Assembly: GCA_973895155.1 (NCBI GenBank) | Contig: OZ316897.1 | Span: forward strand, 7,492,470-7,556,469 | Length of the DNA stretch: 64,000 nucleotides | DNA from: Marsupella aquatica | Lineage: Eukaryota > Plantae > Marchantiophyta | Reading direction: 5' to 3' | Shown here: positions 1 through 64,000 of the stretch, piece by piece | Layout: each line of letters begins with the position of its first letter | Position numbering within the stretch: the stretch's first letter is position 1 | Translations under genes and position numbers: made by a program | The notes under the pieces: generated by a model | What the model was told of the DNA's origin: nothing | The model's input: the letters and a program-made list of their open reading frames with translations, nothing else | The model's database searches: none

Positions 1-537
1 CAGCTCGATAATGATCTAAAGTCTCTCCGGAAACAGAACGCGACTTCTATTGAACCTCAAAGTGTGGCAGCAAGACACAGGAGGAGGAAGATAAGTGAGC
101 GTGTCAGGGTTTTAGAGAAGCTAATCCCTGGCGGGAACAAGATGGATACAGCTTCAATGTTAGACGAGTCTATCGAGTACGTTAAGTTTCTTCAGCTGCA
201 AGTGAAGCTTCTTGAAATGTTGGGCGACATGTCATATGGAAGTTCTGTAACGTCAACCCCGACGTCAACTCCCTCACTTTCCAATGAAAACATCGGACGC
301 GGAAAGGATGGACTTCACACGCTGAGGACAAGTAGTTTTGGGTCTCAGGTATCACAGAGTTGCAAGACAATGCAGCTAGTGAGGCCAGCTGCGAGTCCTT
401 TGATTATATCGGAGATCCTCCAGCAGCAGCTGTTCAAGCAGAAATTGTGCTTGGGGTCTCTTGGCCAGTGCCCTCCGACTGCTCGATCTCGACATCCGGG
501 ATCTACGCGGGGACCTACGTTTGATCGGGTTCATTGA
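1..537 (+). CDS. BNB: bHLH transcription factor, subfamily VIIIa (BONOBO-like); 5'-partial, frame is open from base 1
   Basis: Frame 1 reads [72 protein letters not shown], a group VIII bHLH (PQSVAAR...KMDTASML). KLIPGGNK and YVKFLQxQV favour VIIIa (BNB) over VIIIb (HEC/IND). The symbol is tentative. Confidence 0.85.
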
Positions 538-1154
538 AGATTACAGCATAGGGTGATTTCTTGTGCCTGATGCATATGTTGGTTTGTCTGGCAGCAAGCA
601 CAAGGAGACGCAGCAAGCACTGCTTGGTATATATCTCTTCGTCTATGACGTCCGGCCACTCTATGCTCGACATCTGGGATTTGTAACCAATCGATTTTAG
701 CAAAAACATTTGGACTCAACGCCCTTTTCATCGCCGGGCATGTTAATTAATTGTGAATAGAAAACCGCTAACCTCGTAACGAAGCTGATGCGAGTATTAG
801 CAGCTCGTAATGATCAATCTCAGATCGGGCAGTATAGTTGTGCTCGAATCAACAAGCAATCTGGCTGCCCTTCAATTCGTCAACTTCGAGATATGTTCTT
901 TCACCGTGGGAGATTTTTATGCCTTTCATGTGAGTGTGGAGGACCGTCTGCAGCATAGTGTGAGAGAACAACACAATGTTACGGATGAGCTCTCGGCAAT
1001 GTTGCCGATCTGGATGATCGCTTGAGAAGTAAAGTATGTAAAAGTCCTTCTGAATCCTTGTGGCGCATGCTTACACCCCGAATCATCTTGGACGTAGCAG
1101 TCGAAATGCTGCTTCTATCTGTAGGTACGTATCCGGCGTGCCCTGCTGAAGTCC

Positions 1155-1242
1155 AGATTGCACCGACTCTCACCCAATTTCGAATAGCATGGCTGGAAAG
1201 ATTGCACCGACTCTCACCCAATTTCGAATAGCATGGCTGGAA
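1155..1242. repeat. 44-bp tandem duplication
   Basis: ATTGCACCGACTCTCACCCAATTTCGAATAGCATGGCTGGAA occurs at 1157 and 1201. Confidence 0.9.
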
Positions 1243-3227
1243 TTTAGATAGTGAAATAGTGTAACAACTTACTGAATATGAACCCTGAAAGTGAGAAGGT
1301 CTTCTCCAAGTCAAACCAGCGACTTCTCAAGTCGAACTTTTTATCTGTACATCATGTTTGTAACCTGTACTCGTGACAATCTTTTTCTAGATAGTCCAAT
1401 CTTTTTCCAGTTTGTCTTGAAGCAAAGTTGTCATGATTTATAAAATCATCGCACCATGTAGGGATGATTCATAATACAGACAAAATCTCGATATTTTTCC
1501 CCGTCCGTCTTTTTACCAAAGGGAACTCACCCGGGCTTTGTGCTTTTTGTGTCTGTTGTTTTGGGTTTGAATTGGGCCGACAACTACCCTGACACCTGCG
1601 CCCTGAGGTGTGCAGTCTTACCGAAAACCTTTTCGACTGGCACATAGCTTCGAACTTTCTTCATGATTACTATCCATCACTAGGAACATCGAGACACAAC
1701 TATGTCATCAGCGGATCACTACGTTTAGGGATGAAGGGATAAATTTCTACCCATCATATATAAATATCGACCGGGACGGAAACGAGGGGTTAGATGGTTC
1801 GATCGGAATCGTTTCAGTTAGTAGCTTGGCGGCTTCAATGGTGCCTTCCAAAGCCCACCTTTGCTGTCATTACACATGGATCTTATCTCTGAAATGCCGG
1901 AGAGCTTTCTACCTGTCCACATTTCAGCAGCCAGTTCAGAAGCCCGCTCCAAATTCCTCTAGACGAGGTGGGAACTACGGCTTTGCTGAGTACAACTGCG
2001 GTGCTTTCCAGCAATGGTTTGGCAACCGAACTCCACGGCATACATATATCACTACGAATTACGATGATGAATTCTTCTGGTGGGGGCCTGCCGTGACGCG
2101 TGCAAAACAGTGGAAACTGCGATGTTACTTATTAATAAAGAAACTAGTTGGAGTGGCTTTCGTGCTTTAAAACAGAACCGGTTGTGGAAATACAGGAGTG
2201 ATGTCTGGCTAAAATGTGAGCAGCTACAATCCCTCGTATCAGACATGCTACTTAATTCTGCGGTGAGGGAAACAAATAGTACTGTTCGCAGGCTCTAAAC
2301 TCAAATACCTGCCTTGGCCAGTTTGCGTGCAGGCTTTGGGTTTGACTACCTGCATTCTTCGTCCTTGGCTGTCTGAGGAAAGCATTGTCGTACGTAACTT
2401 GGGAATCAGCAAGGGATATTCGTACAGTGTTGTCAAGTACTTCGGAAGAGTCCTAAACTCATTGATTGAATACTATGTGACTATCCCTACACTGCTCATG
2501 ATTCGCGACGCCAGACATACCGTTGTGTACTAATGGAGAGGGGTACATTCCAGCACCTGCGCTCTTATAAAGAAAGTAAATGACGCAGTTCAGTCACTTT
2601 CGCTAGTGCACTGGGCCAACGGTTTTCCACCAGAATACTCCGTTTGAACTTTTCAGCATCATTGCTTATTAGCTGTGAGTACCGGCACTTGCAATAGACT
2701 ATAAAATGGTCACAGCAACCCTTCCAGCCACGTGATCTTTCGAACCTTGAAAAGAAATGGCTCAAAAAACTTACATTCTTCCAGAGCCAGACAACCACAG
2801 CGCATAATTGAGAAGTTTTCAAATTCACGGAGAAGAATTGGCATTCACCCAATTGACAGGTGAATGTTTTATTTTTGGGCCAGAAAGAAACTCCCAAGTT
2901 TTATTGCAGTGATTGCGCGCGCAGCGCACCAGGGAGACATCCACGTGTTTTAAACTGTTTCTCACTCCTACACTGCCATTGACTCTTCGTAATGTGAATT
3001 GAACGCCAGCGCCATAGGATAATTTCTTTGCAAGTCCCTCTAATTGCACATCAAATTTGACCGCCAGGATTATAACTCACCAAACAATATTCGGTTCTTC
3101 ATGATATCGACTGATATAGTTCTTATTAAATTGTCACATTTGGATCTCGGATAAAAGGTACCAACTAGGTACTCAGTACTTAGTTGCCCATGCCCCTTGC
3201 TCGTAGAGGCTCATTCTGAGTCTGCTG

Positions 3228-3443
3228 TACATAGCTCTCGACATAGCTGCCCACCGCCTGGCTCAATGTTTCCAGATTTGTCGAAGTATAACTAGGCCAT
3301 GAATGACTTTCACTTTTGAGTGGGATTAATGTCAAAAGTGAATTGCACCTCCAAGTTTAAACTGGAGACCTGACCTGCCCCATTGACATGCTCTACCATT
3401 TATCTTGGGCGGGATCTTGGGGCCACCAACGACTACACCAACT
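3228..3443. repeat. ~210-bp dispersed direct repeat, copy 1 (copy 2 at ~5697-5902)
   Basis: CATAGCTGCCCAC...GTCGAAGTATAACTAGGCCATGAATGACTTTCAC...CTGGAGACCTGACCTGCCCCATTGACATGCTCTACC is nearly identical in both places. Confidence 0.85.
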
Positions 3444-5334
3444 TGTTTTTTGTTTTTTAATACACGCAAGGAAGCGCAAGATGAATTTCAAAGAGCCCCG
3501 CGGCAAAAACCAGCGAGGAAGAGAAAAACAAGCCCAAGGGGACGCAGCAAACACAACACCCAAAGGCAGAGCCACCACACGCAGCAGCAGGGCAGCACCG
3601 CAAACTTACAGGCCACAGGGAAAACAGGCCTCAAGGCAAAAATAGCATACCAAGACGCAAATGGGTTAGAATCAACCACTGTCGCTCCGGTAGACAGTGA
3701 GACCAAATGCGAAACCAAAAGGTCAGATACAAAGTCCTACAATACCAGATGTTGTGGTGCCAATCACTCTCAAAACAAACTAAATCAGAAAACTCTAAAG
3801 CCATGGTGTCCAGGGCAGCATAGAGCCAAGAAGTCAAAATCTCATACCCCCTACTATAGATGCTCCAATAGTGCTTTGCATACCAGAGTCCAAGTGTGCC
3901 ATGGTATCTATGCTTCTGAGGGCAGAAGAAATGATGAGGACCTAAAGTAATACAATTCTCATTCATTGGGGCTTATAGCATGAGGTGTGTGACTTCTGCT
4001 CGCAGATTGATTGATCATGATAGCAAGTTCAATAAGAGTTATGTGTAGTCTTCGTGCCTTGGTGACATTTTTGGTGTGTTGCAGTGTAGCATGACCATTC
4101 ACAATGGCCCCATGAAGAATGAGTTGAAGTGGGAACCGGGTGACATTAGTCTAATAGATGAGTTGACGTCGTTCAATCCAAATGTTGTGTATCATCTGGT
4201 GGATAGTGAGCAGGAATCCTGGATTTCTCTTTTGTGATCGAACCTCGGGGGCCTCAATCGAAGGGGTGTTAGTCTCATGTCACGCGTGAAGTTTTGGGGG
4301 GAATAAACACCCTAAAACTTAAGTCAATAAAAAAAAATTAGTAATTTGTTTGCCTCTAATTTAATGGAATATTCTAAGAATATTCCCATTTTTTATTTTA
4401 GAAAACCCTACTATTCTTATAATTCTCAAAATTAGATTAAAATAACCCTAATGTTCTTCAACAAAAGTTTTAAAATATTTCACTAAACCCAATTAAAAAA
4501 CCCAATATACTTATTCGCCCGTCATGGGTCCAGTAAGAACCATCTCCTGTTGAGTGTCTTTGTTGTCCGGGTGACCGTGTTTTTTGGTAAGAGCATGTTG
4601 GCTCTTATGAAGTTAACCTTAACAAGGGTAGTAGGTATTAAAAAAGGATCAGGTGAAATTAATATATTGTTAAACCTTACTTCACCATACTTGCGGACCA
4701 ACACATCACGAAAATTAGTTTTTTTATGACATATGATCATAATATCTCTAAGAGAAAATGAAACAAGAATATCATCTGGACTCCTATTCAGATCCATGAT
4801 TTTAATAAAGGACAAAGATAATGTACTCTCACTCCTCTCGGTACGACACTACTGGGTAACTATATTATTGGCTCGTTAGAAACCATAACAGCAATTGCAA
4901 ACTGAGCTCCAAAATGATAAGTTAGATGTTGCCTCATGGATGGTTTGTTTAAAAGATGAACTCTAATCAAAAACGAATTACAAATGGAAAGATCAGGAAT
5001 AACTCTCTTTCCTGGATTCATGATGGTTTTTTTATTCTTTTGCTATCCGGGCCAAAGGACGCCCCACCCCTAAATTCCAAAAGAAATCTTATTCCCTAAG
5101 GTCTCATCTATAAGTCTACCACTCATTCCTTTGCTATTCGGGCCAAAAGACGCCCCACTACTATATTTAAGGCACAAAGAGCTTCACAACCTTGAATGAT
5201 AAACACTGCAGAATGAGGGGAGAGTGTCTCTCACCACTTTATTTATAGTGCTCACCAAGAGGGCATGGATTAAGCCCAAGCACTTGGATGAAGGCCAAGT
5301 GGCAAGTATCAAATACCTAAGAGTGTGTTAGTAC

Positions 5335-5535
5335 TATTCATAGTTGATGAAACTACTTTTAGTAGGTGGAAATACCGTGTGTTGATGGAACTACTATGCG
5401 TTGGTGGAACTATGGTGCGTTGGTAGAATTACTGTAGTTGGTAGAACTACTATGCGTAAGTGGAACTACTGTGTGTTAATGGATTTATTGTAATTGGTGA
5501 AATTATTCATATGCATTGGTGGAACTATTGTAGTC
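5335..5535. repeat. degenerate ~20-bp minisatellite (GTTGGTGGAACTACT...)
   Basis: About 10 imperfect units such as gttgatggaactactatgc, gttggtggaactatgg and gttggtagaactactatgc. Confidence 0.7.
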
Positions 5536-5696
5536 CGTACACTATAGCTAAAGAAGTTATTAAAGTCTAAATCTAATAATCTAACTATTAAACTACTTAT
5601 ATAATCTATAACATATTAAAACAAATAATTTTTCATATATTAAGAAAAAATCACGATACCGTTGGAGTGGTGTGTTGTTGTAGCATCAAAGCCCTA

Positions 5697-5902
5697 TACA
5701 TAGCTTTTAACATAGCTGCCCACCCCTTGGCTCAATGTTTTCAGATTTGTCGAAGTATAACTAGGCCATGAATGACTTTCACTTTAGAGTGGGATTAATG
5801 TCAAAAGTGAATTGCACCACCAAGTTCAAACTGGAGACCTGACCTGCCCCATTGACATGCTCTACCATTTATTTTGGGACCACCAATGACTACACCAACT
5901 TG
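5697..5902. repeat. ~205-bp dispersed direct repeat, copy 2
   Basis: Matches 3228-3443. Confidence 0.85.
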
Positions 5903-8900
5903 TGACTGATATATATTTAATCTAATACCAGGGTCAGACACAAGCTGGCAGCGACATACAGGTTGTCTTTTGTTCTTAGTCTTTATCTTGGACGGGCCCT
6001 ATGCTCGTGCATTGCACGGCGCAAGGAGGGCCGGCCCATAGGGAGTCAGGCCAGGGCATTTATGGGGCAGGGCGAGAAGCACATATGCGCCAGGGGTGCC
6101 CATTTCCTCCATCAATGGTCAGGGAAAACAGTCAAAGAAATCCAACGGCTGTGGATCTTTCCTGCCCAGGAGCTGGTTTGTATTGGGACAAAGGACATAA
6201 AAAAGTGGGTTCCCTTATTATAGTTGTAGATAGTTCTCAAGAGAATCTTGAGCGGACTCAAAATATTCCAGAGTTTAACCTCTTTTCTATTGGGTACCTT
6301 TTCGTTTAATTGAAGAAGAAAGCCAAGACCAAAGATCAAACCCGTCACAACCATGGACAAATTCTTCAGTTGTTGTAGGGCTTCTAGTCAAATTCCTCCT
6401 CCTGACCCTCTAATGTGGTTTACACGCAACTCTTGACTTTCATGTGCCAAAAACATTGAAGGCAAAAATGACCTGCACACCCATTTCACATTCCTAGAAA
6501 AACCACATTTTCAGATCACTGAAAACAGGGGGAATGGGGTGAATGTGGGGGGATTTACTGCATGTCTCAGTTTGAATCTCACTCAGGTTTCCCTCGAGAT
6601 GCCTATGCCAGAAAAATACAATCCCACATAACATTAACTGTATCCTGTTGCACCGCAACCATGACTACAAACTACTCAAAAACTAACCACAGTCAATCCA
6701 AAAGTATAGATAGAAGTGTGTCGGGAAAAAAATTACCTTCATTTTTCTTGTTTGGGATTCTCCTACTCGTGACAGATCTCAAAAACACCGATGAGTATTT
6801 CCCTACAATTAATGCACTCAACAAAGTGATATTTAGTCTAGCTAGGACAACACTGAAGACTTGCGGAAAAAGTCAAAGTTTGGTCATGTAAGATTTTTTT
6901 CCTTACATGAAGCAAGGTTAATTATTGTTGGCAATGTCACTACAATTCACTGATGATCTTGAAATGTGCAATTTGAATTAGTTTGAGAGGATAATTGTAA
7001 TTGTTAGCGAGAGATCTAACCAAAAAATTATAATTAACAATTTTTCTTTTTTTTCCTTTTTTCTCACATCATTCCTTGGCTCAACTGAATTGAGATTCCA
7101 GAGAATAAAAAACACGGTTTGCATTCTTGAATAATGAAAAATACAAAATGGGAGATTTCAGTAGGAATTTCCAGAGAGCAATCACAATGATGAAGCAATC
7201 ATTGAGAGCTTGGAACCTGTTGGTGGGGAAGATGTTGGTGTTACCGAGCCCACACCAAACAGGGAACCCTTGTTACAGGAGCGAGAAGAGAATGATCTGA
7301 AGAGGGAAGGCAAGTAGAACGTTCCTAACCAGCCACCTGGTCTGGTGAAGGACTAGCTGACCTCGACAATCATGGGGATAAGATACAAAAGGGTTTCGAA
7401 TTTTGGACATCTTAAGTAAGTTATAAAATTGAGAGGTGCTCAACAAATTATTAATGCCAAACAATGTCAATGAGATATGTAAATTCTGTCATGACAAGTG
7501 CAAGACTAGAAATGTCACATTTGAAGTTCTTGTCACGCTAAGTCCTCGGTTGCCTCGTAAATGTGACCAACTCCAGAATTTTTTTTTGATTCTGGATTGG
7601 AAATTCCAGCTCAAGACTTCGGAATAATTTTTCCACAGTGTGAACATCTCTAGTCACGATTGTCAGTTGTGAAAGGATTACCCAATGCAAGTTTTTTTTA
7701 ATATAGGTGCACCATAGGGACAAGGATAGGGGTAGAGATAGGAGAGCTACTCTAGTGAGTAGAGCGCTAATGTGGGCTCCAACAACACTCTAGTGATACC
7801 TGTGAGGCAACCGCAATGGCATTAAACCGCCACTAGCCATATAAAAGGGGAAATGTCCAAGACTTCTCCTTTTTCCACTTTCTTCTCATTCTTTTCCTCT
7901 CTCTTATTGCTCCACAAATTCAAGAAAAAATACTATTTATGGTGAAACTGAATTTAATGGAAAAGATACTATTTATGATGTAACCAGGTTTTTGTCATGA
8001 CTAATGTTGATTTATTGGAATCACAAGTCTGTTGTGTGATCAAGAGCATACCAATCCACCCACACTACTTTCTTATAGCATCTCCCGATGCTATGGGCTT
8101 TTGTTTTGCTTACTGGGTACATAAACTTAGTCAGCTGTTCAATAATCTCTTCTGTATATACAGATCCAATACTAACCAAAAACGTCATTCCCGAGAACCT
8201 GATAGTGATGCAATGAGTGGGTTACATGGAGTTGGCTTTTTGCATTTTCTTGACCGAGTTTGGTCAAAGAGTAACCAAAACCGAATATGGTTGGAGATGT
8301 TCATATCCACCAGAAGCCTGGGATGACCCAATCCTCAATCAAGGTTACTCATAATTGATTTCTAATGAGAGCTATCTTCGAGAGTTTCTCGGAAGTGAGG
8401 GTTCATGTGAAACAGAAAGGAGTCAATTATCATTGGTTCCACAATGCCAGGTCCGACTGTAGGTCTTGCAGAACATTCTAAAACTGGAGACCTACTGGGT
8501 GGACTGGAAAACAGTTGGAGGGGCCACCAGGCCATCGAATTCCCAAAATAATTGCTGAAGTGATCAGATCTCCAGGTGTGCGTGAGCATCCTAGGATTTC
8601 GTGTAAGCTGCATCATTCTAGTGCTTGACTGCTTTAACTTATTGAAAATTTTCGTGTACTATCAGGTACTGTACAGAAACAACTAACCAGTAAGAAATGG
8701 TACCCTTTTGGGTTCTCCTTTTGCTCAGTCCGTTGTCGGCGGATATAACCAAACAACTTGGAGAAGAGAAGGCCCTGTCCATACGAAGCAGTTGAGCAAT
8801 CCTTCCAAAAAAGGGCAGACTGTGTTGTATTCAATGCTGGTGTGCTTATAGTTACGGGTCCAGTTAGAGATTTATGTAAATTTGAAAATTTTGTCAAAAT

Positions 8901-8924
8901 TCTATGTCACCCTGTAAATATCTA

Positions 8925-9145
8925 GCCATTAGATGATTTGAATCCAATCATCTACATTCATTTTGTGTATGAAGACTAGTGTAGCCTCTCAACTGAAAAT
9001 GAGTTTTATTATCATTAGATGTTATGAATCTAACCATCCAGATTCATTTTGTGTGTGAATATTCATGTGGTCTTTTAGACCAAAAAGAACTTTTACACCA
9101 TTAGATGTTTTGAATCCAATGATCTATGTTATTTTTGTGTGTGAA
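8925..9145. repeat. degenerate ~86-bp tandem repeat (~2.5-3 units)
   Basis: CATTAGATG.T.TGAATC.AA...TC.A..TT.ATTTTGTGT recurs at about 8927, 9013 and 9098. Confidence 0.6.
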
Positions 9146-12100
9146 ACCTCATATGAAGAGTAATGCCACTTCTTGACATAAATAACTCTATTAAATTAAA
9201 CCTACCCATGCTTGGATGTTGACATAATTAGATTATGCCCTTTATTTTCTCTTTTGGCTTCTAATTGATCCATGAAATAGTCTAAAGCTTGTGTAATATA
9301 CGGCACTTCGAAAAGGGAGTTTGCTACCCTGCTGTTTATTTTTCTATTTCTCTTTCCTTCGATATCATTGTGCTTTGTTTGGTACTTTTTTGAAAAGAAT
9401 CGTAGAGTGTACTGTTATATAAAGACTAACAAAATCTTCTACAACCGGAAATTTTCTTCCAAGATTTATCAGGAATACTTTTCTAATAAAAAAGACACTG
9501 CACCAAGACCTCAATACAAGTATAAAATTGAAAAGGCAAGGATAATAATATATAGTACCTCTTGTATTCCATGCACTAGAGGGAAGGGGCCAAGATCAAG
9601 CATCCCCGTTCCCATTTTCCAGTCCATGTGTCTCCCCCCTCCCTTTTCTCCTTGATCCCCAACCTCCCCGTTCCCCACAGTTATGTTGGGCCTCCCCTTC
9701 TCCATTTTGCTTCCCAGTCTTTCTTTGCCATGGTAGATGTCCAATTTTGTACTATGACCATTGTAGAAAACCATCAATGGGACTGTTTGTCATTGTTTGT
9801 GGGTGCAAAAGTCTCATCATTTTGGCTAAGTTGTTGTTGCCAAAATGTTCACTGAATTTGCTTCGTTTCCTTTCCAGTAATCTTCTTAAATAGGTGATTT
9901 TGTTCTAGCTCGGCCCTTGAGATCACAGCTTGGATCACATTATACAGCCCAGGTGCACCAGTGAAGACTACCTCTTGCCTTTACCCAATTTTGAACACGT
10001 CTGAGCTAGTTGTTTTGGTACTCCTTTGGTATTTCCGATAGTGAGTTACTAGGGTTGCTATGCTTTGCATTTTTATTGTCAAATTAAAGGTGCTTTCCAG
10101 CTCTGCTTCTTTGTAGTCAAATTTTATTGTCAAAAATAAAATGTTTTTTCCTGCTCTCCTTCTTAGTCCCTGGCAAGAAAAACTCGGTCTCTCATGAAAG
10201 ACTACATTGATTGGAAAAATCTCAACAAAAAAATCATCTCAGTTTGCCGATGCACCTTGGCAAAAGCCCTTTTTGGTTTGCTGGCGTTTCCTTTTGCAGC
10301 TTCAGTACATGTGTCTTATGTTTCTCACCCGCATACTATTTGTTGCCTCTTCTATACTTCATTTATACTACCATACTACTCGGTGTTCTTTCTGAGAAGT
10401 AAGTGCATTTTCTTTTCAAAGGGTCACATCGTTGATTACTCCTTGTATTATACTCGCTTTTAACTGCTCCTGCCTATATTTTCACACTTCCTTTGTGACC
10501 TGTTTCCACGTTCGTACTCTGCTATTGTAGATGTTTTGGAAGCATTCGCTACTTCTACTTAAAGTAATTATCTATCAGTCTGACTGGTCCCTTGCCCTTT
10601 TGCTGTACTAGCGATAATTTTCAAGAAAAATAGATTTCTAGACCAAATCAAAATAAATTCACCAAGAAAAGTGAGATAGTCTATACACATCACTCATGTA
10701 TCTATAGTTTCATTTGCTTTCCTCTCTCTTGCAACCACAGCTGCCATTATAAGAGGGGTCCTGCACTTACCAGTCTTTATTTATTTGTCTAGGTGAACAA
10801 TAACCTACCTTGAAGGCTCTCCCACTCACTTCCCAGCATAAGCACTTGGTACCCTAAAATATTCTTTTTAAGCTAGGTCATATCTACATTACACAAAAAA
10901 TTGGATCATATCTTTGCCTGAACTTTAGTTCAATATTGTGATGGGCCTGATAATGGCCCAAGAATGTATTGTCAAAATAGCATCAACCCTGGAAAGTTAG
11001 CTCAATGGTTTATTGTAGACAGACCTACACGTTAATTATAGAGCATTTGTCATATATAAATAATTGGGTGGTCTTAATTGCCTTCTTGTCTCCGGAATTA
11101 AAACACTATTTAGTTTGTGTTGTATAGGGTCATTTTTTAGCCTCTTCATGCACTCTATCTTGCTTATCAAAATAGAATAAAAATGTGTTGAGAGAAAACT
11201 TTTAATTGAAAAGCAGATGTCTATATGATGAACAAACCACCTTACAAGGCTTCAACTTTGTTCATAATTCTGGCGATAACATGGAAAATAACAAACCTCG
11301 AACCTGACAAGTACGAAAAATAATTTTCCAGCGTGGACAGTCTAGTACGGAATACCAAATGTTGCACATTGTTTTTCTTAGTAAAACACTCATATTTTAC
11401 AAAATATATAAGATAAAGGGTATTGTATTTTATTTAAATTGTGAAATCATACAAGTTCCAAGAAAAAAAATCACTCTCCTTTGTTAAAAAAGGGGAGATA
11501 TTTAGGGACTATGAATAATAGGTTGGACAAAACAATTTCATAGGGTTCAATGGTGGGTAATAAAAGTTTGTTTTTTTAGATTTAGGCTTGAAAATTTTGT
11601 AAAAATGTTGGACATATTATGTTTTGGAAGTGCGGATCACTTTTATGGAAGAAGTGAAGATGGCAAGGAACATCAAGGAGAATTATAGGGTGACTTTTAA
11701 TTCAAAACAAAAGGTTTAAAAGAGTGACATCAAAAACAAATTAACAATATACAATGATGTATGAATATTTTACTTTCCAACAAAAAATTTGCACAAAAAA
11801 ATATTTATGCAACCTCAAAAATAAGAGTATGTGACCGCAGAACCACAAATAAATTAAAGTTTTGACCAGTGCACCAAATAAAAAATTCCACCGCCATACA
11901 AACAAAAAAAACTCGCACTAAAAAAAAACCCGCCCCATCAAAAAATATGTGCATGTGAACCTATAAATTTTGGGATGATAATTTTATTCAATGTGTTTTA
12001 TTTCTACGCGCCAAAAAAAAACCACCCACCCTAACATTCAGGGACCAATGGGGAGATAGCCAATGATTACATTTAACTATGGTTACATGACATGGATTTC

Positions 12101-14581
12101 ACTAGACATTGTATTGTATAGTATTGTATACATTGTACCTCTTTGCTATAATGGAATCAATGCATTATTTCTCCAACATGTTGTGGTTATTTGGTGAAAG
12201 AATACCAAGCCTACTTACTTGCTTGGCCAATTATTTGTGTTACTTCAACTTATTGGCATGAATATTGCATATTACCAGTGAAGAAATAAGTGATAGAGGT
12301 TACAATTGCTTAGTGACATGAGAGGGACTAATTGGATGTAGAGACTACCAATGGAGAGACTTCACCAAAATGAACCAGTGATGAAGTATCTCAAGATTTT
12401 GCTAGGAAGTAGACTCTATAGTTGCCAATTTGAGAGGTCAGAGCCCATTTGGGGAGTTGCTTAATGTAAAGCCCCCACAAATACGTGAGAATAAACAATT
12501 ATTCTACAAACAAAATGTATCAATTAAATTAAAAACCATTTGCATCTTTTTTATACAAATTTGAAAAAAAATGAGTACCTTGCTAATTCATAATTTTGTC
12601 AAAATTAGATTAGTAAATATCTTTGGTACAGTCAAGTCTTTGGTTATAATTAGTAGCCCAACTATATTTAAAAGATTAGCCTTCTCTTTTTGCATCACAT
12701 TCTAATAATCTAACTTGCCAATGATTCCCTAGGGTAGAGTCCAAAACATCTTTGAATCTACTCCTACTTGGCCTAGCTACTAATGTTCATATATAGAAGA
12801 CGAGGAACAATGTGAGTGAAGGTGATATTAATTGGCAGATGAAAGTAGTAGTGGATTTCATTCATCTGCACCTAGTACTGAGAGGTGCCCCCCCCCCCCC
12901 CCCCCCCCCGGTTTCCCCAATCCTACTATGGTACCAATTAAGAGAGGATAAACTTGAAACTGAAAGACATGAAGAACTGAATTTGCAGACCTTAAGTGTT
13001 GATCAAACCCGTTCTACAATCTACCATTGCAATAAGGAAATGAAGATGAGAAGATTCAACTCATACCTGCTCATATGTCCTTGGAGCTCTTAAGTATCCG
13101 GAATGGGACGAGTTCTTAATTGGCTCACAAGAATAACCAATAAACTATGGTGAGCATGTTGTAGATTGATTAACCATAATTTCTTACATTATGAACTTGA
13201 GGGCATTACTTCTTGCTTTGGAGTATCTCAAAGCCATTTTTGCAACTATCATAGCTCTTGAGCCATAACAACATCACTACCCTTTAACCCTACTTTCATT
13301 GACACAAGAACCCATACTTAGAGGGTCTTTTGCTATAATTGATGATGAATTATTATTTGTTGCACCTATGATCTATAAAATGACAAAGTTCAGAAGCAAT
13401 CAAGGCCTAACTTGAGTATGAAATCTCCTACTTGATTTGGATGCTGCTGTTGGAACGTAGACTAATTTACTTTCCTCAGTGCAAGCTATAACTCTAGTTC
13501 ATATTCCTTTGTTAGATGTGTCTTCTAAGAAGAAAGATGCAAATAGGATTACGACAAAGATACAAGAGGAAATAATGGAGGTTATGGGGGGGGACCGCAA
13601 ACCTAGTCAAACCATTTTCAGAAGAGCAATTGTTTCTATCTTCCATTGCAGTGTGCTACAATTTGGTAGACATTGTAAATAAAGTTGTACAAATTAAAGG
13701 CTTAATCTACTATGGTTGCCTCATCATCTCACCTAGCTTATTGCATGACTGTGGGCATATTGTTAAGAACTCCCATCGTACGAATCATACAAATACCTTG
13801 TAACAAAAATTTGAGCCATTTTATTATGATTTACCTTCTTAGTGTTTGGTTCACAGCCTTTTCAAAAATTTCTAGGTTGCTCCACCTTTTTTGAGGGGCA
13901 GCTCCTTCCTTTCACTTTCATAAACCATTCATGTTGTAAATTAAAATTGTGTCCTATATAGCCCTTGTTTTTCTCATATATTGGACAGCATGGCTGTAGT
14001 ACTGGCAGCTAAAAATTAATAATAAAGGTGTTTCATGCAACGGTGCTCCATATGGAAAACTTGGGGTCCAACAACTTAGCACGTATGGATGAATAGTTTA
14101 ATTTGCAAAATAACCTCAAATAGTCGATGTTTACACTAGGTCTTTTTGATGCACAAATTAAAAGAGCCCATTGTCCACCCTCCTCTGCTCTACTCTACTT
14201 TTAATTTTTCGGCCAAATTCAAAGCCTTGTTGCTCGGATGATTCTCTTGCGACTACTGTATGTTGAAGGTGAGCCCCAACAAGCTCTTCTTGATAATATC
14301 CTCTTGTCCAGCTAAGATCATCAGTACATTGTCAAATAACAAAAATAATTGCAATAGTCCTGATCACTATATAGAGAACTAACTTTTAACGTCTGATAGC
14401 AAGTTGGTCCACCTCCATGCCAAGGTGCTAACTAAGCCATGCAGAGGTGGCACTCCACAACTATTGCTCACAAAAAGGCCTCTACTTAGACAAATTTAGT
14501 GACTCTTGCATTTAGAGGGTTAAGATATGCATACTCAATGATTTGAGAAAGAGCGTTAACAAAATGCAGATTCAGGGCAAC

Positions 14582-15270
14582 ATTGGATTTGAGGGACGGG
14601 AGGATTAATTTCATGAAAATTTAAGACAAACAAATGAGGCACAATGTATGGTCTAAAATAATATTTTGGCAGTTGGGGGCAGTATGAACTATCAAGGGGC
14701 GCACAGGCGGTGTGTGATAAAGTGATTATTCCTAGAAGGGGTTTAAGTATGAAATTGAGAAATTTCCAAACTTTTCAAACCTTACATAGTGCATTATGGG
14801 GACGGAAAGATCTTTGAGTAACGTCAAGATGGCAAAGACATTGTGGCCAACCCAAATATTAGTGACGTCCCTTGAGTAGGGAGGTCCAGCCTATGACCAA
14901 AGAATGGCTTTTGCTTAAAGCAATATTGGATTTGAGGGACAAGAGTATTTCATGCAAATTTAAGACAAACAAATGAGGCAGAGTGTATGGTCTAAAATAA
15001 TATTTTGGCAGTTTGGGGCATTGTGAACTATCAACTATTGCTAGGGGCAGGAGGTGTGTGATATAGTGGTTATTCCTAGAAGGGGTATAAAGTATTAAAT
15101 TGAGAAATTTTTAAACTTTTCAAACCTTACATGGTGTTTAATGAGGACGGCAATATCTTTGGGTAAAGTCAAGATGACAAAGACATTGTGGTCGGCCCAA
15201 ATATTAGTTATGTTCCTCGAGTAGGGAGGTCCAGCCTATGACCAAAGAACGGACTTAATTCGCTTAAACC
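14582..15270. repeat. ~345-bp tandem duplication (2 copies)
   Basis: ATTGGATTTGAGGGAC...TTTAAGACAAACAAATGAGGCA...GAGTAGGGAGGTCCAGCCTATGACCAAAGAA at ~14582 and ~14925. Confidence 0.85.
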
Positions 15271-16514
15271 AAGGCGGCCAGGACGGCAATAAGGTGAAGT
15301 CCCCTTTGTAAAGACATCTGAGTGGGACGTCCACCATTTCTCAGCATAAACGGCCAAGAGAGACCGGGAGGAGCCAAAAGAGGCTTGGATTTTACCTTGC
15401 ACATATGTAAGCTTCCACAATCCTAGTGGATCAATTGTTTGAGTTTTTCTTGTCTACATTGTATTAAGGCCAAAGTAACCTTGGAAGATTACATGAATAG
15501 ATACAAAAGACTTTTGTTATAGTTTCATTTATCATAGTGAATTGTTGTCCATCCACAAAGAAGGTTGTCAGTTTGTCACCTTGATCAGCTCGCCCAACCA
15601 AAGGGCCCAATGTGTAGGCACAACCACATCAGCTAACAACTATCATGGCTAGCAGAACCCACAACTCAAGAGGTCCACATTACTGATTAACAAAAATAAT
15701 TGAAGAATGAATTTGAGTAGTGCAGATCTATCAAACGAGGATCGTCTTGGTAGTAAGCATGTGTGTTTGTGAGTGGCAAACTAAATGTGGACTTGGTCGT
15801 ATTCTAACTGTTTCAATACTAACTCGTGCTTGTCTTTGAAACCCACTTTGTTTACCCACTTTGGAATGCATTTATATGCATGCCCATTGCATTATTTACC
15901 TTGTGTTAATATTTCAAAACATATAGCTTAGGTGGCTCCAATTCATGCACATTTTTCCCTGAAAAGTGCCTATCTATGGCAAATTACTAGTAAGATGTGC
16001 CCCGGTCAGTCAGAACTGAAGCAACTGCACAACTATTTGGGAGATATATAATATAATAAATGAAGTAGCTGACCGGGTTACAAAAATTACAAATGACTAA
16101 ACATAGCCTAACTTCAGGTTCATGTCAATTATATAGGTCAGATTCATTTCTTCTCTGGCTATGGAAAATTCAAAGACATTCTGATTAATGAACGTAACTA
16201 ATTTAGTAACCTAGGTGTCCCTTGTTCATGACACCCACCTTGGAAAGAAGGCGTGAGTCTCTCAAGTACTAACATGTCTCATCACAAAATTTACCTGCAA
16301 AATAGAAAGTAAGGTAAAATTTGTTAAACAAACAATAAGAGTTCAATCAAAGGCAAGACAAACAAAGAGTCTAATCCATAGCGAATTAACAGACACATGC
16401 AATATACATTAAACCCAAACTAATAAAGATAATACAACTAGCAATTATATCTACTTTAAGATTAAAATAAAATGTAATACGTCATATTTTATAAGTTCCC
16501 TATAAAAACTTACT

Positions 16515-18465
16515 TCATGTGTGGCCAGTTCTATTTCTGATAGTCTGGAGTGTCTGGTCCAAGGTATTCAAAGCCCATGACCTTTCTTCTGGCAAATCAT
16601 TAAAATTTAGTTGTTGATGTACATAGGCTGTCAACCCCATAGTGGCATGAGAACTACTTTCACATTCAAGAGAAAGCAGCAAATGCATTTTGAACTTGTC
16701 CTCCTCCGATAAGACTCCAATCTCATTAGTTTCATATGCAAAATCACGGATATCACGAAGACTCTGCACCCAAAAAAAAGAATTTGGTGAATTGGAAATT
16801 AATGAAAAGAATATGCAACCAAATAAAATACATTTTGCTTCACTTACCTCATCGTCTAAATCTTTAACACCATGTTCAAAGTTTCCATGATCATCATTAT
16901 GATTCCAATAATCAGTGCCAATAGTCTCGATAATATCATCTGCATCTTGAATATCAACTTGACCTTCTTCAGGATATGGTGGAGGTAAAACTATTTTAGA
17001 TTCTCTCTCTCTTGCTTGAAAAGCAAGTTGAGGAATGTGTGATGGCCTGTTCACACCTCGTTCTCGCACCGCTCTCACTGTATGGGCATTCCATGTTAGA
17101 ATGATATCATTTACAGCATTCTGAATGAATGGAAAAAGTACAGTAACAATGGAGTATCTATGCAAGGGATTATCCATTTGCAAAAATCCTTCCTCGTATG
17201 ATAGAGTACGAAATAAGTCCTTATAATGACCCAATCCTTGTTTCTTCAAGAATCCCCAAAATGCTTCGATCCTCTGTAAAAATCACAATGATTGTAAAAA
17301 ATTAGTATGTTCCTTGAAATCCTTTTTTCTTTTATAAGTTAAAGCCACAAAAACCCCGTGGCAGAGGGGAAACAACCAGGCCATCAAAAAGCCAGCTAAA
17401 CAACATGACCCCTGGGAGGGCGGGCAGAAAGCATTAACAACGTACATAGACAACAAATCAGCATCGCGGCCAATGCAACATTGGGCCCCCATAAGTCCCA
17501 TCTAGGCAAAAAATTAGTATGTTAATAAACATATCAAGCAAATAATTTTGATAACATGTAGTTGAGTTTAAGTACTACCTGATTATGAACTGAAGAACCT
17601 TTGCGAAAACAATGAGTATTTGGTCTTGCCCTTTCAAGATTATTTTGGACCAAAATATGCTCAGTCGCATAATCAGAACGAATTAATAAAGGATGACCAA
17701 ATCTTTGAACCGCATTTTTATACCCTTCATAAATAGTCCGAGCTTTCTTATTTAATGCAACATGCATATACATAACATAATCTGTAGCTCCATCGATAGC
17801 TCCATGAATTCTAATTCCATAATTTGCTAATTTGTCATATGTTGCACAAGAAATTAAACAAAATTAGTACATAATTTCATGATCATGAACAAACTATCTG
17901 AATCATATATAGTCAAAAAATGATTGATTCAATCTAAATAAAAGGATATAAATACTTGAATTTTACTCACAGTCCATATGCCAAATATGCATTGCTTCGG
18001 TGACATCGTAAACCCGACGTATTAGACATCCGCGTGCTCTTGATGCAAGTAATCCTCGAACTAAAACATCCAAGGCATCACGTACAAGCGTTCTTGGAAC
18101 TTTGTATCCAGCTCTTTGTAATCATGCCTTTATCATTCTTATTCCCCAATCTTTTGCATATCCCAATATGGGAATAAACTCTAGAATCAATTGCCGAACC
18201 TCCTCAAGCGTATATGTTGGATACATTTTCTCTCCATTATTAAATACTTTCAACCATCGCCATAAGGTAATTCAATCTATTCCAAGTGCTAATGCACATT
18301 CCTTCATAGTGTAACCGATGTGAAGTGCTGCCATCACATCTTCACACATTGAATTGATGTTTGTTGCATCCATATATTTCCCAAATATTCTCCAAAACTC
18401 CAATGAACTAAATACTTTATTTTGCCAGTGTATAATTCCACCTTTTTTAGAACAATTAGAGAACT
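16515..18465 (-). pseudogene. IS3/IS481-like (IS3EU-type) DDE integrase-core transposase, multi-exon, disrupted
   Basis: Spliced reconstruction: HTH (ECALALGID*ITLWRWL), WGIRMIKA*LQRAGYKVPRTLVRDAL, RRVYDVTEAMHIWHMD|SYDKLANYGIRIHGAIDGATDY...LIRSDYATEH...GSSVHNQ|RIEAFWGFL...LTWNAHTVR. Putative DDE residues are in WHMD, RSD and RIE. Introns at ~17842-17970 (acceptor AG mutated to AA) and ~17274-17579. Two in-frame TGA stops. Confidence 0.8.
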
Positions 18466-18992
18466 CTGTCAGAAAAACAAAGGTCACAAGACAAGAAAAC
18501 AAGGCTAGTTAGAAAATGTACACTAAGTTGCCATTGCACATACAATAAAGTAGGAATATTTTTAGCAAAAAATACCCTGGATTTACAAAGGGATTTGAAA
18601 ACTATGGAGGGCTCTTTGGTATATTCAATGCCCCAATTTAAGCTCTTGAGAGCATCTATTACAAAAATAAGCAAAGATACAAATGGGCAAACAAAATCAA
18701 TATATAACATTAAAAATTATGCTCATTATCATGACTATGAATCATGTTTATGCATTTTCATTTGAAAATGTGTAGGCACTACCTAGCTTCTCATTAATTG
18801 CAATCCCAACTATGTATACCGGTTCTATAGGGGAACATCTGTACGAGGTGGCGTGCATATCTTTTCCACGAAGAAAGAAAATATCCCCATCTAATATTGG
18901 AATCTTTATTCCATACTCAATAACAACTAGATGTCCACCTCGTTCCTCCATTGAGGGATTTGATGCCATGAACATAGTGTATTTACTACAAT

Positions 18993-21900
18993 AACAAGAA
19001 GCCTTAAAGGGTGAGTAACAAGCCCAAACTCTAAGCACTCTCGTAAAAAAATTGTAGAAACAAAGAAAATGGCAAAAAAGTGGCCAAAAATACTACCTGT
19101 TTTTTGACAAAATTATAAAACAAACTGAAAGTATTAAAATGACACACTTTTTTCACCATCTCCTAATTACAAAATGATCTCAACTTACTTTTGATAAAAT
19201 TACTACCTATAATTTTACTATGCCATTTTAGCAATTTTTACCAAAACATGATTTGTATTTTTAACAAATGATCAAATTACCTCCATAATTTATTAGACTT
19301 GGGAAATTTTCAAATTCATAAAATATGATCTCTTTTTGACTCTCCAACATGCGCCCCTTCACTCTTTGAGGAAGACTTTTCAATGGAAGATGATATCTCC
19401 ACAAATTCACCACCTACGCTTCCAGATGTACCCGTTCTGATCCAAATCAGATCACTCAATGGCTCCTCTTTTACTCTCAACCTGGCTCTCAACATGCCTG
19501 AGTTTGATTTGTTAGGCAACATCTGAATTTCACAAACATATTGACCCAACTGGGCTCCCCCAACCTCTTCTTGGGGACCTCTTCCAAATTCTTATTCTTC
19601 CCCTTCAAGTTAATTTCTTGATATTGATTGGCTTCCAATCTCAGCCAAATGATGCAAGTGTGCCCGGGTGACCTTCTTGTGATGATCCTTTCCTTGCCGG
19701 AATTATTTGCAGCCTCAGTAGGTCTTCTTGTGTCCCCGCTTGTGTCAGCGCTCTTACACCTTCCTGGAATTTGAGAGATGTCAGACGACCATATTCACTC
19801 TCTCCCCTTGGTGCTTGTTGCAACGCTTGACCTTTCCAAAATGCACAACAATCTGGTTTTGAGACAGGACTTAGTGTTTTTAGAAACTTGTTACAATCGG
19901 TCTTCATGAATTCATGAGTCCGCTTTCTCAACTGTCCACTATCTTGAAGACCCTTGAGTCGGACACCCAAATTAACACTAGTCTCAACCACATGGGATAG
20001 AACTTAACGCCCGGGGAGGCTAGTGCTCTCAAATGAGTGAGAAGAACTTAATGTAGACAAAACACACAAAAGAGCAAAAACCCTTTAACTTGAAACAAAT
20101 GAAATAACATGTTTTCATGAATAGAGGACGCCTATTTGAACTTAATTGGTCCTTTGTCTAATTTAAATGAATAAGAAATGCTTAAATCATTTTTCAATAA
20201 TTAAGCCAATCCTTTCATGACATAGATGAACAAGTCAAGGAAAAAGTTGAAAAAATTATATTTCCAAAAGTTTTTTATGACACAACACTTTATTAATTAG
20301 TCTTCTTGGCTACTAGGTGGTATCCTAGTCCTTTGACTTTTTGGCTTGTTGGGCAACTTAGGGCTTCTTTGGGCCTTTTCCTTTCCCCATACCTCCCTTT
20401 ACTAGATTGCTCAATTATTAATCTCACAATATTGTTTGGACTACGCAATCCAGTTTACTTGGAGATATAAATCATTTTTAGGTTTGCATTCCCACGTTTC
20501 ATGAGGATAAACATTGGCATTAAAAACCCATATGTTTTTGCCCACCAGTAAAAACCCATATGTTTTTGCCCACCAGTAAAAACCCATATGTTTTTGCCCA
20601 CCAAGATACGTACTTCCATGACTCATGATTGGAGAGTTTGTCTTGTTGACCTACTGTTTCCATATGCTTTTTGGAATATTGGCATTTGGAGCACTTTTTG
20701 CTTTTATTTCACCATATTTTTTGCATTTCTTGAGATTGAGTGGTTTGTCTTTATCCCCTTTTCTTTCACTTTTGAAGTCTTTCTTTTTGGCTATTCTGGA
20801 GATTCTCTCCCTAAGATACCTTATTCTCTTTCATGAATTCATGAAGGGGCTACCACCTGGGAAACTGAGAAACCAAAAGCTTCATGAATTCATGAACCCC
20901 AAAACTGGTTGTGACAAAATACAAAGGGCAAAGACTCTGTTGCAGGCTCAATGACCTACAAAGGGCTAGGGTAGCCAATTGGCTATGGCAAAGGAGGCTG
21001 CGGCCTGGAGAGGGCTATTGCCCCTCACTTAAGCTCAAGTCGCATCAAGGTGCTGTCATCAGCTGCCGATTGAGGTCAGGCCTAATTTATGGTCTGGGAA
21101 CGACTGCTAATCTCTGCTGTCGCCTTCAAAATCCTGAAGCTGAAATTTTGAATTCCTGGTTTGATGTTGATGCTTTGATTGCTGGATTTCACCTGAGTGT
21201 TGGACTTTGATTTCTCAGATTTGGTTATTGAATGAGCTTCTACTGTGATTGACTGCTGCTTGAATTAGCTGTGGTAGACTCTGATTAAATGAGACAGATT
21301 CCAATTAGGGGAGATAGCCACAAAGGATCAGGGATAATTTGTGAAAAATTGAGCTTGAGAGCTAGATCTCAATCGAGCAGACCTAAGGATTGAAGGGGGA
21401 GCGAGTGGAGGATGGGAGAGGGAGCAAGGGAGATTGGAATGGGATTGATAAGGATTGGAAGGGGATTGGAAGGGGATTGGAAGGGGATTGGAAGGGGGGC
21501 CATTTAGGGATTGGAGGAGGGTGGACAATCGACCGTCAGGGGAACGATCAACCATCAGAGGGGGATGGAGCACCGGAGGAGGGCAGTCGAGCATCAAGGG
21601 GATGATCAAACATTGGAGGGGGAGCGGTAAAAGATCGGGGGGGGGAGGGTTTAGGATTGGGGAAGGGTTTCACTAATCAGGGACCGGGGGAGGGCCGATC
21701 GGGAATCAAGATTGATCCAGGGAGGATTAAGGGTTGACCAGGCCTGGTCTGGGTCAAAAATGAGTCCAAGGTGGATGGATTGGGAGCAGAAGCAAAGAGA
21801 ACTATCGAGCTTGGGGGAACTAACTGGAGGGAGCTAGGAGGATCAGGTAGCTTCTTTCAGGTGAGAACCCGGCTTCATGATTTCATGAAGCCAGGTGGCT

Positions 21901-22398
21901 GCCCAAATCAAACTCGATGTACATTTCAATATTGGTATGGATCAAGAGAGTGGGGAGGACGTGAAGCGCACCAGAGTAGAGGGTGCAACAGAAGATGTAA
22001 CTATTGAGCTAGCTCGGATTGAAGCAAGGATCTTCTAGAAGTGGAGAGGAGGTTAGAGAAGCCTTAGATTAGTTGAGTTGCATTGTATTTAGAGATTTAG
22101 TGGACTTAGATGCACACCTACAATGGATAGTGGCATTCTAATTAAGATTTTGAGTTTGCACAAACTCAGATCAAAGACCGTAAATTTTATGTTTGTAATT
22201 AAGTATGGATTTGTTGTTTTTGGTAATTGTGAAAATGATGTTGAAAATATCCCAAGATTTTCATTGAAAGAATTATAATAGCAAAGTTCACAAAACATGT
22301 TTCATTTTTATATGTTTTTTTAAAGCACTTTTGGAAAAATCATGAAAATCTTGAAAAAGGAATTCGGGCCTTGGACTCATCCCTTAAGGCTCCATGTT
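18993..22398. mobile_element. non-autonomous TIR DNA transposon, 3406 bp, 4-bp TSD CAAT
   Basis: Imperfect ~39-bp TIRs: AACAAGAAGCCTTAAAGGGTGAGT... and (reverse complement) AACATGGAGCCTTAAGGGATGAGT.... CAAT at 18989-18992 and 22399-22402. Excision restores the TET reading frame. No recognisable transposase inside. Confidence 0.8.
20522..20603. repeat. ~28-bp tandem repeat x3 (AAAAACCCATATGTTTTTGCCCACCAGT)
   Basis: Read directly; the unit has an AAAAAC..ATAT..GTTTTT hairpin core. Confidence 0.85.
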
Positions 22399-24412
22399 CA
22401 ATCATGATCATTATGAACTATATTACAGTAGTTCTTTGTAAGAAATAGAGGATATGCTGGTACAACATGTTTCACAACATCGGGCCTGGAAAAGTATTGA
22501 CGTAATTCTTTGCTTAGATCCATGAAAGGATCTTTGCAATGCAAAAATTCCCTCACTACCGGCCAAAAATAATCACAAAATAATAGGAAAATAATTTCAA
22601 ATAAGATTCGATGGGAGCATTGCTCATGAATTAACTCCAATTGCAATGCACTAATCGGAGTTGTATCAACAATCTTTAACTTATCCCTGTAGTAACTCAC
22701 AAAATGTGCTCCTTTTCCTTCTCTCCAATTCACAAGTGGCCCCACAACTCGCATTGTTTCAATCAATGCTGATCTCGAATCAGCTCTACGAACAGTCCAT
22801 TTGTGATTGTAGGCATCAATTATTGAATGCCTTAGAAATGGTCGATCGCCCTCTGGAACAACTCCTTTCATTCTCCCCCCTATTATTTCATTGGTAGACC
22901 TATCTTTCCAGATTTCAATAGATGACAAGGGATCCATAACATAAAAGTTACTTGGTATCACCTTCCATACAATATGTCGTTCTGTTTTGGGTGGGCTAAA
23001 TCCTCTCTCAATCAAGAAAGCATTTTTATGTTTCACAAGAAACTTAGGGCTTCTCTTCGCAAATGTCTTTACTGGGATTTTATGTTCTTCAAATTTTTCA
23101 AAATGATCTGCCTTCCAATTTATATATAAAATTGGATCTTTACAAAACTTTCGGACCCTGGTGGCAATCTCATTCCCAAGCGAAGATAGATTGTACCGGA
23201 AAGTGATCAAGTGGACTATTGTTTTCCACTGATTGGCAGTAAAATACTCAGACCAACGACTGGTTTTCCCCAAGAAGTGAAAACCAGAATAAAATTTTGA
23301 TAACTCTTCCTTCATTTTCCCACCGGAAAAGATGTGCACACCATATTCAAAGAGTAACCAATCACCGAGCAACCATTTCAGTAAAAACTGAATATGTAAT
23401 TTTCCCAACTGAGATGTAAGAGTGATGAGCTCACAGAAATAAATAGCAGCCTTAGGAAGAGGTTGGATTTTGATGATCATTAAATTGAATCTGCACAAAT
23501 AAGATTATTGATCAACATAAAGTGATAAAGAACTTTTACTAATTTAGTATAGTTTACTAGTTAATCAATATTTTGCTTGACATCTTGGACCATAGTGATT
23601 TCAAATCGAATTTGAAGCATATCAACGCCAGGCACTGAGGATTCCAACAAAAATAATCTGAAAGTTTCACCCCCCCCGGAATATCAATTCTTCTTGATTT
23701 TACTCACAAAACTATGGTCTCCAAAATATAGCAATATAATGATGATAATTAATATCTTATAATAGATTGTATATTATTGGCAACAAGTTAAGATTCTTAC
23801 CATTTCATCAGATTTGGGAGAAGTTTGCCTTTTCTTTCCCCTTCTTTCATTTACTTTTGCATCATTGTTACTCAATTTTAAGCCTTTCATCGAATCTGCA
23901 ATGAATGACAATCTATCATGAATATCAACTTTTTCATATAATTGTTCAAACAAAAAATAACACTAACCATTCGCATATCAATCACAGGTACTTATTTGAC
24001 ACATAGAATTACTTTCTATAGCCTAATCTTTAGGTATGTCTATTTCTTGACATAATTATTTTGGATATTGTTTGTATTAACGTATTCCAAACTCCATCAA
24101 CAAATACAAAATTGAAGTATGCAAATTGCATGCATGCAACAATAGATGAGGCAAAAAGAGAAATGATCACCTCGTCACCACAAATTAGCCAGTTTTCCAA
24201 ATCTAAAGTTGTCTTCAAAATTGATATCTCTGCACTTTCCAAAAAATATATCAAGCTTAAGGTCCCATTGGCCATAATACAAAATCTAGTGGATCCAAGT
24301 TACTATGAGTCCTCCAAAATATTCTCAATAAAATTTAAAATTTTTCACTCTTTTGTCCTTTCCTAATTTGATGCCCTATGGTGTTTTAGTCAAAGAGTCT
24401 ATTGGATAAACT

Positions 24413-25099
24413 TTAGAGCCAAGAAATATGATCATGAACAGGGGTCTGCAAAGTGGGATCAATGGGATGGAGATGACAATAGAAGAACCATCTGTCAACT
24501 CCATGGGCACTATGATCATATATCTTTCGATCACAAGCATATCCTTCTGCCTGACATTCCTTCAAACAGTAAAAATGCCACATTGTGGGGCATCGAATGC
24601 AATGGACAGTATCTGTCCAATTGAGGTCATCATGTTCACCACATGCCTTGCATGTATGTAACGGGCAGATAGGGGTGTGTGATGGCAGACACGCACCGCA
24701 AAAAAACCTTACACAAAATCTATCTGAACATTTTCGAACATATTGTGGAGAGTCAAGAGAACCCTCCAAATTCCCCAACTTTCCACATTGGGCACACTTT
24801 GCATGTTTATGTATGCAGTCTTTGCACTTCCACTTCCCATGTTGGCCAGAAGGTGGGGGAAGGCCGACCCCTGGACAATTATTCTCTGCTGCATGCAGAG
24901 ATTGTGCATTGAGATGAAAGTGCTTCAAGCATGGTCCGTCACAAATGACTAACTCTCCACCATCATCACAAATGGCACAACAATGGGCTGCTTTTTGGTA
25001 GATTTGTTCGCGTGAAAACTTCAAAACATGTGGTCCAAACACAGCTGAATGTCTCACCTCGCCCTTATCTTTTCTACATGGTTGTTTAGGACGAGCCAT
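24413..25099 (-). CDS. EDM2-like tandem PHD/Cys-His finger protein, 228 aa, intact
   Basis: CAICDDGGELVICDGPCLKHFH...WKCKDC...CAQCGKLG...VRKCSDRFC...CPLHTCKAC...CIRCPTMWHFYCL...YCHLHPIDPTLQTPVHDHI is collinear with the PHD region of Arabidopsis EDM2 as recalled (CAICDNGG...CPLHKC...CRRCPKSYH...YCxxHEIDxxLxTPVRDH). A splice acceptor TGCAG sits 2 nt before the ATG. Confidence 0.85.
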   Translation of the reverse strand: MARPKQPCRKDKGEVRHSAVFGPHVLKFSREQIYQKAAHCCAICDDGGELVICDGPCLKHFHLNAQSLHAAENNCPGVGLPPPSGQHGKWKCKDCIHKHAKCAQCGKLGNLEGSLDSPQYVRKCSDRFCVRFFCGACLPSHTPICPLHTCKACGEHDDLNWTDTVHCIRCPTMWHFYCLKECQAEGYACDRKIYDHSAHGVDRWFFYCHLHPIDPTLQTPVHDHISWL

Positions 25100-25219
25100 G
25101 CCTGCACATCCATAAACAAAATGAATTGTTAGAAATCATAAAAAGTTGGGATAAACTCAGAACTAACAAACCATCAAAAATACACAATAATACTACTATC
25201 ACTAGTACATTTTTGCTCA

Positions 25220-25625
25220 TTTTCCGATGCTCCCGCTGAAACATGAAACAGGCGTCCGATAGCCAGAGTTACGCAAACTTTTGTTCACAAAAATATCGGA
25301 ACTTGCGATCCCCACAGCTTCGGAAACACAGTATCCGATTTCCAAAACATCGGACATAATTTGCGATACTCCTAATATCGGAACATATCCGATGTCTTGA
25401 CTATCGGACCCCTCTTCTAAAAATTGTTACTAAATTTCCGATCCCTGAAGTATCGCATTTGATGTCCGATTGAGTAAATTACGGAAATATTGCGATCGAA
25501 AATGTATTGCTTAGTGCTTCCGATAGGTTGGGTATCGGAAATGTTTTCCGAAGTAGTGTGTATCACAAATAAGTCCGATGCTACAAGAATCGGAAATGGA
25601 GTCCGAAAGGGTTTATATCGGATAT
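25220..25625. repeat. CACTA left subterminal motif cluster (ATCGGA/TCCGAT, both orientations)
   Basis: Many TCCGA/TCGGA copies; mirrored at 34365-34860. Confidence 0.75.
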
Positions 25626-25885
25626 ATGTAGTTCGAGGTCAAGATTTGAACAAGGATGGGCTTCCGTTGTTTTAAGCATGGGAAATGGTATCAGGAATAA
25701 ATGGACGTGACTCAAATGCATATATTACTTAGGGATTGCAATTTGGATTGTGTCAAGGGACTATATACAGTTGTATCCAAAATTATATCCAACCAATGAA
25801 TCTTTGGGCATGTGTGAAATGACATGACAAAATGTATATGATATCCATGAAGATAAAACATATAGGGGTTTTACCTAGGTCGCAT

Positions 25886-28800
25886 CTATTGTAATGAGGG
25901 GTCCAAATCCTCTACTACAACTACACTTGGCTTGTCTTGAACAATGGATCGTGAGCGAGGGATGTAAGGCATAACAATGGACCACTCTGGGTCATTCGGA
26001 TAAGGAAGATAGAAAGATTGCTCCAAATGATGGGGAAATGCAAATGGATCTGAGGTCCTCCAATTGGAACTAATGACACTAGTTGCACTGGTCTTCAATC
26101 GTGTGAACCCACATGCATCTTCTTCACAGGTCCGATTATGGCCAACAAGATTCATCCGAAACCATTTGCACTTGAACACCACCTCCTCCAAGGTTGTATG
26201 GGCATGATAATTTACGATAAGAATCTCCTCTATCTTCCCATAGTGGGCCACAATTGAACGTATTGGATTCCGGTCAAAAGTGCTACTTTGTGACTCTTGG
26301 GTGAACCACCCCATCACCCCACAATCTTGTGTTGCTGCTCTCTTCATATCAAGATGTTGGATTCGAAAATGCCTCCCCTTTGACCACATGGCTGTTCGAG
26401 TCGTGACCATGAGTAATGGACCATGAACAAGGGTGCGAATGTCATTGGTGACCTTCGGAAAGTGCAAAACACTCTCACCCTGACCCAACAAGGCATCAAT
26501 CTCTGTCAACTTCTCCTTCATATATGGGAGAAACTTGGGGAAGAGGCGTGGCCGACGACTATTACTCTTCTCCTCCTCATAAAATGCAGTCCACTCCCCT
26601 GCAATCTCTGGTGAGTTATACAACATGAATGTGGTGAGTTGCAGACGTTCAGCAGAGCCTAGTAGTCGTTCTCCCTTTGCTCCAGTGAGTCTATCCTCTT
26701 CATAATCTACCTCTCGTGCTGACTCATCTATCCAACCCCTTGGAGCATTTGGATCAAGTGTAGCCACAATGTTCGTACAATAGAACATACTCTCTGCTCC
26801 AAGGTGACGTTCGGCAATGCTACCTTCCACCCTAGCACGGTTTGATACATTTGATTTCATGACTCCCATGAATCGCTCTACCCAATACATCCAACGACAA
26901 TGTACTGGGCCTGCAATGGCTACTTCACGCACTAGATGTACAAGAAAATGAACTTGACCATCAAAGAAGGAAGGAGGGAGTGCTCGCTCCAACTTGCACA
27001 CAACCTCCACTCCAAATACCTCAATGGCAGCAATCTCTCCCTCGTTGACCTCCTTTTGACAAACCCATCTCAACAATCTACCCAATGACCAAAGTGCATC
27101 CTGAAGATCCTCGCTGCCCAATCCAATAATAGCAACTGGAATAACATGCTGCAATAGACGATGATAATCGTGGGTCTTCAAGAAAGCTGGACATTTTGGA
27201 GAGTCATCTCCACCAAATGCCTTGCGAAGATTGGCACCATACCCTGTAGGAAACCGCATTGACCCTATCCGCTTGCGAAACTCTATTCGCTCACTCCTTG
27301 TGAAAACCCATGGGGGATGGATAGTAAGGGGAGGGTCAGGGTCCATAGATGGCCAAAAACCATGAAGGCCATGCATCCCCATCTTCTCACAACTCTCCCT
27401 CCAATTGTTGTTTTTCTCTCCATATAGATGGCGGATCAATGACCTCCCAACATTCCCCTCAATATGCATAGGGTCCAATAGATGATTTATCGGCATGTGT
27501 TCCCAATATGGAAGTTGTGCCAATGCAGACAAACGGGTCATGCCACATCTAGCCAAGGGTAATGGGTCATCTGGATCAGTCACCCTCTCCCATACCTCCT
27601 TCCAATATATTGGGTCCTTCGGTAAAGGTTGAGGTCTTGTGTCTGGCTGGCCCTCATCCGTGTCATACAAAAATGGATCATACCTCCAGTCATGCCCCTC
27701 AGGAAGATACTTTGTGTGACCAATGTAAACTATCTTCCGCAGGGTGGTAGACTTTGGGCGTGCCACTCCCTCCAAGTCTGGTCCACAAGTTGGGCAAGCA
27801 CGATATCCAGAAGCTTGCAAGCCAGAAATATATCCAAACCCTTCACAAACAATGGTCACAAATTAAAACCCATTAAGTTTTGAAACCAAACCAAAGGGAA
27901 AAAAAATAAACAGAACGATATATATATATGGGTAGCTGCACAAGCCATACTTAATTTATAAAGAGTTGCGTACCTGGAAGATCATGCATGGTCCACATAA
28001 GAATGGCTTTGAGCTGAAACTCACGGGGTAAGCCCCCTGTATGCACTCGACCATCATAGCAATCCACTCCCCCCCAAAGTTTCTATAGCTCCTCAATCAA
28101 CGGTTGCAAGTATACATCAATCTTCTTCACTTGCTTAGGGCCAGGAATAATCATAGATAGGAGCAAATGACCCTTCTTCATGGCCATCCATGGTGGGATG
28201 TTGTAGTTAGTGAGGACTACTGGCCATACAGAGTATGGTTTGGCCTTGCCGGCCAGTGCAAATGGGCTAATGCCGTCTGATGCCAAACCAAGGCGAACAT
28301 GACGAGGGTCAGTCTTGAACTCACCCCAACGCTCTTCCACAAATCTGTTTGCAGGAGAGTCAACCATCATGCGCATGGTTGGATCCTGAGTAGTGTCTGA
28401 ACGGTGTTGGGAATGCCATACCATATACTTAGCCAACTCTGCACATCGAAACTGGTGACGCAAACGAGGAATAAGGGGAAAGTACCTCATAACCTTTTGA
28501 GGTACTCTTCCTGTCAACATATCCTCACGATATCTTGGCGCGTTGCACACAGGACATGTAAGAGCATTTGAGTGCTCCTTCCTGAACAAAACACAATCAT
28601 TCACACAAGCATGTATGACCTCATACTTGAGGCCTATGGACTTCAACACTTTCTTTGCCTCTTTCCATGATGCTGGCAAGTTATTCCCCTCTGGTAACAT
28701 ACGATCATGCAATGTCCTGAAAATATCATCAAGAAGCAAGTTGCTTGCTCCATGTCTTTGCTGCAAGTTCAGTAATAACATGATTGCTGAAAGACGAGAT

Positions 28801-29136
28801 AATCTAGACCCCTCAAAAAGACGAGTCCGTGCATGCTCTTGAGCCTCCTCCCACTGGTGCAAGTGTCGATTCCGTGAAGGAGTATGCCTATGAGGAGGAG
28901 GTAAGTCAATGTCCTCCCAGTCACCTGGGTCATGATCACCCCGGGGATCACCCTCATCTGCATCCATGAATTGGTGCATCAACTCATCCATAGCCCGGTC
29001 CTCATCCACTCTTTCTTGGGTAGCATTAGGTAGTTCATGTGGAATGTCCATATCCTCAAAAGGTTGACCCCCTTGCCTACCATCCATGGCCTGAAGGAGA
29101 TGTTGTCGCACAGCTCGTGATAATACCTCAATATCT
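25886..29136 (-). pseudogene. CACTA TnpD/Tnp2 transposase (Transposase_21 + DUF4218 + DUF4216-type regions) with one premature stop
   Basis: IHACVNDCVLF, TCPVCNAPRY, YFPLIPRL, VRLGLASDGISPF, SVWPVVLTNYNIPPW, IDVYLQPLIEEL*KLW, WTMHDLP|G, LDPMHIEGNV, KTHDYH, GPVHCRWMYWVER, VVFKCKWF. Intron ~27846-27973; TAG at 28083-28085. Confidence 0.92.
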
Positions 29137-29325
29137 GGCTGAACAAATGCATTCTATCATACACAAAAGAAAACAATGAGAATGATATAAGTCCAGGTCT
29201 CTCAACCAACAATTGAGACATCCATATATGAATGAGTCAAAAGACTCCATAGCTCTTGAAACCAATTAGAGAATGACTCAAGTAATATTTTTATAAAAGT
29301 GAACATATACACATGTTTGTATGTG

Positions 29326-30261
29326 CTATGAAGGACGACACCGTATGGCCATCTTAGGCGCGTTCCAATCATAGTCACAAAAGAGTTCCTCACCAGCCCT
29401 AATAGTCCTAATGGCTACAGTCATAACATGGTCATCCATATGCTTCACATAGTAAGGTGGTGGCGGTGCCCCAAAAATCTGAACCCACTCTACATTTGGT
29501 TGAAGTCCTCGTCCTCTCCCTTTGGTACTATTGATATACCCAGCGATGTTATCACATCACACAGGATCACCATCAATCATCCTACAATGCCAAGGCCTCT
29601 TGAGGACCTCATCCGGATCGGAATCCATTTGCAATGCATACACTCCCCATGATGGTTGTTGCCGTAAAATAATGTTCCAATTCTTGGCAGTGTATATAGG
29701 GCCAATATAAGGAAATAAGTGTTCCCCATCATAACCTCTTCGCCATGGCTTTGGATGGACCACAATGTCCTCCAAAGCAAATAACCCAAATCCTACATCA
29801 ACACCAAGGGAAGATGACTGCACTATCCAATGACGGCCCCATATCTCTATAGGGGCATTAGTGGGTATGCCTTGAGGGATTTTGAATATCTCAGACGAGA
29901 AGTCCTTCACAAGAGGCAATGCCTTTCCAGAGAGATATGACAATCCCAACCTACCCTCCACTACCACATAACCCTCACCTGGCTTCATCATAGGCGGACC
30001 TACCAAGTTTGGGTCTTGAGACTCACGAGTGCCCAATGGTTCATAATGTCTCCTATGCCTATGGGAGCGTGGGCCGGTGCGTAAAACCCTAGATGGAGGT
30101 ACCTTCAGGTCACCTTGCTCAATGTCCTCCACCCTTGCTACAGGTACACTCCCACCCTCACCTTTGGGGCATGGGGCAGGAGGAGGCGGTGTAGATGTTG
30201 ATGCAAGCATCCGTCTTGCACTAGCCAAGAATGTGTCTAGCCATAGCTCTTTAGAGATCAA
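29326..30261 (-). pseudogene. SET-domain protein carried inside the CACTA element (one in-frame TGA at 29557-29559)
   Basis: Read-through translation: QSSSLGVDVGFGLFALEDI...PYIGPIY...MIDGDPV*CDNIAGYINSTKG...QPNVEW...VMTVAIRTIRAGEELFCDYDW. This shows the SET motifs GxGLFA, YxG, (R)YINxS and GEELxxDY. Confidence 0.8.
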
Positions 30262-31413
30262 TGGAGGAGGGGCCCATCAATGTGAAAATTAATCACATGT
30301 CAAAAATCTTTCCCACTCATATTAAGTACCCTAAATACAATATGTCAAGATTGGAACCTAGTTTACACTAAGCGAATAATTAAAAATAATGACTGTGCAT
30401 CTTACCTAAATGATATCCGCACTGAACAATGCCTACTAGGATCTTGGCCTTAGAATATATCCGAAGACAATATCCGAAATGTCTGCACAATTAAAGGAAT
30501 ACCATCAGAATTTATCTATACATATGTCCCCATAGAATCATATCCACTATATATTGTGGCCATCAATGAAAAAAATTCAGCCAAATATATACTTAAAGTG
30601 CTCACCTCCAAATGATAAAGGGAGTATATCATACCTTTCGGATGCACGGCCTATCGCGATGCATAATGCATTGCAAAAATGGACCTACAAAAATACAAAC
30701 AAAGAGAACGACCCAACCCTCCGCAAAAAAATACTGCACAATACACGCACATGAGGTTAACTTTGTTTGGCCCCCAAAATTAAATCCACATACAAGGTGG
30801 ATAAATTTGTCAAAACTTTTAATGTGAGTGGGTCAATGATCATACCGTTCAACCCCAAAAGTATGTTGTTGTAAGGGGGACGTTACCGCACCTATAACCG
30901 GATTTTATTCAAGAACCCCACCGCCCAAACAAAATCCGGCTACTCAACCAGGCCTACAATTACAATGCAAGTTTTCACATCAACTAAACTTACATTTCCT
31001 TACCACATCCTCAGCCCCCCCCATTGACTAACTTATTATAAATCCATCCTTAAAGGCATAAAAAATAATGGACAAGCTAAGTCCGATCATATTGGAAGAG
31101 GGGTCCGATACTTTAAGCATCGCTATTTCCGATCCCATTTTCGATAGTTCAAGTATCGGATGTTCCAATTCTTAAAAAGTCGGATGGAGGGCACAATAGG
31201 GTTTGGTACTTTTCCCGACTAAAGTACGAATGTCTTTGTATCGGGCTTGGTTTCGGATGCAACTTGGGAGGAGCTGCTGAGTGAACACAAAGTGGAGGAG
31301 CACGCATTGGAGGTCGAGGCTATGGAGGGGAATGGCACGGCTGGGGGGGAGGAGACGGAGCAGCCAGGGTGGGTGGAGATGGAGCAGGGCCGTCACAGCA
31401 GATCTCGGACATT

Positions 31414-34110
31414 ATGGCAGAGATTTTCAAGAGGCAAGCAGGCCTGTCTGCTGAAGCTGCGGCCATAGCAGCTCAATTGACCCAGGGCCTGATTGACGAA
31501 TCCAGGCAATCTGCCATAAGTGAAGCAAAGAAGGCTTTCATGGAGAGGCTAGAGAAAGGAAAGGAGAAAAAAAGAAAGAGGAAGGAGGAGAGGAAAGGCA
31601 GGCCAGTGGAGGCCCTCTCACCACAAGAAAGAGAGAAGAGGCTTAGAAAGGAGGCTCGAGCTGCAGAGAGGGCAAGGATTGAGGAAGAGAGGCTACGAGC
31701 AGAGGAAAGGGCCAAACGGCCAAAATTGTTCATTAATAAGGGAGGAGCTTCGATGACAAAGAGCTACAATTTGTTCAGAAGTCAGCTAGGGCAGGTGTTG
31801 AGGGCAAATTTCAGCCCCTTAGATTACTGGGGGAAGAAGAAAGAAGAGGAGAAATTTCAAGCAAGGGAGCAAGTGAAGGAGCGATTCTGTATTGGCTGCT
31901 TCCTGGATGATCGATGGCTGAATAAGAAGATCTCACGTTCACTTGCAGATAGACGTAATAATGTGAGAGAAAAGATGAGGAAGTACCTGGCAGATTGTAA
32001 GGAGGAGGCAGAGGTGATCAGGCAGAGAGATCCCCCGGATGAGATACCAGGTGATGCCTGGTCTGCTTGGATTGATGCTGAGCTACAGGTTCGTGCTTGG
32101 CAAGCGAGACGTCACTGGCAGGCTGAGCTCGATGAGGCAGAGAAGAGGGTCCTTTCAAGACAGACTGTTGACATCCCCCTCCTGCAGCAAAACTTAATGG
32201 AATGGGAGGCCAAATTAGCACTGCTTGGAGACCCTCCACTTTACATTCAAAATGCAATTGAGAGGGTGGAGAAGAGACCTACAGTTACTCACCGAATGGG
32301 GCAGGGTGGAGCGCATCGTCTCAAAGCAGAGTTTGTAAGTCCTCTGCTCCCCTCCTCCTTGCGCGCCTCCTTGCTGAATTTTTACCTTGAAATTGGGTCC
32401 TCCCTCTCCCTGATCACCTCAGGCACAACCTTGGCTATGCCTGCATAAGTCCTCCCAGACCTCCCCTCTTATCCCTGTGCGTTTGTTATCGAGCCTGTAT
32501 CGCAAGTTTTGATGTGTCCTTATTTTTTTCTGTTTCCGATTCTATTCCGATTGCTGAAGAGTCGGAAATGGAGTGAGACTCTCTCTTATGGGTTTTGGAC
32601 GCAAGGCTTCCGATTATGGTCCGATTACCTGAGAATCGGACCCTGCATCGGACCTTAGGTTTTGGGGTTTAGGGTGGAGGGGTCCGATTAGGGAAGCATC
32701 GGAAAAATTCAAAATTTTGAATATTTGACTGTTTTAGGCCACGCCGGGGGGTTTTTTTTTTTTAAGGAGTGCCGGGCTTAGGTTGTCGTTGCTTTTTGCG
32801 ATAGTTAGGCCACAATAATAAGGGAGTATTTTATATAGGTAGAGTGGGTAGTGATACCCATGAGTTGAAAGGGATGTGGGGGTGTTAGGGAATTTTTCTA
32901 AGTAATGTGTGGGGCTAGGTAGGGATTATTATTCATTAAGTAATGTGGGGGATTTGGTAGGGATTAACTTTTAAAATAATGTATTTCAAGTAATGGGGGG
33001 GTTCAATTTTATTCTCATTTGCCGGGGAGGGGGGTTAATTATTATCTTGAGTATGGTGCAGGAGCAAGAGCATGGACGCCCAATCTTGCCACCTGAGAGA
33101 GAGTTGGCTAAGAAATTTGGAACGCGGGCTCTGAAACTTCACATGCAGGACGAGTTGGGGTCGGTAAGTATATGCACAATTGAAAACCATATTTCTAACC
33201 TTTGATGCAACATGGTTATAATCACTCCCTTGTAGGTCATTTTCAACACTAACACTTGGGTTCATGGTTGCTTACATGTATGTAGGAGTCAAATGAGGAG
33301 TCAGAGGGTTTGGACTCAGCCGAGGAGGGTTCGGGGGCCTCAGATTCAGAGTCTGAGGCTGAGGAGGGGAGTGTGGCACCCACCCCTGTTCGCTTGATTG
33401 GCGGCACATCCCGAGGGACTCGAGGTAGTCATTCTAGACGGAGGACTGATGGTGATGTAGGTGGCCGTAGAGCAGCAGGAGGTAGTGGGGGTGCTACAGC
33501 TGCTAGAGGTGGTGTTGGGACAAGTGGTAGTGGGCGCCGGGGCGGTTTTGATCGATCTGCAGGTGCTGGTGGGCGGGGTAGTACTGGGGCCCATAGTGGT
33601 TCTCACAGGCCCGGGTCTGGTGGGGGGGTTGGTAGTGGGCCCCATGGTGGTTCTCGCCGCCATTCAGGGGTTGTTGGCGGGAATGGTTCTCGCCATTCAG
33701 GGGCTAGTGGTGGAGGGGCTAGTGGGGGTGGGAGCACTGCTCGTGGTCATTCAGGGGCCAACAGGGTGAGTGGGACTGCAGTTGGTGGCATTGGTGATAG
33801 GACTCCATCTCACCAGTCAGGGGCTAGTGGAGGTGCAGGGTCTCACCACTCTGCAGCCCAAGGGGGTAGTGGAAGTGCATCATTTCATACTTGCTCCGAT
33901 GCTGGGGGTGTTACAGTGCCTTCTCATGACTTAGAAGGTGATGTTGGTGACGTTGGTACCGCGATAGCTCCAAGCACCACAGCTGCAACTGCATCTCATG
34001 CTGTCATTGATAGGGTCCTAGGGTTAGTGCCAGATGCCACTACCCGACCAGAGAGTTATCGCCCTCGTGCCAAGAAGAGGAAGGGACGACATGCACCAAC
34101 ATATGGATAG
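31414..34110 (+). CDS. CACTA TnpA-like accessory protein; exons 31414-32334, 33062-33163, 33286-34110
   Basis: Canonical GT-AG junctions that keep frame. Coiled-coil region, DPPDEIPGDAWSAWID and THRMGQGG (Transposase_24/PTTA-like), then a Gly/Ser-rich tail. Divergent from TnpD. The true start may be ATG 31322, shifted by an indel in a G run. Confidence 0.65.
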
Positions 34111-34364
34111 GCCAGGTAGCTTAGCATAGGACCATTTGTAGGTAGGCCACGATACCATGCAGGTTGAGATGGATTATACACCTGTACATGTAAAGGTTGT
34201 ACTTTCCATGCTAGAGGAGGCCATCCTCTTTTGTATATATAATGGCAGGGGTTTCCCCCTTTTGAGTCTCACTACCATTCTTGCTACCCATGCTCACTTC
34301 CATGCATCCCAACATTGTAACCCCCACACCCCCAAAATTAATAATCAGAAATTTTACCCCTTCA

Positions 34365-34860
34365 ATTATCCGATACTCCTCCGATCTTAAAAATATCCGA
34401 ATGTCCGATTCTCCCAAACTCGGAATTTGCCATCCCCAGAGAATCGATCTTTTCGATACCCTTGGTTACGGTCTTTCCGATACTTCTAGTAACGGTATTT
34501 TTGATCTTTATAACAACGGTATGTTCGATACTTTTATTTACGGTCTTTGCGTAACCTTTTGATACGCAATATGCGATATTCAAAGTTACCCAAAGTCCGA
34601 TTCTTTACGTATCGGAAGTGGATCGGAAGTGTATCGGCTCCCCTCTTCCATTTCCGATTTGCAGAACATCGGACGGCTGATTTTCCATTATTTTTGGGTA
34701 CGCAAAGTGCGTTAAGTTTTGTATCGCAAAGTCCGATTATCTTCCGATTGTCGTTATTCGATGGGTTGAGAGTCGGAATTTGCGATACGTTTAGAGTCGG
34801 ATGAGATGTTTTTCTTGGAAAAATTTTACAAAGGGATCCGAAGGTGTCCATGTCGGAAAT
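34365..34860. repeat. CACTA right subterminal motif cluster (TCCGAT/ATCGGA)
   Basis: Dense TCCGAT, ATCGGA and TTCGATAC copies. Confidence 0.75.
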
Positions 34861-34944
34861 TGGCCTCATAATGTACTAGTGTATTCAATGAGCTATTCAA
34901 GATTCATGTACAAATTAGTTGCATACTTCAATCTACATAACAAG

Positions 34945-37855
34945 TCCAAGTACATGTTGTTCTCTTAGCCATGCAGGTCCCTCACAAGATGCTGGTATGA
35001 TAAGAGTCGTGGCTGCCAAATGTCCCTTCTTTGAACTACTCATAAACAAAATTAATATTCACTAAGGAAAGCAGGGTTTGAGAGATGGAACCAGAGATGG
35101 CAAAATTTCTAGAGCCACATTCCCTTACCAGAATGGGACCAAACTTTGCCTGCACATACCCCAGGTAGAAGACAACGTGCTGGTGAAGTAAGAGCACCAA
35201 CAAAGCTTTGGTTGAGAAATGAAAAATGGGAGCCTTTGTGGGGTACTCCTGCCTCCTAAGCAACCTTTGACTTCTCTCCCTTGCCACTATTCAAACCAGC
35301 TCCGACTTGCTAGATCTGCAACCAAGTCCAAGTGCATGTTTTCCTCTTAGCCAGGTCCCTAACAAGATGGTGGTTCATAAGAGTCGTAACTGTCAAATCT
35401 CCCTACTTTGAAGTACTCAGAAATCAATCGTTCAATAAGGGAAGCAATGTTGAAGAGATGGGAGAAGGGAGCGTGGAATTTCTGGAGCCACATTCCCTGG
35501 GTGGAATGGGACCAAACTCGGCCAGCACGTACCTCAAGTAGTGGAAAATGTCCTGGTAAAGTTACAATACGAACGGCAATTTCAGTGACAAATGAAAAAT
35601 CGGATGCTCCGAGGCGGTCCTCCTGCCTCCCAAGCCACCTTCGAATCTTCTCCTTTGCCACTACTTTGATCAGCTCGTACTTGCTAGACCTGAAAATGAG
35701 TCCAACTACATTGTGTTCTCTCAGCCACGTCCCTAACAAGATGATGGTATCACAGGAGTCGTAGCTGTTGAACATCACTGCTTTGAAGTACTCAGAAATC
35801 AATCGTTCAATAAGGGAAGCAATGTTGAAGAGATGGAAGCAGGGAGCGTGGAATTTCTGGAGCCACATTCCCTGGGCGGAATGGGACCAAACTCGGCCAG
35901 CACGTACCTCAAGTAGTGGAAAATGTCCTGGTAAAGTTACAATATGAACGGCGATTTCAGTGAGAAATGAAAAATCGGATGCTCCAAGGCGGTCCTCCTG
36001 CCTCCCAAGCCACCTTCGAATCTTCTCCTTTGCCACTACTTTGATCAGCTCGTACTTGCTAGACCTGAATACGAGTCCAACTACATTGTGTTCTCTCAGC
36101 CACGTTCCTAACAAGATGATGGTATCACAGGAGTCGTAGCTGTTGAACATCATTGCTTTGAAGTACCCAGAAATCAATCGTTCAATAAGGGAAGCAATGT
36201 TGAAGAGATGGAAACAGGGAGCGTGGAATTTCTGGAGCCACATTCCCTAGGCGGAATGGGACCAAACTCGGCCAGCACGTACCTCAAGTAGTGGAAAATG
36301 TCTTGGTAAAGTTACAATATGAACGGCGATTTCAGTGACAAATGAAAAATCGGATGCTCCAAGGCGGTCCTCCTGCCTCCCAAGCCACCTTCGAATCTTC
36401 TCCTTTGCCACTACTTTGATCAGCTCGTACTTGCTAGACCTGAAAACGAGTCCAACTACATTGTGTTCTCTCAGCCACGTTCCTAACAAGATGATGGTAT
36501 CACAGGAGTCGTAGCTGTTGAACATCACTGCTTTGAAGTACTCAGAAATCAATCGTTCAATAAGGGAAGCAATGTTGAAGAGATGGAAACAGGGAGCGTG
36601 GAATTTCTGGAGCCACATTCCCTGGGCGGAATGGGACCAAACTCGGCCAGCACGTACCTCAAGTAGTAGACAATGTCCTGGTAAAGTTACAGCATAAATG
36701 GAGATTTCAGTGCGAAATGAAAAATTGGATTCTCCAAGGTGGTCCTCCTACCTCCCAAGCCACCTTCGAATCCTCTCCTTTGCCACTACTTCGATCAGCT
36801 CGTACTTGCTAGACCTGCAAACGAGTCCAACTACATTGTGTTCTCTTAGCCATGTCCCTAACAAGATGATGGTATCACAGGAGTCGTAGCTGTTGAACAT
36901 CACTGCTTTGAAGTACTCAGAAATCAATCGTTCAATAAGGGAAGCAATGTTAAAGAGATGGAAACAGGGAGCGTGGAATTTCTAGAGCCACATTCCCTAG
37001 GCAGAATAGGACCAAACTCAGCCAGCACGTACCTCAAGTAGTAGACAATGTCCTGGTAAAGTTACAGCATGAACGGAGGTTTGAGTGAGAAATGAAAAAT
37101 CGGATGCTCCGAGGCGGTCCTCCTGCCTCCCAGCCACCTTCGAACCCTCTCCTTTGCCACTACTTCCATCAGCTCATACTTGCTAGACCTGCAAACGAGT
37201 CCAACTACATTGTGTTCTCTCAACCATGTCCCTAACAAGATGATAGTATCACAGGAGTCGTAGCTGTTGAACATCACTACTTTGAAGTACTCAGAAATCA
37301 ATCGTTCAATAAGGGAAGTAACATTTAAGAGATGGAAGCAGGGAGCATGGAATTTCTGGAGCCACATTCCCTGGGCAGAATGGGACCAAACTCGGCCAGC
37401 ACGTACCTCAAGTAGTAGACAATGTCCTGGTAAAGTTACAGCATGAACGGAGGTTTCACTGAGAAATGAAAAATCGGATGCTCCAAGGCGGTCCTCCTGC
37501 CTCCCAAGCCACCTTCGAATCTTCTCCTTTGCCACTACTTCGATCAGCTCGTACTTGTTAGACCTGCAAACAAGTCCAACTACATTGTGTTCTCTCAACC
37601 ACGTCCCTAACAAGATGATAGTATCACAGGAGTCGTAGCTGTTGAACATCACTGCTTTGAAGTACTCAGAAATCAATCGTTCAGTAAGGGAAGTAACATT
37701 TAAGAGATGGAAGCAGGGAGCGTGGAATTTCTGGAGCCACATTCCTTGGGTGGAATGGGACCAAACTCGGCCAGCAAGTACCTCAAGTAGTGGACAATGT
37801 CCTGGTAAAGTTACAATATGAACGGCGATTTCAGTGAGAAATGAAAAATCGGATG
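34945..37855. repeat. 375-bp tandem array, left part (~8 units, first ones degenerate)
   Basis: Marker CCTTCGAA recurs with its TCGAA at 35641, 36016, 36391, 36766, 37140 and 37515 (period 375/374). The ORF track repeats a 125-aa unit. Confidence 0.95.
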
Positions 37856-37871
37856 ATCAGCCTATTCATTA

Positions 37872-38205
37872 AAAGTGTATTATTATTTGATTTATGTACA
37901 TTTGGGCAATGAAAAGTGTACTTTTGGGCTTGAAAAAGTGTACATTTGGCCAATAAAAAGTGTACATTTGGGGATAGAAAAGTGGACAATTGGCCTAAAG
38001 AGTGTACATTTGGGCAATGAAAAGTGTATATTTGAACATCAAAATAGGTACATTTGGCTTTAAAAGTGTACATTTGGCCTAGAAAGTGTACATTTGAGTG
38101 AAAAAAACATACATTTGGCTCAAAAAGTGTACATTTAAGTGCATTTGGTCTAGAAAGTGTAGCTTTGAGTGCAACAAAGTGTACATTTGGCCTAAAAAGT
38201 GTACC
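37872..38205. repeat. left subterminal repeats AAAAGTGTACATTT (~14 copies)
   Basis: Read directly; spacing about 21-23 bp. Confidence 0.85.
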
Positions 38206-38451
38206 AACTCTTATTATAATCATTTAAAAGAAAAGAATGAATAGAAAAATATTTTTAATTATGCAAAAAAAGCAAACATTCATATTCATAACAATCAAAA
38301 GTTTAGAAAATGAGGAGATAGTATAACTAACACTCAATGGCATGGTCTCACATTAAAACTATTAAAATAGTAAATAACTAGTAGGTACTTGTTACTATCT
38401 ACGTAACTATCTATTTAATAATTATTATAGCTTCACAAGTAACAACTAAGT

Positions 38452-41400
38452 CTACTTGTCCATCCTTTGGAGATAACTTTGGATAGTTTGTAGAACATTT
38501 TGAGGAATCTTCAAACCTCTGCCCGCCATGTTTTCTTCTTTCATGCCAGATTTAAAACCATACATTGCAGAATTTGCATACTGCCAATGTTGAGCGTTCT
38601 CACCAAACCCTGGATCTCGCTCCCATGTCTTAGTGGACATGAAGCAGTTTAGATACCATGCACTCTCAGTCACATCAAGTTTAGAGTGTTTAGGCCTCCA
38701 CCATTCGACTGGAAACATTGGAGCATATTGTTGAGGCAGAGGAGGGTTTGTTGGAGATGTAGTTGGGACTTCATGCTTAGGGTCAACCGAACCCAAAGCT
38801 CTCACCAACCAGAAATGACCTCCACCATTTTTATTCTCCCAGTCATCCTCGGGTCGAAGAAATACAAAGTTCCCTTGACAAATATCCTGTAGGGGAATCC
38901 ACCGTCCTTGTTCTCTCTCAGCTCGAGATCCAACAAATGGTGCCGCTTGATCTTCCATCTCTTCCAAGACCTCATTTTGAAGAGCCGTCATCTCCGCATT
39001 CTCCTCATCTTCACTTGGAGGACCACTTTGATCCGGTTGGTTGACCTTGTAACCAGTGCCATGGTTAGTCTTAGGCCAAAATCCATTTTTCAAGGGAAAT
39101 TGAGTACTTCCCTCCCCTTCTAGTGCAAGCCCATTTGTCAACAACTCCACAATTCTCTCCCAATATTTCACAAGAGGAAATCTTTCCTTATATGCTATAG
39201 ATGTCTCATCAGTGCAACTCCTTCTCAAAAAATCAAGGTACTTGGTAAGAAATGGGATAATCTCTTCAGATTTTTTGTGTATCTCTCCAATGGATTTAGC
39301 TAAGGGCTCTCCACTAGGTAAAAGAAGGGAATTTGTTGTCAGATCTGTTGCCCAAATGCACCTTCCACCAACTGGAGCCCAAGCTTGCTTTACATGGGAC
39401 TTATACTGAAATATTGGTACATTATCTCTCATAGAGAAAAGAAATGATACAGGTTTTGAGTGACCTTGAATATCTTTAACGTTGAAAGTTTGAAGATATT
39501 CTTTGTAAGATGCAACTTCTTGTATCAATCTGGGAACTGGATGAATGCTCTCACATTCCCAAACCTCTGCCATAAGAGCAAGGAGAGTTGCAACTTCCTT
39601 GTGCTGAACTTGATATGATACCTTCGAAAAGAGTGCATCAACATCTTCGTGCGTATGACCAACCATAAGAAAAGACATTTGAACAGTTTCAAATACTCCT
39701 CTACTCACAAGCTCACTACAAAATGCCATGACAGTCTGGTTTTTGTTATCCTTTGCTGAGTTATCCATTTGCAATGTTAGGTGCCTTGGCAAGGGCTTGA
39801 AAGATGGACTGCCTTGTTCCCCATGCATGTCCCCTCCTTGATCCTCACCAAGTTGGGTGGAGACCGTCTCCGTCTGACTCTCGGCTGCATCTTCAGAACC
39901 AATATACCTATTCATTGGAATACTCTTTGGTTCCAAATATCCCTTAAAAAATGCATCAAAGTCAAGAAGGGCTTGAAAGAAAGGTCTATGAAGTTCCAAA
40001 TAAAGGTCATCCAACATGTCACCTGTCTTGTCTCCATTGTACTCTTCAAGGTCTCAAAGACACTTAGCCAAGGATGTCACCGTGAAATCGGCATCTCCTG
40101 GCCAAAGGCCAGTGACACTAAAGTGTGCATAGACTCCTGGATCCCTTCCGTGGGTCAACATCCCTGTGAGAGCAATAGGTAGCGGCATCCCATGACCCGA
40201 AAGCGATTTAGGAGTACTGACCATTTTTGGAATCCACGTCTTTGCTTGATCCATCTTGTCGTGAATGATGCAAAGATATTCCCCTGGATGTTGCTTAGCC
40301 ATCACTCGATGAGCATAGTAAACATATCTACGTGATATTTGCTCACGAAGATGTTGCGCTTGTTTTTCTTCAATTTCAGCACGTTCTTTTTTCCTTCTTT
40401 CTCGCATCAAACTATCTTTGTATTCACAACAAAGAGTACACTTGGCAAATGCACCATCTTTATGGAAACTGAAGTTTGCGAATGATTTGCTCCAAATCTT
40501 GTACAGAGTATTCTCTGTAACTGGAGGAAGCCCCTCTTCCTTCATCTTTGTTCTCACATCTTCCAAAATCTCCAGCTTCTTGTAACATGCTGGAAGACGA
40601 TATTTAGTGGAGTCTGTCCCATGAGCCCCAGCATAAGGTATATGAGGCATGGGCTCTGCATTTCGAGTCAAAAAATCCTCCAACAAAGCTCGTGCATGCA
40701 AGGTATTTGACCTTGTTTTCATGGAGCCCGTGTTTCCATGGAACCCAATTTTGCAGCCCTCCACATATCTCCTTTTGTAGTCATAATATTTTGTGTGGCT
40801 AAAGCCATGGATGATTGCAAATGCATGTCTACATACGACCATACCCTTGAGAACATGGTGCCCCTTATCACGAACATCATCTTCTCTGTAGTGGAAGAGG
40901 TTGAAAATGTGTGATGTTTTTGACTCACTAGACATCCCGTGAAATTCTATCCGAATATCTTCTATGTCTTCTCTTGGCATAGTCAGACAACATTTCTGCT
41001 TGCAACAATTCTCTCTTTTAATTTCATCAATCGAAGCTTCCGTTGTTTTTGAAACTGCCTTGGTTTCCAATAGCCTTCTCTTCTTTTCAATCAGATCTAC
41101 ATGAGTCCTCTTGTTGAAATTGTATGGCCTTGTGCGCAGCATTCCCCTATCATTTACATTTGGATAGAGATCATCCCTATCCACCGACTCCATCCTCTCT
41201 GAACCTTCAACCAAAATGTCCGACAAAAATTTCCCATTTGCAAGTAGTTTTGTTGAATCAATTCGCCACCGAACCAAAGTAATTACTCGCCTATGGAAGT
41301 TGGGAAAGTATTGTGATTCCACCACATCTTTCACAGCAATCCCTACATGGTCCTCACCAAGCATTTCATCATCAACCGCCGCCGTTTCTTGAGGCACAGT

Positions 41401-42195
41401 GATGGTCCCCGTGGCAACCCTATTGGTTCAATCTGAACCGATGTATAGTTCGACCAACTCTGACATCCAATTTGACCGTTGGAAATAGTCACAATTAGTT
41501 TTAGAAATTTCAACTGAGGGAGACTCCACAACAAAACTCCGCTCTATGTTGATATCATCACCCGCATCCTTCTTTGAGAAACTCTTTCTACTTCGGACAT
41601 CTGCCACGTCCCAGAGAACCCATGAGTCTTTTGCCTCATCAATTGTTTCAGCCCCACTGTGTTTGTAAGGTAAAACCCTACTCCCATGAATGACATCAGT
41701 GACCCTCACACTGATCCGTGATTCACCAAGTAAAATGTTGTGACATCTTTCCATTGGATTTGTATTGAAAACAACTCCAAGGGCTACACAACACCCAAAG
41801 ATGAACATTTCAACCTCATCCCCTTGCCTCAGAGTGGTCGATGAGTACTCCTCTACAATTGGATTTTTCTCCAAATTACTCTCGGGTCTATTTGAACAAC
41901 TACCTACACTAATGTGTTTTTGAGAATTTGTTGTCGTTGATAGATATGTGCAAGACAAATCCCAAATAACGCAAGAATCAATGGCATCAAAAAGGTTTTC
42001 TGCCCGAGGCATCGGAAATGGTAGTTTTGTGGTTTGGTCAAAAACTTTCTCAATGAGAACTCCCATTCGATTCTCTCTCAACAATATCTTTTGAACACTA
42101 TCTTGCGGGTTGACTTTTTGAACTGTCCCGCTCGCAACATCGTAACCATCATTTGTCAATATCACATTGTCTCCTCTCAAAAATATTCCGGTCAT
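38452..42195 (-). pseudogene. Sola-like (DUF7869-type) DDD transposase with three N-terminal Tnp1/En/Spm-like repeats; two in-frame TGA stops
   Basis: ORFs 41428-42195, 40054-41397 and 38452-40017 are one frame separated by single TGAs (GSD*TNR; LAKCL*DLE). Motifs: FAKCTLC, IIHDKMDQAKT, LTLQMDNSAKDNKN, SFLMVGHTHEDVDALFS. A 4-bp TSD fits Sola. Confidence 0.8.
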
Positions 42196-42384
42196 TCCTA
42201 TAACGTATTCACCTGCACAATTTTAAATGTAAAGTATTAGTTAAGAATGGTCCCAACTAGGAAGCACATAGGTGTCAACCCTCTCCAAGGACAGTGCGCA
42301 TATCGGGATTATCCCCATCAAGCAAAATAATAGGTCCCCAAAAAGTCCCTATCTAGCCCTAAGATCCCTGATCCCAATTTAGAC

Positions 42385-42995
42385 GTTAGATAGGGATGAT
42401 CCCTGTCCAAACGGTGGACAGGGATGATCCCTGTCCAAACGACGGATAGGGTCTGTCAGTGTCCAAACGGCGAACAAGGATCATCCCTGCCTAAACGGCG
42501 GATAGTGTCTGTCACTGTCCAAAAGGCGGACACGCCTGATCCCTGTCCAAATGGTGGATTGGGTCTATTCCCTGTCCAAACAACTGACAGGGATGATTCA
42601 AGGAAACTTTTCATATTGGGGTCCAATCAAGCAAATACCTCAAACGGCGGACAGGGATCATCCGGAGAATGACCGCGGACACGGATCCCTATTGAAAGGG
42701 TAGACAGGGATCATCCCTATCAAAACGGCGGACAGGGACCATCCCTATCCAAACGGTGGACAGGGACCATCCCCATCCAAACAGCGAATACGGATCATTA
42801 TCCAACCAGAGGATCCAAACGGCGAATACGGATCATTATCCAACCAGAGGATCCAAACTGTAGAGGATCCAATAAAGTGCTATAGTTCATATGGTCCTCT
42901 ACAGTACTCTACGGTGGACAGGGATCATCCCTATCCAAACAGCAGATAGAGATGATCCCTATCCAAATAGCAAACAGGGATGACCCTTGTACGGA
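42385..42995. repeat. cluster of palindromic GGACAGGGAT(G/C)ATCCCT(G/A)TCCAAAC motifs between the divergent genes
   Basis: More than 10 full or half copies, e.g. ggacagggatgatccctgtcc and ggacagggatcatccctatcc. Confidence 0.85.
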
Positions 42996-43911
42996 CAATT
43001 GACTCTACACACTAATTTAATGTTTGAGCAAAGAACGGTTGGATTGAGATTATCCCAATCGTGAGTTGGGCTGGGATTTTTTCACTTCAACCTTAACTTA
43101 GATATAGTAATTCCTAAATTTGCGGATATCAATGGAATATGCTACAATTATATAATTAGGTTTAAAGTTACCTGTAATGGAAATGATTCTTGAACCCAAA
43201 ACTCAATTTAGTTTATGTTGTCAAACCAAGGATTAAAATACTGTGTTGAAGGGGTAGTTATCAGTAACCTGGTAAACTAAATGCTTCAGGGGTGTGGAAG
43301 AAATTAAAACTAGATGTTCTGTCTGGAAAACAAGAGTGTCTCAATGGGGCTCCGTAATGAACGGACCTGGTTGAGGAACAGAACAAAAATCTAGAAATGA
43401 AAATACCAAATGAGGACTAGCCGGACAACCCCAAGTATCTTATACCAGTTGTTGAAGATCGCCCTTATGGATAAGGCAATGCGTGATCAGCCTTAAGCAA
43501 CGGCGAGTGGATTAGGTCGGGCGACGCACTTTAGGGCAGCCATGCATTTAGGGTTTTCCACTCGCCTCGGCCTCCCACGTGTTCAGTGTGCCTTGCCTCA
43601 CCTCGGGGGGGTAAAGGAGGCAGGAGGTCCCACTTGGGCCTCATTCTTCATTCCCTCCTCGCTCCTCGCTCGCTCTCCTCCTCGCTCGCTCTCCTCCCTC
43701 CTCCGTCCGCTCCTCCTCTTCTCCACTCCTGCTCTTGCGCTCCTTTGCTCGCTCCTCCGCCTCATTCGCTTCCAATCTCCTTCGCTCCGACGCCTCTGCA
43801 CTCCTTCGCTTTGCCTCCGCACTAAATTTTATCCCCATAGCCGCCATGTTAATTGCCCTAGATCTAACGCTCTACAATCCTCCACGTGTCCATAAGGCCA
43901 CGTGTCACACG

Positions 43912-46900
43912 ATGGAGCCATCCAGACCTATTCCAGTGTGTCTCGTCAGTGAGCCAACAGAGGAGACAGACCTCTCATCCATTGAGGACGTGGTGGAGAC
44001 GGCCCTCGAGGATTCCAGAGCCTTTCAATCGCTCAATCCAAGTGAGTATCCCAGTAACAAGTTGAATATTTGTGTGGTGGACAGAGATGATCCCTGTCCA
44101 AGTAGAGTCCAAATAGAAGATAGTCATCTTTATTAGGAATTGGACAGAGATGATCTCTATCCAAATGGATGGAGATCATCCCTGTCCAATTGCATAGATA
44201 TCATTTATTTCCAAACTGACGATAGAGGATGTCCTATCAGACGATGCTGAGGACCTTTATTAGGAATTGGATAGAGATGATCCCTGTCCAAGTATAGGAT
44301 AGAGATGATAATAACGATCGTCAGTATCCTCTCATCGAACAGCGATGATCTTTATTACAAATTGGACAGAGATCATCGCTGTCCAAATAGAGGATAGAGA
44401 TGATCCCTGTCCAATTTTTGTCAATTACAAAAGTAAGATTTCCAAACTAATATGCCTGGATGGGACTATTGCAGGGAGCTATCTAAATGCATTGAAACCA
44501 CAGATTTCAGACGCAGATTGCTCCGAGGGAGTCTTGTTGGAGCAGAGCAGAGAAGATTTTTGTTGGGGCCTTGAGTTCTCCAGAGTTGATTTTGATTTCC
44601 TTAGCACGTCAACGAGACGGGATCCCATTTTGTGCATAAAGGTCAGAACTGCAGATCAGGAGACTCTTGTACTCGGACCTGTAGTCTTCATTGGAATTGA
44701 AGGAAGAGGGTTTGTTTCCGTCATTCTTGAGCTCCATGAAAGGATACGATGGGTTAAACTACATCTACCATCAAAGGCGTATTCTTCAGAATTCAATGTT
44801 GAGTGGTCTGTAGCTGGAGAACTTGGCGTGTTGGCAATGGGCTTTTTCCCTAAGTCGTATTCAACTCAAAAGGTGACTCTTGGAGTGAAGGGGATTCTTC
44901 CACTTGACATCATGTATGGGTTTCAATATGTGAAGCTTAATATGCATAAACACCAAGGGAATTATACATTTCCGGTGACATGGATTTTAAATAATTTGCT
45001 TGACAAGGCAGGATTCCTATCATCGGAATCAGGTGTTTTCCTTGACAAGAAAATTATATTTGCGGAGGAGTTTGCAATGGATAATGCAAAAAAGTGGGTA
45101 GAATCATTACCCAAGCCTACAAGTATTGCACCAGTAGTGGTGAACAAGCCTCCAGTAGTTGTTAACAAAGAAGTTCCGAAGCCTAGAAAAATATCTCAGG
45201 AGACAACAACCGGGACTGCAGGAACAACGGCCGGGACAGCCTCCAAACAAGTGGTAGGGAAGCGAAGACAAAGAGAGAAGAAGGAGCGCAAGAAAACTGA
45301 GACACTGCCGAAGGAACCCGAGAAGAAGCCAGTAAAGAAGAAACATAAAACTGACAAGACTATTGCGCGGTCAACTCCGACGGACATACAAATGCTCCCA
45401 GAGGATGAGGGAGACAAACTTGATGCCCCGGAGGAGAAGAAGGTCTTAGAAGGGAATGATGTTCTCCAAAGAATAGAGCAGTACTATACTTTTGGGATAA
45501 ATGAAATATTTTCTATTCCAGTGGAGAAAATTTATCCAGCTCCGACAAGGTTATGTTACAGGATGCTCAACAGTGCCCATGTGAAGCACATAGCCGAATC
45601 CATGGTGAAAAACCCTGGACATGAACCTCACGTTGTGGACCTTCTTCCTTACAATCCAAAACTTAGAAAGCTGCTTCATTTTGACAGCACAGAGAACGAC
45701 CGCAAAGACCTTCTTGTAGGAGTGAAGAAAGGCGAGATTGTTTTCCTTGCCGTCAGTGGGCAACATTCTGCTAGGGGGGCCAAATGGGTTCTTGAGTGGG
45801 CCGAAACTGATGCCAAGCTCACAGTTTTGGCAAAAAAGTTAAAATATAGGAAGGCTAGATTATTGTCAGACCTTACGCCATCGGCTATACTGGTTGAGCA
45901 CTCAATGAGATCAAATGCCATCAATTCTTTGATGGTGTTTCAATCGTGCTTCAAAGATACAATTGTTCATGCAAGAAAACAATTCCTTGAAACTGGAAGA
46001 CCAAGAAAGCCAAAGCACGGGGACAACAAATCAAACGCCCAAGAGAGTCAAAATTTCAGGTGAGAAACATTTTTCTTGTTTGGACAGAGATGGTCTCTGT
46101 CCAAGAGTGTGATCGTCCGTTACATTGATTTTAGTTCAATATGTTTTTGGTTATGACTTGGATGGAGATGGTCTCTGTCCAAGAGTGAGACCTTCCATTC
46201 TGTAGATTTTACTTCATTCTACTTTTGGTTATGGCTTGGACGGAGATGGTCTCTGTCCAAGAGTGAGACCTTCCATTCTGTAGATTTTACTTCATTCTAC
46301 TTTTGGTTATGGCTTGGACGGAGATGGTCTCTGTCCAAGCAAGCGATTGTGTGTTGTCAAATCTCATTGATTGTACATAACTTACAACATTCTCCCTAAT
46401 TTTTGACTGTAGGATTATCTGGCATTGGCAAGGATGACCATGGGGAGAAAAGACTTGAAAAATGTATACTGGTTACTTTTTGCCGAGAATGATCTTTTCG
46501 AGTTATGGCGGTTAGTGTGCCAGATGTGGATTGATGGAAAACTTCCTGATGGGGCTGGTACACAGGGAAACAAAAGGTCCGAAAAGGCGATAACCGTCGC
46601 CATGTTTCGTTGTTTTGATGGTGAAATCTCAAATAGAGATTTGACCAGAATTTTGAACAAGGTGAAGTCGGGTCAGATTTTATTGAAGAAAGATCTGACT
46701 AATAAGTCAGATGTTCCAGCGATGGAGGAGTTTGCAAAGGAGGTGAAGATATTGATCAAATTGAAGTCTCTTATTGGAGATTACTACTTCAAGAAGGATC
46801 CAAAACACTTCCCAGCAGATACTGATTGGGCTAAAGTGATTGAAGTCCTCCCATTATTGGGTCCCGATTCGGAGTTGAACAGGTGCCGAAGAGCAGCTGG

Positions 46901-48306
46901 CGATGTATGGTTGACAAATTTGTTGAAGTCGAATCATACAAAGGAGAGTGAGATATTGCCAATGACATTGGTGATGCGTCTAGATGATATTTACTGTCAA
47001 AAGTTTGGCGGTGGGACAAGTTCTCGGACCCAGCCGTGGGTCACATTTTTTAGTAACAACCTAATGAAGACTGTGGATCCAGAGTCGTTGGAAGAACAAT
47101 CTCCAACATGCCCTCTTGCAATTGTTGATTTCAGCCGACTTCAGCAAAAAGAGTGGACTGAAGTAGAGATTTTGGTCCTCTTCCAATATATAGTAGAGCT
47201 ACCACGGAATCCTACCATTGTTGTGATGATAACTGTCCATCCGGGTTATCTTGTACTGAATGTCCTAAGCGCTCTTCATAAATTAGGACATTCAAAAACT
47301 CTGAGTATTCACATTGAGTATGGGAGTTATTACCGAGATGATCAACCTCACCCTTAGGACTCATGTTGGAAGGGAGGAATAGAAGAGGTTATCTTTGCCG
47401 GAATTTCTCGCGAGGAGAACGTCAGCTGGGATGAAGTGTTCAAGCCCAACCAAATGAAGCCAAAATGGGTGTACGGTGAAAAGGATACTGATTTCGTGGT
47501 TGAGAAGGTCAAGGGAGGAGTCATTGCATATTGATGGAGACCATCTCTATCCAAGTTATCATCATATTGAAAATATTGACCTTGTGGACGACGATATGAT
47601 TGTTGGATCTGCACCTTGTAGTTCACCAATTACAGATGCTGCCCCCATGGGCCCCAACGAGGGCCAATATGATGATAACTTGGATTGAGATGGTCTCCAT
47701 CCACAAGTGCCTGGAGAAGAGATGGAAGTTGATACTTTTGAAAAACTTTCTTCAAACAACCTTCTCAATCAAGGTGCGGAGAGGCATGGTGAGTCCAATG
47801 AACTCGACACATTGGGATTGAGACCACAGCCCATCCAAATAGCTGACATTCCCGTGAATGAAGCAAGTGCATCCACGACTGCTGACAACCAGGCAGGTGC
47901 TTCAATTTGTCCCAATACACTCTTTTCCGCTTCTAATGACAAATTGGTGTTTGTTCGATCACAATCAAGAAGTCCCGTTATCCTTCCACTCTCAAAAAAG
48001 AAAGGGAAGAGAGTAGGATCAACTGGATATAAGTCACTTGAATATGATTGTCAATGTTACGTGTGGAAAAGTGGACCCGATGTAGGAACTGAAGTTGCGT
48101 TGGATGCTGCTCAACCAATTTTGAACAATGACTCATACAAAAAGCACAAGAAAGATCCAACTTATAGAAGTGGAGAATTGGGATTGATAACTCCGGTTTG
48201 GTCTGCACCTTATTGGGTAGAGGAGAGTACCTCCGATGTCAATTATGAGATCCAACAAGAACTCGGTGATGACATCTTGATTGATGAATATGGATCGCAT
48301 TGTTAG
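43912..48306 (+). pseudogene. multi-exon accessory gene with a ParB/Srx-like domain and a possible degenerate N4C/N6A-methyltransferase-like fold
   Basis: Exons ~43912-44041, ~44475-46039 and 46413-48306 (TAG at 47355, frameshift near 47530, TGA at 47686). IFSIPVEKIYPAP..CYRMLNSAHVKHIAESM...VFLAVSGQHSARG resembles the ParB/Srx core (GxH). A Lys-rich linker precedes it. Confidence 0.55.
46075..46340. repeat. 78-bp intronic tandem repeat (~3.3 units), each with the palindrome TTGGACRGAGATGGTCTCTGTCCAA
   Basis: GGTTATG markers at 46149, 46227 and 46305. Confidence 0.9.
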
Positions 48307-48558
48307 CCAAGGTCTAGATTGAGCGATGTGACCTTATCAATTTGATATAATATAGTCTGTATAATTATACTTCAAGTTTAACAATTAGAGCATCAGTATC
48401 AATATCCATCTCCTCTTTACGGTTTCTCAATGAATCTGATCAGTATGCAGATATATTTTCTTTGTGGTTGGCCACTTGTGTTGGATTGACAGAGATGATC
48501 TCTATCCAAACTTCAAATGTGGTTTTATCTCTAAGATTGGTATTTGTTGCACTTGCAG

Positions 48559-49595
48559 AACCAAGACCTTGTTCCATCAAGCGCAAATTGCTAATTTTGG
48601 ATCTTAACAAAATACTTTGGGATTCAATTGAATTCCAAAGCAAGGGCAAATCCAGAAATGTTGTGATCCCAAGTGGAGTGCATTGGGATAGAAAAAATGG
48701 AATTAGTCGCATGTACACAGAAAGGCCAGGGCTCCATGAGTTTCTAAAGTTGGTTTTTGACCGATTTGACGTTGCAATTTGGACATGTGCTGGGGTACAT
48801 CGAACAGTGAAAATGTTGAACATGATGTTCACTGTTGAGGAGCGGTTGAAACTTAAGTTTGTATTCACACAAGTGGAAGCCTTTGACATAGGCATTCAAA
48901 GGCGTGACATTACAAACGGAAAGGCAAATGTGCTACTGAAGGATTTTCGGGTGGTATGGAGTGGATTTGGAAATCTATATGATGAAACCAACACCCTCCT
49001 TGTGGATGACTCCCCCCTTAAGGCATTTGCCAACCCAAGCATGACCGGACTATTTCCAGTGCCCTACACGCATGCCAATGGTGGAGATAATTTTCTTCTA
49101 ACAATTCTTTGGCCTTGTCTTGAGAAACTATCCCATGCAAGTGACATTAGATGTTATCTTCTTCTTAACTCTCCACTGTGGTCTCTATTGCACATAAAGA
49201 GAGACAAGGTAAAAAATGAAATTACTTATGATCAACTTAGTAAGAGATGTGCAACAAAAATTTGGAAGTCACAGTTTACGCATAGTGTGTTGGACCTCAA
49301 CAGCAATGAGATTCCTTGGAACGTGAAGCATCGTATATGTAGTTTACGTCCTGAGGCAGAACTTGACGATGCACTTGTCACGTCACTTGCTAAAGCATTT
49401 GTAGGAAGGGACTATTCAGGTCCGCATAGAGAAAATCCCAGACACTTTTTGCGGGAGATTATAGCCGTTAGGAACAACACCACCAAGTTTCAGCTCCCTG
49501 AAGATAAAGGGACTTGCAACCGTGACACTAGGGTAGATAGTAAAGGAGACAGGGGCACGTGCTCAAATACACATTGTAAGGAGCACTTTGTTTAG
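48559..49595 (+). CDS. FCP1/SCP-like (NIF) HAD phosphatase domain exon inside the Sola-like element
   Basis: KLLILDLNKILW, ERPGLHEFLKLVFDRFDVAIWTCA, LLKDFRVVW, NTLLVDDSPLKAFANP. Acceptor CTTGCAG at ~48558. No internal stops. Confidence 0.85.
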
Positions 49596-49869
49596 AGATA
49601 TGACTCATGTTAAGCCCCTTAGATAGAAGAAATACATTGTAAATTTGGAGATAATTGTATATTATTTTATAATCTATTTGGAGTTATGTCATTTTGTTCA
49701 CACATATTCAAGGGTTTATTTGTGCTAAAATGTTTTTATAAGTATGATCTCTATCCTACTATTCTTTGTGAATTCATAAATAATGATCTCTATCCTATTA
49801 TTCTTTGTGAATCAATAAATGATATAATATGTATTATTTATTAATATAATACTTATATGATTTGGCCTA

Positions 49870-49972
49870 TAAAGTGTACATTTAGAGACCAAAAAGTGTA
49901 CATTTAGAGACCAAAAAGTGTACATTTGGGTTTCTTAAAGTGTACATTTGGGGACATGAAAGTGTACATTTC
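49870..49972. repeat. right subterminal repeats AAAGTGTACATTT (~5 copies)
   Basis: Read directly. Confidence 0.8.
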
Positions 49973-50022
49973 AAGACTGATTTGTGAACAAAAGAAAATA
50001 TACTTTTAATGAATAGGCTGAT

Positions 50023-50830
50023 GATGCTCCGAGGCGGTCCTCCTGCCTCCCAAGCCACCTTCGAATCTTCTCCTTTGCCACTACTTTGATCAGCTCGTAC
50101 TTGAGTCCAACTGCATTGTGTTCTCTCAGCCACCTTCCTAACAAGATGATGGTATCACAGGAGTCGTAGCTGTTGAACATCACTGCTTTGAAGTACTCAG
50201 AAATCAATCGTTCAATAAGGGAAGTAACATTTAAGAGATGGAAGCAGGGAGTGTGGAATTTCTGGAGCCACATTCCTTGGGCGGAATGGAACCAAACTCG
50301 GCCAGCACGTACCTCAAGTAGTAGACAATGTCCTGGTAAAGTTACAGCATGAACAGAGGTTTCAGTGAGAAATGAAAAATCGGATGCTCCGAGGCGGTCC
50401 TCCTGCCTCCTAGCCACCTTCGAACCCTCTCCTTTGCCACTACTTCGATCAGCTCGTACTTGCTAGACCTGCAAACGAGTCCAACTACATTGTGTTCTCT
50501 CAACCATGTCCCTAACAAGATGATGGTATCACAGGAGTTGTAGCTGTTGAACATCAGTGCTTTGAAGTACTCAGAAATCAATCGTTCAATAAGGGAAGTA
50601 ACATTTAAGAGATGGAAGCAGGGAGCGTGGAATTTCTGGAGCCACATTCCCTGGGCGGAATGGGATCAAACTCGGCCAGCACATACCTCAAGTAGTAGAC
50701 AATGTCCTGGTAAAGTTACAGCATGAACGGAGATTTCAGTGAGAAATGAAAAATCGGATGCTCCGAGGTGGTCCTCCTGCCTCCTAACCAGCTTCGACTT
50801 CTGTTGCTTGCCAAGTCTATTTCGACTTCT
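50023..50830. repeat. 375-bp tandem array, right part (~2 units)
   Basis: Resumes exactly in register after the Sola-like element; one unit has a ~15-bp deletion near 50103. Confidence 0.92.
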
Positions 50831-51004
50831 CTCTTGCAAGGATTCAAAGGAGTGTTCGACCAAGTTTGAGGGTGTGTCATCAGGTTCAATAACTTTAGTA
50901 CATGTGACAAAGTGTTGGCCGCTGATTTTGTTGGCGGCTCATCTCCCTCCTTAGGTTGGGTTGAAATGAATTGAACTCCTGATACGTACGCTTGAAAGCC
51001 CTAG

Positions 51005-52085
51005 AAATAAAAACACATATAAGAAATCTCAATGGGTATGGCTACCTTGTTTGGGAGCCTACTGAAGTTACTTAATTTGTCCTATTGAGATTTTGTGTCT
51101 GTGTTTTTGTTTTGAATTATTTTGTAAGATAACCATAAGGAACATAACCATGAAAGGCTTATTTTACAAGGTTCCTTAGTTTTGGTTACCTTATGTTAAT
51201 TAAAGAACATCACCATCAAACCCAAACCCAACCACCCGACATTAGTGGATATCAATGTCATAAACCCGGAGGACGTTGCAAGAATTTTGTTAGTTAATTA
51301 AGTTCATATCAAACCAAATTAAACTGGTCCTGAAGACCTGGACCCACATATTGGGTATTGGTGAGAGTAAGGACTACCAGAATATATTGTATATAGAAAG
51401 CATGTGCAACTTTGATTTAATTTAATTTAATAATGAGAGTGGTTATGCTTTTGTTTGATTACAATACACTTTTCTTCTATGTGAAAGTGATGTGTCCTTT
51501 GTGACTAGCCCTTAGAGGAAAAGTAACTGGGAAGTCCAATATGGAAGTAAGAACCCAGTATGTTCTTGGTGGATGATCAACAATCCTGGGTCACGTCAAT
51601 CCTATGGTGGAAGAGGTCCAAATTCCATTCACCAATGATGACTACAATAATTTCCCACCGGGATAGAAATTTCCACTTGTACCCAATCTTTATCCTCTGG
51701 TTTTAATTGAGTTGTAGGGTGAGTAGGGAACTGAAGATGCATATGGTTGGCACAATATGCTTGCAGTGATATTTTCAGATTAGAAAAGGGAACAAATATA
51801 ATTGACTTGTTGAGGAAGCACGGGTGGGCAAAGTTTTTATCAAATTTAAGTTTTTGAAAGTATTTAACTAACATTGGGGCACATTTGATTGATTATATTC
51901 TGAACTTTCTTCATATCTCAAGGAAATCATTTTTAGAACATAATTTAATATCTAGAATCAAATCTGAATAAAATTGTTTAACTACTTTAATGAAAAGGTT
52001 CAATCACATAAAAAAATTATTGTCCTTCTTAAAATTTTCCAGGGAACCAAAAGAAACTTGTCGCTACTAGGGAAATAGTTTAGGG
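51005..52085. repeat. ~1.1-kb direct repeat, copy 1 (copy 2 at ~53718-54812)
   Basis: Shared blocks AATCTCAATGGGTATGG, CCCAAACCCAACCACCCGAC, GAGGAAGCACGGGTGGGCA and CCAGGGAACCAAAAGAAACTTG. Confidence 0.85.
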
Positions 52086-53717
52086 TTAGCCAAATTTTTT
52101 GCTTAGCCCTAACCTATTAGCCTTCAATCAATAAATAAAGTGGGTTTATTTATTTGTGGTGTTTGTTGGATTGTTCAGATGACAAGTATAACCACCTTAT
52201 TCTGGTTTCTACATTGGGTGGTTACATCATTCCTGGCATGAGTAATAACATTTGGCATTGCATGGATAAGACACTATATACACCATCCATCTGACTTTTA
52301 CTTCTCTGCTAATGAGGGCCCTCACAACACTACTCCCCAATCCCTGCTTCCATGTATCCCTGACCATGTAGTACTGGAATGTATTTGGGCCAAGATTGCT
52401 TTGGTGTGCGTCATGTGAAGAGATCACATTCTATAGAACTACTAGTGTTGCTTGGAGAGACCTAGTTGATACAAGTGAACATTGGGAAATCTTGTGGCCT
52501 TTACTAATGGCCGGCCATTTGAGTCGGACATTTGATGACCTGGGTTATGATGTAGATGATCTATATATATGATTTTGCTGAGTGTTGGTGATCTCAATGG
52601 ACGGGGTATGGAGGATTAGGGTTTAATTTTGGACAAAAAACATCTTACTTTACATTTGTGTTCTCATGTCATGAGAAACTACTGAGTTTTGCCCTCAGTA
52701 AATACTTGCTATGGGTTGTTGGAATGGTTAAATGTCAGACTATGTGTTGAGTATGTGGAGAACTTCCGCATTGTTACTTACACATATGTTGAGTTTGGTA
52801 TATGAATATTTTGCACATTTTGTAAGTTGGATGTTGGATGTATTTTTTTGCAATGGAGGGTATCCTATGCAATGAATGCAAGAATGGTCTTCCCCACCAC
52901 CACTCCAACTGGGTTCGATGTTTTTAAGAATTCTTGTCCAACAGGTTCCAATTACATGAACATGACCTGGACACATTACATTAGAAGACCTTTAGGAATA
53001 CCCATAGAACCATCTATATCAAAATAATGTCTTTGTAGCCTCTTAAACCTCCAGCCTGCTTTTGCCTCATACTCGATCATGTAAAGCTCCATCAAATTCA
53101 TCCCAAGTAAACTTTCTGCATCTCTTTATGTCATCCATAGACCCATTCTGTAGTTCCTCGCGTATTTCTGTTGAATCTCATTAGTGTCAGCAGAGCTTCA
53201 TCCATTAGAGACCCAAGGTTCTTAAGTTCTATCCAGGCTTCCACTGGTTTTACCTTAACTCCAAAATATTTTAACTAGTAGCCTGGCCCAAAACTTCAAT
53301 AATAACTAATGTATTTGCACATGATGGCTCGGTGGTAGTCCCATTTCAATTTGAAAATGTAGCACGTAGATAAATGGAAATGGATTGGACTAACCCAAAT
53401 AAATGAGATGAAGTTTAGCTACATGTGACTACTGATCTTCAAGCACTCAACAGTCAATTGTAAGTTTACAAAATTGGTCCTCTTTGCCACAAATGGGTCT
53501 CTTGAGAATATACAGCGTAGGGTATGTATAATGCATGATAATCAATTTAGTATAACTTGAATATAAGGATAAATCAACACATACTAACAAATGAGCGGCA
53601 AGATTGAAAAATAAATGATTTGAAGGGGGTTCTTGAAAAGTTAATGAAATATTAAGAGAGTGGAGGTTAATACGAAAGACCAAAAATACAAAGGATACAT
53701 CTTGTCTAAACTAATTC

Positions 53718-54812
53718 AAAACAAAAACACATATGAGGAATCTCAATGGGTATGGTTACCTTGTTTTGGAGCCTACTCAAGTTACTTAATTTGTCTTATT
53801 GAGATTTTTTATATGTGTTTTTGGTTTGACTTATTTTATAAGATAACCATATGGAACATAACCATGAAAGGCTTCTTTTACAAGGTTTCCTATGGTTACC
53901 TTATGTTCAGTAAAGAACATAACCATCAAACCCAAACCCAACCACCCGACAATTAGTGGATATCAACGTCATAAACCCGGAGGACGTTGCAAAATTTTTG
54001 TGACAAGTTAACATTAAGATTATATTACATAGAAAGGGCCAAACAAAGTACCACAAAGAGCAAACAAAATTTGTCAAGATGGTACAAAGGCAAAAGAAGC
54101 CTATGCAACATTGAATTATTTTTAAATATATAAATGAGAGTGGTTCTGTTGTTGTTTGATTACACTTTCCTTTTATGTGAAAGTGATGCGTCCTTAGTGA
54201 CTGGCCTTTAGAGAAAAACTAACAGGGAAGTTCAATATGGAAGTAAGAACCCAGTTGTTCATGGCGGATGATCAACAATGCTGGGTCGCTTGGCGGATGA
54301 TCAACAATGTTGGGTCGCTACAATCCTATGGTGAAACCCAAATTCCATTCACCACTGATGACTACAATAATTTCCATTCACCACTCACGACTATAATAAT
54401 TTTGTTTTCCATGGTACCCAATCTTTATCCTCTGGTTTTAATTTGAGTTGTAGGGTGAGTAGGGGGCTGAAAATGCATATGGTTGGCACAATATAGTTGC
54501 AGTGTTTTTCTCAGATTAGAAAAGGGAACAAATATAATTGACTTGTTGAGGAAGCACGGGTGGGCACAGTTTTTATCAAATTTAAGTTTTGAAAGTGTTT
54601 AACTATTATTGGGGCACATTTGATTGATTACATTCTGAACTTTCTTGATATCTCAAGGAAATCATTTTTAGAACATAATTTAATATCTAGAATCAAATCT
54701 GAATAGAATAGTTTAAATATTTTAATAAAAAGGTTCAATCACATCAAAAAAAGTTCTTGTCCTTCTGAAAATTTTCCAGGGAACCAAAAGAAACTTGTTG
54801 CTAGCAGTTTAG
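53718..54812. repeat. ~1.1-kb direct repeat, copy 2
   Basis: Matches 51005-52085. Confidence 0.85.
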
Positions 54813-56649
54813 GAAAAAACTGCACATCTAAACTAAGAAAATGTAGTTACCTGCATGTGTCATCCTTCATCAGTAGACATGAAGCAGTATAGCAAGGTTG
54901 AGCTTCCACTTTGACCCTTATCATGTTGTGGCAGTTTTGTTTTCATTTTGCTGTAGGTCTTACAAGATGTGGCAAATTAAGGGCCTCTCTAATTCATTTG
55001 AGAGGTCTTCATTGGCAACATGAAGGTAGAGGTCATGGCATCACATTAAACACACATCCACATCAATGACTGTATTATTTTCATTTGACTCTCAATCCCT
55101 ATTTTTAGCAACTAAAGAGTGCATGGCTGGAAATTGCAACCTATAAGCACTATTGTAAGCTAACTAGGCAAGGAGCACTATTTGTGGGCAGACAACCTCA
55201 AGAGCTAGGGATTAGAAAAGTTCTTTAAGTTGTGTGGACTGTTAATGTCCCATGGCCAAAAAAGATCAGCAATTGCTTATCACCCTTCTTAGTGTTACTG
55301 GAATTGATGGCAACTTGCTAGATGGGCTTTGAGAGTCATCTTTTTTTCCATGGAACATGCTGCATGGCTTGTTGATTGCTGATTTTATTTATAGATGTGA
55401 GTTCCATCTTTAAGCCACTCAAAACTTGATAAACCATTAATTTCATCATACTTTCTTCTTCCACGGGAATGACCACCAAGTTTTAGCACATATTTGTTGA
55501 TATTTATTTTTGATAACATATAATAACAATAAATACCAAGGTAGCACACACATGGACTAAGTACTTTAATTTTGCAACATATAGGCCATTGAGGTGTGTT
55601 TCAAGACATCTCCTGGTTGGCTTTAGGTAGACGGCCCGGGAAGATGAGAAGTAGTGAATTAGTGAATTGGAATCAATATCATGTTGCATCCATATATCAT
55701 GTGTAACCGTGTTGAAAGACCAAGAAATTGACTGAACAAAAGGAAAAGATAACTCTGACTTGAGCTAGTACTCATAGATGAAGGAAAACTTTGGGAATTG
55801 GGGTCAATATTTAGGCCTATTTTGGAACTCTTGTTGTCAGTAGATCTAAGACACTTCACACTTTAGTTCAAACCTTTAGCATAAATTATGCATTAATATG
55901 TTGTATGAAATGAGGAGTGTAGAGGCATGTCTCTTAGCTCTCTATAGGCCAAATGACAACCCTAGGCCTCTAAGGATGTCAGAAGCATGCAAGACTCCTT
56001 TTCAAAAAATTTTGTGTTAGTGTTAATTTTGAATCGCACATTGCATATGAAAGAGGCTGGCCATTAATAGCCCCTTTTGTTTTTTTGTCTCGATCCCAAT
56101 GGGTTCTAAGTATTTACATTCTATCAATTGGCATTTTCAGAAACTTACAAGTTTTCAACAACAGATTAATTTTGGTCTAAGCAAGCCTTGATATATCATC
56201 CCATGATATATCATAAATTTACAAGACATCAAATTGTTAATTTAATTTTATCTTAATTTTTAATTATCAAAAAATAATTTATTTATTTATATTTATTGTG
56301 TAACTAAGTTTTCATTGCAGTTATGAAATATAGGCTGGGAGGCATTAAATCTAAAAAAATATTGAGCACAGAGTGGCATTTTTCCTTTGCTATACAATTC
56401 ATTCATTTTTCATTCAATCTATAATACTCTAAGGTAAAAGTATCGCACAATCATATCGTCAAGTACTATGCTGACACCAAATTTAATTGTGCAGTTCCAC
56501 AAGATTCCTGAAATTCTTTCAACCGTACTACTGTAGGTATTGCCACGGATAATGTGCATGAAGAAACCGGCAAATTAATGACAAATAATGTGCATTAATA
56601 GGCGGCTAGAACATCTAGTACACAACACCTCAGTCACTTGGAATTCAGC

Positions 56650-58950
56650 CTCCAGTTGTGGCATCATCCATGGCTCAGATCCTGCCAGATGGAGTTCAAA
56701 CCATTTTTACACGCACCCCACTCAAAGTTGTCGTTAAGTTGCTGCTATTTAGATTCAGGGAGATGCATCCCTGTTTTGTCATTAAATGCACCTCGGGTAT
56801 CCTCCACACCCCACGGGAAGTTTCTCTTCATTTTTGTGTCACACTTCAGTTTCAGGCCAGCCTTTTTGGGTCCCCTCCCTGCCCCTCCCCATCCCATGTC
56901 TGGGCAGCCCTTAAACCCCGCCCTTCCTGTTGCCAGCAAAACACTTGATGGGGCCCTCTAGGTAAACATATTCTTGACGAGCCCCTAACTTTTTACTTTC
57001 CATTTCTCAGGACCTGTGTCATTATTTTTTCCATTTTTTAATTGTTACATAACGATGTAGTGTGTAGAAGCAATTTCAATGTAAACTACTCTTGTTTGAA
57101 AATAAATATATCCTCTTATAAAGTATGTATGAATTATTTAGCCCTTGTCACTCGAACCATATACATTATTTTTCATGTTCTCCAGGTATGAGGGTATGTG
57201 TCTCTTTGATAGTACCCTGTAGACTAGAGTCTTGGTTGACTATGATGGTTTTGCATAAGCTAATGCAAATAGGCAGGATTTGGGAGTGAAGCGGCATGCT
57301 GAACTTGTCAATGTCTTCATAGTTTTTAAAGATTGGACTAGTGGTCACAGGGCGTGATACGCAAAGTGAATGTTTTTTAGTGTCCCTTTGAGTAAACGTA
57401 GAGAGGTGAATTGAGATATGATTTTGATTGCTAAAATAACATCAAGCTAGGAAATGCTCACGTCTAACATGAATATTTCCAAAAAGAAAATTGGCAAATA
57501 GTATCAAAGAATTCTTTAAGTAATGCGTGATTTATTTGAAAGAAAACAACTTTTAAAAAACACCACCTGGATAGCACCCAAAACCATTGGTCCTTCTTAT
57601 GAAACTTCAGGTAAGACTATGCTTTGGAGAAATACTTTCAGGTATGAGTAATTCCAAAACATTGAGAGGGAACAACTAAAGAGAGTAAACATTACTTAAC
57701 TTAAGTACTACAGTTTCCCTTGCATAAGTATTTCAAAACATGAAAAAAATGAATATGAGAGTGACAAGGCTAAATACTTAGCACATACTTTACATATTTA
57801 TTTTCAAGTACACTGAAAATTGCTTCTAGACAATCCATCTGGTCGACTGAAGTAGATAACTGTATGGTTATATTATAATTAAAAAATGGAAAAAATAATG
57901 ACACAGGTCTTGAGAAAGGGTTGTCGGGACAAGGGGCCCCATTAAGTATATTTGAAAAGTGAGGGGCTCATGGGGAATATCTGGGCCATCAAGTATTTTG
58001 ATGTCATGCTGCTGACTTTTTGTTGAGTAGAGGTGGTGAACTAACTTGCCTCCAATCACGCCAAGGAGTGTTCATGCAAGCATCTATTTTCTACTCAATG
58101 CGATCGTTTCCTCTTTCCCTTATCCCCTTTCTATTTCTTTCCCCAATTTTTTTTGTTGCAACAAGGCGCTTTTTGTGATCCTTTAGTTTCTGCCGTGAAA
58201 TTACTTTTTTGTCTTTTCCCAACTCCATTTCTCAACCAAACCAGGCTTTTTTGACATCCTTTGATGCCAGAAATTTTTGTCTGTAGGATCTGTAGTTATT
58301 TGAGTCATTTTTGCAGTTTTTTTGGACTCAGGCTTATTTTGGCTCTTTCATCTTGCAGAGGTTAGGCTAATGTTTCACCCCTTTATTGAGTCTCTTGCCT
58401 TTGGTATCCTGTTTCCTGGTTTGACATTTTTTATTCTTTGGAAATGTGACATTTACATTCTCTTTCAACCAGATAATTCTTTTCTGGGTTGAAATCTGAG
58501 ACAATTTTAGTTTATTGCAACCCACAAAAGAGACCTCAATGCAACCAGACTCTTTTGGCATCCTTGAAGTCCTGCCTGAAATTTATGTTTTGGATGAGCG
58601 GGTTTTAGTTCTTCTTGCCATTGGTGGCTACTTTGCCTTATTTGGCTCTTTGGTCTTGGGTTTTATTCCCATGTTTCAAACTTTCAAAATACATAGGAAA
58701 TCTGACAAACTACCAGAGAGCGGGCCAGAGAACCCATTAAAAAAAACTAGAAATAAAGGGGCTACCAAAAGCATGGGGCTTTAAGGGCTGCCCAGACATG
58801 GGATGGGCAGGGGCAAGGAGGGGACCCAAAAGGCTGGTCTGAAACTGAAGTGTGACACATAAATGAAGAGAAGCTTCCGGTGGGGTGTGGGGGGTAACCG
58901 AGGTGCATTTAATAACAAAATAGGGATGCATCTCCCTAACTTGAAAATAA
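56650..58950. mobile_element. non-autonomous foldback/long-TIR element, copy 1
   Basis: 56750-56925 is the reverse complement of 58775-58940. A second inverted pair lies at 56930-57110 and 57795-58000. The interior is shared with 62600-63715. Confidence 0.6.
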
Positions 58951-58965
58951 TATTCATGGAGACTA

Positions 58966-61637
58966 CACTGATTACCGTAATTAGTATCACACACAATATT
59001 TACGAACAAAGGTTTTTGAAGGATATCACCATAATTAATGTGTGTGAGACTATATAAGAAGTGAGAGTAAATACATGTTATTCTAAATTAAAGTAAGGGA
59101 GATTATTTTTGGTGACCCACAAATAGTGTGTGATGAATACTCAATTAATGTGTGTAACTTATGAATTTTTCCAGCCAGTAAGATGTATTTGCAAGGGCAT
59201 ATAAAATCAAAACATTATTTATTAAAATCAGGTTAGGAATACAATCAAAATCTTACTATGACAATTGACTAAACTCCCTACTCATACTCCTGTAATCCAA
59301 GTCTACTCCAATCCATTTCCAGATCCAGAATTGTCATGTCCAGATTCATCATCTTGTGATCCAAAATCATTGCCTTCAGACTCAGAATCCACAGGCGGTC
59401 CTCTTTTGAATCAGAATCAGTACTACTAATCTGTGGTGAAATTACAGGAACAATGTCAATCTCTGTATCTTGATCAGGTACATGTCCCATACAAGGCACA
59501 GGTGTGTCTTCAAAATGAATCCTGTATTTTTGAATCAAATTTTGAAGATCTAGATTCAATTGTTGTTCATGCCACACTCCATTGATATCAAGGGAAAGAC
59601 CACAACGAATCATAGCCTTCCTTGCATATGTTATACCAGTGTGCTTGTCTCATTGTTGATTGACCTTCTGTACAGATGTTGCAGCAAGCTTTAAGAAAAA
59701 TCTTTTGCCAGGATTCTTCACTGCTCCAGAATTCTGCCCACTGCTTCGACCAGAATTTTGAAATCCATTTCCACTCATGATCGTCTTCAACTTGTGCTTC
59801 TCCCAGGCATCTGTCCACGCATCCTTGATCTTGGAGATCACAAATGAATCACAAATGAATCACATCAGTGGAGCATTGAGGTAAGTTGCGTATGGTAGCA
59901 TTCAATCTCTGCAACGTGGTGAAAGATGCTTCTGTATAGTCATGGCCCTTGAAATTGTCGACAAAAATCACTCTCGTTTGCCCACCTTGAAGATTGGTGA
60001 CTTGGCAGCGCGGTTCATTCAACCATTGATTCCAGACAGCTCTCGTCATGAAACCATTCTTTGCAGATCTGTAAGCAACACCAGGAATTGTATCCTCCAC
60101 ATTCCTAATAGGATAAGAGCAACGATCATTCTGGAAAACAATCATAGGAACCTCTATGATAGATCGAGACCCTCCAGTGAGACGTACGGTCATGGTCATG
60201 CCTTGCCCACCAGAAACTACATCTGCATACTTGACATTGTCATCACCACAAAATCCCAGTGTCTTGCCATTGTCAATGTTGACAATGAAATGAGTTTCGT
60301 CAACATTTTCAACAAGGTCTTCATTTAGGGTCCCTGCTTCAAACTCTCTCTTGAGTTGTCCCAAATGGAAAGCGATCTCTTTATCTATGTGCTCTTGCTT
60401 CTCTGCACTCACCATCAGTTTCCCTGTTTGTGCCCTGCCAACAATGTTGCACTTCCCCATAAATCTCTGAATCCAGCGAAGTGTAATCTTCTCTGAGATA
60501 GGAATTCCTCCTGATAGAAATGTTGAAGAGAATTGCGGATGAGTTGATTCGTCAAGCACTTGCTTTGCCAACTGCTGCAAAAGCTTCGGTGAAAATTTCA
60601 CTCCTGCCTTTCATAATCGATTGAACTCGTCCACAATAGAGTGGTATAACCACGTAACCCAATCCTCTGTCTTCCTGCCTCGACCTTCTCTTGCCTTTCG
60701 CAACATCTTTCGAATGATTCCATCCTTACGAACATTGATGGATATGTCTCTCTTTGCTAATTTGCAACCAAATTGCTTGATTCTTCCACCAATCTGCAGC
60801 CTTCTTGAGATTTGCATTCTCACTACCTCGAAATAACGCTGTGAACTCCTTAACAGTCCTTGAACACAGTCCAGCTTGGCCATTCGCCTCTCTATCTTGC
60901 CTCATCCACAAAACGACCTTCTTACAATCTTGCATGGTCACGACGTACTGAGGTGCTCTCTTACGCTTTGTCTGGACAACTTCTGTACGTGCAACTGATC
61001 GATCTAGAGAAAGAGCTTCAGGTAATGAGTTTTCTGGAACATCTTCGACAAGCTCTGCAGGTTGTGTCGAAACTCCAGTCCTCCCTATGTTCCTCACTCT
61101 AAGTCGAGATCGAGCAAATGCAGATATTAGAGGCGATGCAGAATGGAAATCCATTGTGGAGAATGCTGCGATGCAGAAACTTGAGAAAACACACAGAAAT
61201 TTGGCGAGAATGTTATGAGATTGGTAAACAAGTTTTGGGAAGTGTTTAGGTCACGGATAGGGCCGGCCAAGGGTTGGGATGGTCGAGGGGAGTGTAGGGC
61301 AGAAGTTTGGCGGAAATTTAGGCAAAGTTGTGGTTGGGAGTGAGTGCCGCTTGCTCCACCAGTGCTGCCTATAGTTTGGTCCCAAGTTTGACCCTGGTTT
61401 TGTAAAAGTCAGCCATCAGTTTGCAAAGAAGCATTCCTTTATACTCTCACATGAAAACAAAAACTGTTGTCTTAAAAAGTGTACTGTAGTGATCTTTTTT
61501 ATTAATGTATAGGAGATTAATAAGGAACTTAGTTTTTATATTTTTTGGAGCTTTGTCATCACACCCTTAATAGTGTGTGTGAGACTATTTATGCAAGGAG
61601 ACTAAATAAGTTATGATACTAATTACGGTAAACAGTG
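58966..61637. mobile_element. pogo/Tc1-mariner superfamily DNA transposon, 2672 bp, TA TSD
   Basis: TIR CACTG(A/T)TTACCGTAATTAGTATCA (24 bp, 1 mismatch). TA at 58964-58965 and 61638-61639. Confidence 0.9.
59278..61154 (-). pseudogene. pogo-like DDE_1 transposase, frameshifted
   Basis: GRGRKTEDWVTWLY, ITLRWIQRFM (CENP-B-like HTH), ENVDETHF, RVIFVDNFKGH, NLPQCSTD, DSFVISKIKDAW. Spread over several frames; an 11-bp duplication at ~59837-59865 lies near the third catalytic Asp. Confidence 0.85.
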
Positions 61638-61639
61638 TA

Positions 61640-63960
61640 GTCCCTGTTTTGTCATTAAATGCACCTCTGTTCTCCCCCACACCCCATCGGAAGACCCTCC
61701 TCATTTTTGTGTCACAATTCAGTTTCAGGCCAGCCTTTTTGGGTTCCCTCGTTGCCCCTGCCCATCCCATGCCTGGGCAGCCCTTAAAATCACACCCTTC
61801 CTGCCCAACACCCCACCTGAAGACTCTCCTCATTTTTGTGTCACAAGTCAGTTTTAGGGCAACCTTTTTGGGTTCCCTCGCTGCCCCTGCCCATCCCATG
61901 CCTGGGCAGACCTTAAAACCCCACCCTTCCTGCTGCTGACTGTTTGTTGAGTAGGGGTGGTGAACAAAGTTGCCATGACACCAAGGAGTGTTTATGGCAA
62001 GCATCTACTCTTTCCCTTATCCCCTTTCTATGTCTTTCCCCAATTTCTCCAAAGAATAGTCTTACGTGAACTTTAGTAAGGTGAACCAATGGTTTGGGTG
62101 AGAATCCGGGTGCCTCGCCGGTGCTATTTGGGTGCTATTTATTAAAATTTGTTTTTTGCAGTTAAATCAAGTGGCCCTTAAACAATTCATTGATGCTATT
62201 TTGCCAAAAAACCTTTGTGGAAATATTCATGTTAGACTTGAGCATCTCGTTGGTGTTATTTTTGTGAAAGTTTTTTTCAGATGTGAGCACCTAGCTAGAG
62301 CATTTCAGGCAATTTACACAATGTCACTTAAATGGTAATTTTTATTGTTTAGCTTAGTACACAATGCACTAATTGAATTCACAAGGCATCAATTGAATTC
62401 ATAAAAATGAGCATTAGGATGCACATAGTAACAAATGTAAAAGCAGTTATATGACCTTAAAATTTGAGCTCAATGTTGGTGAAACAACCACAAAATTAGC
62501 TATCAAAATCATATCACAATTCACGTCTCTATGTTTACTCAAAGTGACACAAAAGAAACTTTCACAAAAAGAACTTGGTGTGTTTAGGAAATACTCACGT
62601 TGGACTCCTTTTTTTTGGCAAAATAGCATCAAAGAATTGTTTAAATCACACGTGATTTATTTGCAGAAAACAAATTTTTAAAAATAGTACCCAAAACCAT
62701 TGACTCGCCTTACTAAAGTTCAGGTAAGACTATGCTTTGGAGAAATACTTTCAGGTGTGAGTACTGCCAAAAACTTTGAGATGGAATACCTAAAGAGAGT
62801 ACATATTAGGTACCTTAAAGTAGTACTTACCTTGCACAAGTATTTCAAAACATGAAAAAAATGAATATGGTAGTGATAAGGGCTAAATACTTTGTACATA
62901 TGTTATCTATTTATTTTAAGCAAGTGTACACTTAAAATTGCTTCTAGAGAGTACATTTGGTGGACTGATGTAGATAATTGTAGGATTATGTTACAATTAA
63001 AAAATGCAGAAAAGACTCACACAGGTCATGAGAAAGGGTTGCAGGGACAAGGGGCCCCATTAAGTATATTTGAAAAGTGAGGGGCTAGTCATGATTATCT
63101 TCACCTAGAGGGGACCCATCAAGTATTTTGCTGGCACTTTTTGTGATCGTTTAGTTTCTGCCGTGAAATTCCTTTCTTTGTCTTTTCTCAACTCCATTTC
63201 TCAACCAAACCAGACTTTTTGACATCCTTTGATTCATGCCAGAAAGTTTTGTCTGTAGGGTTGTAGTTATTTTAGTCATTTTTGCAGTTGTTTGGACTTC
63301 TTATTTTGGCTCTTTAATCTTACAGAGGTTAGGCTAATGTTTTCACCCCATTATTGAGTCACTTGCCTTTGGTATCCTGTTTCCTGGTTTGACATTTTTT
63401 GTTCTTTGGAAATGTCACATATACATTCTCCTTCAACCAGATAGTTCTTTTCTGGAATCTGAGATAATTTTGTTCCTACAAAAGAGACCTCAATGCAACC
63501 ACACTCAATGCTGAGAGGAATTCCTGCCTGAAAAAAAAATTGTAGGGAGGGTTTAGTTCTTCTTGCAATTGGTGACTACTCTCGCCTTATTTGGCTCTTT
63601 GGTCTTGGGTTTTATTTCCATGTTTCAAACTTTCAAAAAATACAGTCAGAAAAATCTGACTAATGATCAGAGAGCGGGCCAGAGAACCCATTATTTAAAA
63701 TAGAAATAAAGGGGTTACCAAAAAGGGCGAGGTTTTAAGGGCTGCCCAATTAAGCATGGGATGGGCAGGGGCAGCCAGGGGACCCAAAAAAGCTGGCCTG
63801 AAAAAAGTGGGACACAAAAACGAGGAGAGTCTTCCGGTGAGGTGTGGGGGAAAACCAAGATGCATTTAATGACAAAACAGGGACTCGTCTCCCTGAATAA
63901 AATAATTGACAAGAGTGGGGCGCACAAAGTGAGCAATGGACAATGGCACCAACAACAAGG
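61640..63960. mobile_element. non-autonomous foldback/long-TIR element, copy 2 (left TIR interrupted by the pogo element)
   Basis: 61640-61800 (with a tandem repeat at 61800-61930) is inverted relative to 63725-63895. Internal inverted pair 62045-62215 and 62610-62745. Confidence 0.6.
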
Positions 63961-64000
63961 TACAAGTTACACGCTCATAATGAACCTCAAGGTTGCCGTG

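Follow-up and report, generated by a model that had tools for sequence, protein, structure and literature searches.

The minus strand of this stretch of Marsupella aquatica DNA carries, head to tail, a PHD gene, a TET/JBP-like gene and an rva_4 integrase gene, and the explanation to which we tentatively give preference is that this block is the remnant, decayed and no longer mobile, of a DNA transposon of the IS3EU/GingerRoot type that carried cargo, namely the TET/JBP-like gene and probably the PHD gene as well. The tight spacing, the shared strand, the TET-like fold predicted for the dioxygenase, the cargo habit of the integrase family and a precedent in fungi together argue for this reading, and from them we infer that the three genes descend from one element. 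The present copy is dead and unbounded; with two nonsense codons in its transposase and none of its termini remaining, it is immobile. The features of the window (i.e. the whole 64-kb stretch of DNA that was analysed) that matter here are the following:

16515-18373, minus strand: pseudogene of a DDE integrase/transposase of the rva_4 (IS3EU/GingerRoot) type, by its Pfam rva_4 match and its Calypogeia fissa homologues
18748-18988, minus strand: 3' quarter of the TET/JBP-like gene, including the stop codon, by its match to the C-terminal part of homologue P0001 and the empty-site joint
18989-22398, strand not assigned: non-autonomous TIR transposon inside the TET-like gene, with duplicated CAAT and TIRs of ~24 nt
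22399-23504, minus strand: 5' three quarters of the TET/JBP-like gene, 54% identical to residues 45-399 of P0001
24413-25099, minus strand: PHD gene, an intact open reading frame of 228 codons with a putative triple PHD of the NSD type
25200-34881, minus strand: complete CACTA/EnSpm element (TIRs, TSD TAT, Tnp2), not part of the three-gene block
37858-50020, strand not assigned: a further, independent TIR element of 12.2 kb

Once the 3,410-bp insert in the TET-like gene is removed, the three-gene block measures 5,175 bp (about 5.2 kb), in agreement with the sequence-only reading of this DNA, which had placed the three genes head to tail on the minus strand within ~5 kb. The stop codon of the TET-like gene and the ATG of the downstream integrase are separated by 374 bp, and the PHD stop codon lies about 0.5-0.9 kb from the downstream TET-like gene; the alignment with P0001 starts at 23468, which does not define the true start of that gene. 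An Rfam search of the whole 64-kb window gave no match.

That the TET-like gene is split by a 3.4-kb insertion, as had been read from the sequence, is borne out by the empty site: in contigs of four public sequencing runs (X1-X4), position 18988 is joined straight to 22399, at a depth like that of the flanks. All four runs, which come from two labelled organisms, have an uninterrupted TET reading frame, ~99% identical to that of the window. In the assembled individual, the insert is flanked by duplicated CAAT (18989-18992 and 22399-22402) and bounded by TIRs of ~24 nt; in the runs, contigs of the insert are ~5x deeper. A recent transposon insertion has knocked out the TET gene in this individual. 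The contigs of the TET gene, the spacer and the PHD gene have the lowest depth along the stretch and therefore give no sign of recent amplification, depth not being a copy number. Between the window and the runs, 13 differences are listed in the TET gene, 8 non-synonymous and 5 synonymous, which is a small count.

Both TET-like pieces are colinear with the 479-aa homologue P0001 (54% and 44-59% identity), the 3' piece being 59% identical over 80 aa to its C-terminal part (L001, 2025-2264). The iron motif HNDHD (HxD) closes the 5' piece and the distal His lies in MHATSYR of the 3' piece, corresponding to the triad H395, D397 and H445 in P0001. In the stricter family alignment HxDxD is present in every member that covers the region, and H(G/A)T in most members that reach that motif. 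An Arg stands at +5 from the distal His in most TET-like members (Lys in P0001), and no conserved 2-oxoglutarate-binding Arg was found at +10 to +15 in the family alignment. Sequence searches were of little help in placing the protein, as neither the window TET ORF nor P0001 matched Pfam (Tet_JBP included), a phmmer search of the TET ORF against PDB sequences gave nothing below E 0.29, and the ESM Atlas returned only weak cupin/JmjC leads (score 0.8). The fold was judged on a model of the intact natural homologue P0001, made with the family alignment (pLDDT 70). With Foldseek, the best matches of this model were CcTet (E 2e-7), CMD1 (5e-5) and NgTET1 (2e-4), above generic 2OG oxygenases, and VIA-align gave Z 13.7 for TET2, 13.4 for CMD1 and 13.3 for NgTET1 (205-250 residues), against 12.4 for AlkB (~175 residues). 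The predicted fold is therefore nearest to TET/JBP among solved structures, with a modest margin over the AlkB type (~1 Z unit), and the earlier description of the dioxygenase as TET/JBP-like is supported at the level of the homologue model, whose top structural matches are TET/JBP enzymes. With CcTet, CMD1, NgTET1 and TET2 the modelled family shares the double-stranded beta-helix and the HxD...H iron triad, whereas identity to them is only 9-14%, a helical N-terminal region of ~190 residues is additional in the modelled family, and the canonical 2OG-binding Arg of solved TET/JBP structures (~10-15 residues past the distal His) is not evident in it.

The multiple PHD fingers that had been recognised in one ORF are also found by profile, in an intact ORF of 228 aa: the protein of the window, its homologues or both match Pfam PHD-1st_NSD, PHD_NSD and PHDvar_NSD, below gathering score, and the family profile hits the PHD region of NSD2 (residues 650-839, E 1.5e-9) and NSD3 (1.9e-7) in the PDB. 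Across five homologues of 217-226 aa, at 39-69% identity, the Cys/His residues do not vary and the C-terminal motif DHISWL is conserved, which points to a conserved stand-alone family of ~220 aa and not to a fragment of a large EDM2.

The DDE integrase, likewise correctly named from the sequence, matches rva_4 (E 6.5e-16 and 9e-8) and rve (E 0.0045) in Pfam, and can be placed in the rve clan as IS3EU/GingerRoot-type, a label that follows the rva_4 match. Its coding pieces (18373-17966, 17863-17537 and 17282-16518, minus strand) show 45-57% identity to proteins of Calypogeia fissa, in which the pieces follow in the same order and those that bear the DDE residues are conserved. In-frame TGA stops occur at 18274-18272 and 18124-18122, where the Calypogeia gene at L010 has Arg at both sites; the integrase/transposase is a dead pseudogene with two nonsense codons, and the supposed activity of the transposon does not hold for this copy. 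The liverwort relatives of the integrase form large, cargo-carrying elements bounded by inverted repeats, with the transposase at one end. At L010, a perfect 63-bp inverted repeat (1-63 and 12070-12132) encloses a HECT gene (E 1e-9) together with the integrase, and since the family places its cargo upstream of the transposase, one would expect the DNA immediately upstream of an integrase of this kind to be internal to the element. A HECT remnant was not found in the 64-kb window.

TIRs and TSDs were sought with the nested elements excised or kept, with TSD lengths of 4, 5, 6 and 8 and with blastn-short for inverted arms, and none that brackets the integrase alone, the integrase and the TET gene, or all three genes was found beyond chance level; a search anchored on 6-bp TSDs gave chance-level pairs only (12/16 matching bases). 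GingerRoot TIRs, which at 100-150 bp would have been obvious, were absent around the three genes. The sequence-only reading had seen no element termini by eye, and in this the searches agree with it; its treatment of the three genes as a single mobile unit finds no bracketing TIR or TSD. Linkage of the genes in further copies was absent at every related locus examined, be it of integrase, TET or PHD homologues. Five Calypogeia fissa integrase loci had no TET-like or PHD gene within 10 kb on each side, five TET-homologue contigs (L001, L005, L006, L009 and L013, some of which may be transcripts) had no PHD gene upstream and no integrase downstream, and at L002 the gene after the PHD homologue is BRCT-like rather than TET. 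No poly(A) tails were seen on the homologue contigs. A metagenome scan with the TET family returned one locus, L009, with no neighbours of interest, and no second copy of the three-gene block was retrieved. The CpG observed/expected ratio is 0.35-0.58 across the block versus 0.74 at the genic left end of the window, which speaks against the element having been protected from methylation, and no RNA run containing the stretch was found.

Nearly as likely as the relic reading is that the three genes are chance neighbours, i.e. that insertions and deletions happened to place three unrelated units side by side (a PHD gene, a TET-like gene and a truncated piece of an IS3EU/GingerRoot element), with neither a common element nor a functional coupling between them. 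The region is a nest of independent TEs (the CACTA at 25200-34881, the 3.4-kb TIR element and the 12.2-kb TIR element at 37858-50020), and because at least three independent insertions have occurred in the neighbourhood, accidental adjacency is plausible; it also agrees with the lack of termini common to the three genes and of linkage at any related locus examined. It accounts less well for the very tight same-strand spacing, with 374 bp between TET and integrase, and for the cargo that the integrase family has upstream of its transposase. It is rather unlikely, on the other hand, that the PHD and TET-like genes are a pair of low-copy genes retained by the plant (domesticated from transposons or not) and acting on chromatin and DNA for the host, next to a dead integrase that is mere debris. 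The intact PHD ORF, with family length and all Cys/His conserved over 39-69% identity, the continuous TET frame in four runs of two labelled organisms (~99% identity, lowest depth) and the confinement of decay to the integrase would all suit such a host role. However, the assembled individual has a disrupted TET and, 100 bp ahead of the PHD ATG, a CACTA, neither with a visible consequence for the plant; the 8 non-synonymous versus 5 synonymous TET differences show no clear purifying selection (at few sites), the depletion of CpG (0.35-0.58 vs 0.74 at the genic left end) resembles that of silenced DNA, and no RNA run with the stretch was found.

That the block is an active IS3EU-like transposon, which uses the PHD protein to sense its own H3K9me2 heterochromatin and TET to demethylate itself, is very improbable. 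Gene content and order, and the analogy with fungal TET-carrying transposons (PMC12730594), are what speak for it; for the present copy it is contradicted by the nonsense codons in the transposase and the missing termini, and the interruption of TET in the assembled genome, the CpG depletion across the block and the lack of an RNA run containing the stretch all go against it. Of the self-demethylating cassette that had been proposed, the three gene identities, their order and their strand are supported, and the single mobile unit, the linkage elsewhere, the activity and the protection from methylation are not.

For the relic reading, the following course of events may be envisaged. An ancestral element would have acquired the TET/JBP-like gene, in the way that IS3EU elements of rusts and truffles acquired TET genes, and probably also the small PHD gene that precedes it. 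A working copy would move by cut and paste through its transposase, and its dioxygenase would act on 5-methylcytosine, by oxidation or some other modification, either on the element or across the genome, which could weaken methylation-based silencing of the element, and the PHD protein might guide the dioxygenase to marked chromatin. If the relic reading is true, the capture of DNA-oxidising enzymes by transposons extends to plants, and a possible chromatin-reader partner is added to TET-bearing transposons. A bolder reading, which we regard as improbable, is that of a liverwort IS3EU/GingerRoot family with a 'reader-eraser' cargo, in which a divergent TET-like oxidase is brought by an NSD/EDM2-like PHD protein to the methylated chromatin of the element itself, the present locus being one dead copy; such a family would parallel, in plants, the fungal TET-carrying transposons, and would have a targeting subunit in addition.

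The removal of 5-methylcytosine in land plants is attributed to DME/ROS1 glycosylases, and TET enzymes are not known from these plants; no report of TET/JBP genes from liverworts was found in the literature searched. VANC of the Arabidopsis VANDAL (MuDR) elements is a sequence-specific DNA-binding protein and not an oxidase, so that with VANDAL only the idea is shared, namely that a transposon may encode a factor which frees its own DNA from methylation. TET-carrying transposons have been published only for fungi, where IS3EU, hAT, Harbinger, EnSpm and Helitron elements with TET were described in 2025 (PMC12730594), so the earlier view, in which KDZ/Plavaka elements were the main known case of a TET-transposon linkage, is out of date. 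Because TET-carrying IS3EU are among these, the combination of TET and IS3EU is an already known design. The fungal IS3EU elements occur in Pucciniales (rust) and Tuber indicum (truffle), and TET lies in transposase orientation in three families (Kojima 2025, PMC12730594); they are complete, with 6-bp TSDs, TIRs >30 bp ending in TAYGG..CCRTA and TET flanked by the transposase on one side and an alpha-kinase gene on the other, and TET is proposed to help them escape methylation-based silencing (PMC12730594). The liverwort locus is alike in that an IS3-like DDE transposase gene adjoins a TET/JBP-type gene, but it is without termini and kinase, has a PHD gene instead, lies in a land-plant host and has a dead transposase. 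GingerRoot/IS3EU elements are present in bryophytes and lycophytes (Cerbin et al. 2019, PMC6839031; PMC10045372) and can be large (3.9-12.9 kb) and hold captured genes, GingerRoot being defined by TIRs of 100-150 bp, TA..TA termini and 6-bp TSDs (PMC6839031; PMC10045372). The rve-clan, integrase-like DDE transposase is common to them and the present locus, and bryophytes are within their host range, whereas the locus lacks TIRs, TA..TA termini and a 6-bp TSD, and no TET or PHD cargo has been described for GingerRoot.

The neighbouring Tnp2 transposase is part of a CACTA element of its own, nested beside the block, a point that the sequence-only reading had not recognised. A second, older CACTA around the three genes was considered and is ruled out, since neither the motif of the TIRs nor the subterminal repeat is present outside 25200-34881. 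The insertion site of this 9.7-kb CACTA/EnSpm element is 100 bp upstream from the start codon of the PHD gene; the element carries ORFs for Tnp2, DUF4218 and DUF4216, and has the perfect 12-nt TIR CACTAGTACATT at both ends and a TSD of TAT; its subterminal repeat TCCGAT(N9)ATCGGA occurs 15 times, always within the element, where 0.06 would be expected by chance.

The sequence-only reading placed three genes co-oriented on the minus strand within 16515-25099, with which the ORFs and their coordinates agree. Without the interruption of the TET-like gene, the three span 5,175 bp, with 374 bp between the TET stop and the integrase ATG:

25099-24413, minus: PHD gene, an intact ORF of 228 codons
23498-22399 and 18988-18751, minus: TET-like gene in two pieces, aligning colinearly to P0001, a 479-aa intact homologue encoded on a public Logan contig
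18373-17966, 17863-17537 and 17282-16518, minus: integrase gene in pieces, Pfam family rva_4

That reading saw the block as a self-demethylating transposon, of which the gene identities stand, whereas the single mobile unit and the self-demethylating function were not borne out. Support for one transposon consists entirely of spacing and orientation.

On whether the TET-like gene is TET/JBP, sequence methods were silent, with no match in Pfam or among PDB sequences. Searches and fold prediction rest on the natural homologue P0001 (to which the pieces are 54% and 44-59% identical) in place of the window's two separate pieces. Searching 1.8 billion representatives exhaustively with phmmer returned only 27 relatives; the ten that were looked up in the cluster table all lie on short contigs, with labels no better than 'hypothetical protein'. 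The AlphaFold run that had been proposed was done on P0001, using the family alignment (mean pLDDT 70, pTM 0.71); in Foldseek searches of the PDB this model matched CcTet first (E 2e-7), then CMD1 (5e-5) and NgTET1 (2e-4), with generic 2OG oxygenases behind. VIA-align gave Z scores of 13.7 for TET2, 13.4 for CMD1 and 13.3 for NgTET1 over 205-250 aligned residues, versus 12.4 over about 175 residues for AlkB. The family conserves the HxD...H triad (H395, D397 and H445 in P0001); past the distal His no canonical arginine is evident, a basic residue at +5 being common instead. We therefore accept 'TET/JBP-like' as the best-supported fold assignment for the predicted dioxygenase, by a modest margin.

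The interruption of this gene was resolved by aligning contigs from four public runs, which come from two studies and two coded organisms and are ~99% identical to the window. In all four, 18988 is joined directly to 22399 at flank-like depth, skipping 3,410 bp and leaving the TET reading frame unbroken, while the skipped part is covered by contigs about five times deeper than the flanks:

18989-22398: insertion in the TET-like gene, with ~24-nt terminal inverted repeats (TIRs) and a duplicated CAAT

The insert is a non-autonomous TIR transposon, and its entry is either recent or polymorphic, perhaps confined to the assembled individual. Its interior holds 28-bp tandem repeats (20518-20603) and Pro-rich pseudo-ORFs. 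Comparing the window with the public runs, 13 TET differences are listed (8 amino-acid-changing, 5 silent), too few to judge selection.

The PHD ORF matches NSD-type PHD models in Pfam below threshold, and a profile of its protein with five homologues matches NSD2 in the PDB across PHD1-3 (E 1.5e-9). The homologues range only from 217 to 226 aa, keep all Cys/His residues unchanged and share a conserved C-terminus, which argues that the gene belongs to a stand-alone family of small proteins instead of being a piece of a large EDM2-like gene, as had been considered.

The integrase pieces match rva_4, taken as IS3EU/GingerRoot-type, with E-values of 6.5e-16 and 9e-8 (rve weakly), and are closest to annotated proteins from the liverwort Calypogeia fissa (45-47% identity), with which the order of coding pieces is shared. 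The window copy has in-frame TGA codons at 18274-18272 and 18124-18122, where the gene at one Calypogeia locus (L010, CBCUJL010000003.1) has arginine; both look like C-to-T decay, and judged by its sequence the copy is a pseudogene. The L010 locus itself holds:

1-63 and 12070-12132: perfect 63-bp inverted repeat, the left arm truncated at the limit of the retrieved DNA

Between its arms lie the rva_4 integrase, with its stop about 630 bp short of the right one, and, on the opposite strand, a HECT ligase gene (Pfam E 1e-9). L010 1-12132 is a GingerRoot/IS3EU-like cargo element of >12 kb, and the integrase family thus builds large cargo elements with the transposase at one end. This agrees with the published lineage, which occurs in bryophytes and lycophytes with a 6-bp TSD, TA..TA termini and 100-150-bp TIRs (PMC6839031, PMC10045372).

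The remainder of the window holds the following features:

25200-34881: complete 9.7-kb CACTA/EnSpm element, perfect 12-nt TIR CACTAGTACATT, TSD TAT
29111-28083 and 27859-25886: Tnp2/DUF4218/DUF4216 transposase of the CACTA, split over two ORFs
31369-32448, plus: Lys/Glu-rich CACTA ORF
33310-34110, plus: Gly/Ser-rich CACTA ORF
34931-37858 and 50023-50825: 375-bp satellite array, about 8 and 2 units
37858-50020: 12.2-kb TIR transposon, ends CAGCCTATTCATTAAAAGT and reverse complement, TSD ATGAT at 37853-57 and 50021-25
59849-60601, minus: Pogo/Tc5-like DDE_1 transposase ORF (Pfam E 1.6e-5)
64-537, plus: ORF of a bHLH transcription factor (HLH in Pfam, E 1.2e-5), at the left end, which is richer in CpG

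All 15 TCCGAT(N9)ATCGGA subterminal repeats of the window fall within the CACTA (0.06 expected by chance), to which the Tnp2 transposase belongs; the transposase stands outside the cassette. The CACTA went in 100 bp ahead of the PHD ATG and ends about 50 bp before the satellite array, which would lie about 150 bp from the PHD gene once the CACTA is removed. The array is in turn split by the 12.2-kb element, which carries 22-bp subterminal repeats with GTGTACATTTGG and ORFs for DUF7869 (38452-40017), a NIF/CTD-phosphatase-like protein (48462-49595) and further large ones on both strands. The region is therefore a nest of independent insertions. The DDE_1 ORF, flanked by long inverted repeats (56753-58951 / 61641-63906), marks another DNA transposon, and the bHLH ORF is probably a host gene. 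Within the CACTA, a further ORF (29557-30261, minus) has a SET-domain-like stretch by eye (GFGLFA...), without a Pfam match.

For the block itself, the likeliest reading, which we hold tentatively, is that it is what remains of a TET-carrying IS3EU/GingerRoot-type element, now dead; the integrase nonsense codons and missing termini rule out an active element at this locus. With the two nested insertions removed, termini were sought as TSD-anchored TIRs (TSD lengths 4, 5, 6 and 8) and as any inverted arms, with brackets set about the integrase by itself, the integrase with TET, the full trio and the wider window. Matches were at chance level only, so the shared termini proposed earlier were not recovered. 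Nearly as likely is that the genes are chance neighbours in a transposon graveyard. Linkage in other copies, also proposed as a check, was not seen at the related integrase, TET and PHD loci examined: five Calypogeia integrase loci have no TET-like or PHD gene within 10 kb on each side, and the window has no HECT remnant. In five contigs with TET homologues, the 0.5-2.3 kb upstream contain no PHD gene and the downstream DNA, up to 2.3 kb of it, no integrase, some of these contigs possibly being uninformative transcripts. A metagenome contig has the PHD homologue followed by a BRCT-like gene.

A PHD-TET pair retained by the host beside transposon debris is less likely, and on balance improbable.

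Two further measurements bear on the single-transposon question. Along the part covered by run contigs, depth is lowest for TET, spacer and PHD, which hints at low copy number, depth itself being no copy number. CpG observed/expected is 0.35-0.58 in the block versus 0.74 in the genic left end, and thus gives no sign of long-term protection from methylation.

Should the relic reading hold, its design has a precedent: eleven lineages of fungal DNA transposons, IS3EU included, carry TET/JBP genes, proposed to help them escape methylation-based silencing (Kojima 2025, PMC12730594). The TET-transposon design is therefore already published, and a plant host and PHD partner would be what is new. In the fungal TET-carrying IS3EU elements the TSDs are 6 bp long, the TIRs exceed 30 bp and end TAYGG..CCRTA, and TET is flanked by the transposase on one side and an alpha-kinase gene on the other (PMC12730594).

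At two further Calypogeia loci, a 3.4-kb unit with coiled-coil ORFs (L007 4974-8358, L008 12179-15535) adjoins the 3.1-kb integrase unit, in opposite orientation and on opposite sides of it, with no TIRs found at the unit borders. Window 4564-5335, non-coding with stops in all frames and without an Rfam match, is 74-81% identical in DNA to L008 4516-5932, about 3.5 kb from an integrase copy there; the match hints at a liverwort source for the window, and the block may be a shared repeat.

Follow-up and report, generated by a model that had tools for sequence, protein, structure and literature searches.

Two open reading frames in a DNA stretch of Marsupella aquatica (the window, 64,000 nucleotides in its entirety), located at 22398..23498 (366 aa, ending in HNDHD) and 18748..19038, raise the question of whether they are parts of a single gene and, if so, what that gene encoded and how it came to be divided. 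The initial annotation took them for a hidden TET/JBP gene cut right after its HxD motif, and both frames were found as it described them. Enzymes of the TET/JBP family oxidise methylated bases in DNA. The results are best explained jointly by an intronless, presumably transposon-associated gene of the TET/JBP family that was very probably split by a 3.4-kb terminal inverted repeat (TIR) element. Coordinates of the features are collected in Table 1.

Table 1. Features of the split gene, the inserted element and their surroundings (window coordinates).
Feature	Position	Strand	Details
5' piece of TET-like gene (piece A)	22401..23498	-	366 open codons; ends HNDHD
HNDHD codons	22401..22415	-	Iron-binding His 22415-22413, Asp 22409-22407; family-invariant second Asp 22403-22401
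3' piece of TET-like gene (piece B)	18748..18990	-	80 codons (18990-18751) and TAA stop (18750-18748)
Distal iron-binding His codon (in DMHATSY)	18853..18855	-	Read from sequence
TIR element, 3,406 bp, non-autonomous	18993..22398		TIRs and 4-bp duplication
Target-site duplication, copy 1	22399..22402		CAAT on plus strand, ATTG on minus strand
Target-site duplication, copy 2	18989..18992		CAAT on plus strand
Terminal inverted repeat, low-coordinate end	18993..19031	+	Begins AACAAGAAGCCTTAAAGGG
Terminal inverted repeat, high-coordinate end	22360..22398	-	Begins AACATGGAGCCTTAAGGG
PHD-finger ORF, 228 aa, upstream, co-oriented	24413..25099	-	Weak NSD-type PHD finger matches
Integrase-type (Pfam rva_4) transposase remnant, downstream, co-oriented	16515..18508	-	Pfam match and in-frame stops
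CACTA/EnSpm element	25200..34881		CACTAGTACATT termini, 3-bp duplication TAT, Tnp2-type transposase ORFs

The minus strand at the junction reads CAT AAT GAT CAT G-ATTG-insert-ATTG-TAGTAAA, and deletion of 18993-22398 together with one ATTG joined HNDHD to CSKYTMF in frame, as had been proposed from removal of the TIR element and one CAAT. The join itself was initially placed at 23498-22399 and 18988-18748, which is off by 2 bases; the exact segments are 23498-22401 and 18990-18751. Prior to insertion, the locus would have been a single intronless gene of ~440 codons on the minus strand, running from ATG 23480, the likely start of the 5' piece (giving it 360 codons), to the TAA that closes the 3' piece, in which the rest of the jelly-roll core is encoded.

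Uninterrupted relatives were recovered, thirteen of which matched both pieces. In the closest intact one, P0001, piece A aligned to residues 45-399 (54% identity, E 2e-145) and piece B to residues 401-478 (60% identity, E 2e-35). The pieces abut, with zero residues lost or gained, in the nine relatives that could be aligned through to the break: the end of piece A and the second residue of piece B fall on positions separated by a single residue (399 and 401 in P0001), a gap that the first residue of piece B fills exactly. The remaining four relatives are the most distant, and their alignments stop short of the break. No recognisable neighbour genes were present on the relatives' contigs L001-L004 (each 2-4 kb), and the gene itself was not found a second time within the 64-kb window. 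Among 1.84 billion representative proteins, the family yielded 27 matches. With piece A or the family alignment as query, word-indexed protein searches returned just one or two of its members.

The TIRs of the insert are ~39 bp in length and imperfect, 31 of 40 columns matching when counted from base 1 of each end (score 31, compared to a best score of 26 among 3,000 random 80-mer pairs drawn from the window), and the 4-bp duplication is exact, with CAAT on either flank on the plus strand. A cut-and-paste element entered the codon after HxDxD, duplicating 4 bp, and in doing so created a TGA stop (22400-22398) from two duplication bases and the first base of the insert. That the 3.4 kb might instead be an intron or an assembly artefact agrees with the open frames on both flanks and with nothing further. 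The 5' junction has no GT and is followed directly by the in-frame TGA, inverted repeats run from both ends, the direct duplication is present, and the DNA of relative L001 runs unbroken through the insertion site; the intron was rejected on the junction sequence, and the chance that either explanation holds is regarded as practically nil.

The inserted element lacks coding capacity, and no ORF with a Pfam match was found inside the 3.4 kb. A palindromic TTCATGAATTCATGAA-like core occurs four times within it, and an inverted pair of 33 nt (19902-19934 and 21858-21890) suggests a nested element. No other copy of the insert was found in the 64-kb window. Its identification with the Sola-like element of the window was rejected, the TIRs being different. 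A 4-bp duplication is compatible with elements of the Sola, Ginger1 or Chapaev type (in part PMC6839031).

Neither piece alone nor P0001 matched any Pfam family at threshold, Tet_JBP included, and the Pfam Tet_JBP check proposed in the initial annotation was thus not passed by the separate pieces or by P0001; the TET/JBP placement therefore rests on structure and motif. Below threshold, Tet-like Pfam matches were obtained for 7 of 31 family members, five with PF20515 (Tet-like 2OG-FeII_Oxy_6, best E 0.0014) and two with PF12851 (Tet_JBP, best E 0.00029), and these were the only Pfam families matched by more than one member. Searches of PDB sequences by phmmer and with the family profile reached the Chlamydomonas reinhardtii protein CMD1 at merely E 0.3-0.5, which is not significant and was outscored by chance-level hexosaminidase and capsid proteins; CMD1 was the sole TET/JBP protein among these weak matches. 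An ESM Atlas feature search placed 17 of the 30 nearest clusters in the set that is listed together with a cluster carrying Tet_JBP.

Fold evidence was taken from P0001, which is 54-60% identical to the window protein and served as its proxy. P0001 was modelled with AlphaFold from the family alignment (pLDDT 76.8, pTM 0.76), and in a Foldseek search with this model TET/JBP structures alone stood at the top: Coprinopsis CcTet (7e-9), CMD1 (2e-7), Naegleria NgTET1 (7e-7) and human TET2 (1.6e-5). Alignment of the same model with VIA-align gave Z 17.8 for CMD1 (266 residues, 4.0 Å), 16.4 for TET2, and 14.4 for both CcTet and NgTET1, while outside TET/JBP PHD2 gave 12.4 and AlkB 11.4. In a search of 48,161 PDB representatives conducted independently of Foldseek, CMD1, TET2, NgTET1 and CcTet occupied ranks 1-4, and the TET/JBP chains scored Z 17.3-13.2 against 12.0 for the next class. 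Membership in another class of the 2OG/Fe(II)-oxygenase fold, prolyl-hydroxylase-like or AlkB-like, with the TET resemblance due to the shared jelly-roll only, would fit the Z of 11-12 reached by PHD2-type and AlkB-type structures as well as the Pfam Tet_JBP results under threshold for the separate pieces and P0001. This is judged very improbable, as the four TET/JBP representatives score above all other classes and over longer alignments (206-269 residues vs about 180), the recurrent Pfam matches are Tet-like only, and the motif alignment is to CMD1. The prediction that the split gene encodes a very divergent TET/JBP-family dioxygenase is thus supported by fold, active-site motif and recurrent weak Pfam matches.

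Within the family, the iron ligands are conserved at the first His (22/24), the Asp (22/23) and the distal His (18/18), and the second Asp of HxDxD is present in 22/22. With the insert removed, the first and distal His of the window gene are 50 residues apart, compared to 52 in CMD1; the spacing in NgTET1 (229 to 279) equals that of the window gene. Structurally, CMD1 (PDB 7CY4-7CY8; PMC7854593) came closest (Z 17.3-17.8, 254-269 aligned residues) and, like the window gene, belongs to the green lineage. The H-x-D-x-D...GGxF...YGI...HGT core of the family profile aligns to the H-x-D...GGEF...GI...HGT stretch of CMD1, in which the first His, Asp and distal His of the window gene correspond to His345, Asp347 and His397, the CMD1 iron ligands (PMC7854593). 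Identity with CMD1 is only about 12-13%, however, and CMD1 Asp350, which lies five residues past the first His and reads the N4 of 5-methylcytosine, is unconserved; instead, an Asp four residues past the first His is invariant in the family. TET2, NgTET1 and CcTet share the fold and the HxD...H iron triad, but identity with them is about 9-11%, and the Cys-rich domain or large insert is missing here.

In TET enzymes, an Arg located 10-15 residues after the distal His binds the C5 carboxylate of 2-oxoglutarate. Such an Arg is present in TET2 (Arg1896), NgTET1 (Arg289) and CMD1 (Arg410) (PMC7854593), the last of these being turned from the active site. No Arg was found 10-15 residues past the distal His in the family sequences, which therefore differ at this place from TET2, NgTET1 and CMD1 alike; Tyr is common at 13 and Asn conserved at 20, and an Arg occurs five residues past the distal His in 12/19 family sequences. 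It is therefore uncertain that the family follows classical 2-oxoglutarate chemistry, and the co-substrate may be other than 2-oxoglutarate.

No further frameshift or stop was found over the region aligning to P0001 residues 45-478, and the window copy retains 25 of the 27 conserved positions, all iron ligands included, the two exceptions being conservative replacements (F by Y, G by A). The insertion is therefore the sole visible lesion of the window copy, which bears out the initial statement that the catalytic domain carries no other. The TGA would yield a 5' product lacking the third iron ligand and the C-terminal catalytic core (about 80 residues), and a copy reduced to such a product is, as judged from its reading frame, catalytically dead.

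The further claim that the gene was intact until the insertion held as regards visible lesions, and "intact" may be read as without visible lesion and no more than that; the neighbouring transposase gene is already decayed. The TET-like gene could already have been silent, left over from a defunct transposon, when the element inserted, its lack of other lesions being due to youth or chance and nothing in use being inactivated. The adjacent integrase-type transposase gene, about 240 bp downstream, carries at least three in-frame stops (18274-18272, 18124-18122 and 17965-17963), and nested transposons crowd the region, with the CACTA element inserted 101 bp upstream of the PHD-finger ORF and a Sola-like element further along. 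This history is considered possible though somewhat unlikely, given that the ~440 codons are open save for the insertion with the conserved residues retained as above, and that the neighbouring transposase gene is, by contrast, decayed.

The TET/JBP-family gene disrupted by the TIR element is itself flanked by the PHD-finger ORF and the integrase-type transposase remnant. The PHD-finger ORF upstream gave matches under the curated cut-off to PF23011 (E 3.8e-4) and PF23004 (E 2.8e-3), and within the window no TIR pair was found that brackets the PHD-finger, TET and integrase genes. For fungi, TET/JBP genes encoded by transposons were reportedly described by Iyer et al. in 2014. In fungi, TET genes are found within IS3EU, EnSpm, hAT, KDZ, Helitron and other transposons (Kojima 2025, PMC12730594). 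Like these, the window gene lies beside a DNA-transposase gene of the same orientation, in DNA rich in transposons, and the same role, escape from methylation-based silencing, is proposed for it; CMD1, by contrast, is a chromosomal algal gene and not a transposon neighbour. The window gene differs from the fungal cases in coming from a plant and in encoding a product that has diverged beyond the reach of the Pfam models for fungal TETs. In addition, no ends of a host element were found in the window, and the window copy was destroyed by another transposon. By analogy with the fungal genes, we infer that the TET-like gene was carried as cargo by a DNA transposon, or was at any rate associated with one. 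The adjoining integrase-type transposase suggests a carrier of the IS3EU/GingerRoot kind, and integrase-type transposons of the GingerRoot group are present in both bryophytes and lycophytes (PMC6839031). Intact members of the family are proposed to oxidise or otherwise modify 5-methylcytosine, which would counter methylation-based silencing of their host element.

Land plants remove 5-methylcytosine by DME/ROS1 glycosylases and, to our knowledge, are taken to lack TET-type oxidases; in the literature outside subscription journals, no report was found of a TET/JBP gene in Physcomitrella, Marchantia or another land plant. The present family has a TET/JBP fold invisible to Pfam and is situated in transposon-rich DNA. 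It might represent a plant-lineage, transposon-associated branch of TET/JBP that, CMD1-like and without use of 2-oxoglutarate, places a non-canonical modification on 5-methylcytosine, or removes it, and so protects its host transposons from methylation-based silencing; as read from sequence this is quite unlikely, and if true it would place an anti-silencing enzyme in land plants. The missing 2-oxoglutarate Arg would also single the family out as a candidate for an unusual co-substrate chemistry. The dead window copy provides a clean, datable case, with a single lesion and an exact excision footprint logic, and genes interrupted in this manner will be split or missed by gene finders. Should intact members prove active, early land plants would possess transposons equipped with a DNA-demethylation-type enzyme of their own, as is the case for some transposons of fungi.

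Both open reading frames noted in the initial annotation, 22398..23498 (366 aa, ending HNDHD) and 18748..19038, were present on the minus strand in the ORF list. On that strand the first frame ends ...CAT AAT GAT CAT GAT TGA, in which ATTG arises from the AT of the last Asp codon, GAT, joined to the first two bases of TGA; a second ATTG is found at 18992-18989, immediately ahead of TAGTAAATAC, and the flanks on the plus strand read CAAT, insert, CAAT. Removal of the insert and one copy of the duplication restored HNDHD-CSKYTMF in frame, as had been claimed, so that the stop at 22400-22398 was created by the insertion. An intron was rejected because the 5' junction lacks a GT. The split-gene observation is confirmed.

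The 5' and 3' pieces of the gene were searched separately. A word-indexed search with the 5' piece returned a single protein, P0001 (479 aa, Logan assembly), which it matched over residues 45-399 (54% identity, E 2e-145); residues 2-79 of the 3' piece matched P0001 residues 401-478 (60% identity, E 2e-35), so that residue 1 of the 3' piece fills position 400. The DNA of the P0001 locus is uninterrupted across the site. Thirteen relatives were matched by both pieces. In the nine whose alignment reaches the break the pieces abut to the residue (e.g., at 129/131, 53/55, 41/43, 75/77 and 366/368), and in the remaining four, the most distant, the alignment stops short of it. Junction context is similar among relatives, e.g., HCDND-RSKYTMF in P0002, a further relative. 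As the pieces abut to the residue in nine relatives, these being other organisms and not alleles of the same species, the search for a different sequence across the junction favors a single gene split by the insert.

The inverted repeats at the two ends of the insert, aligned from base 1 of each, agree in 31 of 40 columns and score 31 in local alignment; none of 3,000 pairs of random 80-mers drawn from the window scored above 26. No ORF of the insert had a Pfam match, and no second copy was found within the 64-kb window. The insert is a non-autonomous element and possibly composite: its internal inverted pair, together with a palindromic TTCATGAATTCATGAA-like core present four times, hints at another element inside it. 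The 4-bp duplication is compatible with Sola, Ginger1 or Chapaev-type elements; the terminal repeats are unlike those of the Sola-like element in the same window.

Features of the window, with positions in nucleotides
Feature	Position	Strand	Remarks
Integrase-type transposase remnant	16515-18508	-	begins about 240 bp downstream of TET-like gene; Pfam rva_4, E 1.8e-8 and 6.7e-5
TET-like gene, 3' piece	18990-18751	-	
Insert	18993-22398		3,406 bp between two ATTG copies
Inverted pair in insert	within 19902-21890		33 nt, 82% complementary
Tandem repeat in insert	20521-20603		28 bp x3, perfect
GGGGATTGGAA array in insert	21426-21497		11-bp unit
TET-like gene, 5' piece	23498-22401	-	
PHD-like ORF	25099-24413	-	228 aa, upstream of TET-like gene; weak NSD-type PHD matches
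CACTA/EnSpm element	25200-34881		complete, 9.7 kb; CACTAGTACATT termini, 3-bp TAT duplication; 101 bp upstream of PHD ORF
ORF	35359-36243	-	294 aa
ORF	37062-37742	-	226 aa
Sola-like element	37.9-50.0 kb		

The Pfam check proposed for the gene gave no match for the 5' piece, the 3' piece (scanned separately) or P0001. Among 1.84 billion representatives, searched exhaustively with HMMER, only 27 relatives were found, all without names and the majority fragments from Logan assemblies. When the 31-row family alignment was scanned member by member, the only Pfam families matched by more than one member were the two Tet-like ones, all below threshold: 2OG-FeII_Oxy_6 in five members (best E 0.0014) and Tet_JBP in two (best E 0.00029). 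The profile core H-a-D-k-D-l-S...ggeF...YGi...dGD...HGt aligns to LHLDTDDG...GGEFVL...LGI...HGT of Chlamydomonas reinhardtii CMD1, a stretch containing the iron ligands His345, Asp347 and His397 (PMC7854593). In P0001 numbering, conservation is 22/24 for His395, 22/23 for Asp397, 22/22 for Asp399, 18/18 for His445, 12/12 for Arg271 and 17/20 for Asn465. The iron-binding histidines are 50 residues apart, compared with 52 in CMD1 and 50 in NgTET1.

An AlphaFold model of P0001 was built on the same alignment (pLDDT 76.8, pTM 0.76), and three structure searches with it agreed in placing TET/JBP proteins first. Foldseek against the PDB returned CcTet (7e-9), CMD1 (2e-7), NgTET1 (7e-7) and TET2 (1.6e-5), with no other 2OG oxygenase better than 5.5e-5. 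Re-scoring by VIA-align gave Z 17.8 for CMD1 (266 aa, 4.0 A), 16.4 for TET2 and 14.4 for both CcTet and NgTET1, against 12.4 for PHD2 and 11.4 for AlkB; VIA-align run on 48,161 representatives independently of Foldseek ranked CMD1 (17.3), TET2 (16.1), NgTET1 (14.2) and CcTet (13.2) first to fourth, with a prolyl hydroxylase at 12.0. The TET/JBP identity originally proposed is supported by these searches, the CMD1-aligned motif and the recurrent sub-threshold Tet-like matches, and we conclude that the family is predicted to comprise TET/JBP-fold dioxygenases out of reach of current sequence models. In the N-terminal third of P0001 (residues 50-175, corresponding to about 23450-23000 of the window on the minus strand) the model shows with confidence a helical domain in which W77, W117 and W126 are conserved tryptophans; the structure matches hardly extend into it.

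The cut was said to fall right after the HxD motif, and the His and Asp are indeed encoded at 22415-22407, before the insert, whereas the distal His is encoded on its far side, at 18855-18853. The insertion thus parts the iron ligands and deprives the 5' product of about 80 residues that form the entire C-terminal part of the catalytic core. Neither piece could function as an enzyme. That the gene carries no other lesion is correct, since the frame is open, without further stop or frameshift, over the region matching P0001 residues 45-478, and of the 27 positions shared by at least 80% of the family the window copy retains 25, with F replaced by Y and G by A at the other two. The ATG at 23480 precedes the conserved YF motif by 13 codons, near the start of several relatives in the alignment. 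The window copy appears to be inactivated by one cleanly defined transposon insertion. Another broken copy, from a different organism, was seen at 1047-2450 of a JGI metagenome contig (L004), where one in-frame stop divides a family member between two ORFs, 249 and 218 aa long.

In TET2 and NgTET1 the C5 carboxylate of 2-oxoglutarate is held by Arg1896 and Arg289, respectively, while in CMD1 the aligned Arg410 points away and vitamin C is used instead (PMC7854593). Unlike these three proteins, which have an Arg 10-15 residues past the distal His, the TET-like family showed none there in the sequence comparison (P0001 445-465; window 18855-18793, minus strand); an Arg is found at +5 in 12 of 19 family sequences, a Tyr at +13 and the conserved Asn465 at +20. 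The co-substrate of the family may be unusual, which is offered as a lead only.

The PHD-like ORF, the TET-like gene and the integrase remnant all lie on the minus strand. The remnant has an HTH-like N-terminus and at least three in-frame stops (18274-18272, 18124-18122 and 17965-17963), in contrast to the adjoining TET-like frame, which is open except for the insertion. The CACTA element has ORFs for Tnp2, DUF4218 and DUF4216, distributed between two reading frames, and numerous subterminal GTCCGAT-type repeats. Two ORFs between the CACTA and Sola-like elements (294 and 226 aa) share the same weak TPP_enzyme_M match and may be related copies of a repeat-borne gene. No TIR pair enclosing the PHD, TET and integrase genes was found in the window; carriage of the TET-like gene by a transposon is plausible.

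TET/JBP genes are carried in fungi by KDZ, IS3EU, EnSpm, hAT, Harbinger and Helitron transposons (PMC12730594), and GingerRoot elements, which are IS3EU-like, have been described from bryophytes and lycophytes (PMC6839031). No report of a plant TET was found in literature on JBP with Physcomitrella or Marchantia, a search whose coverage left out most subscription journals. The interpretation put forward in the initial annotation is supported, and the gene is a very divergent TET/JBP gene, probably associated with a transposon like others already known, whose host lineage is unexpected.
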